64,000 nucleotides of DNA from an uncultured Acidobacteriota bacterium. GTDB taxonomy: Bacteria > Acidobacteriota > Thermoanaerobaculia > Multivoradales > JAHEKO01. The notes beneath the pieces are model-generated. The model ran no database searches. It had not been told where the DNA came from and saw only the letters and a list, made by a program, of their open reading frames with translations. The position numbers and the translations under genes are program-made. Shown here piece after piece: positions 1 to 64,000 of this stretch. Position 1 is the first letter of the stretch. Each line of letters starts with the position of its first letter. The stretch covers positions 1 to 64,000 of the forward strand of contig CAVQNG010000025.1 of assembly GCA_963713825.1 (NCBI GenBank), given 5' to 3'.

Positions 1-257
1 GACTTCGCCCCGTTGGCTGTCTTCGAAAAGAGGCATGATGAGGAATTTTCGACGGGCGAGTGGCCGTGTCGCGCCAGCATATGCCATCTGGTTCGTTGGC
101 CGGAAGCGTTGACGTCCGACCCGCAGGGTCCGTAGCATGTGCCGGCGCTCCGAGATAGGCAAAGTGGCGCGCCACTCGACCAGCTCAGCAGAATTCGAGA
201 AGCAACAAGGTGCCTTCCCCTGGTAGTCTTCGGCAGTCCCCGGGAATCCTGGATCCG

Positions 258-1193
258 ATGCTCGACATGTCACTGATGAAGTACGCGCGGGTCTTCGCCT
301 TCGTGCTGTTGGCGGTGGTGACGATCTATGGAGCCTACGGGTTCTTCACGGGCGATTGGACCTCGGCGGCTGACTTCTGGCGCAGCAAGCTCCCCGTCAT
401 CCCCCTGGTCGCGCTGTTGGCACTGGTGGATGTGGCCCTGGAAGCGATCGGCTGGATGTGGGTCTATCATCGATTCCGCATTCCGGCATTCGACCGCGGT
501 GGCGTGGCTTCCTACTTGTCGTCTCGTGCCGGCCTTCTCCTACCAGCTCAGATGGGGCGTCTGATTCGACCCGACGCCATGGTTCGGCTGGGCAAGGGAA
601 GTCTCAGCGACTGCCTCAAGGCCGAAGCCGTGGCCTTCGTGCTGGATTCGACTTCGGTCTTCGGTCTCCTGGCCGCTCTACTGGCCTTCAAGTACCGTCC
701 GAGCCTGGCGCCTGTCGCAGCGCTGGCCGTGATTGCGAGCGTCTTGTTTCTCGGCAACCGGGTGGCGAAGTTCCTCTCGGGAACCCGACTCGAGCTGCCA
801 ATGGCTTTCTGGTGGCAGTGGTCGACCCTGGCGATCGTTGTCATCGAGATGATTGGCTGGGTGGCCCATGGCGTGGCTCTGTATGTAGTGATTCAAGACC
901 TGCCGGGGGATTTCAGCCTCTTGGACTCTCTGCTCTACGCTCCCGGATCGGCCGTGCTTGGCGTGGCGACAGGGCTGCCGGGAGGCATCGGGGCAACCGA
1001 GGGTTTCCTGGGAGCTTCCATGCGGCTCATGCACATTCCCAGTGAGCACCTGGTTCTCGCCGTCGGTGCCTTTCGACTGATCACCTTCTGGATCTGGATC
1101 CCGATCGGCTGGCTCGCCCTGGGTGCGGTCCGAAGAATATCCCGCGAGCGCCGCCGGGCGGTGCAGAGCGAGACGGAGGTCGTCGGGGCTTGA
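258..1193 (+). CDS. Flippase-like membrane protein (lysylphosphatidylglycerol synthase TM / UPF0104 family)
   Basis: Multi-TM protein with family-like motifs 'LPAQMGRLIR', 'TGLPGGIGATE' and 'FRLITFW'; start uncertain (210/258/276). Confidence 0.75.
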   Translation: MLDMSLMKYARVFAFVLLAVVTIYGAYGFFTGDWTSAADFWRSKLPVIPLVALLALVDVALEAIGWMWVYHRFRIPAFDRGGVASYLSSRAGLLLPAQMGRLIRPDAMVRLGKGSLSDCLKAEAVAFVLDSTSVFGLLAALLAFKYRPSLAPVAALAVIASVLFLGNRVAKFLSGTRLELPMAFWWQWSTLAIVVIEMIGWVAHGVALYVVIQDLPGDFSLLDSLLYAPGSAVLGVATGLPGGIGATEGFLGASMRLMHIPSEHLVLAVGAFRLITFWIWIPIGWLALGAVRRISRERRRAVQSETEVVGA

Positions 1194-1230
1194 CGTTCAG
1201 TTGTTGGCAGTACGGGAGGGCCTTCTCTTC

Positions 1231-2379
1231 ATGAGCAATCGAGTCCAACAGCGCTATTCGTTCTCCGTGCTACGCGAGCGCCTGAGCCGGCACGGACGTC
1301 CGATCGTCAACTTCGCACTTGGCGAGTTCGATCGGAGCCTGCCCGAATCCCTCGCCGAGGAGGTTCAGGCGAGCTCACACCTGATGCTGAAACGGCACTC
1401 GCCGACCGAATTGACAGAATTCTCCGAGGCAGCGGTGGAGTATCTGGCTCGGCAGTACGGTGTCGAAGTCGAGCCCACGGAGATCCTGCCCGTTCCCGGT
1501 GGGCGCTCTGCGATGACAGCGATGGCCTCTTGTGTTATGGAGCCTGGCAACGGAGTCGTCGTTACGGAGCCCGGCTATCCGGTCTTTGCCCGCCTTGCCA
1601 CGCATCACCACGCGAGAATACTCGTGGCGTCACTCGACCCGGATCGGGAGTTCGCGCCCGGGCTGGATGAGATTTCCAGGGCGGACGCCGAATCGGTTCG
1701 CCTGGTTGCTTTGAACTATCCGAACAACCCTACCGGAGCTGTCATCTCGGAAGAGGTCGCGATTGCACTGGAAGGGCGATTCGAGCCAGAGACGGTGCTC
1801 TTCAACGATGCTATCTATGGGCCGTTGACCCACGAAGGAACAGCCCACTCGATACTCGGGAAGGACCTTTCAGGGGTCCAGGAGTACAGAGCCTTGGAGC
1901 TCCACTCTCTCTCGAAGCTCTTCCCACTGGGGCCGCTGGGTATTGCTTTCCTGGTGGGATCCGCGCCGCTCATCGAGGAGATGCGGCATTTCACGGAATT
2001 TGCCTGGTCGCCGCCCAGCTCGCTGCAGATGCGAGCCACGATGCGGTGCTTCCAGAGTACGGATCACATCGCTGAGATTCGGCAGTACTTTCAGGCGAGG
2101 CTGGAGCGCCTGAGGAGGACGCTGGTGGAGGTCGGTTTCGAACCGTATCCGACGCCAGGCGGCATGTACCTTCTCTGCAAGGCGCCAGCGGTCGTCGGAG
2201 GCGTGGCGACTCCCACGGGACAGTCGGCGGCAGATGTCTTGTTGGACGAGTTCGATCTCGCGGTCGTCGCTTGGGACAGACCACCCCACGGCTATCTGCG
2301 ATTCTCCTCCCTGTACAGCGAAGAGGACTTGCGAACTCTCGAAGAGCTGGGGGACCGACTAGCTCTGTCCGGCCGCTGA
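1231..2379 (+). CDS. PLP-dependent aminotransferase class I/II
   Basis: 'EPGYPVF', 'LNYPNNPTGA', 'NDAIY', 'HSLSK' (PLP Lys), 'YLRFS'. Confidence 0.85.
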   Translation: MSNRVQQRYSFSVLRERLSRHGRPIVNFALGEFDRSLPESLAEEVQASSHLMLKRHSPTELTEFSEAAVEYLARQYGVEVEPTEILPVPGGRSAMTAMASCVMEPGNGVVVTEPGYPVFARLATHHHARILVASLDPDREFAPGLDEISRADAESVRLVALNYPNNPTGAVISEEVAIALEGRFEPETVLFNDAIYGPLTHEGTAHSILGKDLSGVQEYRALELHSLSKLFPLGPLGIAFLVGSAPLIEEMRHFTEFAWSPPSSLQMRATMRCFQSTDHIAEIRQYFQARLERLRRTLVEVGFEPYPTPGGMYLLCKAPAVVGGVATPTGQSAADVLLDEFDLAVVAWDRPPHGYLRFSSLYSEEDLRTLEELGDRLALSGR

Positions 2380-3597
2380 GGCCCGTCTCATCTCATAGAC
2401 CTCGCAGACCTTCTCGAAGACCTGGTCGACGTTGATGTGCTGCATGCAGACGTTGTCTTTGCAGGGGGACCAGCGGTCGTTGAAGGCGTTGACACACGGA
2501 CTACAGTCGATGCCGGCCCAGAAAATGTGGCTGCGAGGCGAGCGCGAGCCAAACGACGAGGGCGTTTCAGGGCCGAAAAGGGTGATGACGTCGATCGGTG
2601 TCAAATTGGAGTAGTGCGCCGGACCACTGTCATTCGTGACCATGAGCTCGGAAAGGCAGTACAGAACCAAGAGCTGGCGCAGGGTCGTATGTCCGCCAAA
2701 GCTCACGCATCGATCCGAGCCGATGGCGTCCGCCACCCTCTGAGCCCCAGCGGCCTCTTCGGGCGATCCGGTGAGGCCGATGGCCACTTCCGGGTAGCGT
2801 TCCAGGATGCGACAGGCCAGGTCGACATATCTCTCGGTCGGCCAGCGTCGCAGCGGCAGCAGGTCACCCGTGTTGGCGTTCAGCAGAATCAGAGGGGGCT
2901 GAGTCGGCTGATCCAGGAGTCGCTCGGCAATCTTCCGGACCTCGAGAAGCTCTTCGGCCGTCGGCTCGAAGGGTGGTGCCGGCTCCTCCTCGAGCGGGCC
3001 GAGGTCGAGGACCGGCAGGCGTTCGGGTGGCAGAAACAGGGCTTCGACGAGAACTCGGAACACCTCTACGGCGTGGAGTCGTGCGTTGTACACCAGGCGA
3101 TGAGTGCAGAGATCGCCGCGGTAGGCCCCCTCGCCAGCGAACGAGTGGTACCCGACTCGGCGGGAAGCGCCGCTGAGATAGGCTAGGATCGCGGAGGCGT
3201 GGGCGAAAAATTCGAAGTCGACCGCTGAATCGATGCCTTCGCGATGGCACCGCCGAACGGCGCTGAAGGCGTCGAGGATGACTCGTCCGAGGCCAGTCGT
3301 GCGGATGGTAATAACGTTCTCGGGTGGAATGACGTGAAGCAAATCGAGGATGAAACGGTTCTCAGCGAAGACAGCTACGAAGACGTTCTCGCGACCCACT
3401 GCCTCGACGGCCCGGCGCAACGAGGAGTAGGCCAGTACGGTCGCTCCTTGCTCGGCGAGCTTGACGATGAGAATGCGGCGAGGCTTGTCGGGAGGCTGGC
3501 GGCGAAACGGATCGGTCAGCCGACGGACGAGAGTCAACAGAGCGCAGACTGGAGTACCCAGCCATCGATCCACCACCCGCATGGTTGTGACTTCCAT
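2359..3597 (-). CDS. Glycosyltransferase family 9 (heptosyltransferase-like)
   Basis: 'RRWP', 'VTNDSGPAH', 'LFGPET', 'CSPC...C...CM' GT9 motifs; divergent from the heptose operon. Confidence 0.85.
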   Translation of the reverse strand: MEVTTMRVVDRWLGTPVCALLTLVRRLTDPFRRQPPDKPRRILIVKLAEQGATVLAYSSLRRAVEAVGRENVFVAVFAENRFILDLLHVIPPENVITIRTTGLGRVILDAFSAVRRCHREGIDSAVDFEFFAHASAILAYLSGASRRVGYHSFAGEGAYRGDLCTHRLVYNARLHAVEVFRVLVEALFLPPERLPVLDLGPLEEEPAPPFEPTAEELLEVRKIAERLLDQPTQPPLILLNANTGDLLPLRRWPTERYVDLACRILERYPEVAIGLTGSPEEAAGAQRVADAIGSDRCVSFGGHTTLRQLLVLYCLSELMVTNDSGPAHYSNLTPIDVITLFGPETPSSFGSRSPRSHIFWAGIDCSPCVNAFNDRWSPCKDNVCMQHINVDQVFEKVCEVYEMRRASAAGQS

Positions 3598-3758
3598 CGA
3601 ATTCGCCTCTCGCTGGTGGCCTATTCGATCACACCTCGCCAAGCAGCGCGACCGGCCTGGAAACGCGGCAGGCCCGAGGTGAGGAGCCGTTCGAGATCAT
3701 GGCCCCAAGAAGGTGACTGAATTCGGGTGGAAGGTTTCGTAGTGAGAGGAGAGCTAGC

Positions 3759-4715
3759 GTGATTGTCGTCACAGGTGGTGCGGGTTTTATTGGCAGCAAC
3801 TTGGTCCATGAGCTCAATGAGACCGGGCAGAGCGACATCCTGGTAGTGGACAACCTGACCGCGGCCGAGAAGTTTCGCAATCTGGTCCGGGCGCGTATCA
3901 CCGATTATCAGGACAAGGAGGACTTCGCCAAGGCGCTGCGGGGCTCTTCTGCCTGGTTGGATCAGATCGAGATGGTGCTCCACCAGGGAGCCTGCTCATC
4001 GACGACGGAGACTGACGGTCGATACATGCTGCGCAACAACTACGAGTACTCCAAAGAGCTCCTGGAGTTCTGCCTCGAGAGGAAGATTCCCTTCATCTAC
4101 GCTTCGTCCGCAGCCGTCTATGGTGCCGGAAGCCCCTTCAGGGAGGAGCCGGGTACGGAAAATCCGCTCAACGTCTACGGCTACTCGAAGGCGCTCTTCG
4201 ATTCCCTCGTCTTGCGCTTGTTGCCCGGCGCCGCGAGTCAGGTCGTGGGGCTCCGATACTTCAACGTCTATGGCCCGAGAGAAGCCCACAAGGGCCCCAT
4301 GGCCAGCATCGTTCTCCAGCTCGACGATCAGTTGAGCCGCGGTGACAAGGTGCGGTTGTTTGGTCCAACGCGAGGCTATGAGGCAGGGGAGCAGCGACGG
4401 GATTTCATCTTCGTCAAGGATGTCGTGCGCGTCGCCCTCTGGTTTCGGTCGAACCCGGACAAATCGGGCATCTTCAATTGTGGCACCGGTAGCAGCAGGA
4501 CCTTCAATGAAGTCGCCAGCCAGGTCATCCGCACCCGGGGTCACGGGGAGATCGAGTACATTCCGTTTCCCGATTCGCTGCGTGGCCACTACCAGAGCTA
4601 CACGGAAGCGGATCTCACACAGCTCCGGGAGTGCGGCTATACCCAGGAGTTCGTGCCCTTGGAGGAGGGTATTCGGGAGTACCTCCTGTGGCGCACCGAT
4701 GCAGGCGAAGTATGA
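3759..4715 (+). CDS. hldD: ADP-L-glycero-D-manno-heptose 6-epimerase
   Basis: 'IVVTGGAGFIGSNLV', 'HQGACSSTTE', 'YGYSK', 'RYFNVYGPREAHKG', 'YQSYTEAD'. Confidence 0.95.
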   Translation: MIVVTGGAGFIGSNLVHELNETGQSDILVVDNLTAAEKFRNLVRARITDYQDKEDFAKALRGSSAWLDQIEMVLHQGACSSTTETDGRYMLRNNYEYSKELLEFCLERKIPFIYASSAAVYGAGSPFREEPGTENPLNVYGYSKALFDSLVLRLLPGAASQVVGLRYFNVYGPREAHKGPMASIVLQLDDQLSRGDKVRLFGPTRGYEAGEQRRDFIFVKDVVRVALWFRSNPDKSGIFNCGTGSSRTFNEVASQVIRTRGHGEIEYIPFPDSLRGHYQSYTEADLTQLRECGYTQEFVPLEEGIREYLLWRTDAGEV

Positions 4716-5287
4716 ACGGTGTTGATGCCTCCCGGGGCTCGGACTCTCCCATCCGCCATGTCATTCTGGACCGGGACGGAGTCCTGAATCGTGAGCTGGA
4801 GAAAGGCTGGCTGACGGACCCTGATCTGTGGGTGTGGGAACCGGGCGCCCTCGAGGCCCTGGGTGTCTGGTCCGCTCACGGGACTCGGATCTCAGTGGCT
4901 ACGAATCAGTCCGGAATCGGTCGAGGAGTGGCCTCGAGTGGGGCCGTCGATGCGGTCCATGAGTGGCTCCGTCGCGAGCTCAATGCGCTGGGCGTCGACC
5001 TGGTGGGGATTTTCGTCTGCCCGCACGCACCAGACGAGGGCTGCGAGTGTCGGAAGCCGGAACCAGGGCTGATTCGGCGGGCGGTCGAGGCGAGCGGTAT
5101 TCCTGAAGAGGAAACCATGGTCATAGGCGACGATCTTCGCGATCTCGCGGCTGGGCGGGCGGCGGGCCTTCGAGTTGGCCTGGTGCTGACGGGCAAGGGC
5201 AGTCGAGTCAGAGACAGTGTCGATGAGGATGCGTTACTCTTCAAGAACCTGATCGAGGCTGCGACGAGGACCGTGACTCGTAGTTGA
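4712..5287 (+). CDS. gmhB: D,D-heptose 1,7-bisphosphate phosphatase (HAD)
   Basis: 'LDRDGVLN', 'TNQSGIGRG', 'CPH..CECRKPEPG', 'IGD'; ATGA overlap with hldD. Confidence 0.92.
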   Translation: MNGVDASRGSDSPIRHVILDRDGVLNRELEKGWLTDPDLWVWEPGALEALGVWSAHGTRISVATNQSGIGRGVASSGAVDAVHEWLRRELNALGVDLVGIFVCPHAPDEGCECRKPEPGLIRRAVEASGIPEEETMVIGDDLRDLAAGRAAGLRVGLVLTGKGSRVRDSVDEDALLFKNLIEAATRTVTRS

Positions 5288-5321
5288 GCAAGTTCGTTCG
5301 GGCCACCGACAGGAGCGCTAG

Positions 5322-5906
5322 GTGTTGCAAGAGATATTCGACGAACATGCCCAGGTCTTCGAGGAGGCTCGAGGGCGGCTTTTACCTGAGCTTCAACAGG
5401 CCGCAGAGCTCGCCGAAGCCTGCCTTGCCGACGGGCATCGGGTGTTGGTCTTCGGCAACGGGGGTAGCGCCGCGGATGCCCAGCATTTCGCCGCCGAGCT
5501 GGTGGGTCGCTTCGAACAGGACAGGAGGGCCTTGCCGGCGGTTGCCCTGACCGTGGACTCTTCTCTGTTGACCGCCGTTGGTAACGATCACGGCTTCGAT
5601 CAGATCTTCGCGAGGCAGGTGGAAGCTCTCGGGGCCCCGGGCGATCTCCTCGTGGCGATCAGCACCAGCGGCAACTCTGCGAACGTCCTCCGCGCTGCCG
5701 AGAAGGGGCGCGAAATGGGCTGCCGCTCGATCGGCTTTACCGGTGAGGATGGTGGCGAGCTGGCGGATCGAGTCGATGTGCTGATCGCGGTCCCTTCCAG
5801 AACGGTTGCCAGAATTCAGGAAGTTCACGAGCTCTGCCTGCACGCCCTTGCAGCCTGGCTCGAGAGGCGTCTGTGCTCCGAAACGGAATGGGAGGGGCGC
5901 GAGTGA
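5322..5906 (+). CDS. gmhA: D-sedoheptulose 7-phosphate isomerase
   Basis: 'FGNGGSAADAQHFAAEL', 'ISTSGNS', 'RIQEVH'. Confidence 0.95.
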   Translation: MLQEIFDEHAQVFEEARGRLLPELQQAAELAEACLADGHRVLVFGNGGSAADAQHFAAELVGRFEQDRRALPAVALTVDSSLLTAVGNDHGFDQIFARQVEALGAPGDLLVAISTSGNSANVLRAAEKGREMGCRSIGFTGEDGGELADRVDVLIAVPSRTVARIQEVHELCLHALAAWLERRLCSETEWEGRE

Positions 5907-7381
5907 CCGATTCAGTGACACTGTCACATGGCAGCGTGGCGCAACTCCTGGAGCGCTTCCGGGAGCTGCGAATCGTCGTTGTCGGCGATGTCATGTTGGA
6001 CGAGTACTTTCACGGCTCGGTGGAGCGAGCCTCCCCGGAAGCTCCAGTCCCTGTCGTCAAGATGGGTGAAGAGTCGCGCGGCCTCGGGGGCGCGGCCAAC
6101 GTCGCGAGTGTGGCCGCAGCGCTCGGTGCCGGAGTGGAGCTGCTGGGCGTCGTCGGGGACGATGCGGCCGGTGAGCGGTTTGTGGCCGAGTGCACCAAGG
6201 CGGGTATCGACGCGAAGAATGTCGTCAAAGTCGCCGATCGGCCTACGACGCGCAAGTTGAGAATTCTGGCCCAGCACCAACAGGTTGTCCGCCTGGATTG
6301 GGAAGATTCCCGACCTCTCGATGAGAGTGTCGGCTTGGGCCTGGTGGATGAACTGCGGGCGGGCGAGCCAGCCGACGCGATCGTCATCAGCGATTACTCC
6401 AAAGGCTTTCTCTCACCGACGGTTTTGGGAGGGCTGATTGCCGTGGGTCGTCAGTGGGGTGTACCGATCCTGGTCGACCCGAAATCCTCCGACCTGACTC
6501 GCTACAGGGGCGCCACGGTTCTCAAGCCCAACGTTCACGAGCTCGAGGCGGTGATCGGACGCAGGCTGAAGGAGGACTTGGAGGCCGATCTCACCGCCGT
6601 GAGCGGCTCGTTGCTGGAGACCGCCGATGTGGAAGCCCTGATTGTCACCCTGGGCGAGAAGGGAATGGGTGTGTTCTCTCGTCAGGCAGAGCCCTTCTTC
6701 GTGCCGACCTCCGTCAGAGAGGTCTTCGACGTCAGTGGCGCCGGCGATACGGTCATCGCTGCCCTGGCTTTGAGCCTGGCGGCGGGAGCCAGTTTTCACG
6801 ACGCGGTGCATGTCGCGAACGAGGCCGCTGGGATCGCCGTCGGTAAGAGTGGTGTGGCTATCGTCGAGCCCAAGGAGCTGGCGTCTCGCTTCGCCCCTGG
6901 AGGTGGCGACAAGATCCTCTCGAGGCAGGAGCTCGTCAATCGGGTTGCCTGGTGGAGGATGCAGGATCAGAAGGTGGTCCTCACCAACGGTTGCTTCGAC
7001 CTCCTCCATGTCGGTCACGTGCATCTGCTGCGGGAGGCCGCGGCGCAGGGCGATGTCCTGATCGTCGCCATCAACAGCGACGACTCGGTGCGACGCCTCA
7101 AGGGTGGCAACCGGCCGCTGATCGCGGCCGATGAACGGGCGGCGCTTCTTGCCGCCTTGAACAGTGTCGATTCGGTGGTGGTTTTCGACGAGGACACGCC
7201 AAGAGAATTGCTCGAGGAGGTGCGACCCGACATTCTCGTCAAGGGTGGCGACTATCGTGAGGACCAGGTCGTCGGTCGGAGAATGATCGCCGACTGGGGC
7301 GGCTCGGTCGTTCTCATCCCCTTGGTGCCGGATCGCTCCACCAGCGGCCTCGTCGAGCGCATCCGATCCATGGATTCCTGA
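5903..7381 (+). CDS. hldE: Bifunctional heptose-7-P kinase / heptose-1-P adenylyltransferase
   Basis: PfkB domain ('GDVMLD', 'GGAANVA', 'DVSGAGDTV') fused to a cytidyltransferase domain ('TNGCFDLLHVGH', 'LVKGGDY'). Confidence 0.95.
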   Translation: MTDSVTLSHGSVAQLLERFRELRIVVVGDVMLDEYFHGSVERASPEAPVPVVKMGEESRGLGGAANVASVAAALGAGVELLGVVGDDAAGERFVAECTKAGIDAKNVVKVADRPTTRKLRILAQHQQVVRLDWEDSRPLDESVGLGLVDELRAGEPADAIVISDYSKGFLSPTVLGGLIAVGRQWGVPILVDPKSSDLTRYRGATVLKPNVHELEAVIGRRLKEDLEADLTAVSGSLLETADVEALIVTLGEKGMGVFSRQAEPFFVPTSVREVFDVSGAGDTVIAALALSLAAGASFHDAVHVANEAAGIAVGKSGVAIVEPKELASRFAPGGGDKILSRQELVNRVAWWRMQDQKVVLTNGCFDLLHVGHVHLLREAAAQGDVLIVAINSDDSVRRLKGGNRPLIAADERAALLAALNSVDSVVVFDEDTPRELLEEVRPDILVKGGDYREDQVVGRRMIADWGGSVVLIPLVPDRSTSGLVERIRSMDS

Positions 7382-7394
7382 GTCGCGTCGCGTC

Positions 7395-8141
7395 ATGAGC
7401 AAGCTGATTCCAGAGCTTTCTGCCTTGATGCCCGCCTACAACGAGGAGGAGGTCCTGGACTCCTCGATCTCGGAGGCGGTCGGCGCCCTCGATGATCTGT
7501 GTCAGACATGGGAGCTGGTCATCGTCGATGATGGCTCCACCGACGCGACTCCCGAGATCCTCAGAGAATGGAGCGGTCGGGACCCACGGGTTCAGGCCGT
7601 CACCCAACCAGAGAATTCGGGCTACAGTCGTGCCCTCATTGATGGCTTCGCCGCTTGTCGATACGAAGTGATCTTCTACACGGATGCGGATGCGCAGTTC
7701 GATCTCGGGCACATCGCTGATCTGTACCCTCATCTGGCTGCAGCCGAGATGGTTTCTGGGTACCGCGTCGGGAGGCAGGACAGACCCGTCCGACATCTCA
7801 CCTCCGCGGTTTACAACTGGTTGCAAGCCCGAATGCTTGGACTCCGCGTCAAAGACGTCAACTGCGCCTTCAAGCTCTTCCGCCGCTCCTTCTTCAATCA
7901 AGTCGAGCTGTCCAGCGACGGCTTCTTGATTGACGCCGAGCTCTACGCGAGGGCTCAGAGCGCCGGACTCTCCTGGCGTCAGGTGGGCGTTCCACACCGG
8001 CCGCGGCTCAGCGGTACCACGACGGTCAGCGTTTCTACAGTGTTCGAGACACTTCGAGAACTGAGAGCCCTGAAGAAGAGCCTCGGCGAGACGGTGGTGG
8101 CACCACGGGACCCGGAGCAGGAAGGTCCGCTTTCATCATAG
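7395..8141 (+). CDS. Glycosyltransferase family 2 (polyprenol-phosphate sugar synthase-like)
   Basis: 'PAYNEE', 'VDDGSTDAT', 'TDADAQF', 'DVNCAFKLFRR'. Confidence 0.9.
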   Translation: MSKLIPELSALMPAYNEEEVLDSSISEAVGALDDLCQTWELVIVDDGSTDATPEILREWSGRDPRVQAVTQPENSGYSRALIDGFAACRYEVIFYTDADAQFDLGHIADLYPHLAAAEMVSGYRVGRQDRPVRHLTSAVYNWLQARMLGLRVKDVNCAFKLFRRSFFNQVELSSDGFLIDAELYARAQSAGLSWRQVGVPHRPRLSGTTTVSVSTVFETLRELRALKKSLGETVVAPRDPEQEGPLSS

Positions 8142-9664
8142 TGAAGAGCCGATATCTTCTGCTCGTCGTCGGGCTGACCCTGATCCATGCCATCGGGAGT
8201 GCGCTGGCTCCCGTTTCAGGAGACGAGGCCTATTACTGGGATTGCTCCAGACATCTCGACTGGAGCTACTTCGATCAGCCACCTCTCACGATCTGGCTGA
8301 TGATCCCGTTTCGGTTGCTCTTTGGTGAGACGGCTTTGGCGGTTCGTTCGCCGGCGATTCTCGCCGGCCTTCTGGCGGGCCTCTTTCTGCTGCCGTTGGT
8401 TCGCCGCCTGGGTGGCACGGAGCGCGATGCGTCGGTGGTCTACCTTCTCTTGCACGCTCAGCCGATCTTCGCGCTGGGCTTTTCCTACACCTCCACCGAT
8501 GTGGTGATGGGAACCGCGTATCTCGGAGCGATCTGGGCGGCGGTAGCGGTTGCGCAGGGTCATCGGCCTGCCTGGTGGGGACTGGGGTTGGCTCTCGGCA
8601 TCGGCTTCCTGGCGAAGTTCTCCATCGTCGTGGCTTTCTTGCCCGCCGCGGTCGCGCTCACGTCGCCGAAAGCGCGAGCCGATTTGAAGACGATCACCCC
8701 TTGGGCGGCCGCCCTGCTCTCGATGCTCGTGACCCTGCCAGTCTGGATCTGGGGTGCGCAGCACGATTGGGACAACATCGTCTTCCAACTCAGTGGCCGG
8801 CACTCACCAGAGGGGATCGGTCTCAAGTATCTCTTCGAGTTCATTGGCGCCAATCTTCTCCTGGCCTCACCGATCCTCGCCGTTCTACTGGTGGGAAGCT
8901 GTTGGCCGGCATGGAAACGCCAGGACCCGGCCTGGAAGGTAGCGGTCGCAGGAGCAGTGGCGCCGTTTGTATTCTTCGGGCTCGTGGCTCTTCGGACCAG
9001 GGTTGGTGCGCACTGGGGTGGCCCCGGACTCATGATGATGACGGTGCTTCTGGTGCTCACCGGTTTTGGCGGCGATCGGATGCGAAGAATCGGGGCGGTT
9101 GTCGGGTTCTCGATCACAGGCTTGGTGTTGGTGCTGGCTCTCTCGGCGCCGCTCTTTCTCAACTTCGAATGGGAGTACAAGCCGAGGCCCGAGAAGATCT
9201 CGTCCGAGAAGCTGGCTCGAGCGTTTGGTACCGACCAACTAGTGGCTGGGGTCCGACAGCGAAGAGACCGATGGGCTCGAGAGATTGGCGTATCTCCCGA
9301 TTCGATCTATGTTGGCTCGGAGAGCTACACGAAGACCCATCTCTCGGCCTTTGTGTCCGGGGGCGAGCTCGAAAGTCGGTTTCTGCATATCAAGGGTGGC
9401 AAACACGGCTTGGCCTCGCTCTACTGGTATCCACCCGAGGACTTCGAGGGCCGTCGGATCCTGTTCTTCACTGAGAATCCGGGGCAGGAGGAGAATCTCA
9501 GGCAGCACTTTCGCAAGGTCGAGGTCGAACCGCCGGTGGTGATTCCCATCGGCAAGGCCGGCCAACGCTCATTTGTCATCGTCCGTTGTGAGGACCCGAT
9601 CGATCCTCGACCGTTTCTCACCCGCTTGACCCGTTCCAACCGCCAACGCGAATCCCGCCCCTGA
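8141..9664 (+). CDS. ArnT/PMT-like GT-C glycosyltransferase (GT39/GT83)
   Basis: 'DEAYYW', 'YFDQPP', 'LAKFS' and multiple TM helices. Confidence 0.85.
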   Translation: MKSRYLLLVVGLTLIHAIGSALAPVSGDEAYYWDCSRHLDWSYFDQPPLTIWLMIPFRLLFGETALAVRSPAILAGLLAGLFLLPLVRRLGGTERDASVVYLLLHAQPIFALGFSYTSTDVVMGTAYLGAIWAAVAVAQGHRPAWWGLGLALGIGFLAKFSIVVAFLPAAVALTSPKARADLKTITPWAAALLSMLVTLPVWIWGAQHDWDNIVFQLSGRHSPEGIGLKYLFEFIGANLLLASPILAVLLVGSCWPAWKRQDPAWKVAVAGAVAPFVFFGLVALRTRVGAHWGGPGLMMMTVLLVLTGFGGDRMRRIGAVVGFSITGLVLVLALSAPLFLNFEWEYKPRPEKISSEKLARAFGTDQLVAGVRQRRDRWAREIGVSPDSIYVGSESYTKTHLSAFVSGGELESRFLHIKGGKHGLASLYWYPPEDFEGRRILFFTENPGQEENLRQHFRKVEVEPPVVIPIGKAGQRSFVIVRCEDPIDPRPFLTRLTRSNRQRESRP

Positions 9665-9753
9665 AATCCCACCCGTGCGGGTGGTGTAGGGAGCTCGCCG
9701 AGTCGAGTAGGCTGGGTGCTCGAAAGAGTCGAACCGCACGGCGAGGAGGAACC

Positions 9754-10230
9754 ATGTCTAAAAGAAGTGTCGAGCTACTCAATCGTGCCTTGCAGGAGGA
9801 ACTCTCAGCAGTGCACCAGTACATGTATTTTCACTTTCACCTGGACGATCTCGGCTACGGCCCCCTGGCTAGCCTGATGAAGCGCACAGCCATCCAGGAA
9901 ATGGTCCACAATGAACAGTTGGCCGAGAGAATTCTCTTCCTGGGTGGTGAGGTGGAGATGGAGGTCTCCGACCCGGTCCAGAAGATTCACGATGCCAAGC
10001 AGATGCTCGAGCGGGCGAAAGCCATGGAGCTGGCGAGTGCCGCGTTCTACAACGAGGCTGCGCAGGAGTGTGCCAAGAACGCCGATGCCGCGTCGAAGAA
10101 GATCTTCGAGGATCTGGTCGCCGATGAAGAGGGCCACGCCGATACGTTCGACCAGCAGATCCAGTTCATCGAGCGTTTCGGCGAGCGATTTCTGGCCTTG
10201 CAGTCGATCCAGCAGGGTGCCGAGGAGTAG
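9754..10230 (+). CDS. bfr: Bacterioferritin
   Basis: 'EELSAVHQY', 'EMVH' (haem-ligand Met), 'ERILFLGG', 'DEEGH'; RBS GAGGAGGA. Confidence 0.92.
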   Translation: MSKRSVELLNRALQEELSAVHQYMYFHFHLDDLGYGPLASLMKRTAIQEMVHNEQLAERILFLGGEVEMEVSDPVQKIHDAKQMLERAKAMELASAAFYNEAAQECAKNADAASKKIFEDLVADEEGHADTFDQQIQFIERFGERFLALQSIQQGAEE

Positions 10231-10284
10231 GCCCACAGGGGTCCAGACCCTACCTCTAGAGCTTCAGGACTCCCTCCGCTCGGA

Positions 10285-10899
10285 TCAGGTATCGGCCTCG
10301 GCTTCGGGGTCGCTCGGTAAGGTGACCCAAAAGAGGCCTCGCACATCGTTCATGTGGAAGCCAGTAGCCTGGTCCTCCGGGTAGAGCGACTGAATGGTCT
10401 CGTGCAGGGCGGGCTCGAGGCTCGGCCCGTGGCAACTCAGGCAGAACGACATCGCATAGATCGGCTCGACATACCCGATGGTGGAATCGTCCAGCCTTAC
10501 GGCCCGGGGCTGGGGATTTTCAGGATCTTCGAGGTAGGCGGCGAGCAGAGGCTCGACCCACGGCTCGGGGGCATTGGCGGGGTTTCTGAGCTTGTGACTC
10601 GTCCTACCCATCCGGACCCCTCCGACGCTCAGCTCAGCCGCGATCTGCGGTGCCCTGTCGCGACAGACCGCTATGGCACTTTCGGGGTCGCCTTCCTGTA
10701 GGGCTCCGGTGAGAGCATCGACGAGCTGTTCCTTGAGCGGCTGGAGGGTAGTCTGCGCTCGCTCCATCTCCGCTGGCGAAACCTCGGTCGTCGGTTGAGG
10801 AGCCTGACAGCCGACGACAAGAAGAGCAATCGCCAGTACCGACCCGCACAGCCTCGAGAAATGCGCTCGTTTGTTCGTTGAGCATCGCTTTCCAGACAT
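10285..10899 (-). CDS. DUF3365/Tll0287-like c-type haem lipoprotein
   Basis: Lipobox 'LVVGC', 'RTSHKLRNPANAP', haem motif 'CLSCHG', 'YPEDQATGF...RGLFWV'; start uncertain. Confidence 0.85.
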   Translation of the reverse strand: MSGKRCSTNKRAHFSRLCGSVLAIALLVVGCQAPQPTTEVSPAEMERAQTTLQPLKEQLVDALTGALQEGDPESAIAVCRDRAPQIAAELSVGGVRMGRTSHKLRNPANAPEPWVEPLLAAYLEDPENPQPRAVRLDDSTIGYVEPIYAMSFCLSCHGPSLEPALHETIQSLYPEDQATGFHMNDVRGLFWVTLPSDPEAEADT

Positions 10900-11024
10900 G
10901 CCGTTCCTCCTCTCGAGCCTTGGCCAGCTGGGGCCAAGGAGTCCTTGCCTGCTCATCAGTCTACGCCCCTTCTGCCCCGGCGCAAGTGTTCCCAGCCGTC
11001 GGGGCAGGAAAGGGCCACGCGGAC

Positions 11025-11438
11025 TCAGATCGAGGCCAGATGATCTGTCAGGTGTGCGAGCTCGTGTTGCCAACCGCCGACGTTCTCTTCTCGATCCTGT
11101 TCTCGTTCGAAGCCCGATTCCTCGAGCTTGAGTGTTGTGCCACCGTCAGGGCGCGGGATCAGGGTCCATTCCACAACGGTGGAGTGCACCTCATCGAGAG
11201 GCTTGTCCGCTTCGCGGGCCCAGCGCCAAACGAGCCGCGTTTCCGGCTCGAAGGCTTCGATGCGGACGGCGGCCCGGCCATAGGAATCCCAGCCGAACCA
11301 TCCTTCGGCTCCGAGACGGGGCTCGAGCTCGGCCGAATCGCCGAACCAGCTGGCGATCTCACTGGTATCGGTGAGGGCCCGCCATACCTTGGCGGGCGCG
11401 ATCTCGAGCTCCAATGTGCGTTCGATTGCTTCGATCAT
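11025..11438 (-). CDS. SRPBCC/AHSA1 (START-like) domain protein
   Basis: 'VWRALT', 'WFG', 'GGTTLKLEESGF', 'GW..EL..L'; ATGA-coupled to the ArsR gene. Confidence 0.88.
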   Translation of the reverse strand: MIEAIERTLELEIAPAKVWRALTDTSEIASWFGDSAELEPRLGAEGWFGWDSYGRAAVRIEAFEPETRLVWRWAREADKPLDEVHSTVVEWTLIPRPDGGTTLKLEESGFEREQDREENVGGWQHELAHLTDHLASI

Positions 11439-11743
11439 GCCTGATCCTCCAAATGAAGTTGCAGTCGCGACAGGTGCTCGTCCCATTCGCGAGCGTAGGG
11501 CTCGAGCCAGTCTTCGACCTCTCTTAGCGGAGAGCTGTCCAGAGAGTGCAGTCGTTCCCGGCCGGCTTTCTGAATTCGAACCAGGCCCGAGGCCTGGAGA
11601 ATGTCCAGATGCTTGGTGACCGCTTGTCGGCTGATGGGAAGTGAAGTTGCCAACTGTTTGATGGACAGTGGACCTTCGGCGCGCATGCGGGCGAGCATGC
11701 CCCTTCGAGTAGGGTCCGCCAACGCTGCGAAGACGCTTTCCAT
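11435..11743 (-). CDS. ArsR/SmtB family transcriptional regulator
   Basis: 'FAALADPTRR', 'SRQAVTKHL..L...GLV', 'GRER'. Confidence 0.92.
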   Translation of the reverse strand: MESVFAALADPTRRGMLARMRAEGPLSIKQLATSLPISRQAVTKHLDILQASGLVRIQKAGRERLHSLDSSPLREVEDWLEPYAREWDEHLSRLQLHLEDQA

Positions 11744-11751
11744 GAGTGAAG

Positions 11752-11781
11752 ATCTTATGCAACCTATTGGTTGCATGTCAA
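11752..11781 (-). promoter_or_regulatory. Sigma70-type promoter (TTGACA-18-TAAGAT) with embedded palindromic operator ATGCAACC-N4-GGTTGCAT
   Basis: Perfect 8-bp inverted repeat at 11757-11776 between the -35 and -10 boxes, immediately upstream of the arsR ATG (11743). Confidence 0.75.
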
Positions 11782-11835
11782 GTCAACCGATTGAGACGTC
11801 GTCGCCGATCGAGGATTGCAGCGCGGCGCGGTAGG

Positions 11836-12663
11836 ATGCGCACGATGATCGACTGGCTGGAAGCCCTCCTTCTGGGCATTGTGCAGGGTGCGACAGAGTA
11901 CCTTCCCGTCAGCTCTTCAGGTCACCTGGTGATCGCTCAGCACCTTTTCGGTTTGGAAGAACCGGCACTTTTCTTCGACATCGTGCTGCACCTCGGCACC
12001 CTGGTCGCGGTCGTCTGGTACTACCGAAGGGACCTCGTGGAGCTGGTCTTGGAGACCTTCGCGGCACTTCGCAATCTCGCATCGGGACACTCATGGAAGG
12101 AGACGCTGAAGTCGTACCCTGGCTTCCGCTTCGCACTCTTGATCGTCGTCGGCACGATCCCGACAGCGGTGATTGGACTCGCCTTCGAGGACACTTTCGA
12201 GCGACTCTTCGTCTCCGTGCGTCTCGTCGGGCTCATGCTGATCCTGACCGGAACCGTACTGTTGCTGACGCGGCTGGCTCGCAATGGAGGGCGTGATGCA
12301 GCCGGGATGACTTGGATCGACGCTCTCCTCATCGGTGTCGTGCAAGGAGTTGCCATCACGCCGGGTATCAGTCGATCCGGAATCACGATCGCTACAGCCC
12401 TCTTGCTTGGAATCGAACGAGAGACGGCGGCGCGCTTCTCGTTCTTGCTCTCCATTCCCTCGATCCTGGGTGCTCTCATGCTTCGCTTCGGGGAGGCGAA
12501 CGACGGCGTTGGCACGACAGCTCTGGTTGTCGGATTCAGTGCCGCGGCCCTGACCGGCTACTTCTGCCTCGCGCTCCTGGTCCGCCTGGTCAAAAGAGGT
12601 CGGCTGTCGTGGTTCGCCCCGTACTGCTTCGCTTTGGGCCTGCTCGTCTTGATCTTCGGCTAG
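11836..12663 (+). CDS. uppP: Undecaprenyl-diphosphate phosphatase
   Basis: 'QGATEYLPVSSSGHL', 'PGISRSG', 'ARFSFLLSIP'. Confidence 0.95.
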   Translation: MRTMIDWLEALLLGIVQGATEYLPVSSSGHLVIAQHLFGLEEPALFFDIVLHLGTLVAVVWYYRRDLVELVLETFAALRNLASGHSWKETLKSYPGFRFALLIVVGTIPTAVIGLAFEDTFERLFVSVRLVGLMLILTGTVLLLTRLARNGGRDAAGMTWIDALLIGVVQGVAITPGISRSGITIATALLLGIERETAARFSFLLSIPSILGALMLRFGEANDGVGTTALVVGFSAAALTGYFCLALLVRLVKRGRLSWFAPYCFALGLLVLIFG

Positions 12664-12738
12664 AGCCAGACCATCCGCTTTGGAGACGGAAGTTTCGGGT
12701 TGCTCCAAAAGGACGGCATCGGGATATCCTTCCTTGTC

Positions 12739-13797
12739 ATGCGAAGCAGAACGAGATCTCTTGTCAGGGTTGGATTTGCGGTGATCTGGATCGTGCTCGG
12801 CGGTCTCGGAAGCTCATTGAATGCTCAGGGCTCTGTCAACGAGGATCTGAGCCGACAGTGGGTTCACGTTCGCCCGGATCCGAAAGGCACGCCGACCCGA
12901 GTGGAGATGGGTGTCTACTTCCTCGACGTGATGGTCATCGACGACGCCACGCAGACCTTCCAGGTTGATCTGATCTTGTCCGCCCGTTGGAGGGACCCAC
13001 GGCTCGCCTTCTCGGTGGAGGAGACTGGTTTGGACGAGCTGGTGTTGCCATTGAAAGACGTTTGGTATGCGGGGCTTTCGGCACTGAACCGGCGCGAAAC
13101 AGAGATCTTCCTGCCTGACTTGGTGCAAGTCGATCCGGACGGCCAGGTCACCTATGCGCAGAGAGTCCAAGGTACCTTGGCATCACGGCTGGAGCTACGG
13201 GAGTTTCCGTTTGATTCCCAACTCCTGCCGCTTCATCTGGTGGCCTACCAGTACGGACCGGAAGAGATCGAGTTCGTGCTCACCGACAGACTGACCGGCA
13301 GCCGGGGTGACTTCTCGGTGACCGGGTGGGTGATCGAAGAAGGTGAGCGCAGGGTCGAGTCGGTACAGTTGCCCGGAGTGGAGGGTGAGTTTGCCGGTGC
13401 GAGCTTCTTTCTCCTGGCCAAGCGGCAGTCGTCGTACTTCAGCCTCACCATGATGGTGCCTCTGGTGCTCATCGTCCTTATGGCCTGGACCGTATTCTGG
13501 ATCGATCCCTCCGTTGTGCCACCCCAGGTCGGTATTGCGACGGCGGCCGTCTTTTCCCTCATCGCCTTTCGCTTCAGCTTGCGCAGTGCATTGCCTGCCG
13601 TGGCCTACATGACCCGAGCGGATCAGTTTCTCCTCGGCACGACCCTGTTGGTGTTCGCAGCTCTGGGCGAAGTCATAGTGACGGCTCGACTCGCCAAGCA
13701 GGGCAACGAGGAGCTGGCAGGTCGGATTGATCGCTGGGGCCGTTGGGTCTATCTCGTCGCATTCATCCTCCTGACAGCGTACTCGCGCTGGAACTGA
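12739..13797 (+). CDS. Prokaryotic pentameric ligand-gated ion channel (Pro-loop, GLIC/ELIC-like)
   Basis: Signal peptide, 'W.DPRL', 'DG.V.Y.QR', Pro-loop 'LREFPFDSQ', pre-M1 R, four TM helices with 'LP...YMT..D'. Confidence 0.88.
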   Translation: MRSRTRSLVRVGFAVIWIVLGGLGSSLNAQGSVNEDLSRQWVHVRPDPKGTPTRVEMGVYFLDVMVIDDATQTFQVDLILSARWRDPRLAFSVEETGLDELVLPLKDVWYAGLSALNRRETEIFLPDLVQVDPDGQVTYAQRVQGTLASRLELREFPFDSQLLPLHLVAYQYGPEEIEFVLTDRLTGSRGDFSVTGWVIEEGERRVESVQLPGVEGEFAGASFFLLAKRQSSYFSLTMMVPLVLIVLMAWTVFWIDPSVVPPQVGIATAAVFSLIAFRFSLRSALPAVAYMTRADQFLLGTTLLVFAALGEVIVTARLAKQGNEELAGRIDRWGRWVYLVAFILLTAYSRWN

Positions 13798-13863
13798 AGA
13801 GGCCCTGGCAGCTCCGTCCGACGGCACCGGAATGGAACTCTTGGCTCGGGAATCACTGAGGGC

Positions 13864-13879
13864 TGGCGCGCAATTTGCT
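13864..13879 (+). promoter_or_regulatory. Putative sigma54 (-24/-12) promoter
   Basis: TGGCGCGCAATTTGCT matches TGGCACG-N4-TTGC(A/T) with exact GG-N10-GC spacing, upstream of the 14014-25235 operon. Confidence 0.7.
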
Positions 13880-14013
13880 AGATTGAAGGTGAGTTCGGTG
13901 TGATCGTGAGCGGCGACGGGGAGGCGGAGGAGTGAAATCGGGTTCGATCACACCGGGGTAAGGAAGCTCTGAGAGTGTGAGCCAGCTCTGTTGGCCAACA
14001 CCTAGGGAGAAGT

Positions 14014-14904
14014 ATGGACTTCAAGATGCAATATTGGCTGCAGCGCATCGTTCCACTGGTCGCCCTGGCACTGGTGGTTGCCTGCGCTAGTAGTCAGACG
14101 CCGCCACCTCCAGCTGCTCCCCCCGAGCCGGAGAGCACGACCTCCTCCGCTCCAGAGGACAAGACGAAGGGTGAAAGCGGGGCGGAAGCTGGTCAAGAGG
14201 GTGGCGGAGACGGTACTGCCGGCTCTGAAGGCGGCGGACAATCGGGCAGTCAGGCCGGCCAGGGACAGTCCTCTGGAGAGGACGGATCAGGTGAGGAAGC
14301 GGGAGGGGAGGCCGCCAGTGGGCAGCCCGGCTCCCAGGGCGCAGAGGGAGGCGAGGACCAGTCGCAGGGAGGCGGAGCGAGCAGTGGCGCAGGTCAGCCT
14401 GCAGGGTCCATGGCGGGAAGCGAGCCAACCTCTGAGCTGGACCAGGAGTTGATCGCCTCGCTCGAGAAGTTCGACGGAATGCTGGCCAGTGAACAGCAGA
14501 CGGCCGCGCAAGCACGCGCCGAGGCAGAGGTCGCGGCTGAAACTGCCGCGGGATCGTCCGGCGGGAGCGGAGCTTTCGGAGATGAAGACTCCGATTTCGG
14601 AGACCCGGTCGGTGGTGGGCAGACGGGAGATGAGCAGACCGCGGGCTCGGCAGCGCAGTCAGCCTCCGGTGGAGGCACCAGCGAGGAAGAGTCGGGCGCA
14701 GAGAGCTCCGCGCCGGCGGGTTCGGCCGGCGGTGGCGGGGGTGGCGGCAGGGTGCCCGACGATGTCGGGGACGGCAGTGACGACGATATCGTGGCACGAC
14801 AACTCCGCGAGGCGGCGATGAACGAGAACGATCCAGAACTGCGTGAGAAGCTCTGGGACGAGTATCGCGAATACAAGGCAGCCGTGAAGAGGAAGAGTGG
14901 CTGA
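14014..14904 (+). CDS. Uncharacterised lipoprotein with long Gly/Ser/Glu-rich disordered linkers and a C-terminal helical motif
   Basis: Lipobox 'LVVAC'; low-complexity body; C-terminal 'DDDIVARQLREAA..E.DPELREKLW.EY..YK'. Confidence 0.75.
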   Translation: MDFKMQYWLQRIVPLVALALVVACASSQTPPPPAAPPEPESTTSSAPEDKTKGESGAEAGQEGGGDGTAGSEGGGQSGSQAGQGQSSGEDGSGEEAGGEAASGQPGSQGAEGGEDQSQGGGASSGAGQPAGSMAGSEPTSELDQELIASLEKFDGMLASEQQTAAQARAEAEVAAETAAGSSGGSGAFGDEDSDFGDPVGGGQTGDEQTAGSAAQSASGGGTSEEESGAESSAPAGSAGGGGGGGRVPDDVGDGSDDDIVARQLREAAMNENDPELREKLWDEYREYKAAVKRKSG

Positions 14905-14919
14905 CCAGGGTGGTCTGGT

Positions 14920-16161
14920 ATGAGATTGCAGAACGGAATTGCGTGTCTGGCCCTGGTGGCCTTGGGCCTTGTGGGATGTACTTCGACAGGTTCGCCCAGC
15001 TCTGGCAGTGCGGTGACCCTGATCCAAGCTGCAAGTGAGGTTCCAGAAGAGACGCTACTGGATGTGACGATCGAGGTCTTCGATCCGGGGTTGCTCGACC
15101 CGAGCGTACCTGTTGCCAAGGCCGAGAAAGAGGGGGTCTTCCCGGAGGTCCGAAAGGCCGAGGCGCGATTCATTCCCTATCAGCTCAAGCAGACTTTGCA
15201 GTCGACTGGCAATTGGGGAGCAGTCCGAGTGATGCCACAGGACACCTCCAGTGCAGAAGTGACTGTGACCGGCGAGATCATCAAGTCCACTGGCAAGGAT
15301 CTCGTGGTCGAGATCCAGGTGCAGGACTCGGCGGGTCAAACCTGGTTCGAGAAACGCTACAAGCAGGAGGCCGATGTCCTGGCGTACTCACCGGACCAGG
15401 TCAAGAAGAAGGATCCATTTCATGCCCTATACGGTGCTATCGCCAACGATTTGTTGGTTGAACGACAGAAGAGATCCCAAGCGGAGTTGATGAAGCTACG
15501 CCATATTGCGGACGTGCGGTTTGCGGCCGACCTGGCGCCGGTGGCGTTCGAGGACTATCTCAGCCTCGATCGCAAAGAGCGCTACAAGTTGGAGCATCTC
15601 CCCGCTGAGGATGACTCCATGATGGCTCGCATCGCCGAGATTCGAAAGCGCGATTACACCTTCATCGACACTCTCAACGAGTACTACGCCACTTTCACCA
15701 CCTCGATGGAAGAGCCTTATGACAACTGGCGGTCGTTCAGCTACGAGGAGCAACTGGCTCTGGAGAAGCTCCGTCGCCAGGCCAGGATGCAGAAGATCGT
15801 CGGTGCGCTGGCAATCTTCGGTGCTGTGGTTGCTCCGGGCGGCGGTAGCACCGCTGAGAGGGTGGCGCGCGATGTGGCCCTGATCGGCGGTATGGCGGCC
15901 ATTCAGAGCGGCATGGCCAAGTCACAGGAGGCCAAGATCCATGTCGAAGCCCTGCGTGAGCTGGGTGGCTCCCTGGATGTGGAAGTCACCCCGCTCGTTG
16001 TCGAGGTCGAAGGCGAGACACTGCGACTCAGCGGCACCATGGAAGGCCAATTTGCCGAATGGCGGGAGATGTTGCGGCAGATCTACGCCGAGGAGACCGG
16101 ACTGCCTGTGGACCCCAACGTCGAGGCAGGGCAGGCCGCCGGGACTTCGGTCGAGAACTGA
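14920..16161 (+). CDS. Uncharacterised lipoprotein
   Basis: Lipobox 'LVGC'; globular N-terminal part; glycine-zipper-like hydrophobic hairpin near the C-terminus; tight operon spacing. Confidence 0.75.
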   Translation: MRLQNGIACLALVALGLVGCTSTGSPSSGSAVTLIQAASEVPEETLLDVTIEVFDPGLLDPSVPVAKAEKEGVFPEVRKAEARFIPYQLKQTLQSTGNWGAVRVMPQDTSSAEVTVTGEIIKSTGKDLVVEIQVQDSAGQTWFEKRYKQEADVLAYSPDQVKKKDPFHALYGAIANDLLVERQKRSQAELMKLRHIADVRFAADLAPVAFEDYLSLDRKERYKLEHLPAEDDSMMARIAEIRKRDYTFIDTLNEYYATFTTSMEEPYDNWRSFSYEEQLALEKLRRQARMQKIVGALAIFGAVVAPGGGSTAERVARDVALIGGMAAIQSGMAKSQEAKIHVEALRELGGSLDVEVTPLVVEVEGETLRLSGTMEGQFAEWREMLRQIYAEETGLPVDPNVEAGQAAGTSVEN

Positions 16162-16181
16162 TTCCGGCGGTGCTTCGTCGT

Positions 16182-18167
16182 ATGTTCCCTCTCGAAAGCG
16201 GCCAGGTTCTCTGCTCCCGATTCACCTTGCTACGCCCCTTGGGTCGCGGGGGTATGGGCCAGGTCTGGCTGGCAAGCGATCGCCAGCTCGATGAAGAGGT
16301 GGTGACGAAGATCGTTCCGGCCGACGCCTCGGCGGTGACGATCGAGCTCTTGCGACACGAGTGTCGGAACACCCGCCGGTTGTCACACCCCAACATCGTC
16401 CGTGTCTTCGACTTCCATCAGTGTGACGGAGTGAGCTTCATCACGATGGAGCACATCACCGGAGAATCGATCGAGACCCTTCGCGGAGCTCCGATCGAGG
16501 ACATCGTCCAGACGCTCGCGTGGCTGGCAGGAGCTCTCGATCACGCCCACCAGGCAGGAGTGGTCCACCGAGACGTCAAGGCCGGCAACGTTCTTCTGGA
16601 TCGTACTGGTCAGCCGCGGTTGACGGACTTCGGAATCGCTGCGGTCCTAGACCCGGGTGACGGGGATCTACGCCTCGAAGGGGGTGGGTCGAGATACAGC
16701 ATGAGTCCACAGCAAGCGGCGGGAGATCCCCCACAGCCCTCCGACGACATCTACGGGCTGGGAACCCTGGCCTATCATCTGATTTCGGGACACCCTCCCT
16801 TTTGGTCCGAGGGCGACCTGGAGAGGATCCAGCGAGTCGCTCCGGAGCCCTTCGATCCCCAGAGAGGGGTGCCATCGACACTTCAGGCTCTGGTCGACCA
16901 GATGTTGGCCGAGTCGACAGCCGACCGTCCGGCACACATGGCCGAGGTGCGAAGGGCTCTGGAGGAAATCAACAGAGGATTGTCGGCGGCCGAGACCCAG
17001 GCACCGGAAGTTCGGCCCGCCGCGGTTCGACTCACTCCTCCTCCCAAGATCGAGTCTCGACGCCCTCTGGTCGGTCAAGACTCGGCCGTCAAGTCCGAGA
17101 GCAGGGCCCGGCTTTGGAGCACCGTGGCGGTCTTTTTGGTGCTCGGAGCGCTGGTCCTGGGCGTCTTTCTGCTGCTGCCGGGTTGGGTGCAGCGGCGCAG
17201 TGAGTCCGAAGAGGGTTGGGGGAGCTCGGAACATCAGGTTGCCGTGACTTCGGAGAGCAGAGAGGAGCAGTCGGCGTCGGTCAGCGAGCTGTCAGTCGAG
17301 CCCGAGATTGGCGAGCGTCGCGAGGCTCGACCGGAGACAGTAGTCGCCGAAACCACCGCTGAGCCGACCGAAGAGCCGACTCTTGATCCTGCTGCTGAAA
17401 GGGTGAAGCAGACGACCACCGGAGACTTCGGAATCGTAGTCCCTTCCCAGCAGGAAACGAGTTCGGACGCCGAGTTTCGCCGGGCCATGTCCGCAGGCCT
17501 GACAGCGCTGGAGGCGAGTGACTTTCCATCGGCCAAGCAGGCCTTCCAGCGAGCACGGGAGCTCTCACCAGGCTCTTCGGAGGTCGTGGATGGCCTGGGT
17601 CGAGCCGAAGAGGGTCTGCGGCTCGCCGCCATCGCGGCGCACCGCTCACGGGCTGAGGAATTCGAGCGCCAGGAAGATTGGAGTGCAGCTCTGCGAGAGT
17701 ACGATGCCGTATTTGGCCTCGACCCGACGATTCGCTTCGCGCGTGAGGGCAAGGCCCGAGCTGAAGTTCGATCCCAGCTCGCCGAGGGACTGGAGGATCA
17801 CATCGCTCATCCCGACCGATTGTCCAACGACGAAGTGTTGGAGAGTGCCGAGAGGCTCTTGAGCGATGCCAGGTCAGTGGAGCCGCCGGGTCCGGTGCTG
17901 CGCCGGCAGATCGACAGTATGACCAAGCTGTTGGCCGTCGCGACAACACCGATCCGAGTCGAGTTGGTCTCCGATAACCTCACGGAGGTGACGGTCTACC
18001 GAGTGGGTCGTTTGGGGAGATTCACCCAACAGGTCCTCGACCTACGCCCGGGCACCTATACGGTCGTCGGCAGCCGGGCGGGTTATCGGGATGTGCGTCA
18101 TCGGCTGACGGTCTCGCCGAGCCAGAGCTCGAAGCCCGTCGAAGTTCGGTGCTTGGAGGAGATTTGA
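16182..18167 (+). CDS. Membrane Hanks-type Ser/Thr protein kinase with periplasmic TPR-like and C-terminal PEGA-like regions
   Basis: 'LGRGGMGQVW', 'HPNIV', 'HRDVKAGN', 'DFG', 'SDDIYGLG'; one TM helix; helical repeats; 'LRPGTYTVVGSRAGY'. Confidence 0.88.
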   Translation: MFPLESGQVLCSRFTLLRPLGRGGMGQVWLASDRQLDEEVVTKIVPADASAVTIELLRHECRNTRRLSHPNIVRVFDFHQCDGVSFITMEHITGESIETLRGAPIEDIVQTLAWLAGALDHAHQAGVVHRDVKAGNVLLDRTGQPRLTDFGIAAVLDPGDGDLRLEGGGSRYSMSPQQAAGDPPQPSDDIYGLGTLAYHLISGHPPFWSEGDLERIQRVAPEPFDPQRGVPSTLQALVDQMLAESTADRPAHMAEVRRALEEINRGLSAAETQAPEVRPAAVRLTPPPKIESRRPLVGQDSAVKSESRARLWSTVAVFLVLGALVLGVFLLLPGWVQRRSESEEGWGSSEHQVAVTSESREEQSASVSELSVEPEIGERREARPETVVAETTAEPTEEPTLDPAAERVKQTTTGDFGIVVPSQQETSSDAEFRRAMSAGLTALEASDFPSAKQAFQRARELSPGSSEVVDGLGRAEEGLRLAAIAAHRSRAEEFERQEDWSAALREYDAVFGLDPTIRFAREGKARAEVRSQLAEGLEDHIAHPDRLSNDEVLESAERLLSDARSVEPPGPVLRRQIDSMTKLLAVATTPIRVELVSDNLTEVTVYRVGRLGRFTQQVLDLRPGTYTVVGSRAGYRDVRHRLTVSPSQSSKPVEVRCLEEI

Positions 18168-20602
18168 AGGTCACCCTCGAGCTGCAGACCGGTGAAGGTA
18201 CGCGGCGGTACCAGGAAAGCGACTTTCCCCTGACCGTTGGTGGCTCCAACGCCGAAATCGAGATCCCGAACCGGCCCGTTGGCAGTCCGATCGGGCATCT
18301 CGGAATCGCTGAGGGCGAGTTCTTTCTACAGCCGATTGCTGGCGGTGACGTAGTCGTCTGCAACGGTGGGACCGTGACCACCTCGCAGTGGTTGCGCGAT
18401 GGCGATCTCCTTCGTGTCGGTGATGCAGAGCTGAAGTTCTCCTCGGACGGGAGTGGAGCCGTTCTGCAGCTCACACACCGCGATTCCGATGAAGGCACCG
18501 ATCCCCCAGTCGTCCTCTTGGCTGCCCCTTCTGCACCAGCTCAGAGAGAAGGTGCGGGAAGGCAGGAGATCCGCCCCGTGGAATTCACGCCAGCCGATCT
18601 CGAAATGGGTCGCCGCAGGCGAAGGGCTCCGCGCCCGGCCGCCCTGGCTCTGTGGCTGGTCCTGGGCCTCCTGGCGATGACTGCATGGTACCTGTTCTCA
18701 GCCCGGCCAGTAGAGATTCGAGTCGAGCCAGAACCTGAGGATCTGCAGGTCGAGGGTGGCTGGTTACAGCTCGAGATCGGCGGCAGGGTTCTTCTCCGCC
18801 CTGGGGCCTATACGGTTGTCGCAGAGAAGGCCGGCTATCGACAGCTGGAAAGCCCCATCGAGGTGACGAAGGCCAGCTCCCAGGTCTTCGAGTTCCAGCT
18901 CGAGAGGTTGCCGGGTCTGTTGATCGTCGAGTTGGGTGTCGAGGCAGCGGCGACGCTCAGGGTCGATGGCGAGAAGGAGGATGCCTGGCCGCCCGGGTCT
19001 GTCGAGCTGGCATCGGGAGAGCATGATCTTCTGATCCAGGCGGAGGGCTACCGAGACTTCGTGACCGTGGTGGACATCGAGGGGGGCGGTGTGGAGCAGA
19101 CCCTCGAAGTGGAGCTGCAGCCCCTTTGGGCCACGGTCACCCTCGATAGCCAACCCTCTGATGCCGCTGTGACGATCGATGGCGAGCAGGTCGGTCGTAC
19201 GCCGCTGACCACCGAGATCCTCGAAGGCAATCGAGCGCTCGAGATCAACCTTGCAGGTTTCAAACCTCATCGCACCAGGATGCAAGTCAAGGCTGAGGAA
19301 ACGATCGAGTTGCCGACGGTACGACTGCTACCCAATGACGGCTCTGTTGCATTACGCAGCGAACCCCATGGAGCTACCGTCACCGTCGACGGCGAGTATC
19401 GTGGGCTGACGCCGCTCGAGCTCACCATGGCTCCGGGGCGGCAGTACGAGGTGAGCCTTTCGAAACTGGGTTACGAGTCCCACACCCTCGAACTGGCGGT
19501 CGCTACGGGGGAGATCCGGACGGAAGCTGTGAAGTTGGTCGAGAGGCTGGGAGAGGTCGAGATCGTCACTCGACCCGAGGGTGCAGAGCTCTTCGTCAAC
19601 GGACAATCCCTTGGCGCCGCGAATCAGATCCTCAGGCTGCAGGCGGTGCCGCAGAAAATCGAGATCAGGAAGCAGGGCTACGTGTCTCATAGCCAGACTG
19701 TGACCCCAAGGCCAGGAGTCTCGCAGGCCCTCGAGGTCACCCTTCTGACTGAGCGGGAAGCCAAGGCAGCCGCATCTCCGCCGGTCATCCAGGGACCGCA
19801 AGGCCAGGAGCTCAGGCTCATCGAGCCGGGTCGCTTTCGAGTCGGCGCACCGCGCCGCGAGCCAGGTCGGAGAGCCAACGAGACTCTGCGCGAGATCGAG
19901 CTCACCCGAGCCTTCTATATGGCGACCCGAGAGGTCTCGAACCGGGAGTTTCGCCAGTTCGAGGCGAAGCACCGTTCGGGCCGGGCAGGTCGAGCGAGTC
20001 TGGAGAACGATCACCACCCCGTGGTGAATGTCAGCTGGGAGCATGCGGCCCGCTACTGCAATTGGCTGAGCGAGAAAGCCTCGCTCGAGCCGGCGTATGC
20101 ATTCCGCAACGGTAAGCTGCAGGGAGTCGATCCACTGAGCAACGGGTATCGACTACCCACCGAGGCGGAATGGGCCTGGGCAGCTCGATTTGCCGGGGGT
20201 AGTGGCTTGAAGTATCCGTGGGGTGCCGCGTTGCCTGTCAGTCCGGGCTCCGGCAACTACGCTGACCTTTCAGCCGTAGGCAACCTGGAGGCGACTCTGT
20301 CCGACTATCAAGATGGTTTTCCGGCTACCGCTCCAATTGACAGCTTCGGCCCCAATGCAGTTGGCCTGCAGAACATGGGCGGCAATGTCGCCGAATGGAC
20401 TCACGACTACTACGCTATTGCCCCGAGCAACTCCGGACCGCCGATCCGCGACCCCCTTGGTCCGGAGAGTGGCGACTATCATGTGATCCGAGGTTCCAGT
20501 TGGATGCACTCCACGGTGACGGAGTTGCGGCTCAGCTTTCGCGACTACGGCAACAAGCCGCGTCCAGACGTGGGCTTCAGAATCGCCCGCTATGCCGAAT
20601 GA
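18164..20602 (+). CDS. FHA-like + TM + multiple PEGA + FGE-sulfatase (SUMF1/GldK-like) domain protein
   Basis: N-terminal 'CNG...LRDGDLLRVG'; PEGA repeats 'S.P.GA.V.VDG...G.TP'; 'PVVNVSW..A..YCNWL', 'RLPTEAEW', 'MGGNVAEW', 'GFRIAR'; TTG start overlaps the kinase stop, RBS GGAGGAG. Confidence 0.88.
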   Translation: MKVTLELQTGEGTRRYQESDFPLTVGGSNAEIEIPNRPVGSPIGHLGIAEGEFFLQPIAGGDVVVCNGGTVTTSQWLRDGDLLRVGDAELKFSSDGSGAVLQLTHRDSDEGTDPPVVLLAAPSAPAQREGAGRQEIRPVEFTPADLEMGRRRRRAPRPAALALWLVLGLLAMTAWYLFSARPVEIRVEPEPEDLQVEGGWLQLEIGGRVLLRPGAYTVVAEKAGYRQLESPIEVTKASSQVFEFQLERLPGLLIVELGVEAAATLRVDGEKEDAWPPGSVELASGEHDLLIQAEGYRDFVTVVDIEGGGVEQTLEVELQPLWATVTLDSQPSDAAVTIDGEQVGRTPLTTEILEGNRALEINLAGFKPHRTRMQVKAEETIELPTVRLLPNDGSVALRSEPHGATVTVDGEYRGLTPLELTMAPGRQYEVSLSKLGYESHTLELAVATGEIRTEAVKLVERLGEVEIVTRPEGAELFVNGQSLGAANQILRLQAVPQKIEIRKQGYVSHSQTVTPRPGVSQALEVTLLTEREAKAAASPPVIQGPQGQELRLIEPGRFRVGAPRREPGRRANETLREIELTRAFYMATREVSNREFRQFEAKHRSGRAGRASLENDHHPVVNVSWEHAARYCNWLSEKASLEPAYAFRNGKLQGVDPLSNGYRLPTEAEWAWAARFAGGSGLKYPWGAALPVSPGSGNYADLSAVGNLEATLSDYQDGFPATAPIDSFGPNAVGLQNMGGNVAEWTHDYYAIAPSNSGPPIRDPLGPESGDYHVIRGSSWMHSTVTELRLSFRDYGNKPRPDVGFRIARYAE

Positions 20603-20629
20603 CGGGCCGAACTGTCGAGGGAGATTGTC

Positions 20630-20866
20630 ATGAGGTTGATTCGATTCTCGATTCTTGTGCTGTTGTTGGTGGCCGGAGCCCTGATCGCGTTCGGGTCGCC
20701 AGGCTCGGCTGAAAAGGAGCAGACTGCCGCGGCGGCTGGGTCGGCGACGGAAGAGAGCCCACAGGCGGAGGAATCAGGGGAGAGTGAGGAGCGACCCCTG
20801 GAGACTTTCGTACCCACAGAGCGGCTGCCGGCCGACAGCGCCATTTCCTTTCCCGTCGACATTTGA
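20630..20866 (+). CDS. Small secreted protein ending in FVPTERLPADSAISFPVDI
   Basis: Signal peptide, acidic linker, RBS GAGGGAG; fills the gap in the operon. Confidence 0.75.
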   Translation: MRLIRFSILVLLLVAGALIAFGSPGSAEKEQTAAAAGSATEESPQAEESGESEERPLETFVPTERLPADSAISFPVDI

Positions 20867-20880
20867 GGGCTCAAGCTGCC

Positions 20881-21702
20881 ATGAAGAAAGACTATCCAGT
20901 CGAGTTCGTCTACCAGGCACTTTCCCTGATCGTGGCGGTGATCGTTGTGCACGCCTTCTACGTGGCGGTGGTTCGGCCCAGGGCGGACACCATCCTGGCC
21001 GAGCAGACAGCACAGATGCAGGCCGACCCGGACTACGTGCAAGAGCGGTCCATCTGGGTGATCATCCGGGACTTCGAACAGGAGGCCTGCTTCGTGCTGG
21101 CGCTCTGGGCGCTCGCCATCATGGCTCTGAAAGGGGCTCAGGCCGCCAAGGAGCGCAAGCTGCTGCAGGAAGACCTGGTGCCGGTGTCGGAGGGTACGAA
21201 GATCCTGCCGGAGGACGCGCGCGAGTATGCGCGTCAGATCCAGGCGCTGCCGGATGCCGATCAACGGGCGCTCTTACCCAGGGCGCTGCTGGCAGCTCTC
21301 GATCGATTCAGCGCCACCCGCAACATCCAGAATGCCTCGACTACGTCGCACGCCGTTTGCGAGGCGGAGTCCGACAGGCTCGAGTCCGAGCTCTCCATGG
21401 TGAGGTACATCGCCTGGGCGATTCCCTCCATCGGTTTTCTTGGCACCGTGAGGGGCATCGGTGAGGCCCTAGGACAGGCCCACAAGGCAGTGGAAGGCGA
21501 CATCGCAGGCGTCACACAGAGCCTGGGAGTGGCCTTCAACTCCACCTTCATCGCGCTGCTGATCAGCATCGTGCTCATGTTCCTGTTGCACCAGCTGCAG
21601 CTGCACCAGGAAAGGTTGGTCCTCGACACTGAGACCTATCTGGATCGGCACCTGATCCGACATTTGCAGGTCCAGACAACGCCGTCGACCCTCCCCGGAT
21701 GA
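20881..21702 (+). CDS. MotA/TolQ/ExbB proton channel family protein
   Basis: 'AIPSIGFLGTVRGI' and 'SLGVAFNSTFIAL' signature TM helices. Confidence 0.92.
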   Translation: MKKDYPVEFVYQALSLIVAVIVVHAFYVAVVRPRADTILAEQTAQMQADPDYVQERSIWVIIRDFEQEACFVLALWALAIMALKGAQAAKERKLLQEDLVPVSEGTKILPEDAREYARQIQALPDADQRALLPRALLAALDRFSATRNIQNASTTSHAVCEAESDRLESELSMVRYIAWAIPSIGFLGTVRGIGEALGQAHKAVEGDIAGVTQSLGVAFNSTFIALLISIVLMFLLHQLQLHQERLVLDTETYLDRHLIRHLQVQTTPSTLPG

Positions 21703-23120
21703 GCCAGACGACCACGGTTGCCGTCGAGTTGAACGATGTTGGGGTCGTCGCGGCCGGTCCCGGCCTGCAATCGATGGACCGAAGTCCGGGTTACGCGTTA
21801 CTCGATGACGATCGAGTCCTGGTCGGTAGGGAAGCCGTCGACCGAGCTCGCCTGAAGCCGAGATGGGTCGTGAATCGATTCTGGGACCGGCTCGATGCCG
21901 AGCCATTGGGCCGTCCCTTCCCCCACAATCTGCGCAACGCGGATCTCGTTCATGCCCATCTCACCGAGGTGTGGAGGAGCGTCCAAAGTGCCATGGACCC
22001 CCGATCGGGGACGGGTATCGAGGCAGTTGTGCTCGCGGTCCCTGGTTTCTATTCGAGTCAGCAGCTCGGGTTGCTCCTGGGTATTGGTCGAAGCAGCGGA
22101 GTGCCGATCGCTGGGGTGGTGGATTCGGCCCTCGTCAGCAGTGTCCGTTTGACAGAGGTCGAGCGCTCTCTCCATCTCGACATCTTGCTGCAGCGCGTGG
22201 TGCTCACGGAGTTGGCGCACTCCAGGAGTCTGGCGAGGCAACGAGTCGAAAGTGAAGCGACAGCAGGATTGTCCAGGGTGATGGACCTCTGGGCCAAGCT
22301 GATCGCCAGTCGTTTCGTGCAACAGACCCGGTTCGATCCGTTCCATCACGGGGAAAGCGAGCAGGATCTCTACGACCAGCTGCCGGGTTGGATCGCGGAA
22401 ATCGCTCGCAACGAGGGTGCTCTCTTGACGCTGGAGTATCGAGGCAAGAACCACAGCATCGAAATCTCCGCCGCTGAGATGCAAAGTGCCGTTCGAGTTG
22501 TCTATCAGGGGATCTCGAATCTGGTTCGGGCGGTGGCCTCTACTGGCAGTCGGCCGGCCCTGATCCTCTCCCAAGATCTTTCGAAGCTGCCGGGACTCCA
22601 AGTAGAGCTCGAAGAGGCAGTTGGCTCGGAGGCCGTGATCCTCGAGTCAGGCGCCGCTGCGACCGGTGCCCTCGAGCAGCAGCACCTTCTGGTGCGAGAA
22701 GGGGAACCTGAAGTCGAGTTCGTGACCGAGCTCCCGCTCGAGCCGCCCACCGGCAGCCCCGTCTCTGCTTCACTTGCGACTTCGAGATTACCGAGGGATG
22801 CTTCGGAGGCGATCGTCAAGCCACCGACCCATCTTCTCTACGAAGGCGTAGCCCATCCAATCGACAAAGACCCCCTGGTTCTCGGCCTGGCTACTCCGGC
22901 AGAGACAAGAGGAGTCAATCTGACGGGGTCCACGGCCGGAGTCTCGCGCCGCCACTGCTCGCTCTGGCGGCAGGGCGATGAGGTCATCGTCGAGGACCAC
23001 AGCACCTATGGGAGCTTCCTCAATGGCGGCCGCATCGAAGGGCGGGCGTTGCTGGCCGCGGGTGACCGGCTACGGTTGGGCACTCCCGGGATCGAGCTGC
23101 ACCTGATTGCCGTGGAGTAG
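21699..23120 (+). CDS. Degenerate Hsp70/actin-like ATPase-fold protein with C-terminal FHA domain
   Basis: 'AVVLAVPGFY...G...G.PIAGVVDSALVS' resembles DnaK 'AVITVPAYF..AG.....IINEPTAAA'; FHA 'GVSRRHC...DHSTYGSFLNG...L..GDRLRLG'. Confidence 0.7.
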   Translation: MSQTTTVAVELNDVGVVAAGPGLQSMDRSPGYALLDDDRVLVGREAVDRARLKPRWVVNRFWDRLDAEPLGRPFPHNLRNADLVHAHLTEVWRSVQSAMDPRSGTGIEAVVLAVPGFYSSQQLGLLLGIGRSSGVPIAGVVDSALVSSVRLTEVERSLHLDILLQRVVLTELAHSRSLARQRVESEATAGLSRVMDLWAKLIASRFVQQTRFDPFHHGESEQDLYDQLPGWIAEIARNEGALLTLEYRGKNHSIEISAAEMQSAVRVVYQGISNLVRAVASTGSRPALILSQDLSKLPGLQVELEEAVGSEAVILESGAAATGALEQQHLLVREGEPEVEFVTELPLEPPTGSPVSASLATSRLPRDASEAIVKPPTHLLYEGVAHPIDKDPLVLGLATPAETRGVNLTGSTAGVSRRHCSLWRQGDEVIVEDHSTYGSFLNGGRIEGRALLAAGDRLRLGTPGIELHLIAVE

Positions 23121-23124
23121 ACCG

Positions 23125-24219
23125 ATGCCGCGGCGCACCACGAACGTCTTCAGTCTCTCCTTCCTGGATGCCATGACCTGTGGCTTCGGGGCCGTGGTTC
23201 TGTTCTTCATGGTCATCAACGCGGCCGTTGGCACCCGGTCGGAGCGCGTGACCGGAGATCTGAAGGCCGAGGTGGACCGCCTCGAACAGGAGGTCCTCGA
23301 GGGGCACCAGGACCTCGTGGAGCTCCGCAACTCGCTGCGGCTGGTCGATCAGCGAGAAGCCGAAGCACGCGGTCTGTCACGCCAGATCATCGAGAACATC
23401 GAGGATCTCCAAGTGGAGCTCTCGACCTACGAGAACACCACGTTGGCCCAAGAAGAGCACGTCAATCGGCTGATGGCGGACCTGAAGTCTCTAGAAGAGA
23501 GCAATAGGCGGCTGTCGGCCGCCGTGCCCGAAGAAGAGGAGCCGCCAGGAGATCGGTTGCGATCGTTCATTGGCGACGGCGACCGACAGTACCTCACGGG
23601 TCTCAAGGTCGGCGGTCAGAGGATCTTGATTCTGGTCGATGCCTCTGCCAGCATGTTGGACGAGACCATCGTCAACATCATCCGTCGGCGCAATCTACCT
23701 GCTGCTCGCAGGAAGCAGGCGGAGAAGTGGCGTCAAGCCGTAGCGACTGTCGACTGGGTCACGACCCAGATTCCTCGAAGCAGTCGCTTTCAGATCTATA
23801 CCTTCAACGAGGCAGCCGGGTCGGTGGTGCCTGAAAGCGATGGCCAATGGCTCGATGGCAGTGACAAGGATGTCCTCGACGATGCGGTAGAGCGGCTGTC
23901 CAGAGTGGCGCCCGAGAAGGGCACCAATCTCTACAATGCCTTCGTCGCGATCCGGGGCCTGCAACCGGCGCCCGACAATGTGATCCTGTTGGTCGATGGT
24001 CTCCCGACCCAGGGCAAGGCCAGTCCGCGTTCGTCGATGGTCTCGGCGCGCGAGCGGATGAAGCTCTACACCAAGGCGGTCGACCAGCTTCCTCGTGGCA
24101 TTCCGGTCAACGTAATCCTGTTTCCCATGGAGGGTGATCCGCGTGCTCCCAGTGCGTTCTGGCAGCTGGCCATGGCGACGCGAGGGTCGTTCTTGAGCCC
24201 CTCGAGGGACTGGCCATGA
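23125..24219 (+). CDS. Membrane-anchored vWA protein (ExbD/MotB-like TM Asp, coiled coil, vWA)
   Basis: 'FSLSFLDAMTCGFGAVVLFFMVI'; heptad coiled coil; MIDAS 'DASAS', 'GTN', 'LVDG'. Confidence 0.85.
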   Translation: MPRRTTNVFSLSFLDAMTCGFGAVVLFFMVINAAVGTRSERVTGDLKAEVDRLEQEVLEGHQDLVELRNSLRLVDQREAEARGLSRQIIENIEDLQVELSTYENTTLAQEEHVNRLMADLKSLEESNRRLSAAVPEEEEPPGDRLRSFIGDGDRQYLTGLKVGGQRILILVDASASMLDETIVNIIRRRNLPAARRKQAEKWRQAVATVDWVTTQIPRSSRFQIYTFNEAAGSVVPESDGQWLDGSDKDVLDDAVERLSRVAPEKGTNLYNAFVAIRGLQPAPDNVILLVDGLPTQGKASPRSSMVSARERMKLYTKAVDQLPRGIPVNVILFPMEGDPRAPSAFWQLAMATRGSFLSPSRDWP

Positions 24220-25235
24220 GGAGGGGGCGTCGGCGAGGTGCTCCCGAGGGCTTCAGCCTGTCGTTTCTCGACGCGATCTGCTGTGGTTTCGGAGCGATCG
24301 TGCTGCTGCTCGTGCTGACCAAGATCGGCGAACCACGGGCCCTGGAGCAAGCGCGAATCAATCTGGATGGGCTGGTCGAGAAGCTCGAGCAGGAGCTGTT
24401 CGAGATCCGAGGAGAGACCGAGGTCCTCAATCGCAGCCTCACCAGTCGGCAACAGCAGCTCTCGACGGAGCGCGAGCTCATCGCACGCCTGAAAGGAGAC
24501 CTGTCGAGCATCCAGGGCGAGTTCGCGGCCTCGAAGCAGGAGTCGGAAGTCCAGGACATCATCGAAGGCCGCTTGTTGTCGGCGCAGCAGAAGCTGACGG
24601 TGGAGATGCAGCGATTGCGGCAGCAAAGCCAGGAACAACCTCGACAGGTCGAGCAGCAGCTGGTGGGGGGAATTCCCGTAGATAGCGAGTACATCATCTT
24701 CGTGATCGACACCTCGGGAAGCATGTTCACCTATGCCTGGCCGGCTGTGATGCGAAAGATGACCCAGGTTCTGGACGCCCACCCAAAAGTCAAAGGCATC
24801 CAGATCATGAACGACATGGGGCAGTACATGTTCTCCAGCTATGCCGGCAAGTGGATCCCCGATACTCCAGGTAGGCGAAAGGCCATTCTGGACCGACTGC
24901 GAACTTGGAGTGTGTTCAGCAACAGCAGTCCTGTCGAGGGGATCACCAGGGCAATACGCACCTTCGTGGCGCCGGACAAGAAGATCAGCATCTACGTCTT
25001 TGGAGACGAGTTCACCGGTCGCTCCATCGACGACGTCGTTGAGTCCGTGGCCCGAATCAATCGACGCGACTCCAGAGGCAACCGCCTGGTCCGGATCCAC
25101 GCCGTCGGCTTTCCGGTCATGTTTGCCGTGTCCGGTGTTTCGAACTCGACGGGTGTGCGCTTCGCCACGCTGATGCGGATCCTCTGCCACCGCAACGGCG
25201 GCACCTTCGTAGGCCTGAACAGCACGAAGCCATAA
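24216..25235 (+). CDS. Second membrane-anchored vWA protein (paralogous architecture)
   Basis: 'FSLSFLDAICCGFGAIVLLLVL'; coiled coil; MIDAS 'DTSGS', 'FGDE'; ATGA overlap. Confidence 0.85.
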   Translation: MRRGRRRGAPEGFSLSFLDAICCGFGAIVLLLVLTKIGEPRALEQARINLDGLVEKLEQELFEIRGETEVLNRSLTSRQQQLSTERELIARLKGDLSSIQGEFAASKQESEVQDIIEGRLLSAQQKLTVEMQRLRQQSQEQPRQVEQQLVGGIPVDSEYIIFVIDTSGSMFTYAWPAVMRKMTQVLDAHPKVKGIQIMNDMGQYMFSSYAGKWIPDTPGRRKAILDRLRTWSVFSNSSPVEGITRAIRTFVAPDKKISIYVFGDEFTGRSIDDVVESVARINRRDSRGNRLVRIHAVGFPVMFAVSGVSNSTGVRFATLMRILCHRNGGTFVGLNSTKP

Positions 25236-25346
25236 GGGGACTGGGGGTTGAGGCGGCCGGGCGTGCCTTCCGGCCGATCCTTGGGGCCTTGGGGGTTGAG
25301 GTGGCCGTTGTACCTCCGGCCTGTCTTCGAGGGCTTGGGGCTTGAG
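25236..25346 (+). repeat. ~47-bp tandem G-rich repeat with GGCCG hairpin (about 2.3 units)
   Basis: Units GGGnnTGGGGGTTGAGGyGGCCG..GTrCCTyCGGCC..TCyT; same unit at 27568-27668 (minus) and 37420-37488. Confidence 0.8.
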
Positions 25347-25448
25347 TCCTCAACATATGACCACAATCTGCGAGGGATCCTCGGAGCGCCGAATCGACAG
25401 GAAGGCATCTACCTTAGAATTGGCCGACGATGCATGGAGGCTGACTCG

Positions 25449-27149
25449 ATGCGACGCTTGACCTTGACTGTTCTTCTTGCCCTTGGAGCTGGGCTTCTAG
25501 ATCCAGCGATTGAAGGGGCCTCGTTCCCGGCGGTACGGGGTCATGGTGGTGCAGTGGCATCGGCGGAGCCGGCTTCGACCGAGGTCGGGCTCGAGATCCT
25601 GCGCGCCGGTGGCAATGCCGTCGACGCGGCCGTGGCGACTGCCCTCGCGCTGGCTGTTGTGCATCCGCAGGCTGGCAACCTGGGCGGCGGCGGATTCGCC
25701 GTCGTCCGGATGGAAGGCCAGCTGACGAGCCTGGACTTCCGGGAGGTAGCGCCCGCCGCAGCCACCCGGGAGATGTATTTGGATGCCGAAGGTCGGCCGG
25801 TGAAGGACGCCTCCATCTTCGGACCGCTGGCCGCGGGTGTGCCGGGATCACCGATTGGGCTATACGAGCTCCACCAACGCTACGGTGCTCTCCCATGGCC
25901 CCAGGTGGTCAGGCCAGCCCGGCTGCTGGCCTCCGACGGTTTCCAGGTCACGACTCGGCTTCGCGAGTCCCTGGCCGAGGAGCAGGAGACTCTCGAGCGC
26001 TTTCCCGAGACAGCGGCGGTGTGGCTGCCGGACGGTCGACCACCAGCTGTCGGCAGTCGAATGCGTCTGCCAGCCCTTGCGGCTGCGCTCGAAGCCTATG
26101 CCGAGCAGGGTCCACGGGCGCTGACCGAGGGACCGATCGCCGAGGCCATCGAAAGGGCTTCGAAGGCGCACGGTGGTCTTCTGCGGGTGTCCGATCTCCA
26201 GAGTTACATGGCGGTCTGGCGGCGACCGCTGGAATTCAGTGCGTTCGGGTGGAAGATGGCGGCGATGGACCTTCCCGCCTCCGGAGGGATCATCGTGGCG
26301 CAGACCCTGGACCTGCTGGAGAGTCTCGGCTGGAGCGAGTTGTCCCGCTTCGGTGCCGACCGGGCGCATCTGCTGGCCGAGGTGTGGCGCCGCTCCTATG
26401 CCGATCGATTCCTCATGGGGGATCCGAGGAGCTCCGAGGCCGACTCGCAAGGCCTGCTGGCCCCCGAGTGGCTCGCCTATCGGCGATCGACAATTCAGAT
26501 GGACAAGGCATCGCTGTCCGCCGACATCGCCCGCCTCCCCGCCTCCCCGCCTGCCGAGAGCCCGGACACCACCCACGTGGCGGTGGCCGATGCCGCCGGG
26601 AATCTGGTGACGCTGACCACGACCCTCAACGACACCTTCGGTTGCAGGCTTCTGGTTCCGGAGGCCGGCTTCCTGCTCAACAACGAGATGGACGACTTCG
26701 CCGCCGCGCCGGGCCGCCCGAACATGTTCGGGTTGGTCCAGGGCGAAGCGAATGCTGTGCGGCCTGGTCACCGGATGCTGTCCTCTATGACACCGACCCT
26801 CGCCTGGCGCGGGGAGGAGGCTGTCTCTTTGGGAGGTCGCGGAGGCTCTCGCATCCCCACGGCCGTAGCTCAAGTCCTGCTCCATCTATTGGTGGATGGC
26901 GACCCGCTGCAGACCGCCATCGATAGGCCGCGTCTGCACCACCAATGGCTTCCCAACGTGCTTCGGGCTGAAGCGGACGCCCTGAGCCCTGAGACCATAG
27001 AGGAGCTCTCGAGACGAGGGCACGAGGTCGATATCTGGACCAAGGACGCCAAGGTGAACGCCGTCCGAGCTCTCGAAGATGGCACCTTCGAGGCCGCCGC
27101 CGACCCCCGTGGCCCCGGCGCCGCCGGAGTTGTCAATTCGATTCACTGA
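25449..27149 (+). CDS. ggt: Gamma-glutamyltransferase
   Basis: 'GGNAVDAAVA', 'LGGGGF', 'DFRE.AP', catalytic 'TTH', 'LNNEMDDF', 'SSMTP'. Confidence 0.95.
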   Translation: MRRLTLTVLLALGAGLLDPAIEGASFPAVRGHGGAVASAEPASTEVGLEILRAGGNAVDAAVATALALAVVHPQAGNLGGGGFAVVRMEGQLTSLDFREVAPAAATREMYLDAEGRPVKDASIFGPLAAGVPGSPIGLYELHQRYGALPWPQVVRPARLLASDGFQVTTRLRESLAEEQETLERFPETAAVWLPDGRPPAVGSRMRLPALAAALEAYAEQGPRALTEGPIAEAIERASKAHGGLLRVSDLQSYMAVWRRPLEFSAFGWKMAAMDLPASGGIIVAQTLDLLESLGWSELSRFGADRAHLLAEVWRRSYADRFLMGDPRSSEADSQGLLAPEWLAYRRSTIQMDKASLSADIARLPASPPAESPDTTHVAVADAAGNLVTLTTTLNDTFGCRLLVPEAGFLLNNEMDDFAAAPGRPNMFGLVQGEANAVRPGHRMLSSMTPTLAWRGEEAVSLGGRGGSRIPTAVAQVLLHLLVDGDPLQTAIDRPRLHHQWLPNVLRAEADALSPETIEELSRRGHEVDIWTKDAKVNAVRALEDGTFEAAADPRGPGAAGVVNSIH

Positions 27150-27195
27150 CAGTTGGGGCCTCTCGCCCACAGGTGTCCTGAGCATGGGACCGATA

Positions 27196-27668
27196 TCTCG
27201 TAGAGGTCCGTCCGGGTGGCCCGCAGGCGGACGGCGTCGGCTACTCAGACTGCAACGGGGGGCCGCCACCTCGTCTCGTCTTCGCGCCCCATCTCCTGTG
27301 CCCTATCGTGGACCTTGCGCTGCGCTCGACTCGGCGCCCCCTGTCGAACCACCCGAACGAACCTCCAGGGACCAACAGAGGCAATGGGGCAGTGAGGCAG
27401 TGGGGCGTTGAAGGCGTCGGGGCTTAGGGGCGACTCCAGGACCAGAGTCTTGATCCACCTCGATGGTCATCAATGCAGTCAGCGGTGCAAGGCCGCGTTC
27501 GAGGTCTCCAGCTGGAGGCCCAGGACGACGGGGGAGAGCCTCGTGCGTGGCCCAGTACCACCAACGTTCAAGGTCCCAAGCCCTCAAAGATCAGCCGAAG
27601 GTACGCCGGATGCTTCAACCCCCAAGCCCCCAAAGGTCGGCGGGAGGTACGACAGCCACCTCAACCCC
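27196..27668 (-). repeat. ~470-bp dispersed structured non-coding element, copy 1
   Basis: Reverse complement aligns by eye with 37420-37879 (tandem unit, patchy middle, strongly conserved ~165-bp hairpin block). Confidence 0.8.
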
Positions 27669-28737
27669 TGCGCAGGCTTTGTCGCCTGCGCAGTTGGCCG
27701 CAGGCGGCGTCCTCTTCCAGGCCGCGACTGCGCCGGAGATGAGCGTTGACGCCCTGGCGCCGAAGTGCCGCCAGGAAATCGTGTGCCTGGAAGTCGGTGG
27801 GCCGGTCGAAAGGTAGGCTCTCGACCGGGTTGTACATCAGCAGGTTGACATGCGCCCGAAGTCGCTTGGCGATCGCCGCCAGCTGAGCCGCATGTTCGGA
27901 ACCGTCGTTGGTCCCAGCCAGCAAGCAATACTCCAGGGTCACCTCTCGGCCGGTCTTCTGGAAGTAGATCTCGCAGGCCTGGAGAAGTCTCTCCAGAGGC
28001 ACTCCTCGGGCCCAGGGGATCAGGTCGCGGCGCAGCTCGTCGTTGGGCGCGTGCAGGCTCAGAGCGAGCGTGATCTGGAGTCCTTCCCCAGCGAGGCGCT
28101 CGATCTGCGTAGGCAGGCCGACGGTGCTCACCGTGATGCGGCGCTGGCCAATCCCCAGCCCCCCCTCGGCGTTGAGATGGCGCACAGCGGCGACGGTGAC
28201 GTCGTAGTTGGCCAGGGGCTCGCCCATGCCCATGAAGACGATGTGGCTCGGTCTCTCCCCCTTCTCCTGGAGCTGCATCGCCACGCGGAGCGCCTGCTCC
28301 ACCACCTCTCCGACAGTGAGATCGCGTTGGGAACCTCCGATACCGCTGGCGCAAAATCGGCAGCCCACATCGCAGCCGACCTGCGTGCTGAGACAGACGG
28401 TTCGTCGCGGCCGCCCTCGACCGGCGGAGCCACGATCCTCGGTGGGGATCATCACGGTCTCGGTCGTCACTCCGTCGGGCCACTGCAACAGAGTCTTGGT
28501 GGTGCTGTCGGGAGCCTTCGAGTGGGCGAGCTGCCGTGCGCCGAGAATCGAAAAGGTATCGTCGAGTCTCTCCCGCAGCGCGGCCGGAAGATCGGTCATG
28601 GCCGAGAAGGCGGTCACCTGGCGCTCGAAGACCCAATCGAGAATCTGCCGGGCCCGGTAGGTCGGCTCGCCAAGCCTCGTCAGCTCCTCTTCGAGTTGGT
28701 GAAGTGAGAGATCCAGCAGGTGCTGCTTCGGGGACAT
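27661..28737 (-). CDS. rlmN: 23S rRNA m2A2503 / tRNA radical SAM methyltransferase
   Basis: 'CLSTQVGCDVGCRFCASG', 'FMGMGEPLAN', 'LSLHAP', 'AACGQL'. Confidence 0.96.
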   Translation of the reverse strand: MSPKQHLLDLSLHQLEEELTRLGEPTYRARQILDWVFERQVTAFSAMTDLPAALRERLDDTFSILGARQLAHSKAPDSTTKTLLQWPDGVTTETVMIPTEDRGSAGRGRPRRTVCLSTQVGCDVGCRFCASGIGGSQRDLTVGEVVEQALRVAMQLQEKGERPSHIVFMGMGEPLANYDVTVAAVRHLNAEGGLGIGQRRITVSTVGLPTQIERLAGEGLQITLALSLHAPNDELRRDLIPWARGVPLERLLQACEIYFQKTGREVTLEYCLLAGTNDGSEHAAQLAAIAKRLRAHVNLLMYNPVESLPFDRPTDFQAHDFLAALRRQGVNAHLRRSRGLEEDAACGQLRRRQSLRRG

Positions 28738-28827
28738 GGCGGAAGTATACGGCTCTACCCGACACCGTTGTCGAAAACGGGTGACAGGTCGAGGATGCAA
28801 CCCACGAGCGCGGCTTTCAGCCTCGGC

Positions 28828-29208
28828 TCATTCTTCGGAGCGGCCGGCGGGGCTCGGCAGGCCCTCCTGGATTCGATCTTTGGACAGCCAACGACCCTGG
28901 AGCACGACGCCGGCGACACTGCGGATGTTGCTGATGTCGGTAAGGGGGTTGGCCTCCAATAACACCAGTTTGGCCCTCTTGCCGATCTGAACCGTTCCCG
29001 CTTCGTCGATTTCCTCCAGGCACTCGAAGAGATGGGTGGCAGACGTCTTCAGGGCCTCATACGGCGTCATTCCTACGCCGACCAACTCCTCCTCCAGCTC
29101 ACGGTGCAGAACGAAAGTGGGGACCAGGACCGGAAGGCCGGTATGAATGGCCTGCCCCACCCTGCCCGAGCTCTCTGAATGAACTGCTTTCTGGGGGTAG
29201 GGACACAT
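28828..29208 (-). pseudogene. C-terminal remnant of a metal-dependent amidohydrolase
   Basis: 'LHRELE..V..GMTPYEAL..AT', 'GT...GK.A.LVLLEANPL.DI.N...V..V...GR'; the N-terminal catalytic part is absent. Confidence 0.7.
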
Positions 29209-29243
29209 GACTGACCAGTCTCGCGTTCTCTTTTCCGTGATTG

Positions 29244-29264
29244 AGCAAGGATATGATCCTTGCT
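29244..29264. promoter_or_regulatory. Putative TA autoregulatory operator AGCAAGGAT-N3-ATCCTTGCT
   Basis: Perfect 9-bp inverted repeat 11 bp upstream of the antitoxin ATG. Confidence 0.7.
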
Positions 29265-29275
29265 AGGACAAGGGC

Positions 29276-29569
29276 ATGTCCAAGGTCACCTCCAAACTGC
29301 AAGTCACCATCCCCAAGGCGATTGCGGAACAGTACGGCATCAAGCCGGGAGACGAGATCGAGTTTCGGCCGGCTGGCCAGAGCATTCGCATCATCACACC
29401 CAGGGGTCGTACGGCAGGTCGACTCAGCCTCGAGGAGCGCTTGCGGCTGTTCGATGCCTCGATCGAAAGACAGCGAGAACGCGAGAAGCACATGAAGCTG
29501 CCATCAGAGCCGCGCGCGGAACGAGATTGGAAGAGAGAGGATCTCTACACCCGTGACAAATCTCGTTGA
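29276..29569 (+). CDS. AbrB/MazE/SpoVT-family antitoxin (VapB-like)
   Basis: 'KVTSKLQVTIPKAI...GIKPGD'; C-terminal 'WKREDLY'. Confidence 0.88.
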   Translation: MSKVTSKLQVTIPKAIAEQYGIKPGDEIEFRPAGQSIRIITPRGRTAGRLSLEERLRLFDASIERQREREKHMKLPSEPRAERDWKREDLYTRDKSR

Positions 29570-30038
29570 CACCAATGTGCTGGTCTACTGCTTCGACCCT
29601 CGATCTCCAGCCAAGCAGGCCATCGCTTGCGAAGTGGTGCGGCAGGGGCTCGCGAACAGGCAGCTAGTTCTCCCGCATCAGGCTACTGTCGAGTTCGTGG
29701 CTGCAACGACTCGGCCGCGCTCCGATTTGGGTGGTGCGCCCTTGCTCGCTCCTCAAGTAGCCTATCGCGAAGCCGAGGCCCTGCTGAGGAACTTCTCCGT
29801 CTTGTACCCGGATGAAGATGTATTGAACACAGCGCTTCGAGGTGTCTCTACACTCGGCCTCTCTTGGCTCGACGCCCATCTCTGGGCCTACGCGGAAGTG
29901 CATGGTCTCCCCGAAATCCTCTCCGAGGATTTCGAGCACGGCCGCCACTACGGTCGCGTCAGGGTTGTCGACCCGTTCCTCGTTGCTGCAGACGAGGTCC
30001 ACGAGCTGCCACCGATGTTCGACTCCGTCGAGTCCTGA
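29553..30038 (+). CDS. PIN-domain toxin (VapC-like)
   Basis: 'VDTNVLVY', 'E', 'SWLDA', 'SEDF.HG', 'DPF'; overlaps the antitoxin. Confidence 0.9.
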   Translation: MTNLVDTNVLVYCFDPRSPAKQAIACEVVRQGLANRQLVLPHQATVEFVAATTRPRSDLGGAPLLAPQVAYREAEALLRNFSVLYPDEDVLNTALRGVSTLGLSWLDAHLWAYAEVHGLPEILSEDFEHGRHYGRVRVVDPFLVAADEVHELPPMFDSVES

Positions 30039-30081
30039 CGGGTCGCTGCACGGGCGCTACTGGGAAGAGGAGTCTTGACCC

Positions 30082-30360
30082 CTAGCCGGCGGCCAGGGCG
30101 GTGCCGACTCCCACCATGCCCATCACCAGGAGGATGGGAATGCCGAACAGGAAGAGGAGCACCAGGGCGATCGGAGCCACCGCGATGCCGATCACGACCA
30201 GGATCGCCAACAGGAAGAACTTGAGCACACCGAACAGGAGGGCCAACGGCAGGAGCAGGACCTTGAAGACAAGCTTGAGTAGCAGGCCGACCAAGAACAG
30301 GCTGCCGAGAACGACCGTTCCGACGACCAGGACTCCGAACAACGCGAGAAGCTCCAGCAT
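30082..30360 (-). CDS. Small hydrophobic membrane protein
   Basis: Almost entirely hydrophobic; RBS GGAGG upstream of the ATG. Confidence 0.65.
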   Translation of the reverse strand: MLELLALFGVLVVGTVVLGSLFLVGLLLKLVFKVLLLPLALLFGVLKFFLLAILVVIGIAVAPIALVLLFLFGIPILLVMGMVGVGTALAAG

Positions 30361-30381
30361 GGGACTTACCTCCATCCCACA

Positions 30382-32235
30382 CTACGCCGGAACGACCCTG
30401 CGGGTTTCAAGAGTGGTGGAGTCCAACCTGGCGGGTATCCACCCCCGGACCGAGTTGATGAGGAAGATTTCTGTCGCTCTGGGTACGTCGTCCACTCGCA
30501 AGACTTCCTCGCTGATGGTTCCCTTTTCGAGGAGCTCCTCGCGAAGTGTCCCAGGCAGGAGCCCCGAGTCGAGGGCAGGAGTGAGCAGCTCGCCATCGAG
30601 GCGTAGGACGAGATTCGCGATGGAGGTCTCGGTGATCTCCCCTTCTTCGTTCCACAGCACCACGTCGTCGTGGTTGGGGAAGTCCCGCCTGCATCGGTCG
30701 TAGACCTCGCGATGGGTCGTCTTGTGGAACAGGAAGCGGTTGGACCGGTCGATTGGCTCTCTGGCGAGCGCCAGCCTCCAGGTGCGGTGGTCGTCGGTCA
30801 GGGGCTCGACCCTGATCTCGACCTCCCCGGCGGAGTCGACGAGGAGACGGACCCGATGCGCCTCCCGGGGCCAGCCCTCGGAGGCCTCATGCAGTCGGCC
30901 GTCTAGGGGCCCGAGCTCGGGCCTGAAGTCGAAGTACTCCGCCGACCGAGCCAAGCGCAACAGATGGCGCTGCAAGAGGCTGAAGCCCTCCTCCGGACCC
31001 CATCGGATCGTTTCCAGCAACCGAAACGTCGGAGGTGGTGGTGCGAGCACGAGTGACTTGGTGAGCGCTTCCCTCCATTCCTCGTCGGCCACGGACTCGG
31101 CGACGATGCCGCCACCGGTGCCGTAGCGAGCGACGCCGGCCTGTCGATCGACCTGGACGGTGCGGATGGCGACATTGAATCGGGCCTTTCGCCCCGGTGC
31201 CGCGTAGCCGATGGCTCCGGTGTAGACGCCGCGGGGGTGCGTCTCGAGCTCGGCGATGATCTCCATGGCGCGGAGCTTGGGAGCGCCGGTGATCGAGGCG
31301 CATGGGAAGAGGGCCTGGAAGATCTCGGAGAGCGGTGCCAGGGTGCGGGCTTCGACCTTCGAGGTGAGTTGGAATAGCGACGGGTATTTCTCCAGCTGCC
31401 AAAGGTCGGTGACCCGAACGCTGCCGGCTGCAGCGATGCGGCCGAGATCGTGGCGCATCATGTCGACGATCATGACGTTTTCGGCGCGGTTCTTCGGCGA
31501 AGCCCGAAGCCACGCTGCCGATCGCTCGTCCTCCTCGAGAGTCCTTCCCCTGGGCGCGGTGCCTTTCATCGGCCGACTCACGATCCGGTCTGCTTCGAGC
31601 CGGAAGAACAGCTCGGGGGAGGCGGAGCAGAGTGCCCACCTGCCGATGTCCACGAAAGCACAGCACTTCGACTGCTGACCGCGAACCAGTGAAGCGAAGA
31701 GTGTCCAGGCGTCCCCTTCGAACGAAGCTTCGAGAGGAAACGTGTAGTTGATCTGGTAGGTATCTCCGCGGGAGATCGCCCGATGAATCGATTCGACGGC
31801 TCGCCGGTGGCTTTCCTCGGCCTGGGTAGGTTGCCACGTCATCGCTAGATCGCTGCTCGGTGGCGAGTGTTTCGGCGGCTCGATGACCTCGGGCTTCTCG
31901 TAGAGACCGAACCAGACAAGAGGCAGCTCGGTGGCTGGCCTGACGCGCATCGCGGCGTCGAAGGCCGGTGCAGCCTCGTAGCTGAGGAAACCGGCGGCAA
32001 AGAGACCCCGCGCGGCGGCCGAGTCGATCTCCTGCAAGATGGGTAACACGTCGACTGGCTCATTGCCGACGAGCGTCGTCACTGGATTGCTGAAGCTCAG
32101 CCACTCCACGGAGTCGCCGAGAGGAGCCTGCAGGACGATGAGAGGAGCATCTCCCATGGTGGGATGAGCGGTGAGAGCCTCGCTGGATGACTGCTCTTCG
32201 ACCAGAGTGGGTTGGGTTAGACTCGGGCGATCCAC
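30382..32235 (-). CDS. pabB: Aminodeoxychorismate synthase component I fused to aminotransferase class IV (ADC lyase-like)
   Basis: 'GDTYQINYT', 'SPELFF', 'PMKGT', 'AENVMIVD', 'SITGAPK'; C-terminal 'HKTT.R', 'GLLPGTLR'; start may be 32157. Confidence 0.9.
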
Positions 32236-32252
32236 CGACGGGAGTCCTACCC

Positions 32253-32816
32253 ATGCCCAGAATCACACGAGTCTATACGCGAACCGGCGACGACGGCACC
32301 ACGGGCCTCGGAGGAGGTCAGCGAGTCGGCAAGGACTCGCCTCGCATTGCCGCCTATGGGACGGTCGACGAGCTCAACGCGCAGATCGGCATGGCGATCG
32401 CCGCCGGTCTCGAGGCGGAGCTCGCAGGCGAGCTCGAGAGAATCCAGAACGAGCTCTTCCATCTGGGCTCCGACCTCTGCTTCCTGGAAGAAGACAAGCA
32501 AAGCACGGCCTTGCCCGGTATCGAAGAGCACCACATCACGAGCCTGGAAGAGCTCATGGACCGTCTGTCGGCCGGGCTGCCGCCGTTGGAGAATTTCGTG
32601 CTCCCTGGTGGCTCACCGGGTGCTGCAAGGCTGCATGTGGCGCGCACTTGCTGTCGTCGTGCCGAGCGAGAGCTGGTCCAGCTGGCCGGGGAGGAGAGGG
32701 TCGGAGCCTACACCTTGCGCTACTTGAACCGACTGTCGGACGCGCTGTTCGTGATGGCCCGCTACGAGAATGCCCGTAAGGGAATCCAGGAGCCGACCTG
32801 GGACAGCCGAGCCTGA
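32253..32816 (+). CDS. PduO-type ATP:cob(I)alamin adenosyltransferase
   Basis: '[11 protein letters not shown]', 'YGTVDELN', 'RRAER', 'YLNRLSD'. Confidence 0.93.
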
Positions 32817-32869
32817 AGCCCGACACGTCAAGACACAGACTTTGGTTCTGAAAGAAGGCGAGCGACGGC

Positions 32870-34582
32870 CTAGAGTATCGTCTCTCGCATGACCTCTTCG
32901 ATGGTCGTCACGCCGTCGCGGATCTTCTGGAGCCCGCTGGTTCGTAGGCTGATCATGCCGTTCGACAGCGCCTGTTGGCGCAACTCGTTGGCACTGCCAC
33001 CCGACAGAATCAACTCGCGAACGTCTTCGTCCACGTCCATCACCTCATAGAGGGCGACCCTGCCTTTGAATCCGGTACCGCTGCAGCGTTCGCACCCGCG
33101 GCCCCTGAAAGGCTTGACGGTCTTGGATTCCTGTTGGGAGAACCCCAGATCTACGAGTGCCTGCTCTGGGACCTCGTAAGCCTCCTTGCAGCTGGCACAG
33201 ACTCGGCGCACCAGACGCTGGGCAGCGATCAGATTTACAGAGCTCGCCACCAGGAAGGGCTCGATGCCCATGTTCATCATCCGGTTGATCGAGGATGGTG
33301 CGTCGTTGGTGTGCAGAGTGGAAAGCACGAGATGCCCTGTCAGAGCGGCTTTGATCGCCACCTCGGCGGTTTCGAAGTCGCGGATCTCACCCACCAGAAT
33401 GATGTTGGGATCTTGTCGCAGGAAGGAGCGCAGAGCGGCGGCGAAGTTGAGCCCGATCTGGTCCTTCATCTGGACCTGATTCACGCCGACCAGGTTGAAC
33501 TCCACCGGATCCTCGGCGGTCATGATGTTGGTCTCGGGCGTATTGATTCGGGACAGCGCCGAGTAGAGGGTATTGGTCTTTCCCGAGCCGGTCGGTCCGG
33601 TTACCAGCACCATGCCGAAGGGCTTCAGGATGGCTTGCTCGAAGCGGCGCAGAGAGGACGACTCGAACCCCAGCTTCGTCATGTCGAGCATCAAGTTGTC
33701 TTTGTCGAGAAGCCGAAGAACGATCTTCTCGCCGAAGATCGTCGGCAGGGAAGAAACACGAAAATCGAGATCCTTTACCTTGCCGCCGACACGAGTCTTG
33801 ATCTTGATCCGCCCGTCCTGCGGCAAGCGCTTTTCAGCGATGTCCAGCTTCGCCATGATCTTCATGCGACTGGTGATCGCCTCGCGTAGCCGTAGGGGCG
33901 GACGCATCATCTCGTACAGCAGTCCATCGATCCTGTAGCGGACCCGGAATTCCTTCTCGTAGGGCTCGATATGGATATCGGAGGCATCCCGTTTGATGGC
34001 GTCGGTCAGGATGATGTTGACGAGGCGAACGACCGGCGCCTCCTCGGACTCCTGCTCCAGGGCCTCGAGATCGATGTCCTCTTCTTCGTCGAGGACTTCG
34101 AGGTCCGTGTCCTCGTTCTCCTCGAGGTCCTCCATGACCTTCTTGAGCTCGATCGAGTGCGTGCTGCCGTAGTACTGATCGATCGCTCCGCGCAACGTCG
34201 AGTCCGAAGCCACGACAGGCTCGACGTTGTAGCCGGTCATGAACTTCACGTCGTCCATGGCGAAGACGTTGGTCGGGTCGACCATGGCGATGGTCAGCTT
34301 GGCCCCCGCCTTGGAAACAGGAAGGATGGTGTACTTGCGAGCGACCTCGGCTGGAATGATGCTGATGATGCTGTCGTCGACCTCGATCTCGCTCAGATTG
34401 ATGGCCGGGACTCCGTAGCGCTGTGAGAGGAACTCCACCAACTCCTCGTCGTCGATGAAGCCCATCTTGACGAGGTGGGAGCCGACACGTCCGCCCTGGC
34501 TCTGCTGAGCGGCCAGCGCTTGATTGAGCTGCTCCTCCGTAACTTTGCCGGCTTGTTGAAGAAGCTCGCCGAGGCGTGTCAT
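32870..34582 (-). CDS. pilB: Type IV-A pilus assembly ATPase
   Basis: 'RLGELL', 'ASDIHIEP', 'PQDGR', 'GPTGSGKT', 'LRQDP', 'GEIRD', 'STLHTN', Zn-binding CxxC pairs. Confidence 0.93.
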   Translation of the reverse strand: MTRLGELLQQAGKVTEEQLNQALAAQQSQGGRVGSHLVKMGFIDDEELVEFLSQRYGVPAINLSEIEVDDSIISIIPAEVARKYTILPVSKAGAKLTIAMVDPTNVFAMDDVKFMTGYNVEPVVASDSTLRGAIDQYYGSTHSIELKKVMEDLEENEDTDLEVLDEEEDIDLEALEQESEEAPVVRLVNIILTDAIKRDASDIHIEPYEKEFRVRYRIDGLLYEMMRPPLRLREAITSRMKIMAKLDIAEKRLPQDGRIKIKTRVGGKVKDLDFRVSSLPTIFGEKIVLRLLDKDNLMLDMTKLGFESSSLRRFEQAILKPFGMVLVTGPTGSGKTNTLYSALSRINTPETNIMTAEDPVEFNLVGVNQVQMKDQIGLNFAAALRSFLRQDPNIILVGEIRDFETAEVAIKAALTGHLVLSTLHTNDAPSSINRMMNMGIEPFLVASSVNLIAAQRLVRRVCASCKEAYEVPEQALVDLGFSQQESKTVKPFRGRGCERCSGTGFKGRVALYEVMDVDEDVRELILSGGSANELRQQALSNGMISLRTSGLQKIRDGVTTIEEVMRETIL

Positions 34583-34819
34583 AGCGTTGTAACTCCGGTC
34601 TCCATATTCCGACAGTCGCCCTGGTTGCCGCATGTCGGCGGCGAGCGACGGACCATTACGGGAGTGTGCGTTCTCCCGCCAGGGGATTCACGGTGAGCGA
34701 GTGTAGCAACGGGCTCGAAAACGGGTCAATGGCATGCACCACAGAAGGTTTTGGGGCTTGGGGCCTGGGTCCTGGGGATCGTAGGGGAAAGCCTTGCGCC
34801 CTGCCGCTCTCTGGGGCCG

Positions 34820-35860
34820 CTATTTCTCGTCCTGTCGTTGGAGGAGGTAGCGGGCGCGCTCGACAATCTCTGCCGGCTGAAGATCCGTCAGGCAGAGTTT
34901 GGCTTCGTCGAATCTCTTGTGGCAGAAGCTGCAAGGCAGCAGTCGGCACAGCGCCGCCTCTCGGTCGCCATAGGGACCATTGGTCTCCGGAGCCGTGGGG
35001 CCCATGAGACAGAGAACCGGTGTCCCCAGGGCGTGGGCCAGGTGCAGTGGCCCTGTGTCGCCGCCGAGGACGAGATGCGAGCGACGTAGGAAGGTGCCCA
35101 GGTAGGGGAGAGTTGGGGCGATGAGCGCCTCGGCCGAGCCACAGCTGGTGGCAGCAACCTCCTCTGCCAGGTCTTCCTCACCCGGGCCGGCAGCGACCCA
35201 ACTCCGTAACCCGAGATCGCGGTCGAGGAGTTGGGCAACTTCGCCCCACAGTGCGGGTGGATAGCACTTGTTGCCCCAGCCGGCGCCAGGTTGGATGAGT
35301 GTCCTCGGGCCTTCTGTGGCGGCCGCTCTCTCGAGGGCTTCGACCGGCTCTTCTCGCAACAACTTGTCTCCTCCGAAGTCTGCCGGCTCGCAGGGCAGTT
35401 CGAGAGCGTCGAGCACCGCAAGAGCCCGGTCGACACTGTGCTCGCCGTGGGGAACGACGGGTTCGTTGATCCAAATGCCACTGGAGGGTTCGCGGCGGAA
35501 TTTCCCTGCCACCCCGACTCTGCGATCGGCCAGGGTGAGCGCCGCCAGGGCTCCCGCTTTGTGATTGCCCATCAGATCCAGCACCACTTCGGGGGCAAAC
35601 CTCTCGAGTCCGAAGAAGAAGTCGCGCATCGCTGCCCAGGTTCGTGGGCGGCTAAGCTGACGCCTCCAGGTTCGGAGACTGACTACCAGTAGCTCGTCGA
35701 GGTCGGGATGCCCTTCGAGCAGTGGCGCCATCGAGGACTCCACGACCCAGCCGAGCGTCGCGTGAGGCAGGTTGCGGCGCAGTGCAGTCAGCACCGGCAG
35801 GGCGTGGACAACGTCTCCCAGGGCGCTGGTACGTATGAGGAGGATTCTGCTGGGGGCCAA
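34820..35860 (-). CDS. waaC: LPS heptosyltransferase I-like (GT9)
   Basis: 'IRTSALGDVVHALP', 'W.VE', 'GGDTGPLHLA'. Confidence 0.75.
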   Translation of the reverse strand: MAPSRILLIRTSALGDVVHALPVLTALRRNLPHATLGWVVESSMAPLLEGHPDLDELLVVSLRTWRRQLSRPRTWAAMRDFFFGLERFAPEVVLDLMGNHKAGALAALTLADRRVGVAGKFRREPSSGIWINEPVVPHGEHSVDRALAVLDALELPCEPADFGGDKLLREEPVEALERAAATEGPRTLIQPGAGWGNKCYPPALWGEVAQLLDRDLGLRSWVAAGPGEEDLAEEVAATSCGSAEALIAPTLPYLGTFLRRSHLVLGGDTGPLHLAHALGTPVLCLMGPTAPETNGPYGDREAALCRLLPCSFCHKRFDEAKLCLTDLQPAEIVERARYLLQRQDEK

Positions 35861-35877
35861 AGAGCTGCCCCTACCTT

Positions 35878-36357
35878 TCAGTCCGGCAGTCGCCGGATTC
35901 TCTCGATCAGGTTGGTCGTGGAGTGGTCCTTGGGGTCGCCAACCAGGCGAGTGTCCCCTCCGTACCGCCTTACAATCTCGAACTCGGGCACTCTGTCCGG
36001 CGAGCCGTAGTCAGGGCCCTTGCAGTGCACGTCGGGCTGCAACTGATCCAACAGAGGTCCAGGCGAGTCGCCGCCGAAGATCACCACCAAATCCACGGGC
36101 TCGAGCCCCGCCACCAACTCGGCGCGCTCCTGCTCGGGAGCAATGGGGCGTCCCTCTCCCTTGAGCAGAGCGACGGAATCATCGTCGTTGATGGCAACGA
36201 GGAGGACATCGCCTTCTTCCTTCGCGGCGCGCAGATATCGCAGGTGGCCGACGTGGAGTAGATCGAAATGGCCATTGGCGAAGGCAATGCGTTGGCCGCG
36301 GGCCTTCAGTTGCGCCACGCGAGGAACGAGCTCCTCGAGACTCAGAATTTCGCCCAC
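35878..36357 (-). CDS. Stand-alone heptose-1-P adenylyltransferase domain (RfaE2)
   Basis: 'ANGHFDLLHVGHLRYL', 'KGEGRP', 'KG.DY', 'STT'. Confidence 0.88.
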   Translation of the reverse strand: MGEILSLEELVPRVAQLKARGQRIAFANGHFDLLHVGHLRYLRAAKEEGDVLLVAINDDDSVALLKGEGRPIAPEQERAELVAGLEPVDLVVIFGGDSPGPLLDQLQPDVHCKGPDYGSPDRVPEFEIVRRYGGDTRLVGDPKDHSTTNLIERIRRLPD

Positions 36358-37391
36358 GCCAGATCTCGTAACAGACGGGTATCGGAGGTCACGGCGTCCC
36401 GAAGCTCCTCCGGGGTCAACGTGGCCGTCCCCAGTTTCATGACGACGATTCCACCGGCGTAGTTGGCGAGCAGAGCAGCCTCGAGTGGTGTGGCTGCCGC
36501 GGCGAGGGCCAGCGAGAAAGTGCCGATGACAGTGTCGCCGGCTCCCGTGACGTCAGCCACCTGGTCAGTGCCGTGAACCGGGATGTGGCAGCTCCTCTGC
36601 CCCTCGAAAAGAGTCATGCCGTAGCTTCCCCGAGTGATGAGAAGAAAGCGAGCTCCCAGCCTCTTCAGCAGCTCCGAACCGCGGTCGAGAGCCGGCTCCT
36701 CCGAGTCGGCAGCATCATCTGCCAATAGAGCGAAGGCTTCCTCTTCGTTGGGGGTCGCACCGTCGAGGCCGACAAAATCGGGCAATCGATGACGCGAATC
36801 GCAGAGTACCGAGCCCTTCGGGGCCAAGGCGCTGCGAATCGGTTGCAGGAGGTCGGGCTGCACGGCACCATACCCGTAGTCGCTGAGGACTGCGACCCGG
36901 GCTCGTCCCTTCCAATCTTCGAGCTGTTTCTCGAAGGCCTGGAGTTCCACCGCCGAGAGAGAGCCTTCTTCCTCGATGTCGAAGCGCACGATCTGCTGTT
37001 TGATGGAATGTCGTGCTCCGCCCAGGATCCGGGTCTTGGTGACGGTCGAGTAGTCATCCCGAACGAGGATCCCCTCGGTCGTCACCTCTGCTGATTGGAG
37101 CTTCGACACCAGCTGCTCGCCGTTGGCATCGCGACCGACAACTCCCAGCGGCAGCGGAACCCCGCCCAGGGCCGCTACGTTGGCCACGGCGTTAGCTCCA
37201 CCGCCCGGTGAAAACGTCTCGCTCTCGTAGCTCAGAATGAGAACCGGCGCCTCTCGGCTGATGCGTTTGGGCGAGCCGGAAATGAACCGATCCGCGACCA
37301 GATCGACCAACATGAGGATCGGCTGACCGGCCATTGCATCGACCAGATCCAGGAGTCGTTCCGTCGTCGGAAGTGTCTCCGTCTCGGGCAT
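36342..37391 (-). CDS. Stand-alone heptose-7-P kinase domain (RfaE1, PfkB)
   Basis: 'RISREAPV', 'GGGANAVAN', 'SDYGYG', 'DVTGAGDTV'. Confidence 0.88.
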   Translation of the reverse strand: MPETETLPTTERLLDLVDAMAGQPILMLVDLVADRFISGSPKRISREAPVLILSYESETFSPGGGANAVANVAALGGVPLPLGVVGRDANGEQLVSKLQSAEVTTEGILVRDDYSTVTKTRILGGARHSIKQQIVRFDIEEEGSLSAVELQAFEKQLEDWKGRARVAVLSDYGYGAVQPDLLQPIRSALAPKGSVLCDSRHRLPDFVGLDGATPNEEEAFALLADDAADSEEPALDRGSELLKRLGARFLLITRGSYGMTLFEGQRSCHIPVHGTDQVADVTGAGDTVIGTFSLALAAAATPLEAALLANYAGGIVVMKLGTATLTPEELRDAVTSDTRLLRDLAWAKF

Positions 37392-37419
37392 TTTCGGGAG
37401 CTTAGCACGCCATAAGAGA

Positions 37420-37879
37420 GGGCTTGGGGGTTGCAGCAGCCGGCGTACCTTCGGCCGTTCTTTGAGGGCCTGGGGGTTGAGACGGCCGATCGAACCAGGG
37501 ATCTCCCCCGTCTGCGGCCTCACCCGACCATGCCCCTCCGACGAGGGAGACCCATGGCCCGATCTACCACCATCGAGACACATCCAGAATCTGGCTGCTA
37601 ACTCGCCCCCGAGCTTCGAATTCCCCGTGCCTCGAGGCCTCACAACCTAATCGGTGCCAGAGGGTCGTTCGGGTGGTTCGACAGGGGGCGCCGAGTCGAG
37701 CGCAGCGCAAGAGCCAAGGCAGGGCACAAGAGATTGGGCGCGATGACGAGACGAGGTGGCGGCCTCCCCGAGTGTAGGGGAGGGGCGCTTGTCCCCTCCC
37801 GCGGGAGCCCGCAAGGGGCTCCCCTACAAAGCCGACGCCGTCCTCCCCCGGCGAACCACCCGGACGGACCTCAACGAGA
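37420..37879 (+). repeat. ~470-bp dispersed structured non-coding element, copy 2
   Basis: Homologous to the reverse complement of 27196-27668; long inverted arms 37660-37688 / 37845-37872. Confidence 0.8.
37773..37828. repeat. GTAG-family REP doublet (REPIN-like)
   Basis: TGTAGGGGAGGGG..CCCCTCCC followed by GGGAGCCC..GGGGCTCCCCTACA in inverted orientation; absent from copy 1. Confidence 0.75.
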
Positions 37880-37935
37880 CAGTGGCAAGGATCGTCGAGC
37901 GAAGGCTCTTCCGCGGCCCTCGTATACTTCCGTTC

Positions 37936-38991
37936 ATGTCTACCGTCGCGGAGCGACTGCATGCGCTGATCGAGGATCAGGGCCCGATCACCTTCGCACG
38001 CTTCATGGAGGAAGCGCTCTATGGAGAAGGTGGCTACTACTCTCGGCAGAAGCTTGCCATCGGCGTCAATGGAGACTTCATCACCGGTTCGTCCTATTCT
38101 CCTCTCTTCGCTCGGGCCACGGCCACCCTGCTGCGACGGATGGATGCGGTCCTCGGTCGGTCGGCCGACTTTCTCGAGGTCGGATACGGCGATGGTTCTC
38201 ACCTTCGAGGTCTGGCCGAGTTTCCGGAGCTCGCGGCAACGAGGAGATTGCTGGGATGTGATCGTGTTCGACGGTCTCTGCCGCCGCCGATCGAAACTCT
38301 TGCCAGTCTGGACGAGGTGGAACCCGGTGAGCTGGAGGGGGTGGTGTTCTCCTACGAGCTGTTCGATGCTCTGCCCATTCATCGACTCATCGGTCGTGAG
38401 GGAGCCGGGGTAGGAGAGCTTCTTGTCGGCTCGGAGCCGGATGGTTCCTTCTCGTGGAGGGAAGCCGAGATGTCGGATCCTGCACTCGGGGACTTCTCAG
38501 GAGATGTTTTCGAATCGCTCGAGCCGGGACAGATCGCCGACGTCTCAGCGCATTGGAGACCCCTTTATGGACAGATGGCTGCGAAGCTGCGACGTGGCCT
38601 GCTGGTGACCTGCGACTACGGTTTTCCGCTTCGTCAGCTACTGGACGCGAGGATCCGGTCCCATGGCACGCTGGCCTGCTATCGCCGCCAGCAGGTGCAT
38701 CGAAATCCACTGATCCAGGTGGGTGAACAGGACCTGACCGCGCACGTGGATTTCACTGCCTTGATGGAGGAAGGGGAGGCAAGCGGCCTCGAGACGGCGG
38801 CCCTGACTCGGCAAGCGGCCTGGTTGACGAGTTGCGGGATCTTCGAGGGCCTTGCTGAAGCCGACCAGACAGAGCGACTCGAAGCGATGACGCTGCTGGA
38901 CCCAGCAGCCATGGGCGAAGATATCCGGGTTCTGGTACAGGCTCGTGGTGTGAATCTGCCTGAGATCATAGACACTGACTACCTGCTGTGA
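37936..38991 (+). CDS. NDUFAF7/MidA-family SAM-dependent methyltransferase
   Basis: 'GPITFARFME.ALY...GYY', 'GDFIT', 'ELFDALP', 'DYG', 'QDLTAHVDF'. Confidence 0.88.
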   Translation: MSTVAERLHALIEDQGPITFARFMEEALYGEGGYYSRQKLAIGVNGDFITGSSYSPLFARATATLLRRMDAVLGRSADFLEVGYGDGSHLRGLAEFPELAATRRLLGCDRVRRSLPPPIETLASLDEVEPGELEGVVFSYELFDALPIHRLIGREGAGVGELLVGSEPDGSFSWREAEMSDPALGDFSGDVFESLEPGQIADVSAHWRPLYGQMAAKLRRGLLVTCDYGFPLRQLLDARIRSHGTLACYRRQQVHRNPLIQVGEQDLTAHVDFTALMEEGEASGLETAALTRQAAWLTSCGIFEGLAEADQTERLEAMTLLDPAAMGEDIRVLVQARGVNLPEIIDTDYLL

Positions 38992-39054
38992 CCGCCGGCA
39001 GCGCTGGAATCACAGCGTCTTCCGAGTAGAGAATCTCGCCGGCGAAGAGGCTCC

Positions 39055-39082
39055 TTGACACCCTTTGGGCCTCCGATACAAT
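39055..39082 (+). promoter_or_regulatory. Sigma70-type promoter of the nuo operon
   Basis: TTGACA-N16-TACAAT about 160 bp upstream of nuoA. Confidence 0.7.
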
Positions 39083-39240
39083 TGTCGCGGTATTCGCTTC
39101 CCGGAAGAGAGAATGCATTTCGAATCGGACAGTTTCAAGCCCGTCCCGAGTGTGATCGAAGGTTGAGATCCAGGGACGGGGACTCGCTGAATAGCTGACC
39201 GGGAACCACCATCAGGCGTTGGGTCTGAGACGAGCTTACT

Positions 39241-39594
39241 GTGGAAAGCTACCTCCCAGTCTTTATCTTCGTGCTGGTCACGATTGCGTTCCTGGTCGTG
39301 GTGCTGGTCACCGCACGACTCTTGCGTCATGGGGGTGGCCGCACACTGCTCGAGCCCTACGAGTGCGGCAACGAGCCGATCAGCCTGGCCCACGACCATC
39401 GATTCTCCATTCGCTACTACCTGATCGCGGTCCTGTTCGTGATCTTCGACGTGGAAACGGTGTTCCTGTTTCCCTGGGCGGTGATGTTCGACCAACTGGC
39501 CCTCTTCGGGTTTATCGAAATGATGATCTTCCTGGCGATTCTTCTGGTCGGTTACGTGTACGTCTGGCGACGGGGGGCCTTGAATTGGGCTTGA
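39241..39594 (+). CDS. nuoA: NADH-quinone oxidoreductase subunit A
   Basis: 'PYECG', 'IFDVET.FLFPWA', 'GALNW'. Confidence 0.95.
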
Positions 39595-40100
39595 TGGACA
39601 ACGTCGAGGCCAACGTCCTCACCACGACCTACGACAAGGTCTTCAACTGGGCTCGTCGCTCAGCGATCTGGCCGATGCAGTTCGGCCTGGCCTGCTGCGC
39701 CATCGAAATGATGGCAACGCTCGATCCGAGGCACGACATGAGTCGATTCGGTGCCGAGGTCTTTCGGGGCACCCCCAGGCAGAGCGATCTGATGATCGTC
39801 GCCGGCACGGTGACGGAAAAGATGGCGCCAATCGTTCGGCGTCTGTGGGATCAGATGCCGGAGCCTAAATGGGCACTTGCGATGGGTGCTTGTGCCACCT
39901 GCGGAGGCCCTTATCGCACCTACGCTGTCACGCAGGGAGTCGACAGGGTGATTCCAGTCGATGTCTACGTTCCCGGCTGTCCGCCCAGGCCGGAGGCCTT
40001 GCTCTGGGGCCTGATGCACCTGCAACGCAAGATCGACCGGATGACCGTGGCCAAGCCGAAAATGGACGAAGCACCCAAGGTTGCTGGCAGGGCGGAATGA
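39594..40100 (+). CDS. nuoB: NADH-quinone oxidoreductase subunit B
   Basis: '[10 protein letters not shown]', 'PRQSD', '[10 protein letters not shown]'. Confidence 0.96.
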
Positions 40101-40915
40101 GCGAACGCGACGACGACAATCCGCAGGAGGGTCGCCCAACCGGCGACCAACCGACGCCTGACGCTCCTGACGAGAGCAAGGCGGATGGGCCGGCTGTAAC
40201 GGATGCCGAGGCAGAGGCTGCCGCCAAGGCAGAGGCCGAAGCGAAGGCCAAGGCGGCTGCCGCCAAGGCCAAGGCACTAGCCGAGGCGGAAGCTGCCAAG
40301 GAACCCTGGGAACGGGATCCGGTCGCTCCTGCCTGGGTGGAGGCCGAAGGAGAGGCCCTGACGGAGGCCCTGAAGGGCAGCTGCGGAGAGGGCATTGTGG
40401 CTGCCCGCACCTTCGCCGGTGAGCTGGTGCTCGACGTCGCTTTGCAGGCGGTGCAAGAGGTCGGTCGGAGTCTGAAGAAAGAGCACGGATTCACGCTGCT
40501 GGTCGATATCTGTGGTGCTCACTACCCCGATCGCGAAGAGGCCCCTTTCGAAGTTGTGTATCACTTGTACAACCTGGAGCAGGCGCGCCGCATTCGGCTC
40601 AAAGTCGCAACGCAGGAGGGGACCGAGGTGCCCTCCGTTGTCGCTATATGGAAGGGTGCCAACTGGCCTGAGAGGGAGATCTACGACATGTACGGAGTTC
40701 GCTTTTCCGAACATCCGGACATGACACGCATTCTGATGTGGGAGGGTTTCAACGGCTACCCGCTGCGAAAAGACTTCCCAGTGGAGGGAGTCGATACCGG
40801 GGCAGCGGTCTATCCCGAGTTCTACGGCGACGAAGCGGGACCGGTGGCTGGTACCGGCACCGGTTGGAAACCGCCCAAGCCACCCGAAGAGGAGTCGACG
40901 CCCGAAGAGGCCTAG
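40097..40915 (+). CDS. nuoC: NADH-quinone oxidoreductase subunit C with N-terminal extension
   Basis: '[20 protein letters not shown]', 'PLRKDFP'. Confidence 0.93.
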
Positions 40916-40942
40916 GTCTCCGGGCGAGGCACGAAAGAAGCA

Positions 40943-42082
40943 ATGGTAGAAGTCGACAGCTCGAATCTCTCTGGCGACACCCTGTTCGGTGTCGAGGAGA
41001 TGGAGATCAATTTCGGCCCTCAGCATCCGGCCACCCATGGGGTGCTTCGTTTGAAGCTCAAGGTGGACGGCGAGCGGATCGTCGATTGCTATCCGGTCAT
41101 TGGGTATCTGCACCGGGGCACTGAAAAGCTCTTCGAGCTGCACCCCTTCTTTCAGAACGTGCCCCACACGGATCGCCTCGACTACGTGGCTGCGGCGACG
41201 AACAACCTGGCGTATGTCGGCGCGGTCGAGAAACTCCTGGGGTTGGTGGTGCCACCGCGGGCGAGCTACATCCGCACTCTCCTCTCGGAGCTGCAGCGCA
41301 TCTCCAGTCACCTTCTCTGGCTGGCGACCCACGCAATCGACATCGGGGCCATGACGCCCTTCTTCTACACCTTTCGGGAGAGAGAGATCGTTCTCGATCT
41401 CTTCGAGGAGTACTGCGGTGCTCGACTCACTCTCAATTGCATGCGCCCGGGAGGTCAGCCGTACGACCTGCCAGTGGGCTGGGTCGAGCGCTGCGCCGAG
41501 TTCATCGAGGGCTTTCCCGAAAAGGTCGACGAGTACGAAGGCCTGCTGACCGAGAACCGGATCTGGAAGAAGAGGACTGTCGATATCGGCATCCTGACGC
41601 CGGAGGTGGCGTTGGAATATGGCGTCACCGGTCCTATGCTGCGCGGCAGCGGCATCCAGTTGGATGTTCGCAAGGCAATGCCCTACGAAATGTACGACCA
41701 GGTGGATTTCGACGTACCGGTGTTCTACAACTGCGACACCTACGATCGCTACCTGGTTCGCATGGAGGAGATGCGCCAGTCCGTGCGGATCGTTCAACAG
41801 TGTCTCGAGAAGCTGCCCGAGGGGCCGATCATGGGTAAACGGCCCCGTGTTCTGAAAGCTCCCAAGGAAGGCGATGTCTACCACGCCGTAGAAGCTCCGA
41901 AGGGCGAGATCGGCTTCTATCTCGTCGGCAACGGTACCCCGAATCCTCACCGCTGCCGGGTGCGCCCGCCGTCGTTCTACAACATCCAGGTGCTGCCCGA
42001 GATGGTCGTTGGCGGCCTGATCGCGGACCTGATCGCTGTTATCGGTACCACCGACATCGTCCTCGGTGAGGTGGATCGATGA
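40943..42082 (+). CDS. nuoD: NADH-quinone oxidoreductase subunit D
   Basis: 'NFGPQHPATHGVLRL', 'GYLHRGTEK', 'GEVDR'. Confidence 0.96.
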   Translation: MVEVDSSNLSGDTLFGVEEMEINFGPQHPATHGVLRLKLKVDGERIVDCYPVIGYLHRGTEKLFELHPFFQNVPHTDRLDYVAAATNNLAYVGAVEKLLGLVVPPRASYIRTLLSELQRISSHLLWLATHAIDIGAMTPFFYTFREREIVLDLFEEYCGARLTLNCMRPGGQPYDLPVGWVERCAEFIEGFPEKVDEYEGLLTENRIWKKRTVDIGILTPEVALEYGVTGPMLRGSGIQLDVRKAMPYEMYDQVDFDVPVFYNCDTYDRYLVRMEEMRQSVRIVQQCLEKLPEGPIMGKRPRVLKAPKEGDVYHAVEAPKGEIGFYLVGNGTPNPHRCRVRPPSFYNIQVLPEMVVGGLIADLIAVIGTTDIVLGEVDR

Positions 42083-42101
42083 GGACGGGGCGGAGACTCT
42101 G

Positions 42102-43172
42102 ATGGTCGACTTCTTTGGCGAGACCCTGTATGTCTACGCGGTGGTGCCGCTGGTCAAGATCATTGCGGCGATTGCCGTAGTCCTGGGACTGATTGCCTAC
42201 ACGACCCTCGCCGAGCGCAAGATTCTGGGCTTCCTGCAGGTCCGCACCGGCCCGAATCGGGTTGGGCCCTGGGGCCTGATTCAACCGATCGCCGACGTCG
42301 CCAAGCTCCTGGGCAAGGAGGACGTGATCCCCAATCGAGCCATCACATGGGCCTATGTTCTGGCTCCGTGTCTGGTCGTCGGACCCGCTCTGATCATTCT
42401 GTCGGTGATTCCCTTCGGACCGCCTTCGAGCGAGGGCGCGGCGTCCAGTTGGTTCATCACCGATGTCAATGTGGGTCTCCTCCTGGTTGTGGCAATTGCC
42501 TCTATCGGAGTGTACGGGCTGCTGCTCGGAGGGTGGGCCTCCAACAACAAGTTCTCCATGTTGGGCGGGCTGCGATCCGCTGCTCAGATGATCTCGTACG
42601 AGGTCCCCCAGGGGTTTTCACTGGTCGTTCCGCTGCTGATGGCCGGTACGCTGTCCCTGGTCGGCATCGTCGAGGCGCAGCTGGCTCAGGGTCGCTGGTT
42701 CATCTTCGGGTTCTTTCCCTTCGGATTGCTGGCTTTTTTCATCTACTTCGTGGCCGGGGTTGCCGAGTCCAACCGCAATCCCTTCGATCTTCCGGAGGCG
42801 GAGTCCGAGTTGGTGGCCGGATTTCACACGGAGTACAGCGGTATGCGCTTCGCCCTGTTCTTCCTGGGCGAGTACGCCAACATGATCGTGATCTCTGCGG
42901 TTGCGGTCACCATGTTCCTGGGCGGTTGGCTGCGGCCCTTCCCGAACGTAGAGTGGCTGTCGTTCCTGGATCTGGCGTTTCTGCCGGCAGGACTGGCCGG
43001 GTGTCTGTGGTTTCTGGTCAAGCTGCTCGCTTTCCTGTTCGTCTATATCTGGTTCCGGGGCACATTCCCGCGGTACCGTTTCGATCAACTGATGGATCTG
43101 GGCTGGAAGTGGTTGCTACCCGCCGCGCTGATTGCTGTGGCAGCGACCGGTCTCTGGAAGATTCTCATCTAG
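42102..43172 (+). CDS. nuoH: NADH-quinone oxidoreductase subunit H
   Basis: 'ERK', 'GPNRVG', 'PFDLPEAESELVAG', 'PRYRFDQ'. Confidence 0.96.
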   Translation: MVDFFGETLYVYAVVPLVKIIAAIAVVLGLIAYTTLAERKILGFLQVRTGPNRVGPWGLIQPIADVAKLLGKEDVIPNRAITWAYVLAPCLVVGPALIILSVIPFGPPSSEGAASSWFITDVNVGLLLVVAIASIGVYGLLLGGWASNNKFSMLGGLRSAAQMISYEVPQGFSLVVPLLMAGTLSLVGIVEAQLAQGRWFIFGFFPFGLLAFFIYFVAGVAESNRNPFDLPEAESELVAGFHTEYSGMRFALFFLGEYANMIVISAVAVTMFLGGWLRPFPNVEWLSFLDLAFLPAGLAGCLWFLVKLLAFLFVYIWFRGTFPRYRFDQLMDLGWKWLLPAALIAVAATGLWKILI

Positions 43173-43180
43173 GTTTGCGA

Positions 43181-43660
43181 ATGAGCTGGGCCAAGCACTT
43201 CCTGGACAAAATCATGCTGCTCGACCTGTTTGCGGGTCTGGGCATCACGTTTCGGCACCTCCTCAAGAAGAAGGTGACGGTGCAGTACCCGGAAGAGCGG
43301 ATGGAGCCGGCGCATCGCTTCCGCGGCATGTTTCGGCTCGACGAAGAGCGCTGCATCAAATGCACCCTCTGTGCCCGGGATTGCCCCATCGACATCATCT
43401 ATATCGATTGGCACCAAGAGGTGAACCCGGAGACCGAGAAGAAGGAAAAGCTGCTGGATCGATTCGACATCGACATCCAGCGCTGCATGTTCTGTGGCCT
43501 GTGCGAAGAGGCCTGCCCGACCAATCCGAAGTCGATCTGGCTGACCAGCAAGACCTACGAATTGGCGACCTACGAGAGGTGGCAGAATCTCTACGTCGAC
43601 AAACGGGAGCTGGAGGACTGGAGAGTCCGTCCGGCCTACACGGATGAAGAGATCGTCTGA
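43181..43660 (+). CDS. nuoI: NADH-quinone oxidoreductase subunit I
   Basis: 'T.QYPEE', two CxxCxxCxxxCP motifs. Confidence 0.95.
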   Translation: MSWAKHFLDKIMLLDLFAGLGITFRHLLKKKVTVQYPEERMEPAHRFRGMFRLDEERCIKCTLCARDCPIDIIYIDWHQEVNPETEKKEKLLDRFDIDIQRCMFCGLCEEACPTNPKSIWLTSKTYELATYERWQNLYVDKRELEDWRVRPAYTDEEIV

Positions 43661-43680
43661 TCGAGAGATGAGCGTCTGAT

Positions 43681-44214
43681 ATGGAATTCCTGCTCGTCAA
43701 TGGCCCTGCGCTGCTGTTCTACCTCTTCGCTGCGCTGGCGGTGCTGGGAGCGATTCTGGTGGTCAGCCTACGCAACCCGATGTACTCGGCGTTTGCGCTG
43801 CTGGTGTCGTTTCTAGCGGTGGCGGCGCTGTTCTTCTTGCGTCATGCCGAGTTTCTGGCAGTGGTTCAGATCTTCGTCTATGGCGGCGGCATCATGGTGC
43901 TGTTTCTCTTTGTCATCATGCTGGTCAACCTACACCGACTCCAGGAGGTGAGGCTCTATGGGATGCAGTGGCCGGCCGCGCTGCTGCTTGCCGTGGCGAT
44001 GATCGCCCTGGTGAGTTGGGTCGTTTCCAGGGTTCGGTTCTCGCCCGCCAACCTCACACCCGCCGCTCTGGTCAGTGTCGAGGGTGAAGTGGTGGGCAAT
44101 GTTCAGGCCGTTGCTTGGCAGCTGTACCAACAGTACTTGTTGCCATTCGAAGTTGCTTCACTCTTCCTGCTGGTAGCAATGATCGGTGCCGTCGTTCTGG
44201 CCCGCAAGGAGTAG
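43681..44214 (+). CDS. nuoJ: NADH-quinone oxidoreductase subunit J
   Basis: 'AEFLA..QI.VY.G.I.VLFLFVIM', 'PFE..S..LLVAMIGA'. Confidence 0.95.
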   Translation: MEFLLVNGPALLFYLFAALAVLGAILVVSLRNPMYSAFALLVSFLAVAALFFLRHAEFLAVVQIFVYGGGIMVLFLFVIMLVNLHRLQEVRLYGMQWPAALLLAVAMIALVSWVVSRVRFSPANLTPAALVSVEGEVVGNVQAVAWQLYQQYLLPFEVASLFLLVAMIGAVVLARKE

Positions 44215-44264
44215 CCGGATGGGGGACAGAGTACCCTCCAGTTCGATGAAGCTGCGAGAAGAGA

Positions 44265-44579
44265 ATGCCAATGTTTGAGGTCACTACCAACCACTATCTG
44301 GTGTTGAGTGCCATGCTGTTCGTGATTGGCATCGTCGGGATCTTGACACGGCGCAACATGATCGTCGTCCTGATGTCGATCGAGCTGGTGTTGAACTCGG
44401 TGAATCTCAATCTGGTGGCATTCTCCTTTCAATACTCGGACCTTACAGGCCAGATCCTCGGCGTCTTCGTGATTGCGGTGGCTGCTGGGGAGGCCGCCGT
44501 CGGCCTGGCCATTCTCGTCGCGTTGTATCGCCTACGAGGCACCACCGAGCTCGATCATGCTTCGGAGCTCAAGGGGTAG
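44265..44579 (+). CDS. nuoK: NADH-quinone oxidoreductase subunit K
   Basis: 'RRN...LMSIEL.LN', 'AAGEAAVGLA'. Confidence 0.95.
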   Translation: MPMFEVTTNHYLVLSAMLFVIGIVGILTRRNMIVVLMSIELVLNSVNLNLVAFSFQYSDLTGQILGVFVIAVAAGEAAVGLAILVALYRLRGTTELDHASELKG

Positions 44580-44585
44580 CGGACG

Positions 44586-46658
44586 ATGCAGGCGCTCTGG
44601 CTGATTCCGCTCTTGCCCTTCTTGGGGGCCTTTCTCAATGGTGTGGTCCTCAAGGACAGGGCTTCCAAGCCGCTGGTGACAAGCATCGCGGTCGGCAGTG
44701 TCGGGCTGACGACCGTTCTTGCACTGTTCTATGTGATCCCAAGCTACCTCCGGAGCGCCGAGTATGCCGCCGGACATGGCTTCGAGCAGGTGCTTTGGGT
44801 CTGGCTACCAGCCGGAATCCTCAAGCTCACAAGCGGCGTGTTTGCGGAGCTCACCATCGACTTCGCCTTCCTTCTGGATCCGCTTTCCGCAGTCATGCTG
44901 TTCGTGGTTACCTTCGTGGGCTTCTGGATTCATGTCTACTCGATCGGGTACATGGGACACGAGGAGGGGTATCAGAGGTATTTCAGCTATCTGAACCTCT
45001 TCATGGGGGCAATGCTGCTGCTGGTGATGGGCAACAACTTCCTGGTCATGTTCATTGGCTGGGAAGGCGTCGGTCTCTGTTCCTATTTGCTCATCGGCTT
45101 CTATTATCGGCAGGACTTTCCTCCTTACGCTGGGCGTAAGGCCTTTATTGTCAATCGGATAGGTGACGCTGGTTTTCTCATGGCACTGTTTGCCCTGGCG
45201 TCGACCTTCGGCAGCTTGCGCTACACCGAGATCTTCTCCCAGGCGGCCCACGATCCCTCCCTTCTCGAGTCGCCGTTTGTCATGGGATTGACGCTGGCGA
45301 GCTTCGTCGCCCTCTTCCTCTTTGTCGGAGCGACGGGTAAGAGCGCGCAGATCCCGCTCTATGTCTGGTTGCCCGATGCGATGGCGGGCCCGACGCCGGT
45401 CTCGGCCCTGATCCACGCCGCCACGATGGTGACGGCAGGCGTCTACATGGTCGCCAGGGCCAATCTCGTTTATCAGCTGGCCCCAGGCATCTCTGGAATC
45501 GTGGCTGGGGTGGGCTGCTTGACGGCCGTCTTCGCTGCCACGATCGCGTTGGCTCAAACCGACATCAAGAAGGTTCTGGCCTATTCCACGGTTTCACAGT
45601 TGGGCTACATGTTCCTGGCTGCAGGTGTAGGGGCTTATTCGGTGGCGGTGTTCCACCTCATGACCCACGCTTTCTTCAAGGGTCTGCTCTTCCTGGGATC
45701 CGGCTCGGTGATCCACGCTGTCGGTGGGGAGCAGGACATGCGTCGCATGGGTGGACTGCGGCAGAAGCTGCCCGTGACCTATTGGACGTTTGTTGTCGGC
45801 ACAATGGCGATCGCCGGAGTGCCTTTGCTAGCCGGATTCTTCAGCAAGGACCAGATCCTGGCGGCAGCGTTCGAGGGCCACAAGATTCTATGGGGCGTTG
45901 GTTTGGCTACGGCCGGGCTGACGGCCTTCTATATGTTTCGCCTCCTGTATATGACCTTTCATGGTGAGTTCAGAGGCACGCAAGAGGAGTGGGACCACGT
46001 TCACGAGTCGCCACCCGTGATGACGATTCCGTTGACGGTGCTGGCGATTGGCGCTGTGGTCTCGGGCTGGGTCGGCATTCCCCGTCTAGGGGAGTTGGAT
46101 TGGAACTGGTTCGGTCACTTCCTGGAGCCAGTGGTCCATGCCGTGGGTGGGCATGGCGAGGCACATCACGCCAGCCTGGGCCTCGAGCTCTTCCTGATGG
46201 CACTTTCGGTGGCGGTCGCGGGCGTTGGCATTTTCGTCGCCTGGCGCACCTACGGTGGCTCCATAGGGTTGGCGGGAGGGGCGTGGTGGGCAGAACGATT
46301 CCCCGCCCTGCATCGCCTGCTGCTCAACAAGTACTACGTCGACGAGTTCTACGATCGAACGGTGGTGCGAGGCACGTGGACTACGGCTCGAAACCTGTTT
46401 CGGTTCGATGCCGGATTCATCGATGGCTTTCTGGTCAACGGCTCGCGCCACGTGACCGTTGCCGCTGCCTACTTGTCGGGCTTTTTCGACAAGTACGTCG
46501 TCGATGGGTTGGTGAACTTCACAGGTTGGTTCTTGCAGCTCAGCTCTAGAGTCTTTCGTCGTTTGCAGACCGGAGTGGTCTCCCAATACGCCATGGTGAT
46601 TGCGGTGGGAATGTTCGTTCTGGTCTTCTTCTATGTCGTGGTGGCGCTGCAGAGCTAG
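44586..46658 (+). CDS. nuoL: NADH-quinone oxidoreductase subunit L
   Basis: 'GWEGVGLCSY', 'WLPDAMAGPTPVSALIHAATMV', 'THAFFK'. Confidence 0.96.
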   Translation: MQALWLIPLLPFLGAFLNGVVLKDRASKPLVTSIAVGSVGLTTVLALFYVIPSYLRSAEYAAGHGFEQVLWVWLPAGILKLTSGVFAELTIDFAFLLDPLSAVMLFVVTFVGFWIHVYSIGYMGHEEGYQRYFSYLNLFMGAMLLLVMGNNFLVMFIGWEGVGLCSYLLIGFYYRQDFPPYAGRKAFIVNRIGDAGFLMALFALASTFGSLRYTEIFSQAAHDPSLLESPFVMGLTLASFVALFLFVGATGKSAQIPLYVWLPDAMAGPTPVSALIHAATMVTAGVYMVARANLVYQLAPGISGIVAGVGCLTAVFAATIALAQTDIKKVLAYSTVSQLGYMFLAAGVGAYSVAVFHLMTHAFFKGLLFLGSGSVIHAVGGEQDMRRMGGLRQKLPVTYWTFVVGTMAIAGVPLLAGFFSKDQILAAAFEGHKILWGVGLATAGLTAFYMFRLLYMTFHGEFRGTQEEWDHVHESPPVMTIPLTVLAIGAVVSGWVGIPRLGELDWNWFGHFLEPVVHAVGGHGEAHHASLGLELFLMALSVAVAGVGIFVAWRTYGGSIGLAGGAWWAERFPALHRLLLNKYYVDEFYDRTVVRGTWTTARNLFRFDAGFIDGFLVNGSRHVTVAAAYLSGFFDKYVVDGLVNFTGWFLQLSSRVFRRLQTGVVSQYAMVIAVGMFVLVFFYVVVALQS

Positions 46659-46676
46659 GTGAAACGAGGGTAAGTC

Positions 46677-48275
46677 ATGTTCGACTGGGTGCTTCAAGTT
46701 CCGATTCTCAGCATCATCTGCTACCTACCCCTGGCAGGAGCGGTGATCATCATGTTGTTCATGCGAGGCACCAACAATCTCGCGATCCAGCGCTTCGCCA
46801 CCTTGGTGGTCGCCATCGACTTCCTGGTGTCGGTGCCGCTCTGGTTCACCTTCGACCGTCAGGGCGAGCTGTTCCAGTTTCGGGAGAGCGCCAACTGGAT
46901 CGAGGCTGTGGGCGCGCGCTACGAGTTTGGTGTCGACGGCATCGCCGTCTTGTTGGTGCTGTTGACCACTTTCTTGGGTGTTGCCGCATTTCTCTCGTCC
47001 TGGAGCGCGATCCAGGTGAGGGAAAAGGAGTACTACATCTTCATGCTGCTCCTGCAGACCGGCATGCTGGGCGTCTTCATGGCCATGGACTTCTTTCTGT
47101 TTTATGTCTTCTGGGAAGTCATGTTGGTGCCGATGTACTTCCTGATCGGAATCTGGGGTGGCCCACGGAGACTCTACGCGGCCATCAAGTTCTTCCTTTA
47201 CACGTTGGTCGGTTCGGTGCTCATGCTGCTCGGTATCCTGGCGTTGTACTTCTACAACAGCACCGGCCTGCTGGGCTGGGGAGGCCTGGGTAATGCCCGC
47301 AGCTTCTTCATTCCCCAGTTCCACGAGATCTCGGCGCAGATTCCGCCCGATCTCCAGTTCTGGATCTTCCTCGTGTTCTTTGTCGGCTTCGCCATCAAGG
47401 TGCCGATGTTCCCATTCCATACGTGGCTGCCCGACGCTCACGTCGAAGCTCCGACGGCCGGCTCGGTCATTCTGGCTGGCGTCTTGTTGAAAATGGGGAC
47501 CTACGGCTTTGTTCGTTTCTCTCTGCCGATCCTGCCGGACGCAACCATGAAATTGCTGCCTTGGATGGCGGGGTTGTCCATCGTTGGGATCTTGTACGGT
47601 GCCCTTGTCGCCATGGCTCAGAAGGACATGAAGAAACTAGTGGCCTACTCCTCGGTGAGTCATTTGGGCTTCGTGATGCTGGGGATCTTCGCTCTCAATA
47701 CGGCGGGCCTCAATGGTGGCGTGCTGCAGATGATCAACCACGGGCTGTCCACGGGCGCACTCTTCCTCCTGGTCGGGATCATCTACGAGAGACGGCATAC
47801 GCGAATGATCGCGGACTATGGCGGGATCTCTTCCGAGATGCCAGTTTTTGCGACGATCTTCATGGTCATCACGCTGTCCTCCATCGGTCTGCCGACGCTC
47901 AACGGCTTCATCGGCGAGTTCACCATTCTGGTCGGTGCCTTCAATCGGACTTGGTGGTGGGCCTTGTTGGCCGTCCTGGGAATCGTGCTGGGAGCTGCAT
48001 ACATGCTGTGGATGTACCAGCGGGTCTTCTTCGGACCGCTCAAGAACCCCGAGAACAAGGGGCTCGCCGATCTCAACGGTCGAGAGCTCGCCTACTTGCT
48101 GCCGATCGTCGTGATGTGCTTCTGGATCGGTCTGTACCCGAAGCCTTTCTTCGAGATCATGGAGAAACCTGTCGAGTACATCGTGCAGAAGGTCGATCCC
48201 GAATACGCCGCGATGGTGGCGAGCGACGGTGCGTCATCCGTCGACGTGGATTTGGTAGCCGAGGTCGAGGACTAA
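46677..48275 (+). CDS. nuoM: NADH-quinone oxidoreductase subunit M
   Basis: 'FWEVMLVPMY', 'HTWLPDAHVEAPT', 'YSSVSH'. Confidence 0.96.
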   Translation: MFDWVLQVPILSIICYLPLAGAVIIMLFMRGTNNLAIQRFATLVVAIDFLVSVPLWFTFDRQGELFQFRESANWIEAVGARYEFGVDGIAVLLVLLTTFLGVAAFLSSWSAIQVREKEYYIFMLLLQTGMLGVFMAMDFFLFYVFWEVMLVPMYFLIGIWGGPRRLYAAIKFFLYTLVGSVLMLLGILALYFYNSTGLLGWGGLGNARSFFIPQFHEISAQIPPDLQFWIFLVFFVGFAIKVPMFPFHTWLPDAHVEAPTAGSVILAGVLLKMGTYGFVRFSLPILPDATMKLLPWMAGLSIVGILYGALVAMAQKDMKKLVAYSSVSHLGFVMLGIFALNTAGLNGGVLQMINHGLSTGALFLLVGIIYERRHTRMIADYGGISSEMPVFATIFMVITLSSIGLPTLNGFIGEFTILVGAFNRTWWWALLAVLGIVLGAAYMLWMYQRVFFGPLKNPENKGLADLNGRELAYLLPIVVMCFWIGLYPKPFFEIMEKPVEYIVQKVDPEYAAMVASDGASSVDVDLVAEVED

Positions 48276-48279
48276 CTCG

Positions 48280-49752
48280 ATGACGGCCATAGCACCCCAG
48301 GAGTTCTGGCTGCTTCTACCAGAGATTGTGTTGGCAATCTTCGGCATGGCCTTGTTGATTGCCGGAACCGTGGGTCGTGGAATCAGCAGTCGGATGGCCG
48401 CCATGGGCTCGCTAGTCGGCCTGGGTGCGGCAACGATCCTAGTGGTCTGGACGCAGGGACAGGCGACGATGGGAGCCCCAATCCTGGCTGGCATGTTCGT
48501 GCTGGATAGCTACGCTCTCTACTGGAAAATTCTCTTTCTGATCGCCACCGCGCTGACGGTGTTCCTGTCCGTCAAGTTCATCGAGGAGGGCGGCTATCGG
48601 GCCGGCGAGTACTACTCGCTCCTGCTGCTTGCCACGACCGGAATGATGCTGATGGTCAGTGGCTTCAACCTCTTGTCGATCTGGATCTCACTCGAGTTGA
48701 TGGCACTATCGAGCTACATTCTGGCCGGGTACTTCAAGTACGAGCGGCGCTCGAACGAGGCGTCTCTCAAATATTTCGTCCTGGGAGCGCTGTCGAGCGG
48801 CATCTTGCTCTACGGAATCTCGCTCCTCTACGGAGCGACCAATACCCTGGCTCTCCCGGAGCTCTCGAGGAGCCTGTCAACAGCCGTTCTGAACGGCGAT
48901 CTTCTGTCGGCGGTGGGTTGGGTCCTTCTAGCGGTCGGCTTGTTCTTCAAGGTCTCGGCGGCGCCGTTCCATGTCTGGACGCCAGACGTCTACGTTGGCG
49001 CGCCCACACCGGTTACCGGCTATCTGGCTGTGGCCTCCAAGGCCGCATCGTTCGCCATTCTGGTGCGAATCTTCTATCAGGGTTTAGCACCGTTGGTCAT
49101 CGACTGGCAGATCGTCGTCGCGGCGGTAGCGACCTTGTCGATGATCTGGGGCAATATCGCGGCCCTGACCCAGACGAACGTCAAGCGAATGCTGGCCTAC
49201 AGCTCCATTGCCCACGCTGGCTACATCTTGATCGGAGTTTTGGCGGCGAGCGAGACCGGACTCTGGGCACTGATGTTCTACATTCTGGCCTACAGTTTCT
49301 TCACACTGGGCGCCTTTGGCACGGTGGTTCTCTTGGAACGACGCGAATACGCCGGCGAAACGTTGTCCGACTATGCCGGTTTGGCCCGTCGGGCTCCTTT
49401 TTTGGCAGCCTGCATGCTGATCTTCCTGCTCGCCTTGACGGGCCTACCTCCCACCGGAGGGTTTTTCGGCAAATTCTATCTCTTCGCCGCGGCCGTCGAA
49501 GCTGGGTGGACGTGGGTGGCCCTGATCGGAGTCCTGACCAGTGCCATTTCGCTTTACTACTACATGGCTGTGGTGGTTCAGATGTACTTCAAGGACGCCG
49601 AAGAGACCTCGCCGATTCCCCTGCGCGCTCCCGGTTTGGTGGTGGCGATCGGCTTCTGTGCCGTGGTGACGGTGATCCTCGGCCTTCTGCCAGGCATCTT
49701 CGTCGATCTGGCGAAGTCGAGCATCCTGCCGCTGGCCTGGAATCTGCTCTGA
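48280..49752 (+). CDS. nuoN: NADH-quinone oxidoreductase subunit N
   Basis: 'EASLKYF', 'PFHVWTPDVY.GAP', 'KRMLAYSSIAHAG'. Confidence 0.96.
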   Translation: MTAIAPQEFWLLLPEIVLAIFGMALLIAGTVGRGISSRMAAMGSLVGLGAATILVVWTQGQATMGAPILAGMFVLDSYALYWKILFLIATALTVFLSVKFIEEGGYRAGEYYSLLLLATTGMMLMVSGFNLLSIWISLELMALSSYILAGYFKYERRSNEASLKYFVLGALSSGILLYGISLLYGATNTLALPELSRSLSTAVLNGDLLSAVGWVLLAVGLFFKVSAAPFHVWTPDVYVGAPTPVTGYLAVASKAASFAILVRIFYQGLAPLVIDWQIVVAAVATLSMIWGNIAALTQTNVKRMLAYSSIAHAGYILIGVLAASETGLWALMFYILAYSFFTLGAFGTVVLLERREYAGETLSDYAGLARRAPFLAACMLIFLLALTGLPPTGGFFGKFYLFAAAVEAGWTWVALIGVLTSAISLYYYMAVVVQMYFKDAEETSPIPLRAPGLVVAIGFCAVVTVILGLLPGIFVDLAKSSILPLAWNLL

Positions 49753-49845
49753 CAACACCCCTCTGAGAGTCCGAAGATAGGTCGGCCGATCTGGGTCGGT
49801 CGGTTTGCGGCGGATTTGCGCCTCTTGGGTTTCGGGCTAAACTAC

Positions 49846-49860
49846 TGGCACGGTCCATGC
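49846..49860 (+). promoter_or_regulatory. Putative sigma54 promoter upstream of the ECF sigma factor
   Basis: TGGCACGGTCCATGC: perfect -24 box, GG-N10-GC spacing. Confidence 0.55.
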
Positions 49861-49902
49861 GTAGATCAGGGGTGGACAGTTTCGAGTCTGTGAGAGACAG
49901 AG

Positions 49903-50538
49903 ATGTCGGCTGAGAGCACGAGTCAACAGCGAGGCTGGAATTTCGAGGCAGCGGCGATGCCCTTCGTCGATGCTCTCTACAACACCGCCTATCGGATGAC
50001 TCGCAACGCCCAAGATGCCGAGGACCTGGTCCAAGAGACGTACCTCAAGGCCTATCGCTACTACGACAAGTTCGAGGAAGGCACCAATTTCAAGGCGTGG
50101 TTGTTCAAGATTCTGAAGAACACCTTCATCAACAACTATCGCAAGAAGCAGAAAACCCCGCCGCAGAGTGATTTCGCGGAGATCGAGGATGCCTTCGAGA
50201 GCCGGCTGAGCTCGGATGTCGCGGGTCAGATGAAGAGTCCCGAGGAGGAGATTCTCGAGGACGTTCTGGACGAGGATGTCCAGCGGGCACTGGACGATTT
50301 GCCACCCGACTACCGAATGGCGGTACTCCTCGCCGATCTCGAGGGTTTTTCCTACAAGGAGATCGCCGACATTCTGGAATTGCCGCTTGGTACGGTCATG
50401 AGCCGGCTGTATCGGGGGCGCAAGCTTCTGGAGTCGGCGATGCTCACCTATGCCAAGGAGCACGGCTATCTGAGATCCGGTGAGCCCTCCAAGATGCGTA
50501 GCAGCGAATTGAGTGAAGGCTCGAAGGAGCAGAAGTGA
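49903..50538 (+). CDS. ECF sigma-70 factor (SigR/SigH-like)
   Basis: 'DAEDLVQETYLKAY', 'GTNFKAWL..I..N.FIN.YRK', 'SYKEIA.....P.GTVMSRL.RGR'. Confidence 0.93.
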   Translation: MSAESTSQQRGWNFEAAAMPFVDALYNTAYRMTRNAQDAEDLVQETYLKAYRYYDKFEEGTNFKAWLFKILKNTFINNYRKKQKTPPQSDFAEIEDAFESRLSSDVAGQMKSPEEEILEDVLDEDVQRALDDLPPDYRMAVLLADLEGFSYKEIADILELPLGTVMSRLYRGRKLLESAMLTYAKEHGYLRSGEPSKMRSSELSEGSKEQK

Positions 50539-50641
50539 GCCATCCTCGAGGAATATCGCCGGCAGGAGGACAGTTAGAGAGAGAGAGGCCTGTCAGAGGC
50601 GGCTTGCGGGTTGGTTGTGTGCAGGACCTCGAGGTGCGGAG

Positions 50642-50884
50642 ATGAATTGCAGCAGGGTCAGAGAGGTCATCTTCCTCTACGCCGACAACGAGTTGGGTGA
50701 GGAGCTTCTGGTATCGGTCCAGGAGCACGTAGTTCTGTGCCCTCAGTGCGCCCGAAGAATCGAGTACACGCGTCGGCTCCTGACGGTCGTACGCCAGGGC
50801 TGCACGCGGACGAGAGCGCCGGAGCGACTCAGGAAGAGGATTCTGACCAGTCTGCGCCATCCCGAAGTGGAATGGGAAGGTTGA
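50642..50884 (+). CDS. Zinc-binding anti-sigma factor (ZAS, zf-HC2; RsrA-like)
   Basis: 'MNC...', 'HVVLCPQC' (HxxxCxxC), 'APERLRKRI'. Confidence 0.85.
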   Translation: MNCSRVREVIFLYADNELGEELLVSVQEHVVLCPQCARRIEYTRRLLTVVRQGCTRTRAPERLRKRILTSLRHPEVEWEG

Positions 50885-50906
50885 CCCTCGGTCGAGGACG
50901 ATTGTC

Positions 50907-51413
50907 ATGCAGATCTCCAAGGAAGCCATCGAGACAGTGAGTCGAGAGTCAGGGCGGTTCGTCACGGCATTGGCAATTGTCACGCTCATGCTGGGAGCTC
51001 TGGCGGCGCCACCAGCTTCTGGGCAGGGCCGCGGCTACACCCTGCAGGGGCTTTCTGGTGGTCAGCTCCAACAGGGAGACCTCGATCAAGGAGCCGTCAT
51101 CGTTGTCGTTTGGGCTTCGTGGTCACCGCGGGGCAGAGACATCGTGCCGAGAGTCGACAGCATTGCAGATCGCTGGGGCGGTCAGGCGCGGGTGATCATG
51201 GTGAATTTTCAAGAGGACGCGGCAGCCGTCGAGAGCTTTCTTCGTGGTCAGCGGACGAAGGCTCCGATCTACCTGGATCGCGATGGTGCCTTCTCCAAGA
51301 AATACTCGGTGACGCATTTGCCAGGACTCCTGATCTTCAAGGACGGAGTCACCGCATTCTCCGGCAAGTTGCCCAAAGATCCTGATTCTCTGATTGCTCA
51401 GAGCCTGGGTTGA
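50907..51413 (+). CDS. Exported TlpA/thioredoxin-fold protein lacking CxxC
   Basis: 'WASWSPRG' in place of WASWCxxC; 'Y.V..LP'; no Cys in the protein. Confidence 0.8.
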   Translation: MQISKEAIETVSRESGRFVTALAIVTLMLGALAAPPASGQGRGYTLQGLSGGQLQQGDLDQGAVIVVVWASWSPRGRDIVPRVDSIADRWGGQARVIMVNFQEDAAAVESFLRGQRTKAPIYLDRDGAFSKKYSVTHLPGLLIFKDGVTAFSGKLPKDPDSLIAQSLG

Positions 51414-51445
51414 GAACCAGTCTTTACAGACGAGGAAGAGTCAAC

Positions 51446-52795
51446 GTGAAGCGCAGCTGGATTCGCCTGGGCGTTCTGAGCCTGTTGGTCGCGTTGGCGG
51501 CGGGCCTGTATCTGGCGACGCGCAGCCTCGAGGCATTGCTGGCCGCGCCCCCCAAGCTCCTTCCAACCCAGGCCTATTCTCCCGAGCTCGTGGCCCATCC
51601 CCTTTGGGCGACGCGTGTAGATGGTGGGCTGGGGCGGCAGCACCTGCCGGTGGAGTTCGCATTTCGAAGGGGTGAAACGCTCAGTGAAGCTCTGGGTGCC
51701 TTGGGTTTCGAGCCGCAGGCTGCCGGGATGTTGGCAGAGGAGGTGGGGAAGCATGTCGACCTCCGCCGACTGCGCCCCGAAGATAGTTATGCGGCCATGG
51801 TGAACGCCGATTCCGGACTCGACGGATTCCGATTGACGCTGAACGGCAAGGGCCAGGTCTCTGCCTGGGAGCAGGACGGGCAATGGCGAAGCGAGTGGCA
51901 GCCGTTCGTCGAGACGACGACGGTGAAAGCGATCAAGGGCGAGCTCGATGATTTTCTGGAGACTTCCATTGGCAGGGCCGGGGGTCACCCGACCGTGGCC
52001 TATGTGATGGCCGACGTGCTGCAGTGGGATCTCGACTTCAACCGCGATCTGAAACTCGGTGATCGGTTCGAGCTCCTGTATGAAGAGGTCTACCTGGATG
52101 GCAAGTTCCATCGGGTGGGAAGTATTCTGACGCTCACCTACGAGAATGGGGGAAAGATCCTCGAGGCCTATCGATTCGGGGAAGATGGCGGGTACTACGA
52201 TTCTGAGGGCCGTCCTCTTCAGAAACTCTTCTTGCGATCACCCTTGCGCTTTTCCCGCATCACTTCCCGGTTCACGGGCCGTCGGTTCCATCCTGTTCTC
52301 AAGACCTACCGGCCCCACTACGGCGTCGACTACGGTGCCCCGACCGGAACCCCCGTGCGAGTCACGGCCAATGGGGTCGTGCGGTTTGCGGGATGGGATC
52401 GGGGAGGCGGCAAGACCGTCAAGGTGCGCCACCCCAATGGCTACCTGACCGCCTACCTGCACCTGTCGAGATTCGCCGGCGGCGTTGGTGTTGGTCGCCG
52501 GGTGTCACAAGGAGAGGTGATCGGCTACGTAGGATCGACTGGCCTGGCGACGGGACCACATCTGGACTATCGGATTCAGCGTGACGGGCGCTGGATCAAC
52601 CCGCTGACCCTGGACAACGAACCTGCCGCGCCGATCTCCGAGGAGCAGCTGCCGGACTTTCTTGCCTGGCGAGACGAGCTTCGATTGGCCCTGGAGGACG
52701 GGCGCAGCCCATTTGTGCCGGATGACTCGGCCGATGATCTTCTCGCGAGGGCCGACGATCCCGACTCATTCCATGCCTCAGCACCCGGTAAGTAG
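51446..52795 (+). CDS. M23 peptidoglycan DD-endopeptidase (MepM/OapA-like)
   Basis: 'HYGVDYGAP.GTP', 'YLHLS', 'STG.ATGPHLDY'. Confidence 0.92.
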   Translation: MKRSWIRLGVLSLLVALAAGLYLATRSLEALLAAPPKLLPTQAYSPELVAHPLWATRVDGGLGRQHLPVEFAFRRGETLSEALGALGFEPQAAGMLAEEVGKHVDLRRLRPEDSYAAMVNADSGLDGFRLTLNGKGQVSAWEQDGQWRSEWQPFVETTTVKAIKGELDDFLETSIGRAGGHPTVAYVMADVLQWDLDFNRDLKLGDRFELLYEEVYLDGKFHRVGSILTLTYENGGKILEAYRFGEDGGYYDSEGRPLQKLFLRSPLRFSRITSRFTGRRFHPVLKTYRPHYGVDYGAPTGTPVRVTANGVVRFAGWDRGGGKTVKVRHPNGYLTAYLHLSRFAGGVGVGRRVSQGEVIGYVGSTGLATGPHLDYRIQRDGRWINPLTLDNEPAAPISEEQLPDFLAWRDELRLALEDGRSPFVPDDSADDLLARADDPDSFHASAPGK

Positions 52796-53780
52796 GGTCC
52801 GAGCCAGAGCCTGGTGCAGGATCGACCTGGCGGGTGGTACGCTCGATCTCTGGCCTCTCGGCCTGCTCCACCCTGGATCGCGGACCGTCAACCTGGCTAT
52901 CGACCTGCCGGTCGTGGTCGACCTCTCTCTGGCGGAAAAGAGCTATCGAGTCCGGCAGGGAGATTCGGAAGTAGTGGTCGATTCCGCCCGGGAGCTGGCC
53001 GCGACCGATCAAGGAGCCCTGGTCGGCCAGATCGCACTGGACGTCGGGCTGCCGCCTGTGACCATAGAGATCGACAGCGCCTCACCTCTAGGTGGTGGCC
53101 TGGGAGCCAGTTCGGCTCTCACCGTAGCGATCCTGTCAGCAGCTGAGGCCCTCGTGGGCGACGACCCCTCCTCGGCAACCCAGCTCGCCAGAAAGGCCAG
53201 GGACATCGAGGCGCGACTCATGAGTCTGCCAACCGGTGTTCAAGACCACTATCCTGCCCTCCTCGGAGGTGCTCTGGAAATCGAGTACCGGCCGGGTGGA
53301 GAGAGAGTTCGCAATCTCGGAGTGGATCTCGAGGCGTTCGGCGATAGCGTGGTAGTGGCCTACACGGGGCGGAGTCATTTTTCGGCTGGCAACAACTGGC
53401 GCATCGTTCGAAGACGGCTGGATGGCGACCCGGGGATCATCGAGCTCTTCGATGGCATTCGAGATACAGCGCGACAGGTCCCACAGGCCCTGGAGGAGGG
53501 CGACTGGGAATTGGCAGGCAAGCTGGTGGCGCAGGAATGGGGTTTTCGCAGCCGGCTGGCTGAAGGGATTTCGACGTCCGAAATCGAGGACTTGCTCGCT
53601 GCAGCTGAACGGGAAGGGGCCTGGGGTGGCAAGGCCTGTGGAGCGGGTGGAGGCGGCTGCCTTGTGATCCTCTGCCCCGCCGCAAGGCGTCGCAGGATCG
53701 CCGAGGTCTTGGCAGCGTCGGGAGCTCGAGTTCTGCCTGCCAGGCCGGTGGCCGGCGGTTTGGAAGTCGTCCCGTCTTGA
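52773..53780 (+). CDS. GHMP kinase, HddA-like (heptose-7-phosphate kinase)
   Basis: 'RIDLAGGTLD', 'P.GGGLGASSA', 'G.QD.Y', 'GGK.CGAGGGG'. Confidence 0.8.
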   Translation: MPQHPVSRVRARAWCRIDLAGGTLDLWPLGLLHPGSRTVNLAIDLPVVVDLSLAEKSYRVRQGDSEVVVDSARELAATDQGALVGQIALDVGLPPVTIEIDSASPLGGGLGASSALTVAILSAAEALVGDDPSSATQLARKARDIEARLMSLPTGVQDHYPALLGGALEIEYRPGGERVRNLGVDLEAFGDSVVVAYTGRSHFSAGNNWRIVRRRLDGDPGIIELFDGIRDTARQVPQALEEGDWELAGKLVAQEWGFRSRLAEGISTSEIEDLLAAAEREGAWGGKACGAGGGGCLVILCPAARRRRIAEVLAASGARVLPARPVAGGLEVVPS

Positions 53781-53881
53781 TTCGATTCCCGCTGGCCTGT
53801 GGAGGGGACGGCGGGGGCCACCAGCGACCTGTTTTGGGTCATCTTCTTCAGTTCGAGCCTTTACTTGTTGCTCTTCTTGCC

Positions 53882-53897
53882 TGGCCTGGAGCTTGCA
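53882..53897 (+). promoter_or_regulatory. Putative sigma54 promoter upstream of the PEGA protein
   Basis: TGGCCTGGAGCTTGCA: TGGC-N7-TTGCA with exact spacing in an intergenic region. Confidence 0.55.
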
Positions 53898-54001
53898 ATC
53901 TGGTATCGAGAAGACACGATTCCGGACCCGCACCTCGGCGGTCGTGAGAGTCAGATAGCCCGGAAATCCCCGGTGGGCCCGGAAGCGAGAGGAGGCCGGC
54001 C

Positions 54002-55147
54002 ATGACCAAGAATCGCAGATTCCCCAAGCGACGCAGATTTCTGAGCGGCCTTGGCCTGACGGTAGGCTGGCTGCTGCTGGCCAGTAGCAGCTGGGCGATC
54101 GATGAGGAGAAGGGCCGACCTGCGGTAGCACGGCCCACGGCCGATTCTTCAGCCGCACGGCCACAGGCCAGTTCCACGCGCCCTAGCCGTAGCCCTGGCC
54201 CAAGCCAGGCTGTCTCGCCCCAACAGTCCTCGAGCTCGACACCGAGCTCCGGGTCGTCTTCGGCTGTGCAGCGACAGCCGACGGCCCGAGACACGCGAGA
54301 GAGCCCTCCCGGACAGTGGAAGCCTCCCGGCGGATCGGGTGGTGGTGGCGGCGGCGGTGGTGGGTGGGGTGGGTATCACCCATCCTGGGGTTGGGGTTGG
54401 GGACATCAGTATCCGTGGTACTGGAACCGCCATTGCTGGGGTTGGCCCTCTTGCTGGGGTTGGGGATGGGGGTACTGGGGCCCGTACTGGCACGCTCCCC
54501 TGCCGGCCTATCCTGTTGTCTCCCGAACTCCCTACAGCCCGCGATCGACCAGTACCGAGCTCGGAGCTCTGAATCTGGTCATCAAGCCGAAGAAGGCGGA
54601 CGTCTACGTCGATGGCCGATTCGTCGGCCGAGCGAAAGACTTCGACGGCTATCCGGGATATCTCTGGCTGGAAGAAGGGGACTATGAAATCACCCTGGTT
54701 CGGGAGGGCTATGTGACTTTCACCGATCGAATCGGGGTGCGGACGGGCAACGTGGTGGATGTCCAACTGCGCCTGCAGCCGGGCTTGTCCACGCCGCCGA
54801 AGATGCCGCAGGCGACGATTCCGGTTGCGGTACCCGAAACAGCTCAGGAGCAGTTAGCGTCTGTCCAGGAAGAGACCTCGTCTCCTGCTGTCGTGCAGGA
54901 CGTCAGAGCCACTCCGGGCCAGTTGGAGCTCGTTGTGCAGCCCCCGGATGCCTCCGTCTATCTCGATGGCCGGCTTCTCGGCTCTGGACAGGAGCTGGTC
55001 GATCTTCACGCCGGTTTGATCGTCGATCCAGGGGCTCATTCCCTGGACATGGTGCGGCCTGGATACGAGGCCCAGCGACTCGACTTCGAAGTCGAGTCCG
55101 GTCAAACCGTCAGTCTGCAGGTCACCCTGCTACGCGACGGTGGATAA
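54002..55147 (+). CDS. Secreted PEGA-domain protein with Ser/Pro-rich and Trp/Gly-rich segments
   Basis: Signal peptide; two PEGA-like domains ('A.VYVDGRFVG', 'PPDASVYLDGR'). Confidence 0.8.
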   Translation: MTKNRRFPKRRRFLSGLGLTVGWLLLASSSWAIDEEKGRPAVARPTADSSAARPQASSTRPSRSPGPSQAVSPQQSSSSTPSSGSSSAVQRQPTARDTRESPPGQWKPPGGSGGGGGGGGGWGGYHPSWGWGWGHQYPWYWNRHCWGWPSCWGWGWGYWGPYWHAPLPAYPVVSRTPYSPRSTSTELGALNLVIKPKKADVYVDGRFVGRAKDFDGYPGYLWLEEGDYEITLVREGYVTFTDRIGVRTGNVVDVQLRLQPGLSTPPKMPQATIPVAVPETAQEQLASVQEETSSPAVVQDVRATPGQLELVVQPPDASVYLDGRLLGSGQELVDLHAGLIVDPGAHSLDMVRPGYEAQRLDFEVESGQTVSLQVTLLRDGG

Positions 55148-55181
55148 TTTGCTTCAGGGATCGAGCTGAGCGCCGAAGGGC

Positions 55182-55751
55182 TCAGGAATCGAGGTCCTCG
55201 AGAGCCCGAGTCCTCTCTTCCAACCGCAAGAGCCAGGCCTTCTTCTTCTCGCCAGCGATATAGCTGCCGGGGCCAGACTTGGTGGTCACGACTCGATGGC
55301 AGGGAACAATGATCGGCAGAGGATTGAGCAGGAGAATAGACAGCACCTGACGGTATGCGTCAGGCTTGCCCGCAGCTTCGGCGATGTGGCCGTAGGTTCG
55401 CGTCCGGCCATAAGGGACCTTGGCGGTTTGGCGCAATACCCTCCGAGCCAGCGTCGGAAGCTCGGTGGCCTTGAGGTCGTACTCCAGGTCGAGATTGCGC
55501 CGTGCTCCTGCAAAATACTCGGAAAAGCGGCCGAGAACCTCGTCCAGGAAATCAGTCCGCTCCGACCTCTTGAGATCGGCAAAATCGCGAAATCGGTTGC
55601 GTTCCCTTCCCTTCGGTGCGATCACGATCCGTGTCAACACCTGTCCGGTGAGCTCGATGCCCAGGGTGCCAATGGGGGAGGGAATCCTGATGCGCGTTGG
55701 CTCTACTGGCGGCTCTGTGAGCTCGTCCGCGGCCGAAATCGGTTCCGACAT
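55182..55751 (-). CDS. ogt: Methylated-DNA--protein-cysteine methyltransferase
   Basis: 'VPYG.T.TY..IA', active site 'PCHRV'. Confidence 0.9.
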   Translation of the reverse strand: MSEPISAADELTEPPVEPTRIRIPSPIGTLGIELTGQVLTRIVIAPKGRERNRFRDFADLKRSERTDFLDEVLGRFSEYFAGARRNLDLEYDLKATELPTLARRVLRQTAKVPYGRTRTYGHIAEAAGKPDAYRQVLSILLLNPLPIIVPCHRVVTTKSGPGSYIAGEKKKAWLLRLEERTRALEDLDS

Positions 55752-55806
55752 CCGGAAAAGCGTATCACGGCCCGATCTTGTCTCAACACGGATCGTGTGG
55801 CCAGAT

Positions 55807-56526
55807 TCAGGGTGTCGCCGGGCCAGGGGCGATGCGAATCGCCAGCTCGCTCCAACGGGCCGTAGCCAGCTCACCGCCCAGATCCGCATCCCCCAGATAG
55901 GAGCGGTCGGGAATGCGCCGACAGGGGACTTGCACAGTTGTGGAACCGGCCAAGGGAAACGGGCTCAATTGCAGCGTTGACTCGATGACGAAGGCACGAA
56001 CGAGACTGGTGTCGAGAGGCTCTTCCCAACGGTCGCAGGCCGCCAGCGAGAGGAGGTCAACCGTCTGAAGAAATCGGTAGTCTTGTTCGAGTTCCAGTGG
56101 GTCGGTAGCGGCCCTGTCGAACCAATCTTGCTGGCTCTCCTCGAGGGACGACTGGTACTCGTGCCAACCGTCGGGCACTGCGGCGCCCTGGCGGTACAGA
56201 GACTGAGCGTGATGAGCGATCAGAAGGGCGACATAGGGGCGCTCTCGGGAGAATCGACCAATGCCACGATGCCAGATCTCCAGACGTTCCGCAGAGGGAA
56301 AGGAACTGAAATCGTACGGCCGTTGTCTGATCGCGTCGTAGCGGGGTGCCGCATCGGCCTCACGCCATCCATTGTCGTGCTCGCGCGCAGCGAACAAGAG
56401 GTCCTCCCGGCGCGGGTGATCCAGCAGCCCATCCTTCATCCAGAGCGACAGCAGGGTCCCTGAAAGACGAGCGTGGTCGGGCTGTGTGATGATCCGGAAC
56501 TCGGGGGGGTCGTGGACAACGATCAT
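55807..56526 (-). CDS. DUF3891-family protein
   Basis: 'ITQPDHARLSG', 'EHDNGW', 'D.LSL..C'. Confidence 0.75.
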   Translation of the reverse strand: MIVVHDPPEFRIITQPDHARLSGTLLSLWMKDGLLDHPRREDLLFAAREHDNGWREADAAPRYDAIRQRPYDFSSFPSAERLEIWHRGIGRFSRERPYVALLIAHHAQSLYRQGAAVPDGWHEYQSSLEESQQDWFDRAATDPLELEQDYRFLQTVDLLSLAACDRWEEPLDTSLVRAFVIESTLQLSPFPLAGSTTVQVPCRRIPDRSYLGDADLGGELATARWSELAIRIAPGPATP

Positions 56527-56605
56527 ATTGTTGCCAAGACTAGCCGAGGAACGTGCCGTAGTAACATCCCCTTGAGAAGAATCGAGGCTATTGCGGGAGA
56601 AAAGC

Positions 56606-58012
56606 ATGCCGTTTGATCTACCAGAGCCATGGCGAGTCAAAGTCGTCGAACCGATCTCTCTGCCCAGTGAGAAGGAGCGGGAGCAACGGTTGCGAAAGGC
56701 GGGCTTCAATTTGTTCGACGTGCCGGCGGCAGCCGTCTTCATCGATCTGTTGACAGATTCGGGCACCTCGGCGATGTCGGACAACCAGTGGGCCGGCTTG
56801 ATGCTGGGAGACGAGTCCTATGCTGGTGCGAGGAACTACTACCGTTTCAAGGAGGCGGTGACGGAGATCTTCGGGTTCTCATACTTCGTGCCGGTACACC
56901 AGGGCAGGGTGGCGGAGAATCTACTGTTCTCTACGCTCGTTCAGCCAGACATGATCGTGCCCAACAACAACCACTTCGACACGACGCGTGCCAACATCGA
57001 GATTCATCGCGGTCTGGCGGTCGATCTGGTGATCCAGGAAGGCAGAGACCCGGCAGCCTTGCACCCCTTCAAGGGCAATATCGATCTCGAGAGAGTCCGC
57101 CGACTCTTCGAGGAAACGCCGCGCGCCCGAATTCCGCTGGCCATGCTGACTCTGACCAACAACTCCGGCGGCGGTCAACCGGTCTCCCTGGCCAATATCC
57201 GAGCCTACTCCGAGCTCTGTCGTGAGTTTGGCATTCCGTTCTATATCGATGCTTGCCGGTTCGCTGAGAACGCCTTCTTCATTCAACAGCGCGAAGAGGG
57301 ACAACAGGGAAGGAGTATTCCAGAGATCGTGCGGGAGATCTTCGACCTGGCAGATGGGTGCACGATGAGCGCCAAGAAGGACGGCCTGGCCAACATGGGC
57401 GGCTTTCTTGCCAGCCGAGACCACGAACTGATCGAGACCATCAAGCAGAGGCTCATCCTCATCGAAGGCTTCCCCACCTACGGCGGGTTGGCTGGAAGGG
57501 ACCTGGAAGCCGTAGCGCGCGGGCTGTGGGAGGTCATGGACCCCGAGTACCTGCGTTTTCGGGTTTCACAGGTCGGAGCCTTTGGCGACCGGATGGCGAA
57601 CCTGGGAGTCCCGATCATCCAACCGGTCGGCGGTCACGCCGTCTATATCGACGCGCGATCCTTTCTGCCTCACATACCGCAGTCGGAGTTCCCCGCTCAG
57701 GCACTGGTGGTGGCTCTCTATCGTGGCGGCGCAGTCCGAGGTGTAGAGGTAGGTAGTGTCATGTTCGGACGCAAGGATCCAGAGACCGGACAGGAGATCT
57801 ATCCCGAGCTCGATCTTGTTCGCCTGGCGGTACCGAGAAGGGTCTATACCAATACCCATCTGCGCTACGTCTGCGATGTCCTGGAGGAGATTCGGAACAA
57901 CCTGGAGCGTGTCAAGGGGCTGAAGATGGTCTACGAGGCTCCGGTTTTGCGCCATTTCACGGCTCGCTTCGAGGAGATCGAGGTGAGCTCCGCCGTCGGA
58001 GCGCAGAGCTGA
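56606..58012 (+). CDS. tnaA: Tryptophanase (beta-eliminating lyase)
   Basis: 'IDLLTDSGT', 'MSAKKD' and 'LRHFTA' match the tryptophanase pattern rather than tyrosine phenol-lyase (MSGKKD/LRFFTA). Confidence 0.85.
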   Translation: MPFDLPEPWRVKVVEPISLPSEKEREQRLRKAGFNLFDVPAAAVFIDLLTDSGTSAMSDNQWAGLMLGDESYAGARNYYRFKEAVTEIFGFSYFVPVHQGRVAENLLFSTLVQPDMIVPNNNHFDTTRANIEIHRGLAVDLVIQEGRDPAALHPFKGNIDLERVRRLFEETPRARIPLAMLTLTNNSGGGQPVSLANIRAYSELCREFGIPFYIDACRFAENAFFIQQREEGQQGRSIPEIVREIFDLADGCTMSAKKDGLANMGGFLASRDHELIETIKQRLILIEGFPTYGGLAGRDLEAVARGLWEVMDPEYLRFRVSQVGAFGDRMANLGVPIIQPVGGHAVYIDARSFLPHIPQSEFPAQALVVALYRGGAVRGVEVGSVMFGRKDPETGQEIYPELDLVRLAVPRRVYTNTHLRYVCDVLEEIRNNLERVKGLKMVYEAPVLRHFTARFEEIEVSSAVGAQS

Positions 58013-58064
58013 GCAAGGAGGGCAAGAGGATGAAGATCGTTCTGCCCTGAAGTCGTGGGCGAAC

Positions 58065-59141
58065 TTAGGGCTTATTGTCAGATTTTTGTTTCTCCTCGGC
58101 CCACCGTTTCTGCCAGTAGACCTTCTGCCACTGATTGACGTTTCGATTGTGCTCGGCGAGAGTCGAGGCGAAGACATGTGAGCCGTCGTTGCGGCTGACG
58201 AAGTAGAGGTAGGGAACCTCGGCCGGCTGCGCGGCCGCTCGTAGGCTCGCGAGCCCCGGCGATGCGATCGGGCCGGGAGGAAGTCCGGGATAGAGGTAGG
58301 TGTTGTAGGGTGAATCGAGCTTCAGATCAGGTCGCCGGATGTTCCCGTCCCAACGCCCTTCCTGCTTGAGGGCGTAGATGACCGTCGGGTCCGCGTAGAG
58401 AGCGATACCCCTCTCCAGTCGGTTGAAGTAGACCCCAGCGATGACGGGCCGCTCGTCATCCAGGCGGGCCTCCTTTTCCACCACCGAGGCCAGAATGACG
58501 ATCTGTCTGGGAGTGCGCTCATCGTCTGGAGCCAGATGCGGCCGGACCTCGTCGGTGAAAAGCCGACGAAACGTACTCACCAGGGTCGTTACGATCTCGT
58601 CTTCCAAGGTGCCCTTGGCGAAGGAATAGGTGTTCGGGAAGAGGTACCCTTCGAGGTTCGAAGCCTCTGGGTCGAGATCCGAGATCCTGTCCGGAGAGAG
58701 CATCTCATCCAGCAGAACCGCCTGGTCGCCGAAACCCTGATCCGCGAGATGTGCGGCAGTCTCCTCCATGGTCAGGCCTTCGACGATGGTGACCGGGTAG
58801 GTCACCACATCGCCTCTGACGAGCTTGTCGAGGACCTCGGGTGCGGTGGCAGCCGCATCGAATCGATACTCGCCCGCCCTGAGGGGTGGATCACCGAGGA
58901 CTCGAACCAGGTACAGCCGGGTGAGCAGCGCGTTGTCGAGGACTCCTTTCGCCTCGAGATCGTGCAAAATCGACCCGGCGTCCTGGCCCGGCAGGACCTC
59001 GTGCAGAAGATCATGCCCTGCATACCCCTTGTAGGATTGGTGGAGGGTCCTCCAGGCCCACCAACCGAGGCCACTGCCAGCCGTCAAGGCCAGAGCTAGA
59101 AAGATGGCGAGCGCCGCCCACTGCCAGGCTCGCCTAGTCAT
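58065..59141 (-). CDS. mltG: Endolytic transglycosylase
   Basis: 'LEGYLFP.TY', 'AS.VEKE', 'SPYNTY..PGLPPGPI'. Confidence 0.95.
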   Translation of the reverse strand: MTRRAWQWAALAIFLALALTAGSGLGWWAWRTLHQSYKGYAGHDLLHEVLPGQDAGSILHDLEAKGVLDNALLTRLYLVRVLGDPPLRAGEYRFDAAATAPEVLDKLVRGDVVTYPVTIVEGLTMEETAAHLADQGFGDQAVLLDEMLSPDRISDLDPEASNLEGYLFPNTYSFAKGTLEDEIVTTLVSTFRRLFTDEVRPHLAPDDERTPRQIVILASVVEKEARLDDERPVIAGVYFNRLERGIALYADPTVIYALKQEGRWDGNIRRPDLKLDSPYNTYLYPGLPPGPIASPGLASLRAAAQPAEVPYLYFVSRNDGSHVFASTLAEHNRNVNQWQKVYWQKRWAEEKQKSDNKP

Positions 59142-59562
59142 CAGGCCTCGAAGAAGACTCGTCCAAGTGCTGCTGAAGAAGAATCTGTGCCGCCGTCGCG
59201 TCCACCTTCTCGGGATGACGACGAGGGTCGATGCCTGCTTCCCGAAGTCTCTCTTCCGCCTCCACCGAGGTCAGCGTTTCATCGGTCATCTCGACGGGGA
59301 GGCCGGATTCCGTGGCGAGTTTGCGTGCGAAGCTGGAAACCCGAGCTGCTGCGGGTCCGCGACTGCCGTCGAGGTTCAATGGTTCGCCCATCACGAAGAG
59401 CCCGATCTCTAGTTGGAGGGCGGCTTCGATGATCTGACGGATCGCTTGGGAATCACTGGTCCGCCTGACGGTCGCTAGCGCTACCGCGAGTCGTCCCTCC
59501 GGATCGGAGACGGCCAGGCCGATTCTCTTTTCTCCAAAATCGATACCCAGGATGCGTTGCAT
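59134..59562 (-). CDS. ruvX: YqgF/RuvX family nuclease
   Basis: 'LGIDFGEKRIGLAVSD', 'DE.LTS.EA', 'D..AA..LLQ'. Confidence 0.93.
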   Translation of the reverse strand: MQRILGIDFGEKRIGLAVSDPEGRLAVALATVRRTSDSQAIRQIIEAALQLEIGLFVMGEPLNLDGSRGPAAARVSSFARKLATESGLPVEMTDETLTSVEAEERLREAGIDPRRHPEKVDATAAQILLQQHLDESSSRPDD

Positions 59563-59869
59563 GGCGTCTTCGTGGCCTCTCGTTGGAGGTGCTTCGAGAG
59601 ACGATACCACCCGCCATGAACGTCCGACCATGAACTTGCGGCATGGCCTTGAAAAGCGGTTCGATTGGAGACTTTCGAGAGGCTCGAAAAGGCCTCCGAA
59701 ACGTCCTGCGAAGCCGTCGGAAGTGAGCCGAGGCTGTGCTAGCATGAGGGTTATCGAAGACCGGGTGCCACGAGGCGGGATCAGTCTGACGAATCCTCCA
59801 GGACGCTCGGATCGGTCCCTGAGGTGTCAACCCGGATCACGAAAAAACCCAACAACGAGCGAGGTGCTC

Positions 59870-61057
59870 ATGAAAGATGTGGTCGTTCTGAGTGCTGTTC
59901 GTACGCCCATTGGATCGTTCCAGGGCGAGTTCAAGAATCTCCCGGCCAATGCCCTAGGCGCCATCGCGCTGAAGGCAGCCATTGAACGAGCGGAATTGGA
60001 TCCTGCAGCCCTGGAGCAGGTTTACATGGGCTGCGTCCTGACCGCAGGGGTGGGCCAAGCACCGGCCCGCCAAGCGACTCTGGCTGCTGGCTGTCCTGTC
60101 TCTACTGGTGCTATCACCGTCGGGAAGGTCTGTGGATCGGGTATGCGTGCAGTGATGACGGCAGCCAACGATCTGCGCTGTGGTGACTTCGAGATGGTGG
60201 CGGCTGGCGGTATGGAGAGCATGACGAATGTGCCCTATCTCGCGACGGGGGTTCGCGACGGTCTCCGCCTCGGCCACGGCAAGCTCGTGGACTCGATGAT
60301 TCGCGACGGCCTTTGGGATCCCTACAGTGATGTCCACATGGGCAATTGCGCCGAGATTTGTGCAGACCACTACAAGTTCACTCGCGAAGCGCAGGATGCC
60401 TTCGCGCAGGAGAGTTATCGACGAGCTCGCGAGGCGACAGAGAGCGGTCGTTTCGCGGACGAGATTGTCGCGGTCGAGGTACCGCAGCGCAAGGGCGATC
60501 CACTGTCGATCGATCGGGACGAGGAACCGTTCAGGGTCGATCTGGATCGCATGCCGAGTCTGCGCCCGGCGTTCAAGAAGGATGGTACCGTTACAGCAGC
60601 GAATGCGAGCAAGATCAACGATGGTGCCGCTGCCCTGGTCCTCACAACGGCGGAACATGCCGAGCAGCTGGGGGTCCGACCTCTGGCTCGTCTCGTGGCT
60701 CAGGCTTCGGTCGCTCAGGAGCCCGACTGGTTTACGACGGCGCCTGTGAAGGCGACGAGGAAGGTGCTGGAACGGGCCGGGCTGAGTGCTGGTGATATTG
60801 ACTTATGGGAAGTGAACGAGGCCTTCGCTGCCGTGGCCATGGCTTTTGTCGAGGAGTTGGATCTACCGGCAGATCGGGTCAACGTTCGCGGCGGTGCCGT
60901 CGCACTGGGTCATCCTATTGGCGCCTCTGGAGCGCGGATCCTCGTGACGCTGTTGCATGCCATGGCAGAGCGCAATGTGCACCGGGGCTGTGCCGCCATC
61001 TGCATCGGTGGTGGAGAAGCGACGGCCGTGATCGTCGAAAGGGAAATTCAGGGTTGA
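59870..61057 (+). CDS. Acetyl-CoA C-acetyltransferase (thiolase)
   Basis: 'KVCGSG', 'GGMESM', 'EVNEAFA', 'GHPIGASG', 'CIGGG'. Confidence 0.95.
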   Translation: MKDVVVLSAVRTPIGSFQGEFKNLPANALGAIALKAAIERAELDPAALEQVYMGCVLTAGVGQAPARQATLAAGCPVSTGAITVGKVCGSGMRAVMTAANDLRCGDFEMVAAGGMESMTNVPYLATGVRDGLRLGHGKLVDSMIRDGLWDPYSDVHMGNCAEICADHYKFTREAQDAFAQESYRRAREATESGRFADEIVAVEVPQRKGDPLSIDRDEEPFRVDLDRMPSLRPAFKKDGTVTAANASKINDGAAALVLTTAEHAEQLGVRPLARLVAQASVAQEPDWFTTAPVKATRKVLERAGLSAGDIDLWEVNEAFAAVAMAFVEELDLPADRVNVRGGAVALGHPIGASGARILVTLLHAMAERNVHRGCAAICIGGGEATAVIVEREIQG

Positions 61058-61077
61058 GGTCCAGCGGTTCGGGTCTC

Positions 61078-63402
61078 GTGAGCACCAGCCGGCGGTTCGG
61101 GCGGCCAAGTGCCCAGTGGGCGGGAAGCTGGTTGTTGGCTTTCCTCCTGGTGATGCCTGGCACTGCTGCTATGGCGCAAGTCGGTGAAGAGTGGCCCGAC
61201 GACTCGCCAATGTTGGACCAGCAGGAGGTGCTCGAGGCCGAGGAAACCACGTCTTCGGCCGAGGAGGTCGAGGACACCGCTGCCGAGACTGGCCTGGATC
61301 GGATTCGATTCCAGATCCCCTTTCCCGAGGACAAGGGAGGCGGAGTAGCCACCGGAACGGCGGGCAACTTGGAGTACGTCCGGGAGGACTACGTCGTCGC
61401 CAGCGGTGGGGTGGAACTGCAGTACGAGGATATGCAGTTCCAGGGCCAGAGGGTGACCGTCGATCTCAAGACCGAGCAGGTCACTGCCGAGGGTGACGTG
61501 ATCATCGACCAGGGGCCCAAGCGGCTGGTGGGAGACACCCTGATTTTCGACCTGGTGACCAAGACGGGCACCGTGACCAACGCCAAGGCCTTCGTCGACC
61601 CCGACATCTTCTTCGAGGGTCAGATCATCAAGAAGGTCGCCGAAGACAAATACGAGGTGATCGATGGCATGATCACCTCCTGTATCGACGACAATCCCGA
61701 TTGGAGTTTTCGACTGGCCAAGGGCAGCGTGGAGCTCGGCGGGTGGGCCAAGGGCAAGCACGCCCGGTTTCGGGTGAAAAAGGCACCGCTGCTCTACTTC
61801 CCGCAGATGCTCTATCCTGCCAGTTCGGATCGAAAGTCCGGGTTCTTGTTTCCAAATCTCGGTTACTCGGAGAATCGTGGTGCTCTCCTGGGCTTGGCGT
61901 ACTTCCTAACCCTCGGTCCAAGCTACGACACGACCTTCTATGCCGATTTCTACAGCGAGAGCTACGTCGGTCTCGGAAACGAGTTTCGGTATCGGCCGAG
62001 TGAGAACACACGGGGAGTCTTCGAGGGATATGTCATCGACGATCCGGACTCCGAAGACCTGCGTTGGAAGGTGTTCTGGTCTCACGTCAGCGAGCAGCTG
62101 CCGTTGGGCATGCGCGGTGTTGTCCGGTATCAGGACTTTTCCGACTTCAACTTCTTTCGCGATTTCGAAAGAGACTTCAGCAACGTCTCGATCCGGCGCC
62201 TGCGGTCGGAGGGGTTTCTCACCGGTAGCTGGGGGCAGCAGTCCTTCACGCTGCTGGTGGACGATACCGAGACCTACATCACTGCGGGCGATGTCACAAC
62301 GGCGCGCCGACTGCCCGAGGCGGAATACCGCTTACGACCAACGCAATTGGCTAGATTGCCAATCTATCTAGACCTGGTGAGCTCGTTGGACTACCTGCAG
62401 TCTGCCCGAACCGACAGATTCGACCAGAAGTGGGGACGGGCGGACATCTTTCCGAATTTGACCGCGGCGCTCAGCACGCTGCCCTGGCTCTCTGTCTCGG
62501 TCAGCGCTGGCGAGCGAGTCACCTGGTATAGCGACAGTCGAACCGAGGACGGCACAGCTTTGACAGGCGAGTCGTTGACGCGGGCGATCGCCACCGCCAA
62601 CAGCAGTATCGTCGGGCCCTCTTTTTCCAAGGTGTTCGATGGCCAGGTTGGACGATTCGGGAAGTTCAAGCACATCGTCGAGCCGCGCTGGAACTATCGG
62701 TATGTCCAGGAGTTCGAAGACGCGGATCAGATCCTGAGATTCGACGAAATCGACTTCATACCGTTCGCGAATGTCTTCTCGGTCAACCTCGTCAACAGGT
62801 TGTTGGCGAAGCCCTCGGACGAGGAGCTTCATGGCGGAGCCAGAGAGATCATGTCTCTGGAGATCGGCCAGTTGTATAGCCTCGACGAGACCGTACCTCT
62901 GCAGTCGTCCACTGACAGGACTCTCACCTCGACTCAGGGGCCGATCAATTTGCGCTATCGGTTCAATCCAAGCCGAGACACGAATCTCGAGGCCAGAATG
63001 TCCTACAGCACGCTGTTCAGCGAGCTGTTCTCCACATCGATCTCGGGTGGCATGAGATTCGGGCCCCATGGGGCGGGACTGACCTGGTTCACGAGCTCCA
63101 ACGCGGAAACGGGCAAGTCCACCGGCAATCAGGTCCGGTTCTATGCCGGCGTCGAGATATGGCCGAGCCATCTCCGACTGGATACCCAGATCAACTACGA
63201 TTTTGAGCGTTCTCTGCTCCAGAGTCAGCGCTACATTATCCAGTACTTCTCCCAGTGTTTCGGATATCGTCTGGAGTATCGGGACTGGCAATCCGTCACC
63301 CGAGAGGACAGGGAAATTCGATTTGCCCTGACTTTGAAGAACATCGGTACATTCCTCGACTTGACAGGTGGTACTCGCAACGGCTTCAATCCCGGCTACT
63401 GA
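61078..63402 (+). CDS. lptD: LPS-assembly outer-membrane protein
   Basis: N-terminal beta-jellyroll ('ITSC...PDW'), 'RKSGFLFP', aromatic beta-barrel C-terminus; start uncertain. Confidence 0.85.
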   Translation: MSTSRRFGRPSAQWAGSWLLAFLLVMPGTAAMAQVGEEWPDDSPMLDQQEVLEAEETTSSAEEVEDTAAETGLDRIRFQIPFPEDKGGGVATGTAGNLEYVREDYVVASGGVELQYEDMQFQGQRVTVDLKTEQVTAEGDVIIDQGPKRLVGDTLIFDLVTKTGTVTNAKAFVDPDIFFEGQIIKKVAEDKYEVIDGMITSCIDDNPDWSFRLAKGSVELGGWAKGKHARFRVKKAPLLYFPQMLYPASSDRKSGFLFPNLGYSENRGALLGLAYFLTLGPSYDTTFYADFYSESYVGLGNEFRYRPSENTRGVFEGYVIDDPDSEDLRWKVFWSHVSEQLPLGMRGVVRYQDFSDFNFFRDFERDFSNVSIRRLRSEGFLTGSWGQQSFTLLVDDTETYITAGDVTTARRLPEAEYRLRPTQLARLPIYLDLVSSLDYLQSARTDRFDQKWGRADIFPNLTAALSTLPWLSVSVSAGERVTWYSDSRTEDGTALTGESLTRAIATANSSIVGPSFSKVFDGQVGRFGKFKHIVEPRWNYRYVQEFEDADQILRFDEIDFIPFANVFSVNLVNRLLAKPSDEELHGGAREIMSLEIGQLYSLDETVPLQSSTDRTLTSTQGPINLRYRFNPSRDTNLEARMSYSTLFSELFSTSISGGMRFGPHGAGLTWFTSSNAETGKSTGNQVRFYAGVEIWPSHLRLDTQINYDFERSLLQSQRYIIQYFSQCFGYRLEYRDWQSVTREDREIRFALTLKNIGTFLDLTGGTRNGFNPGY

Positions 63403-63462
63403 TCGGGGTCTCGTGGATACCCCTCAGAGGTCGAAGCAAGAGTAACAATCAGGAGATTTTCC

Positions 63463-64000
63463 ATGCGTGCACTCATCACTGGTATCACCGGCTTCGCGGG
63501 TTCTCACTTGGCCGACTATCTGCTCGCCGAGCAGTCGGACGTGGAGATCTTCGGCATCTACCGTTGGCGCAGTCGGATGGAGAACATCGATCACCTCGAC
63601 GGCAAGATCAACCTGTTGGAGTGCGACCTGCGAGACGCGGCTGCGGTCCATGGCGTTCTGGCCGAGGTGCGGCCCGACTACATCTTTCATCTGGCGGCGC
63701 AGAGCTTCGTTCCGGCCAGCTGGCGGGCACCTTCGGACACACTGACGACGAACATCATTGGCCAGACGAACCTCTTCGAGGCCGTGCGGATGTTGGAGCT
63801 CGACCCGGTCATTCAGATCGCCGGTTCGAGCGAGGAGTACGGCCTGGTGCTGCCGGATGAGGTACCGATCAAAGAGACCAACCCGTTGCGGCCGCTTTCA
63901 CCCTATGCGGTGTCGAAGGTCGGCCAGGATCTTCTCGCTTACCAGTACTTCAAAAGCTACGGTCTCAAGACCATTCGGACGCGTGGATTCAATCACACGG
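63463..64000 (+). CDS. GDP-mannose 4,6-dehydratase / NDP-sugar SDR (runs off the window)
   Basis: Manual translation: 'MRALITGITGFAGSHLA', 'HLAAQSFV', 'GSSEEYG', 'SPYAVSK'; RBS AGGAG. Confidence 0.88.
   Translation, partial: MRALITGITGFAGSHLADYLLAEQSDVEIFGIYRWRSRMENIDHLDGKINLLECDLRDAAAVHGVLAEVRPDYIFHLAAQSFVPASWRAPSDTLTTNIIGQTNLFEAVRMLELDPVIQIAGSSEEYGLVLPDEVPIKETNPLRPLSPYAVSKVGQDLLAYQYFKSYGLKTIRTRGFNHT

Follow-up and report, generated by a model that had tools for sequence, protein, structure and literature searches.

The motor core of the locus reported here is of a kind predicted in silico in 2025 (Mol Biol Evol; PMC12204202): a tolQ-like gene is accompanied there by two heterologous genes for "transpore-helix vWA" proteins, with Idiomarina supplying the reference family. 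In that study, genes for TM-tethered vWA proteins occur as heterologous pairs adjoining tolQ-like genes without tolR/exbD. The transpore helix bears a conserved Asp, and AF3 models put the Asp pair within a threonine ring (PMC12204202). A related domain vocabulary is found in Pseudomonas aeruginosa, where the outer-membrane lipoprotein TagQ binds TagR of the FGE-sulfatase superfamily, and the pair has been modelled to dimerise PpkA (PMC13713981).

The window examined is a 64,000-nucleotide stretch of contig CAVQNG010000025.1 from an uncultured Acidobacteriota bacterium of JAHEKO01. Nine genes in it (g1 to g9, Table 1) most likely encode a proton-driven machine spanning the bacterial cell envelope. 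An earlier note on this DNA knew of no characterised system of such composition. This holds at the experimental level, but not for the motor core, which has been published as a computational prediction (PMC12204202), so that the cassette had already been described as far as its core goes. Neither section 8 of that paper nor its Fig. 4 legend mentions the two lipoproteins, the TPR membrane protein, the PEGA/FGE protein or the small peptide. These remaining parts (g1, g2, the TPR protein, the PEGA/PorK-like FGE protein and the peptide) are conserved just as the motor core is. The cassette is real and a new, experimentally uncharacterised member of a motor class that was already predicted.

Architecture and conservation of the cassette

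The nine plus-strand ORFs are co-directional and fill the entire interval 14014–25235. With the starts supported by relatives, the successive spacings are 15, 20, −19, 27, 14, −4, −14 and −4 nt. The g3 reading frame extends upstream to 16059 while relatives start at M42 (16182), and that of g6 extends to a TTG at 20863 while relatives start at the ATG at 20881 (M7). The tight co-directional packing described in the earlier note is thereby confirmed, every spacing being at most 27 nt or an overlap, and its account of the gene content agrees with the Pfam matches, lipoboxes, TM segments and folds obtained here. Its statement that canonical core components are lacking also stands: among the nine proteins, no ExbD/TolR/MotB, TonB, Pal, TBDT, flagellar, T6SS or T9SS core family scored above cut-off.

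Table 1. Genes of the cassette, with positions in the window.
Gene	Position	Strand	Product and features	Basis
g1	14014..14904	+	Lipoprotein, 296 aa	Lipobox VVAC
g2	14920..16161	+	Lipoprotein, 413 aa	Lipobox LVGC
g3	16182..18167	+	Cytoplasmic Hanks-type Ser/Thr kinase, one TM, periplasmic TPR region, C-terminal PEGA-like beta domain	Pkinase 1e-34
g4	18149..20602	+	Possibly FHA-like N-terminus (cytoplasmic), one TM, periplasmic PEGA repeats, non-catalytic FGE-sulfatase domain	Pfam
g5	20630..20866	+	Small secreted peptide, 78 aa	Signal-peptide-like N-terminus
g6	20881..21702	+	MotA/TolQ/ExbB-family channel subunit, four hydrophobic segments	PF01618
g7	21699..23120	+	Hsp70-NBD-fold (1–345), disordered linker, C-terminal FHA; cytoplasmic	Model, Pfam
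g8	23107..24219	+	Basic N-tail, TM helix (19–37) with D21, ~100-residue coiled coil, predicted vWA head	Alignments
g9	24216..25235	+	Paralog of g8; D19 in TM helix, coiled coil, divergent predicted vWA head	BLASTP, alignment

Elsewhere the order is kept from Acidobacteriota to cultured marine Gammaproteobacteria. A first set comprised 47 loci flanked by at least 9 kb. All 47 contain g6, g7, g8 and g9; g3 and g4 occur in 46 (plus 1 inverted), g2 in 45 (+1) and g1 in 41 (+1), all colinear. Similarly, tblastn of 52 further gamma-centred loci finds g6, g7, g8 and g9 in 52 each, g2, g3 and g4 in 49, and g1 in 48. Eight loci of a distant subfamily (30–45% identity) retain g2, g4, the MotA-like gene, g8 and g9 in 8/8, the C-terminal part of g3 in 7/8 (tblastn) and g1 in 6/8. 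The cassette is far beyond chance, since its gene order is kept in related loci of several phyla. The proposal that the nine genes belong together is borne out.

Carriers are nevertheless few within phyla: sampling gave 6 among 401 Acidobacteriota genomes and 36 among 400 Gammaproteobacteria genomes. Such patchiness is more in keeping with an accessory function than with a housekeeping role like that of Tol. The g8/g9 pair, adjacent in every carrier genome listed, gives two matches in 6/6 Acidobacteriota carriers; among the 36 Gammaproteobacteria carriers, 34 have two matches, one has four and one has one. On the g9 tree, the phylum labels require 7 changes against a minimum of 4 (mean of shuffled labels 33.6). 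The flanks hold envelope and housekeeping genes, not defence islands, and no outer-membrane barrel, adhesin, substrate or effector gene was found conserved with the cassette.

The predicted motor core

The g6 product matches MotA_ExbB (PF01618) at 2e-14 (53.8 bits, cut-off 22.9). P182, G185, G188, T189, V190, G192, A218 and T222 are invariant among 21 homologues from the cassette as well as in the TolQ and ExbB of this genome, so that the PxxGxxGTVxG motif and the AxxxT channel threonines are common to all. No ExbD/TolR gene lies beside g6, whereas the two canonical TolQ/ExbB copies of the same genome are each adjoined by one. The genome's three ExbD/TolR genes are all elsewhere, each beside its own ExbB/TolQ; when these three proteins were compared by tblastn with 186 related loci, a match occurred in 1/186, outside the cassette.

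The single N-terminal helices of both g8 and g9 follow Arg-rich tails and have an invariant F-L-D...C-G. The helix is oriented N-in, carries the invariant Asp, and leads into a coiled coil and then the head. The Asp is invariant in both paralogs across phyla, and the DxSxS metal site is intact in both. In g8 the MIDAS is complete by alignment (D178xS180xS182, G272-T273, D297); in g9 the alignment invariants are D165xS167xS169, S235/S237 and D264. The vWA assignment by sequence is weak: g8 matches VWA_2 at 2e-4, below the Pfam cut-off (5e-6 for a Pseudohongiella homologue), and g9 has no Pfam match, with an Atlas placement among unnamed clusters and VWA_2/VWA_3 clusters. BLASTP of g9 against g8 gives 3e-16, which identifies them as paralogs. 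A PDB profile search with the coiled-coil segment of g8 matched only coiled coils.

The earlier note regarded the Asp-bearing partner of the channel as absent and the vWA domains as the load of the motor. Both points require correction, since g8 and g9 carry the Asp in their own N-terminal helix and would thus be the axle, not the load of some other partner. Comparison of the g8/g9 helix with ExbD/TolR by hhalign gives a probability of 0.2%, that is, no detectable homology, and there is no Pfam ExbD/MotB match. Because sequence homology to ExbD/TolR is lacking, the partner role rests on features and context, from which g8 and g9 themselves are predicted to be the counterpart of the ExbD/MotB partner.

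Lipoproteins, peptide and proposed membrane scaffolds

The g1 lipoprotein has no Pfam or NCBIfam family. Its low-complexity linker is long, acidic and rich in Gly/Ser, and its C-terminal helical motif, ...DDDIVARQLREAA...DPELRE.LWDEYR.Y, is strongly conserved: the motif occurs in at least 69 of the 97 upstream ORFs, and where it was missed a crude choice of frame is mostly to blame. In the model of g2 (pLDDT 76), an N-terminal alpha/beta domain of the TolB-N/PelC/FlgT/CsgG/DUF330 type leads into a pair of very long helices and a small beta unit. The model aligns by VIA-align with FlgT (8z5n), DUF330 (2iqi), PelC (5t10; rmsd 2.4 over 108), the TolB N-domain (7mx5) and CsgG at Z 9.2–10.7, with Foldseek E of 1e-4 to 1e-2. 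The model thus suggests the fold of ring-forming outer-membrane lipoproteins. All of the 120 g2 homologues listed (377 found) are unnamed or "hypothetical" and without Pfam.

In the g5 peptide, a variable acidic linker connects the signal peptide to a C-terminal tail that is nearly invariant, [FY]xP[ST]Ex[ILV]xxDxx[VI][SA]FPx[DN]I-COOH. A g5-like ORF lies between g4 and the MotA-like gene in 133/133 loci having both anchors. P(−4) and I(−1) are kept in 133/133, D(−2) in 128, D(−10) in 126, F(−5) in 125 and E(−15) in 121. By tblastn alone, g5 was detected in only 21/47 and 3/52 loci.

In g3 the catalytic motifs are intact (VTK82, HRD170, DFG190), the TM spans 355–373, and the C-terminal 238 aa give TPR_14 and CarboxypepD_reg-like matches. 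Universal conservation is limited to residues 465–702, and the gamma homologues are TPR-only. The g4 protein matches PEGA (2e-44, three stretches) and FGE-sulfatase (2e-45). The best solved relatives of its FGE domain are PorK/GldK (2e-19), ahead of true FGEs; its Cys residues are at 71 and 637 only, so the domain has no C-terminal Cys pair. For the N-terminal 150 aa, the nearest named Atlas clusters are FHA (0.92), and one of five homologues has a weak YscD-type Pfam match; the FHA-like character of this module is a lead only.

The FHA domain of g7 is matched at 7e-11 (Pfam), and no TM is found in the protein. Residues 1–345 are modelled at pLDDT 91 and match the NBDs of DnaK, BiP and mortalin with 12–14% identity (Foldseek E ~1e-18; TM 0.7–0.78 on NBD-only chains). 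In the distant subfamily, g7 is absent from 8/8 loci, 6 of which have the MotA-like gene directly next to g8. When the window's own proteins were used as tblastn queries, the kinase domain was found in 27 of 112 related loci, the N-terminal module of g4 in 34 and the FHA of g7 in 77; 34 of the 112 loci have none of the three. The kinase/FHA layer and the Hsp70-fold protein g7 are accessory in the family. Gating by phosphorylation, as was proposed at first, therefore cannot be general.

Proposed mechanism

The full explanation that we regard as best, with a probability of roughly 0.55, is that the nine genes encode one envelope-spanning apparatus around an ion-driven 5:2 motor like MotAB, ExbBD and TolQR. 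From its family membership and conserved channel threonines, g6 would form a TolQ-like pentameric channel. A g8/g9 heterodimer would replace ExbD/TolR/MotB, with the Asp-bearing N-terminal helices seated in the pore, and proton flow would turn or pull these helices. The ~100-residue coiled coils may then carry two metal-dependent vWA heads into the periplasm, with which a published AF3-based prediction for such a gene trio agrees (PMC12204202). A MotA-family motor acting on periplasmic vWA/MIDAS heads, as the earlier note envisaged, remains the best reading. The heads would engage conserved partners in the periplasm or outer membrane that the operon itself encodes; the g5 peptide, whose near-invariant C-terminal tail is acidic, and the g1 and g2 lipoproteins are candidates. 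The g3 TPR region and g4, through its PEGA repeats and PorK-like FGE domain, may serve as inner-membrane-anchored periplasmic scaffolds. In the JAHEKO01 organism, the g3 kinase, the g4 N-terminus and the g7 FHA would add a cytoplasmic control layer. The weakest step is the task of the machine: our guess is that, much as Tol-Pal does, it mechanically couples or surveys the outer membrane and wall. Motility, secretion or import is not favoured.

Alternative explanations

The cassette could instead be a module that senses and signals envelope damage, like the TagQ/TagR-PpkA-Fha1 threonine-phosphorylation pathway of the P. aeruginosa H1-T6SS. The lipoproteins and FGE domain would report outer-membrane perturbation, the motor and vWA proteins would be a mechanosensor, and FHA domains would read phosphorylation. 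The parts list is shared (outer-membrane lipoprotein, protein-binding FGE-superfamily domain, membrane Hanks kinase, FHA), and the catalytic motifs of the g3 kinase are intact. However, the kinase domain occurs in only 27 of the 112 loci counted above and 34 lack all three phospho-modules, the g3 of cultured Gammaproteobacteria carriers is TPR-only, the cassette conserves neither a phosphatase nor a transcription factor nor any other gene for an output, and T6SS models stay far below their cut-offs (TagH 21.6 bits, cut-off 120), which makes this reading unlikely. A machine for surface motility, adhesion or secretion, comparable to GldLM/PorLM-PorKN (T9SS/gliding) or to Agl-Glt with the vWA adhesin CglB, is improbable. 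The PorK/GldK kinship of the g4 FGE domain speaks for it, as do partial matches of the GldK and GldJ models, and vWA domains reportedly serve as adhesins in myxobacterial gliding. A gliding role has also been floated for the first vWA family, with tolQR-like motor genes, of PMC12204202. Nevertheless, the vWA heads here are tethered to the inner membrane and not surface-exposed, the GldK model reaches 116 bits on g4 against a cut-off of 350, g4 has a TM helix instead of a lipobox, and beside the cassette there is no conserved gene for an OM barrel, a secretin, PorL/M/N, cargo or an adhesin.

Anti-phage defence of the Zorya kind, in which a MotAB-like complex in the membrane would detect phage attack at the envelope and set off a response, is in keeping with the patchiness within phyla, and PADLOC gives faint ZorA (E 9e-4, 16 bits) and generic defence-kinase matches. 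Yet the PADLOC search, which had been suggested for confirming that there is no named match, matched no system and left seven of the nine proteins without any match. The absence of a nuclease, NTPase or other effector domain, the few phylum changes on the g9 tree and the nature of the flanks also render defence very improbable. Alternatively, g6 might work with an ExbD/TolR encoded elsewhere, while g8 and g9 would be membrane vWA proteins like BatA/BatB, unrelated to it, that happen to share the operon. The hhalign result and the three ExbD/TolR genes of the genome are compatible with this, but those genes already have their own ExbB/TolQ neighbours, and we give the idea hardly any weight. The genes g6, g8 and g9 occur together in 47/47, 52/52 and 8/8 distant loci, and both paralogs keep an intramembrane Asp that an ordinary anchor helix would not require.

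Layout of the cassette and its surroundings

The nine genes of the cassette, g1 to g9, are tightly packed on one strand. With start codons chosen as relatives support, the spacings from g1 to g9 are 15, 20, −19, 27, 14, −4, −14 and −4 nt. The co-directional arrangement described in the earlier note is thus borne out, the largest gap being 27 nt, and its list of parts, from the two lipoproteins to the two vWA proteins, is right for all nine genes on Pfam, lipobox or transmembrane (TM), fold and BLASTP evidence. A promoter and terminator scan gave no signal beyond the shuffled expectation.

Features of the cassette, its flanks and the compared loci (positions are those of the window unless a locus is named)
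Feature	Position (nt)	Strand	Content	Evidence
Far 5′ flank	8141-10230	+	ArnT/PMT_2-type glycosyltransferase; ferritin-like protein	2e-21; 7e-27
5′ flank	11746-12663	+	Undecaprenyl-diphosphatase UppP/BacA	6e-81
Directly 5′ of g1	12700-13797	+	Prokaryotic pentameric ligand-gated ion channel	Neur_chan_LBD 6e-20; Neur_chan_memb 7e-11
g1-g9	14014-25235	+	Nine ORFs occupying the whole span	
g1, g2		+	Lipoproteins	Lipoboxes
g3	Start 16182 (M42)	+	Hanks kinase, then TM helix, TPR, PEGA-like end	Pkinase 1e-34; VTK, HRD and DFG present
g4		+	TM helix, PEGA repeats, FGE-sulfatase domain	PEGA 2e-44; FGE 2e-45
g5		+	Secreted peptide, 78 aa	
g6	Start 20881 (M7)	+	MotA_ExbB (PF01618) member	53.8 bits vs cut-off 22.9
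g7		+	N-terminal 345 residues Hsp70-NBD-like; C-terminal FHA	FHA 7e-11; model pLDDT 91
g8		+	vWA paralog	VWA_2 weak, 2e-4
g9		+	vWA paralog	No Pfam match; BLASTP vs g8 3e-16
3′ flank	25248-27149	+	Gamma-glutamyltransferase	4e-146
Directly 3′ of g9 in Acidobacteriota locus L005	L005 12179-13006		UppP homologue	63% identity
3′ of g9 in gamma loci (examples)	L059 4438-5313; L097 11362-12321; L146 12024-13766	Same as g9	Three more conserved genes	

The gamma-glutamyltransferase gene starts 12 nt past g9 and may be co-transcribed with the cassette in this lineage. It lies beside the cassette in the closest relatives only and is missing from the flank of other loci. The ligand-gated channel gene is likewise a neighbour of the cassette in no loci but those of the closest relatives (L001, L002 and L012). 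The UppP gene lies 1.3 kb 5′ of the cassette, and its homologue in L005 constitutes a second, rearranged linkage of the cassette to this cell-wall lipid-carrier enzyme. Neither the glycosyltransferase gene nor the ferritin-like gene, both farther 5′, was linked to the cassette in other loci.

The motor core

The earlier note described a MotA-family channel accompanied by no canonical ExbD, TolR or MotB. The absence is real for the cassette. Pfam matches neither ExbD nor MotB there, no ExbD/TolR gene adjoins g6, and tblastn with three ExbD/TolR proteins of this genome matched 1 of 186 related loci, at a position outside the cassette. The stator partner itself, however, is probably not missing, as both g8 and g9 carry an Asp in their membrane helix. 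By sequence, g8 and g9 are not members of the ExbD/TolR family (PF02472): Pfam gives no match, and hhalign against the three ExbD/TolR proteins of this genome gives a probability of 0.2%.

The two proteins are paralogs with 25% identity. Each begins with an Arg-rich tail followed by its single hydrophobic segment, a helix bearing F-L-D...C-G. Across 16 aligned rows that cover both paralogs, F19, L20, D21, C25, G26 and G28 are invariant, and so are D178, S180 and S182 of the DxSxS metal site (MIDAS) and D297. Separate 35-row alignments give the same picture, with D21 of g8 and D19 of g9 invariant and DxSxS likewise kept. The assignment of the head to the vWA fold comes from this invariant motif and from the VWA_2 match, which is weak in g8 and reaches 5e-6 in a homologue. 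Some 100 residues separate helix and head, and their PDB matches are coiled coils only; in the PDB search with the g8/g9 profile, vWA structures appeared only above E 0.01. The simplest reading of these features and their context is that g8 and g9 together would form the Asp-bearing dimer of a 5:2 motor.

On the channel side, P182, G185, G188, T189, V190, G192, A218 and T222 of g6 are common to the TolQ and ExbB encoded elsewhere in the same genome. The equivalents of T189 and T222 are described as functional in ExbB and TolQ in the available passages of PMC12204202. The genome's conventional systems have their own partners: TolQ-TolR is followed by a proline-rich TolA/TonB-like ORF (read from the translation), and ExbB-ExbD-ExbD by a TonB-like ORF.

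The accompanying proteins

The small peptide g5 is overlooked by tblastn, yet a small ORF is present between g4 and the MotA-like gene in all 133 loci where both boundaries could be placed, g4 by its end and the MotA-like gene by its start. Its plan is a signal peptide, a variable linker and a conserved tail, with the consensus [FY]xP[ST]Ex[ILV]xxDxx[VI][SA]FPx[DN]I at the C-terminal end. Pro(-4) and Ile(-1) never vary (133/133); Asp(-2) is kept in 128 loci and Phe(-5) in 125. The lipoprotein g1 has a similar plan: its lipid anchor is followed by an acidic linker that is disordered, and then by a C-terminal hairpin that is highly conserved (at least 69 of 97). When residues 40-78 of g5, its tail, were modelled in a complex with both vWA heads and the FGE domain of g4, the score did not stand out from that of a control with the FGE chain exchanged, a result that counts neither for nor against binding.

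The N-terminal domain of g2 resembles FlgT, PelC, the TolB N-domain, CsgG and DUF330 with Z scores of 9.2-10.7, moderately above the stated tool background of 7-8, which suggests a fold of periplasm-facing, often ring-forming lipoproteins. Residues 1-345 of g7 match Hsp70 nucleotide-binding domains (Foldseek E ~1e-18, TM 0.7-0.78, 12-14% identity), with no Pfam match to Hsp70 (PF00012) in g7 and with glycine-rich phosphate loops that are unrecognizable by eye.

A catalytic formylglycine-generating enzyme needs two paired cysteines close to the C-terminal end of its FGE fold. The only cysteines of g4 are at 71 and 637, and its alignments to human and bacterial FGEs stop at ~799. Catalysis is therefore rejected for g4, and its FGE domain is taken to be a binding module rather than an enzyme. 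The nearest solved relatives of the domain are PorK/GldK (2e-19), ahead of true FGEs. A type IX secretion PorK/GldK is nevertheless not what g4 is, given 116 bits with TIGR03525 against a cut-off of 350 and a TM helix at 165-183 with no lipobox. At the g4 N-terminus, Pfam recognized an FHA domain proper in 0/5 homologues and gave a weak YscD-type match in 1/5.

The phosphorylation layer proposed earlier as the gate of the machine is present here in the form of kinase and FHA genes, but it is not a general property of the family. Of 112 loci searched by tblastn, 27 have the kinase domain, 34 have the N-terminal module of g4 and 77 have the g7 FHA domain; the queries were the window's proteins, so that divergent domains may be missed. 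Both FHA-type modules occur in 25 of the 27 kinase loci. The layer thus appears accessory and roughly nested. For kinase-FHA co-evolution, only 4 independent pairs were found on supported branches.

Conservation of the cassette

Two scans of species genomes returned at least 588 and at least 574 relatives; since the loci taken from these scans were selected by likeness to g8/g9, they represent the nearer part of the family. Three sets were compared, the first two from these scans. The first consists of those 47 of the first 91 loci that have at least 9 kb upstream of g8. All of them are colinear; g6, g7, g8 and g9 are found in 47 each, g3 and g4 in 46 each (plus one inverted), g2 in 45 (plus one) and g1 in 41 (plus one). 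In the second, a gamma-centred batch of 52 loci with enough flank, g6 to g9 are again complete (52 each), with g3, g4 and g2 in 49 each and g1 in 48. The third set is made up of eight loci of a distant subfamily (30-45% identity) from the Gammaproteobacteria sample. There g2, g4, the MotA-like gene, g8 and g9 are present in 8/8, the conserved C-terminal part of g3 in 7/8 by tblastn and g1 in 6/8; g7 is matched in none of the eight, and the MotA-like gene abuts g8 in 6/8. The cassette beyond the motor core is conserved as strongly as the motor. The gene-neighbourhood check called for earlier is therefore positive, the cassette genes co-occurring elsewhere.

Relation to known motors and to a published prediction

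Flagella run on ion-driven 5:2 motors, as do the import of nutrients, upkeep of the outer membrane, gliding, type IX secretion and defence against phages. With the Ton (ExbB-ExbD-TonB) and Tol (TolQ-TolR-TolA, with Pal/TolB) systems the cassette shares the Pfam family and threonines of the channel, a partner whose N-in helix has an Asp near the cytoplasmic end, and outer-membrane lipoproteins encoded alongside; with Tol it also shares the resemblance of the g2 N-domain to that of TolB (Z 9.7). In contrast to both, it has no ExbD/TolR periplasmic domain or detectable helix homology and no third subunit like TonB or TolA. Its axle would be a heterodimer of paralogs which itself bears a vWA head on a coiled coil. 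The gliding and type IX secretion machinery (GldL/PorL-GldM/PorM with the PorK/GldK-PorN ring) also combines a 5:2-type motor with a non-enzymatic FGE-fold periplasmic protein, and PorK/GldK are the nearest solved relatives of the g4 FGE domain. However, g4 is a TM-anchored inner-membrane protein with PEGA repeats rather than a lipoprotein, it falls far below the GldK model, and neither Pfam nor NCBIfam matched PorL/M/N or type IX cargo families in the cassette.

The periplasmic domain of PpkA, the kinase of the P. aeruginosa H1-T6SS, is a vWA domain. The TagQ/TagR-PpkA-Fha1 pathway of that system, as far as it is covered in the available part of PMC13713981, resembles the cassette in its outer-membrane lipoprotein, its protein-binding domain of the FGE superfamily, its membrane Hanks kinase and FHA readers, and its envelope-linked task. 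It differs in that the FGE domain of the cassette belongs to a TM fusion protein, the vWA domain sits on the motor axle and not on the kinase, T6SS genes are absent from the cassette, and most of the family can do without the kinase. The anti-phage motor Zorya (ZorA-ZorB) is alike in being a non-flagellar 5:2 complex of MotAB type that bears an unusual added structure and is patchily distributed. However, the cassette has no ZorB-type partner and no ZorC/D/E effectors, and its appended part is periplasmic (coiled coil and vWA) on the B-type subunit. The PADLOC ZorA models matched g6 only, at E 9e-4 (16 bits) and 7e-3, and nothing in g7, g8 or g9. As the earlier note expected, no PADLOC system was matched, with generic kinase and faint ZorA matches only.

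A closer counterpart is found in a paper of 2025, 'Origin and Evolution of Bacterial Periplasmic Force Transducers' (Mol Biol Evol, msaf138; PMC12204202). In its available passages a second family of vWA proteins is described that is tethered by a TM helix, co-occurs very tightly with tolQ homologues in the absence of tolR/exbD, and forms mostly heterologous pairs. AF3 places the helices of these transpore-helix (TPH) vWA proteins within the threonine ring of the pentamer, which is a computational prediction only. Every feature named in those passages is found here: the vWA proteins are TM-tethered and come as a heterologous pair, they are tightly linked to a tolQ-like gene (a MotA-like gene in 47/47, 52/52 and 8/8 loci with g8/g9), tolR/exbD is lacking, the helix Asp and the channel threonines are conserved, and the carriers include Proteobacteria and a Kiritimatiellae MAG (L072). 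The likeness lies in these described features and not in a sequence comparison with the Idiomarina reference; no Idiomarina was among the matches listed for the loci kept from the genome-contig scans. The same passages are silent on g1-g5, g7 and the kinase/FHA layer, and they do not name Acidobacteriota, Desulfobacterales or Myxococcales as carriers, although Fig. 4c and the supplements of the paper may show the neighbouring genes. Full-text literature searches found no other paper on the full cassette. The claim that the machine is undescribed therefore stands for the rest of the cassette, as far as the available text goes, but not for the motor core. This kind of motor is already in print as a prediction, and the present locus is a kinase-bearing example of it.

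Proposed mechanism and function

The mechanism proposed here starts from what the analysis shows: g6 belongs to the MotA/TolQ/ExbB family, the Asp and MIDAS residues and the gene order are conserved, and g7 and g2 have the folds described above. A pentamer of g6 would surround the helices of g8 and g9, and proton flow via the Asp/Thr site would rotate or pull the axle. The coiled coils could hold the two vWA heads ~15 nm out (~100 residues × 0.15 nm), where they may bind partners encoded in the operon. The periplasmic part would be scaffolded by g3 and g4, with g1 and g2 tying it to the outer membrane. In this organism, regulation from the cytoplasm may be exerted by the kinase, the FHA modules and the Hsp70-fold protein. 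The earlier interpretation, a trans-envelope motor driving vWA domains under the control of phosphorylation, is thereby supported in part: the genes are conserved together, but the points on partner, novelty and phosphorylation are corrected.

In its most far-reaching form our reading, to which we give a probability of roughly 0.3, is that of an envelope machine with an eight-gene core and a task outside those of Tol, Ton, flagellar, gliding/type IX secretion and Zorya motors. A TolQ-like pentamer would turn a heterodimeric coiled-coil axle whose MIDAS heads grip the acidic tail of g5, the C-terminal hairpin of g1, or both, so that proton flow is coupled to the ring-type lipoprotein g2 inside a cage of PEGA, FGE and TPR domains. 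In some lineages, this one included, the machine would be switched by Ser/Thr phosphorylation via FHA domains and an Hsp70-fold pseudo-ATPase. As to the function, envelope coupling or surveillance is a weak guess, made because there is no conserved barrel, cargo, adhesin or effector, and because of the kind of partners present and of neighbours with a role in envelope biogenesis (UppP and the ArnT-like glycosyltransferase here; two lipoproteins and an M48 peptidase lipoprotein in gamma loci).

Each new load of a 5:2 motor has so far brought new biology. Here the axle would end in integrin-like, metal-dependent binding heads and is accompanied by a constant set of envelope proteins of no known family, among which the g5 tail and the g1 hairpin are concrete candidate ligands for the vWA heads.

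Distribution

Carriers are found in Acidobacteriota, Gammaproteobacteria, Desulfobacterales, Desulfuromonadales, Myxococcales and Rhodospirillaceae, besides the single Kiritimatiellae MAG. Cultured, non-pathogenic marine bacteria among them are Halioglobus, Thalassomonas, Microbulbifer, Pseudomaricurvus, Marinibactrum, Seongchinamella and Bowmanella, so the function is approachable by ordinary genetics. The g8/g9 pair occurs in 6 of 401 sampled Acidobacteriota genomes, this genome included (5 of 227 genera), and in 36 of 400 sampled Gammaproteobacteria genomes (~9%), a tally that takes in one genome, G442, flagged unpublished. The pair is adjacent in all 6 Acidobacteriota carriers and in nearly all of the 36. 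Among 1.84 billion, a profile of g9 retrieved 473 cluster representatives at E <= 1e-30, 1251 at 1e-10 and 2699 at 1e-3, the clusters being of proteins at 50% identity. With 473 clusters and ~9% of the sampled Gammaproteobacteria genomes, the family is not rare. On a g9 tree of 163 rows, 7 changes of phylum label are required where the minimum would be 4, which indicates little shuffling between phyla in the sample; the tree is an unrooted FastTree one and supports no statement on donors.

Sixteen public DNA runs from 11 studies contain at least half of the sampled words of the stretch at 15300-25235; they are mostly labelled sediment, marine-sediment or salt-marsh metagenomes. No RNA run was listed among the public runs matching the stretch.

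Of the three further genes 3′ of g9 in gamma loci, two have lipobox-like motifs and no Pfam match (95 and 89 loci by tblastn), and the third encodes an M48 peptidase with a lipobox-like motif (81 loci). The window holds no homologues of them. Four loci (L058, L128, L134 and L135) come from MAGs titled Klebsiella pneumoniae or Enterobacteriaceae, with a cassette ~53-60% identical to Pseudomonadales-type copies; the bins appear to have been mislabelled, and true carriage by enterobacteria is not indicated. One sampled gammaproteobacterial genome (G594; contigs C1 and C2) gave 4 matches, which make up a vWA pair of the closer subfamily and another of the distant one, the distant pair lying within a full cassette (L180). 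Two versions of the machine can thus coexist.

What the first reader, a model, noticed from the sequence alone, without database searches (positions are those of the whole stretch)
23125..25235. Two vWA proteins appear to replace ExbD/MotB as a heterodimeric motor plug
Seen: both start with a short basic tail followed by near-identical TM segments, 'SLSFLDAMTCGFGAVVLFF' and 'SLSFLDAICCGFGAIVLLL', then ~100-aa coiled coils and vWA domains with DxSxS MIDAS. Known: ExbD/TolR/MotB have the same topology with an essential Asp early in the TM helix, and the Myxococcus gliding motor uses two different partners (AglQ, AglS). Inference: a 5:1:1 motor whose output is a metal-dependent adhesion domain on a stalk, rather than a peptidoglycan-binding or TonB-binding domain.
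Basis: partly seen in the sequence, partly recalled or inferred. Interest (0 to 1): 0.8.

Follow-up and report, generated by a model that had tools for sequence, protein, structure and literature searches.

The report
Proton motor with vWA-headed axle pair
Two neighbouring membrane proteins with sticky metal-binding heads on long stalks most likely form the central axle of a proton-driven membrane motor, an idea already published as a computer prediction in 2025 and still untested at the bench.

Summary
Window 23125-24219 (vWA1) and 24216-25235 (vWA2) encode paralogues (hhalign E 5e-24). Each has a basic tail, a membrane helix with a buried Asp, a ~100-residue coiled coil and a vWA head with DxSxS. 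They follow a MotA/TolQ-like gene that has no ExbD/TolR/MotB partner.

Over 192 related loci the helix motif carries Asp 361 times and Ser 6 times. All six Ser cases are vWA2 of one gammaproteobacterial clade; the partner vWA1 keeps Asp in 5 of 5 loci where it is visible. That pattern fits an asymmetric heterodimer.

A vWA1+vWA2 model passed its controls (ipSAE 0.78, best control 0.00). The 5:1:1 complex with the channel could not be modelled here.

The reading is not new. Mol Biol Evol 2025, msaf138 (PMC12204202) proposed transpore-helix vWA pairs beside tolQ-like genes, and this scan reached the same verdict on eight other genomes.

This report adds four things:
- a conserved wider operon: lipoprotein, Ser/Thr kinase, PEGA/FGE protein, Hsp70-like/FHA protein;
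- the single-Asp clade;
- a natural head-to-head fusion;
- an invariant TxxI/V site in the channel's cytoplasmic loop.

Verdict: an uncharacterised member of a predicted family; moderate interest.

The parts
14014..14904 (+). u1: predicted lipoprotein (signal sequence then Cys), acidic Gly/Ser-rich and low in complexity, with a short conserved C-terminal helix
   Evidence: Translation; no Pfam family. tblastn found it upstream of u2 in some related loci only; the low complexity limits detection.
14920..16161 (+). u2: conserved 413-aa lipoprotein. The N-terminal alpha/beta domain resembles ring-forming outer-membrane lipoproteins; a long helical hairpin (residues 233-354) follows.
   Evidence: Lipobox read; no Pfam family. 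Present in 57 of 58 loci with enough flank and in the divergent clade. AF2 pLDDT 83.8, pTM 0.81. Foldseek hits to FlgT, an LPHT ring entry, CsgG, PelC, LptE and the TolB N-domain, E 1.6e-5 to 6.5e-3, with low TM-scores of 0.12-0.52.
16059..18167 (+). Membrane Ser/Thr protein kinase with a periplasmic TPR-like and CarboxypepD_reg/PEGA-like C-terminal part. The start codon is uncertain: the longest ORF overlaps u2.
   Evidence: Pkinase E 9.9e-35. HRD and DFG read. Weak TPR and CarboxypepD_reg hits. A kinase hit lies upstream in 61 of 61 loci with enough flank.
18149..20602 (+). Bitopic protein: cytoplasmic N-domain (possibly a divergent FHA), one membrane helix, three PEGA domains, and a C-terminal FGE-sulfatase (GldK/PorK/TagR-type) domain
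   Evidence: FGE-sulfatase E 2.4e-45 and PEGA E 2.4e-44. Partial GldK match E 2.2e-33, well below its cut-off. Pfam finds nothing in the N-domain. Its profile gives only weak PDB hits (E 0.1-1.3), 10 of 14 of them FHA domains. Present in 63 of 63 loci.
20863..21702 (+). MotA/TolQ/ExbB-like channel subunit (true start probably ATG 20881). Pore threonines T195 (in 21424-21462) and T228 (in 21523-21558). Invariant cytoplasmic T152-R-N-I at 21316-21327.
   Evidence: PF01618 E 2.1e-14, 53.8 bits, cut-off 22.9. Alignment to E. coli TolQ 8odt puts T195 on T145 and T228 on T178, though the hit itself is weak, E 0.023. Invariant in 54 sequences and in 59 further ones. Immediately upstream in 67 of 67 loci.
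21699..23120 (+). Cytoplasmic protein: Hsp70/actin-like nucleotide-binding-domain relative plus a C-terminal FHA domain (about 22881-23117)
   Evidence: FHA E 6.8e-11. Profile against PDB: FHA domains E 7e-6; Hsp70-family chains (7z3n, Ssz1, Sse1, Ssb) E 1.6e-4 over profile positions 70-352. Present in 62 of 67 loci of the first set. Absent from a divergent clade of 25 of 68 loci.
23125..24219 (+). vWA1: basic tail; helix 23149-23229 with Asp15 (23167-23169); coiled coil about 23230-23544; vWA head 23620-24216 with DASAS 23638-23652, T267, D291; invariant C-terminal W-P
   Evidence: Homologues carry PF13519 or PF13768. At least 7954 relatives at E<=0.001 among 8000 scored.
24216..25235 (+). 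vWA2: basic tail; helix 24252-24323 with Asp19 (24270-24272); coiled coil about 24324-24629; vWA head 24690-25232 with DTSGS 24708-24722, SNSS 24918-24929, D264
   Evidence: 2570 representatives at 50% identity with E<=0.001, 478 with E<=1e-30.

Best explanation
vWA1 and vWA2 form a parallel heterodimer held by their membrane helices, an in-register coiled coil of roughly 95 residues, and a head-to-head contact. The two helices sit in the pore of a pentamer of the MotA/TolQ-like protein, in the place ExbD, TolR or MotB normally occupy. This gives a 5:1:1 proton-driven unit.

The buried Asp (D15, D19) faces the conserved threonines T195 and T228 and carries the proton. Channel and axle then turn or pull against each other. 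The movement passes up the stalk, about 15 nm by arithmetic from helix length, to two MIDAS-bearing vWA heads in the periplasm. The heads hold a partner through a metal ion.

The likeliest partners are encoded in the same conserved operon: lipoprotein u2, with a fold like ring-forming outer-membrane lipoproteins, or the PEGA/FGE protein, which may supply in trans the cell-wall anchor that MotB carries in cis.

A membrane Ser/Thr kinase and one or two FHA proteins, one fused to an Hsp70-like domain, probably switch the motor from the cytoplasm. The invariant T152-x-x-I/V in the channel's cytoplasmic loop is a candidate phosphosite.

Shown: domain anatomy, conservation, synteny, absence of a canonical partner, a heterodimer model.
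Inferred: insertion into the pore, proton coupling, the ligand, the regulation, the physiological role.
For: (1) The channel is a true PF01618 member, 53.8 bits against a cut-off of 22.9. T195 and T228 align to TolQ T145 and T178 and are invariant in 54 and 59 sequences.

(2) No canonical partner. Pfam and NCBIfam find no ExbD/TolR/MotB in the operon. tblastn with the genome's three ExbD proteins hits 0 of 80 related loci of up to 19 kb. Those three ExbD genes all lie beside two other ExbB/TolQ genes.

(3) Synteny: MotA-like in 67 of 67 loci and vWA1 in 71 of 71 loci that have enough flank, across Acidobacteriota, Alpha-, Gamma-, Zeta- and Deltaproteobacteria and Planctomycetota.

(4) The helix is the most conserved region of both proteins. 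Asp is present in 69 of 69 complete vWA1 and 81 of 81 vWA2 N-termini of the first set.

(5) Heterodimer model: ipSAE 0.78 (runs 0.77, 0.78, 0.79), best of 3 controls 0.00. That mark was reached by 58 of 80 solved complexes and 2 of 110 mismatched pairs. Runs agree in at least 75% of contacts, and partner pLDDT is 74. Contacts follow a heptad pattern over 39-102 and 43-107, plus helix residues 21/24/28 against 21/24-25/28-29/32, and C-terminal strands 353-363 against 328-336. My own alignments were used, so the calibration holds only roughly.

(6) Evidence for asymmetry that does not depend on a model. Six loci of one gammaproteobacterial clade, 66-89% identical to P0133, have Ser for Asp in vWA2, while vWA1 keeps Asp in 5 of 5 visible. 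That vWA2 sequence is on 22 contigs.

(7) P0184 fuses a vWA2 head to a vWA1 head behind a signal peptide. It is seen on 5 contigs, the longest 5.8 Mb.

(8) PMC12204202 reports AF3 models of its family with both Asp in the threonine ring. I read the section and figure legend; the figures and supplement were not seen.
Against: - No model or experiment here puts the helices in the pore.
- Hmmscan of the N-terminal 50 and 150 residues at E<=10 gives no ExbD or MotB match. Similarity of the helix to ExbD is therefore by eye only.
- The match of the channel profile to solved TolQ is weak, E 0.023.
- Homodimers were not modelled, so the pass does not show heterodimer preference.
- Some relatives have a signal peptide or lipobox in place of helix and stalk (P0184, P0201, P0222, P0260), so the heads can work without a motor.
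- The single-Asp clade conflicts with the usual two-Asp alternation scheme of 5:2 motors (that scheme is recalled, not from a call).
- The system is patchy: 5 of 151 sampled genomes of the phylum, G000 included. Its role is therefore accessory.
- The ligand, the T152 site and the FHA nature of the PEGA/FGE N-domain are inference.
Confidence: 0.62

Rival explanations
1. The vWA proteins are membrane-anchored periplasmic scaffolds or co-receptors, like BatA/BatB or the vWA domain of T6SS kinase PpkA. They feed the kinase/FHA pathway and do not enter the channel. The MotA-like protein works alone or with something else.
For: The vWA2 head resembles BatB 3ibs (E 3e-6). The operon carries a kinase, FHA domains, an FGE-domain protein and lipoproteins. 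These resemble the TagQ/TagR/PpkA/Fha1 set, in which TagR has an FGE-sulfatase domain (passages of PMC13713981; the PpkA vWA domain is recalled). Headed relatives without a helix exist.
Against: An anchor would not be the most conserved part of the protein with an invariant buried Asp, Gly and Cys. MotA-like is adjacent in 67 of 67 loci and no ExbD is present in 0 of 80. No MoxR or DUF58 gene, as in Bat operons, was found among the operon proteins scanned.
Confidence: 0.15
2. Two separate homodimeric motors: five MotA-like subunits with two vWA1, and five with two vWA2.
For: Canonical ExbD, TolR and MotB are homodimers (established knowledge). Homodimers were not modelled here, and paralogues 23% identical could each self-pair.
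Against: A vWA2 homodimer in the Ser clade would have no Asp at all, yet that clade keeps the rest of the helix motif over 66-89% identity. The two genes co-occur in 71 of 71 loci, with overlapping stop and start. The heterodimer model passed. A head-head fusion exists. The same genome also has one ExbB followed by two ExbD paralogues.
Confidence: 0.1
3. The vWA proteins bind the outside of the pentamer as TolA and TonB do, like the other vWA family described in the same paper.
For: PMC12204202 describes a first family of vWA proteins with TolA/TonB topology beside tolQR-like genes.
Against: That family has the SHLS motif with an essential His, and has tolR-like genes next door. Neither helix here has a His (sequences), and no tolR-like gene is present.
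Confidence: 0.05
4. The N-terminal hydrophobic segments are cleaved signal peptides and the proteins are soluble in the periplasm.
For: Basic tail followed by a hydrophobic stretch. Some relatives do have ordinary signal peptides.
Against: The segment carries an invariant Asp, is more conserved than the mature part, runs without a break into the coiled coil in the model (helix 15-105), and shows no conserved small-x-small site after it in the N-termini listed. No signal-peptide predictor was available.
Confidence: 0.02

Closest known systems
[quoted passage not shown] 4c,d (both read)
   Same: A helix-tethered vWA protein, in a heterologous pair, next to a tolQ-like gene without tolR/exbD/motB. 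Conserved Asp in the helix, no SHLS motif, threonines conserved in the channel. Found in Proteobacteria and beyond.
   Different: The paper seeded its search from Idiomarina loihiensis, and the text read gives no accession, so a direct sequence link was not made. No Idiomarina record was among the 195 loci fetched. The passages read name Proteobacteria and Verrucomicrobia; this locus is from Acidobacteriota. They do not mention the kinase, FHA, Hsp70-like, PEGA/FGE and lipoprotein genes, the Ser clade or the head fusion. Figures and supplement were not seen and may show some of these.
ExbB-ExbD, TolQ-TolR and MotA-MotB 5:2 motors
   Same: A PF01618 channel with the two pore threonines. A partner with a short basic cytoplasmic tail and one helix with an early buried Asp, N-in and C-out.
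   Different: The partner has no ExbD (PF02472) or OmpA-like domain. It carries a coiled coil and a vWA head, and appears to be a heterodimer. In one clade only one chain has the Asp.
Myxococcus AglR-AglQ-AglS gliding motor; also ExbB with two ExbD paralogues, as in this genome
   Same: One channel gene with two different plug genes.
   Different: AglQ, AglS and the ExbD paralogues are TolR/ExbD family proteins. The Agl comparison is recalled, apart from mentions in the listing of PMC11761067 and in passages of PMC12505986.
GldLM/PorLM motor with the GldK/PorK ring of type IX secretion
   Same: A 5:2-type motor whose axle reaches into the periplasm, in a gene set that includes an FGE-sulfatase-fold protein (GldK partial match E 2.2e-33).
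   Different: No GldL, GldM or GldN relatives are seen. The FGE protein here is anchored in the inner membrane, with PEGA domains. The score of 116 bits is far below the GldK cut-off of 350.
TagQ-TagR-PpkA-Fha1 threonine-phosphorylation pathway of the Pseudomonas H1-T6SS (PMC13713981, passages read)
   Same: A membrane Ser/Thr kinase, FHA protein(s), a periplasmic FGE-sulfatase-fold protein and lipoprotein(s) encoded together.
   Different: No T6SS genes are here. The vWA domains sit on the putative axle rather than on the kinase. Likeness is of parts only; no homology test was made.
BatA/BatB membrane vWA proteins
   Same: An N-terminal membrane helix and a periplasmic vWA head. BatB is among the best structural matches.
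   Different: No MoxR or DUF58 neighbours. Bat proteins are not reported with a MotA-like gene (recalled).

Membership tests
TPH-vWA / tolQ-like motor family (PMC12204202) | vWA domain tethered by an N-terminal membrane helix | tested here: met
TPH-vWA / tolQ-like motor family (PMC12204202) | Tight co-occurrence with a tolQ-like gene | tested here: met
   PF01618 hit; 67 of 67 loci; also in the divergent clade
TPH-vWA / tolQ-like motor family (PMC12204202) | No tolR/exbD/motB gene in the neighbourhood | tested here: met
   0 of 80 loci by tblastn; the genome's 3 ExbD genes lie elsewhere
TPH-vWA / tolQ-like motor family (PMC12204202) | Genes occur as a heterologous pair | tested here: met
   hhalign E 5e-24, 23% identity; 174 of 192 loci show exactly two helix motifs
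TPH-vWA / tolQ-like motor family (PMC12204202) | Conserved Asp in the helix, no SHLS/His motif | tested here: met
   361 Asp, 6 Ser over 192 loci; 111 of 112 representatives; no His in either helix
TPH-vWA / tolQ-like motor family (PMC12204202) | Helices predicted inside the pentamer with Asp at the threonine ring | not testable with these tools
   Seven chains exceed the six-chain limit, and the single job went to the heterodimer. Only conservation of T195 and T228 was shown.
TPH-vWA / tolQ-like motor family (PMC12204202) | Sequence homology to the Idiomarina loihiensis exemplar | not tested
   No accession in the text read and supplements are closed. No Idiomarina record among the loci; Alteromonadales relatives (Pseudoalteromonas denitrificans, Opacimonas viscosa) were found.
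ExbD/TolR (PF02472) | ExbD periplasmic domain and a profile match | tested here: not met
   No hit at E<=0.01 on the whole proteins or at E<=10 on the N-terminal parts
MotB / OmpA-like stator plug | C-terminal peptidoglycan-binding OmpA-like domain | tested here: not met
   No OmpA family hit; the C-terminal domain is a vWA fold
TolA/TonB-like vWA transducers (first family of PMC12204202) | SHLS motif with His in the helix; tolR-like genes adjacent | tested here: not met
   No His in the helices; no tolR-like gene
MotA_ExbB (PF01618), for the channel gene 20863-21702 | Profile match above the curated cut-off | tested here: met
   53.8 bits against 22.9. Not an equivalog of TolQ or ExbB: 28.5 bits against 221, and 24.4 against 135.
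Zorya ZorA/ZorB defence motor | ZorA with a long cytoplasmic tail, plus ZorB | tested here: not met
   Only weak ZorA hits, E 9e-4 and 7e-3, over the shared channel core; nothing for the vWA proteins
BatA/BatB aerotolerance operon | vWA membrane proteins with MoxR ATPase and DUF58 genes | tested here: not met
   Structural likeness of the head only; no such families among the operon proteins scanned

The most novel reading that the evidence does not exclude
The eight-gene operon builds a phospho-switched, proton-driven machine that spans the envelope. A 5:1:1 motor has an asymmetric axle that needs only one proton-carrying Asp. The axle pulls through metal-dependent vWA heads on a ring-type outer-membrane lipoprotein (u2) or on a cell-wall-bound PEGA/FGE protein. 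A membrane Ser/Thr kinase gates the motor by phosphorylating the invariant T152-x-x-I/V of the channel loop, which FHA domains then read. This would be a new kind of envelope force or damage-response device. It would also be a natural test of whether 5:2-type motors can run on a single Asp.
Probability: 0.15. Interest if true: 0.8.

Novelty: new member of a known kind. Interest (0 to 1): 0.45.

Why it matters
MotAB, ExbBD, TolQR, GldLM and ZorAB show that one proton-driven core can be fitted with different outputs. A core whose axle ends in integrin-like metal-dependent binding heads would be another output, and its function is unknown.

The family is large: 2570 representatives at 50% identity. 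It is very conserved, about 60% identity between phyla. It also occurs in cultured strains, so it can be tested: Halioglobus japonicus, Parahaliea mediterranea, Microbulbifer echini, Pseudoalteromonas denitrificans, Sulfidibacter corallicola, Sneathiella sp..

The clade in which one chain lost its Asp bears on a live question: how many protonatable Asp residues a 5:2-type motor needs. The kinase/FHA context suggests the motor is switched by phosphorylation. I know of no such report for a motor of this class, and I made no literature search on that point.

Tried and rejected
- Hmmscan of the N-terminal 50 and 150 residues at E<=10 gave no ExbD/MotB match. Homology of the helix to ExbD stays unproven.
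- Profiles of vWA1 and vWA2 against PDB sequences gave only coiled-coil noise and one integrin hit at E 0.7. The fold had to be shown by modelling.
- PADLOC found nothing for the vWA proteins and only weak ZorA hits for the channel, so I dropped a defence-system reading.
- The eLife 2020 paper on vWA-MoxR conflict systems (PMC7159879, passages read) does not mention ExbB or TolQ; rejected as a frame.
- The mBio 2025 MotAB phylogeny (PMC12505986, passages read) has no von Willebrand mention.
- The protein atlas gave unnamed or vWA-named clusters and no new lead.
- The u2 profile found no PDB sequence relative.
- Pfam does not support an FHA domain at the N-terminus of the PEGA/FGE protein. The profile search gave only sub-significant FHA hits, so I call it 'possibly FHA'.
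- I looked for an Idiomarina relative through three genome scans without finding one.
- The 5:1:1 complex was not attempted, for reasons of size and chain number.
- Literature searches behind the statement that only PMC12204202 proposes this. One search failed on a malformed term.
Full report
WHAT IS THERE. On the + strand the window carries a tight run of genes:
- u1, 14014-14904, and u2, 14920-16161. Both have a signal sequence followed by Cys.
- A membrane Ser/Thr kinase, 16059-18167 (Pkinase E 9.9e-35).
- A bitopic protein with three PEGA domains and an FGE-sulfatase domain, 18149-20602 (E 2.4e-44 and 2.4e-45).
- A MotA/TolQ/ExbB-family protein, 20863-21702 (PF01618, 53.8 bits, cut-off 22.9).
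- A cytoplasmic protein with a C-terminal FHA domain, 21699-23120 (E 6.8e-11).
- vWA1, 23125-24219, and vWA2, 24216-25235.

vWA1 starts 4 nt after the preceding stop, and vWA2 overlaps the vWA1 stop in ATGA. Terminator-like sites are no more frequent than in shuffles, 5 against 6.7.

- Both proteins have a basic tail and a helix with the quoted strings, 14 of 19 residues identical.
- Both have a long helical stalk. The AlphaFold2 model of vWA2 has helices 15-105 and 109-138.
- Both have a head with DASAS or DTSGS plus the later Thr/Ser and Asp of a MIDAS site, invariant in 68-sequence alignments.
- Pfam is weak on vWA1 (22.4 bits, below cut-off) and silent on vWA2.
- The vWA2 model matches BatB, integrin I domains, ITIH1 and other vWA domains, E 2e-6 to 6e-5.
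- The two proteins are clear paralogues: hhalign probability 99.6%, E 5e-24, 262 columns.

IS THE HELIX A MOTOR PLUG?

(a) Conservation.
- The helix is the most conserved part of each protein: 0.74 and 0.88, against 0.65 and 0.76 for the head and 0.54 and 0.62 for the stalk.
- D15, G20, G22 and L26 are invariant in vWA1. S16, F17, L18, D19, C23, G26, A27 and L31 are invariant in vWA2.

(b) Asp across relatives.
- 69 of 69 complete vWA1 and 81 of 81 vWA2 N-termini in the first 80 loci plus the window carry it. One vWA1 (L012) is cut by the contig end.
- Among the best 150 representatives at 50% identity, 112 have an N-terminus. 111 carry Asp and one, P0133, carries Ser. The other 38 are fragments or have other N-termini.
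- Over 192 loci from three scans the motif has Asp 361 times and Ser 6 times. A few contigs were fetched twice. Three further regex matches with Lys lie in another gene and are chance.

(c) No canonical partner.
- Nothing in the operon matches ExbD, TolR or MotB.
- tblastn with the genome's three ExbD proteins hits none of 80 loci.
- Those three genes sit beside two other ExbB/TolQ genes.

(d) The channel keeps the pore threonines.
- The alignment to E. coli TolQ (8odt) is weak as a hit (E 0.023) and has no gaps.
- It puts T195 on T145 and T228 on T178.
- Both are invariant in 54 and in 59 further sequences.

(e) Neither helix has the His of the SHLS motif that marks TolA/TonB-type binders (motif).

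HETERODIMER.
- A full-length vWA1+vWA2 model with my alignments scored ipSAE 0.78 (0.77, 0.78, 0.79). The best of three controls scored 0.00.
- That mark was reached by 58 of 80 solved complexes and 2 of 110 mismatched pairs. Runs agree in at least 75% of contacts and partner pLDDT is 74.
- The calibration holds only roughly with my own alignments. A pass supports binding and does not show it.
- Contacts form a parallel in-register coiled coil, with helix-helix contacts and pairing of the C-terminal strands of the heads.
- Homodimers were not modelled.

Two observations independent of the model agree with it.
- In six loci of one marine gammaproteobacterial clade, vWA2 reads AFLS where others read SFLD, while the vWA1 next door keeps Asp in all five loci where it is visible.
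- That vWA2 sequence is on 22 contigs, so it is not a read error.
- A motor made of two vWA2 chains would then have no Asp. A mixed axle still has one.
- P0184 is a natural fusion of a vWA2 head to a vWA1 head behind a signal peptide, on 5 contigs, the longest 5.8 Mb.

THE WIDER OPERON.
- With vWA2 as bait, loci with enough flank contain vWA1 in 71 of 71, MotA-like in 67 of 67, the Hsp70-like/FHA gene in 62 of 67, the PEGA/FGE gene in 63 of 63, a kinase in 61 of 61 and u2 in 57 of 58.
- The gene order is the same throughout.
- A more distant clade, 35-40% identical, includes Sneathiella, Mariprofundus, Opacimonas and Candidatus Endobugula. It keeps u2-kinase-FGE-MotA-vWA1-vWA2 but lacks the Hsp70-like/FHA gene. 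It accounts for 25 of 68 loci in that set.
- The profile of the Hsp70-like protein hits FHA domains (E 7e-6) and Hsp70-family nucleotide-binding domains (E 1.6e-4).
- u2 models well (pLDDT 83.8). Its N-domain resembles FlgT, CsgG, PelC, LptE and the TolB N-domain, but TM-scores are low, so this is a lead.
- The N-domain of the PEGA/FGE protein is only possibly FHA.
- The channel's cytoplasmic loop has an invariant Thr (T152) followed at +3 by Ile or Val, in 59 of 59 sequences of both clades.
- That Thr could be a kinase target read by FHA domains. This is inference, based on recalled knowledge of FHA preference for pT-x-x-I/L.
- PEGA domains are described as peptidoglycan-associating in PMC7159879 (passage). 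This suggests the PEGA/FGE protein could anchor the machine to the wall.

DISTRIBUTION.
- At least 7954 relatives of vWA1 were found among 8000 scored.
- At least 544 stretches in species genomes encode a relative.
- There are 2570 representatives at E<=0.001.
- Inside the window's phylum the system is patchy: 5 of 151 sampled genomes including G000, and 4 of 105 genera.

WHAT IS KNOWN.
- PMC12204202 (section 8 and the legend of Fig. 4 read in full) describes helix-tethered vWA homologues that co-occur with tolQ homologues without tolR/exbD.
- They come mostly in heterologous pairs, have a transpore helix with a conserved Asp, and sit in the threonine ring in AF3 models.
- The authors state that function is unknown.
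- The locus meets every feature stated there that I could test. The pore model and the sequence link to the Idiomarina exemplar were not tested.
- The passages read do not mention the kinase, FHA, Hsp70-like, PEGA/FGE or lipoprotein genes. The figures and supplement, which I could not see, may show them.
- Four literature searches found no other paper proposing this.
- This scan noted the same architecture on at least eight other genomes with the same verdict. I had found the paper before reading those notes.

VERDICT. The locus is real, conserved and most likely a 5:1:1 proton motor with a vWA-headed axle (confidence 0.62). As an idea it is already in print, and as an object it is an uncharacterised member of that predicted family. 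The added points are listed in the summary. All of them are computational.

Noticed in passing
window 12700-13797 (+): A prokaryotic pentameric ligand-gated ion channel homologue: Neur_chan_LBD E 6e-20 and Neur_chan_memb E 7e-11. It lies just upstream of the operon.
   Followed up: no
window 29276-30038 (+): Two overlapping small ORFs that read like an AbrB/MazE-type antitoxin followed by a PIN-domain (VapC-like) toxin. Judged by eye from the translations; no family search was run.
   Followed up: no
G000:C9:869-1315 (L084) and G000:C3, about 241476-241673 (L085): Two closely similar small ORFs (148 and 126 aa) with weak MotA_ExbB matches (E 5e-6 and 6e-5). The neighbouring genes are also duplicated between the two contigs. 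No ExbD is nearby.
   Followed up: partly
L087 (G000:C3:1486021-1489365): A canonical ExbB followed by two different ExbD paralogues and a TonB-like gene. This is a precedent in the same genome for one channel with two different plug genes.
   Followed up: partly
P0184 (473 aa, unnamed source): A signal peptide, then a vWA2-type head, then a vWA1-type head in one chain, with no helix and no stalk. Found on 5 contigs, the longest 5.8 Mb. Its genomic context was not examined.
   Followed up: partly
L175 and L176: Gene order variant: the MotA-like gene lies after vWA2 instead of before vWA1, still in the same cluster.
   Followed up: no
L138 (Verrucomicrobia MAG): A vWA2 relative (53% identity) with no detectable MotA-like, vWA1, FGE or kinase match to the window's proteins in 7 kb either side at the thresholds used. 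It may be a different context or too diverged.
   Followed up: no
window 25248-27149 (+): The gamma-glutamyltranspeptidase gene directly downstream (E 4e-146) is kept only in the two closest relatives, L001 and L002, apart from one weak match several kb downstream in L073. It is probably not part of the system.
   Followed up: partly
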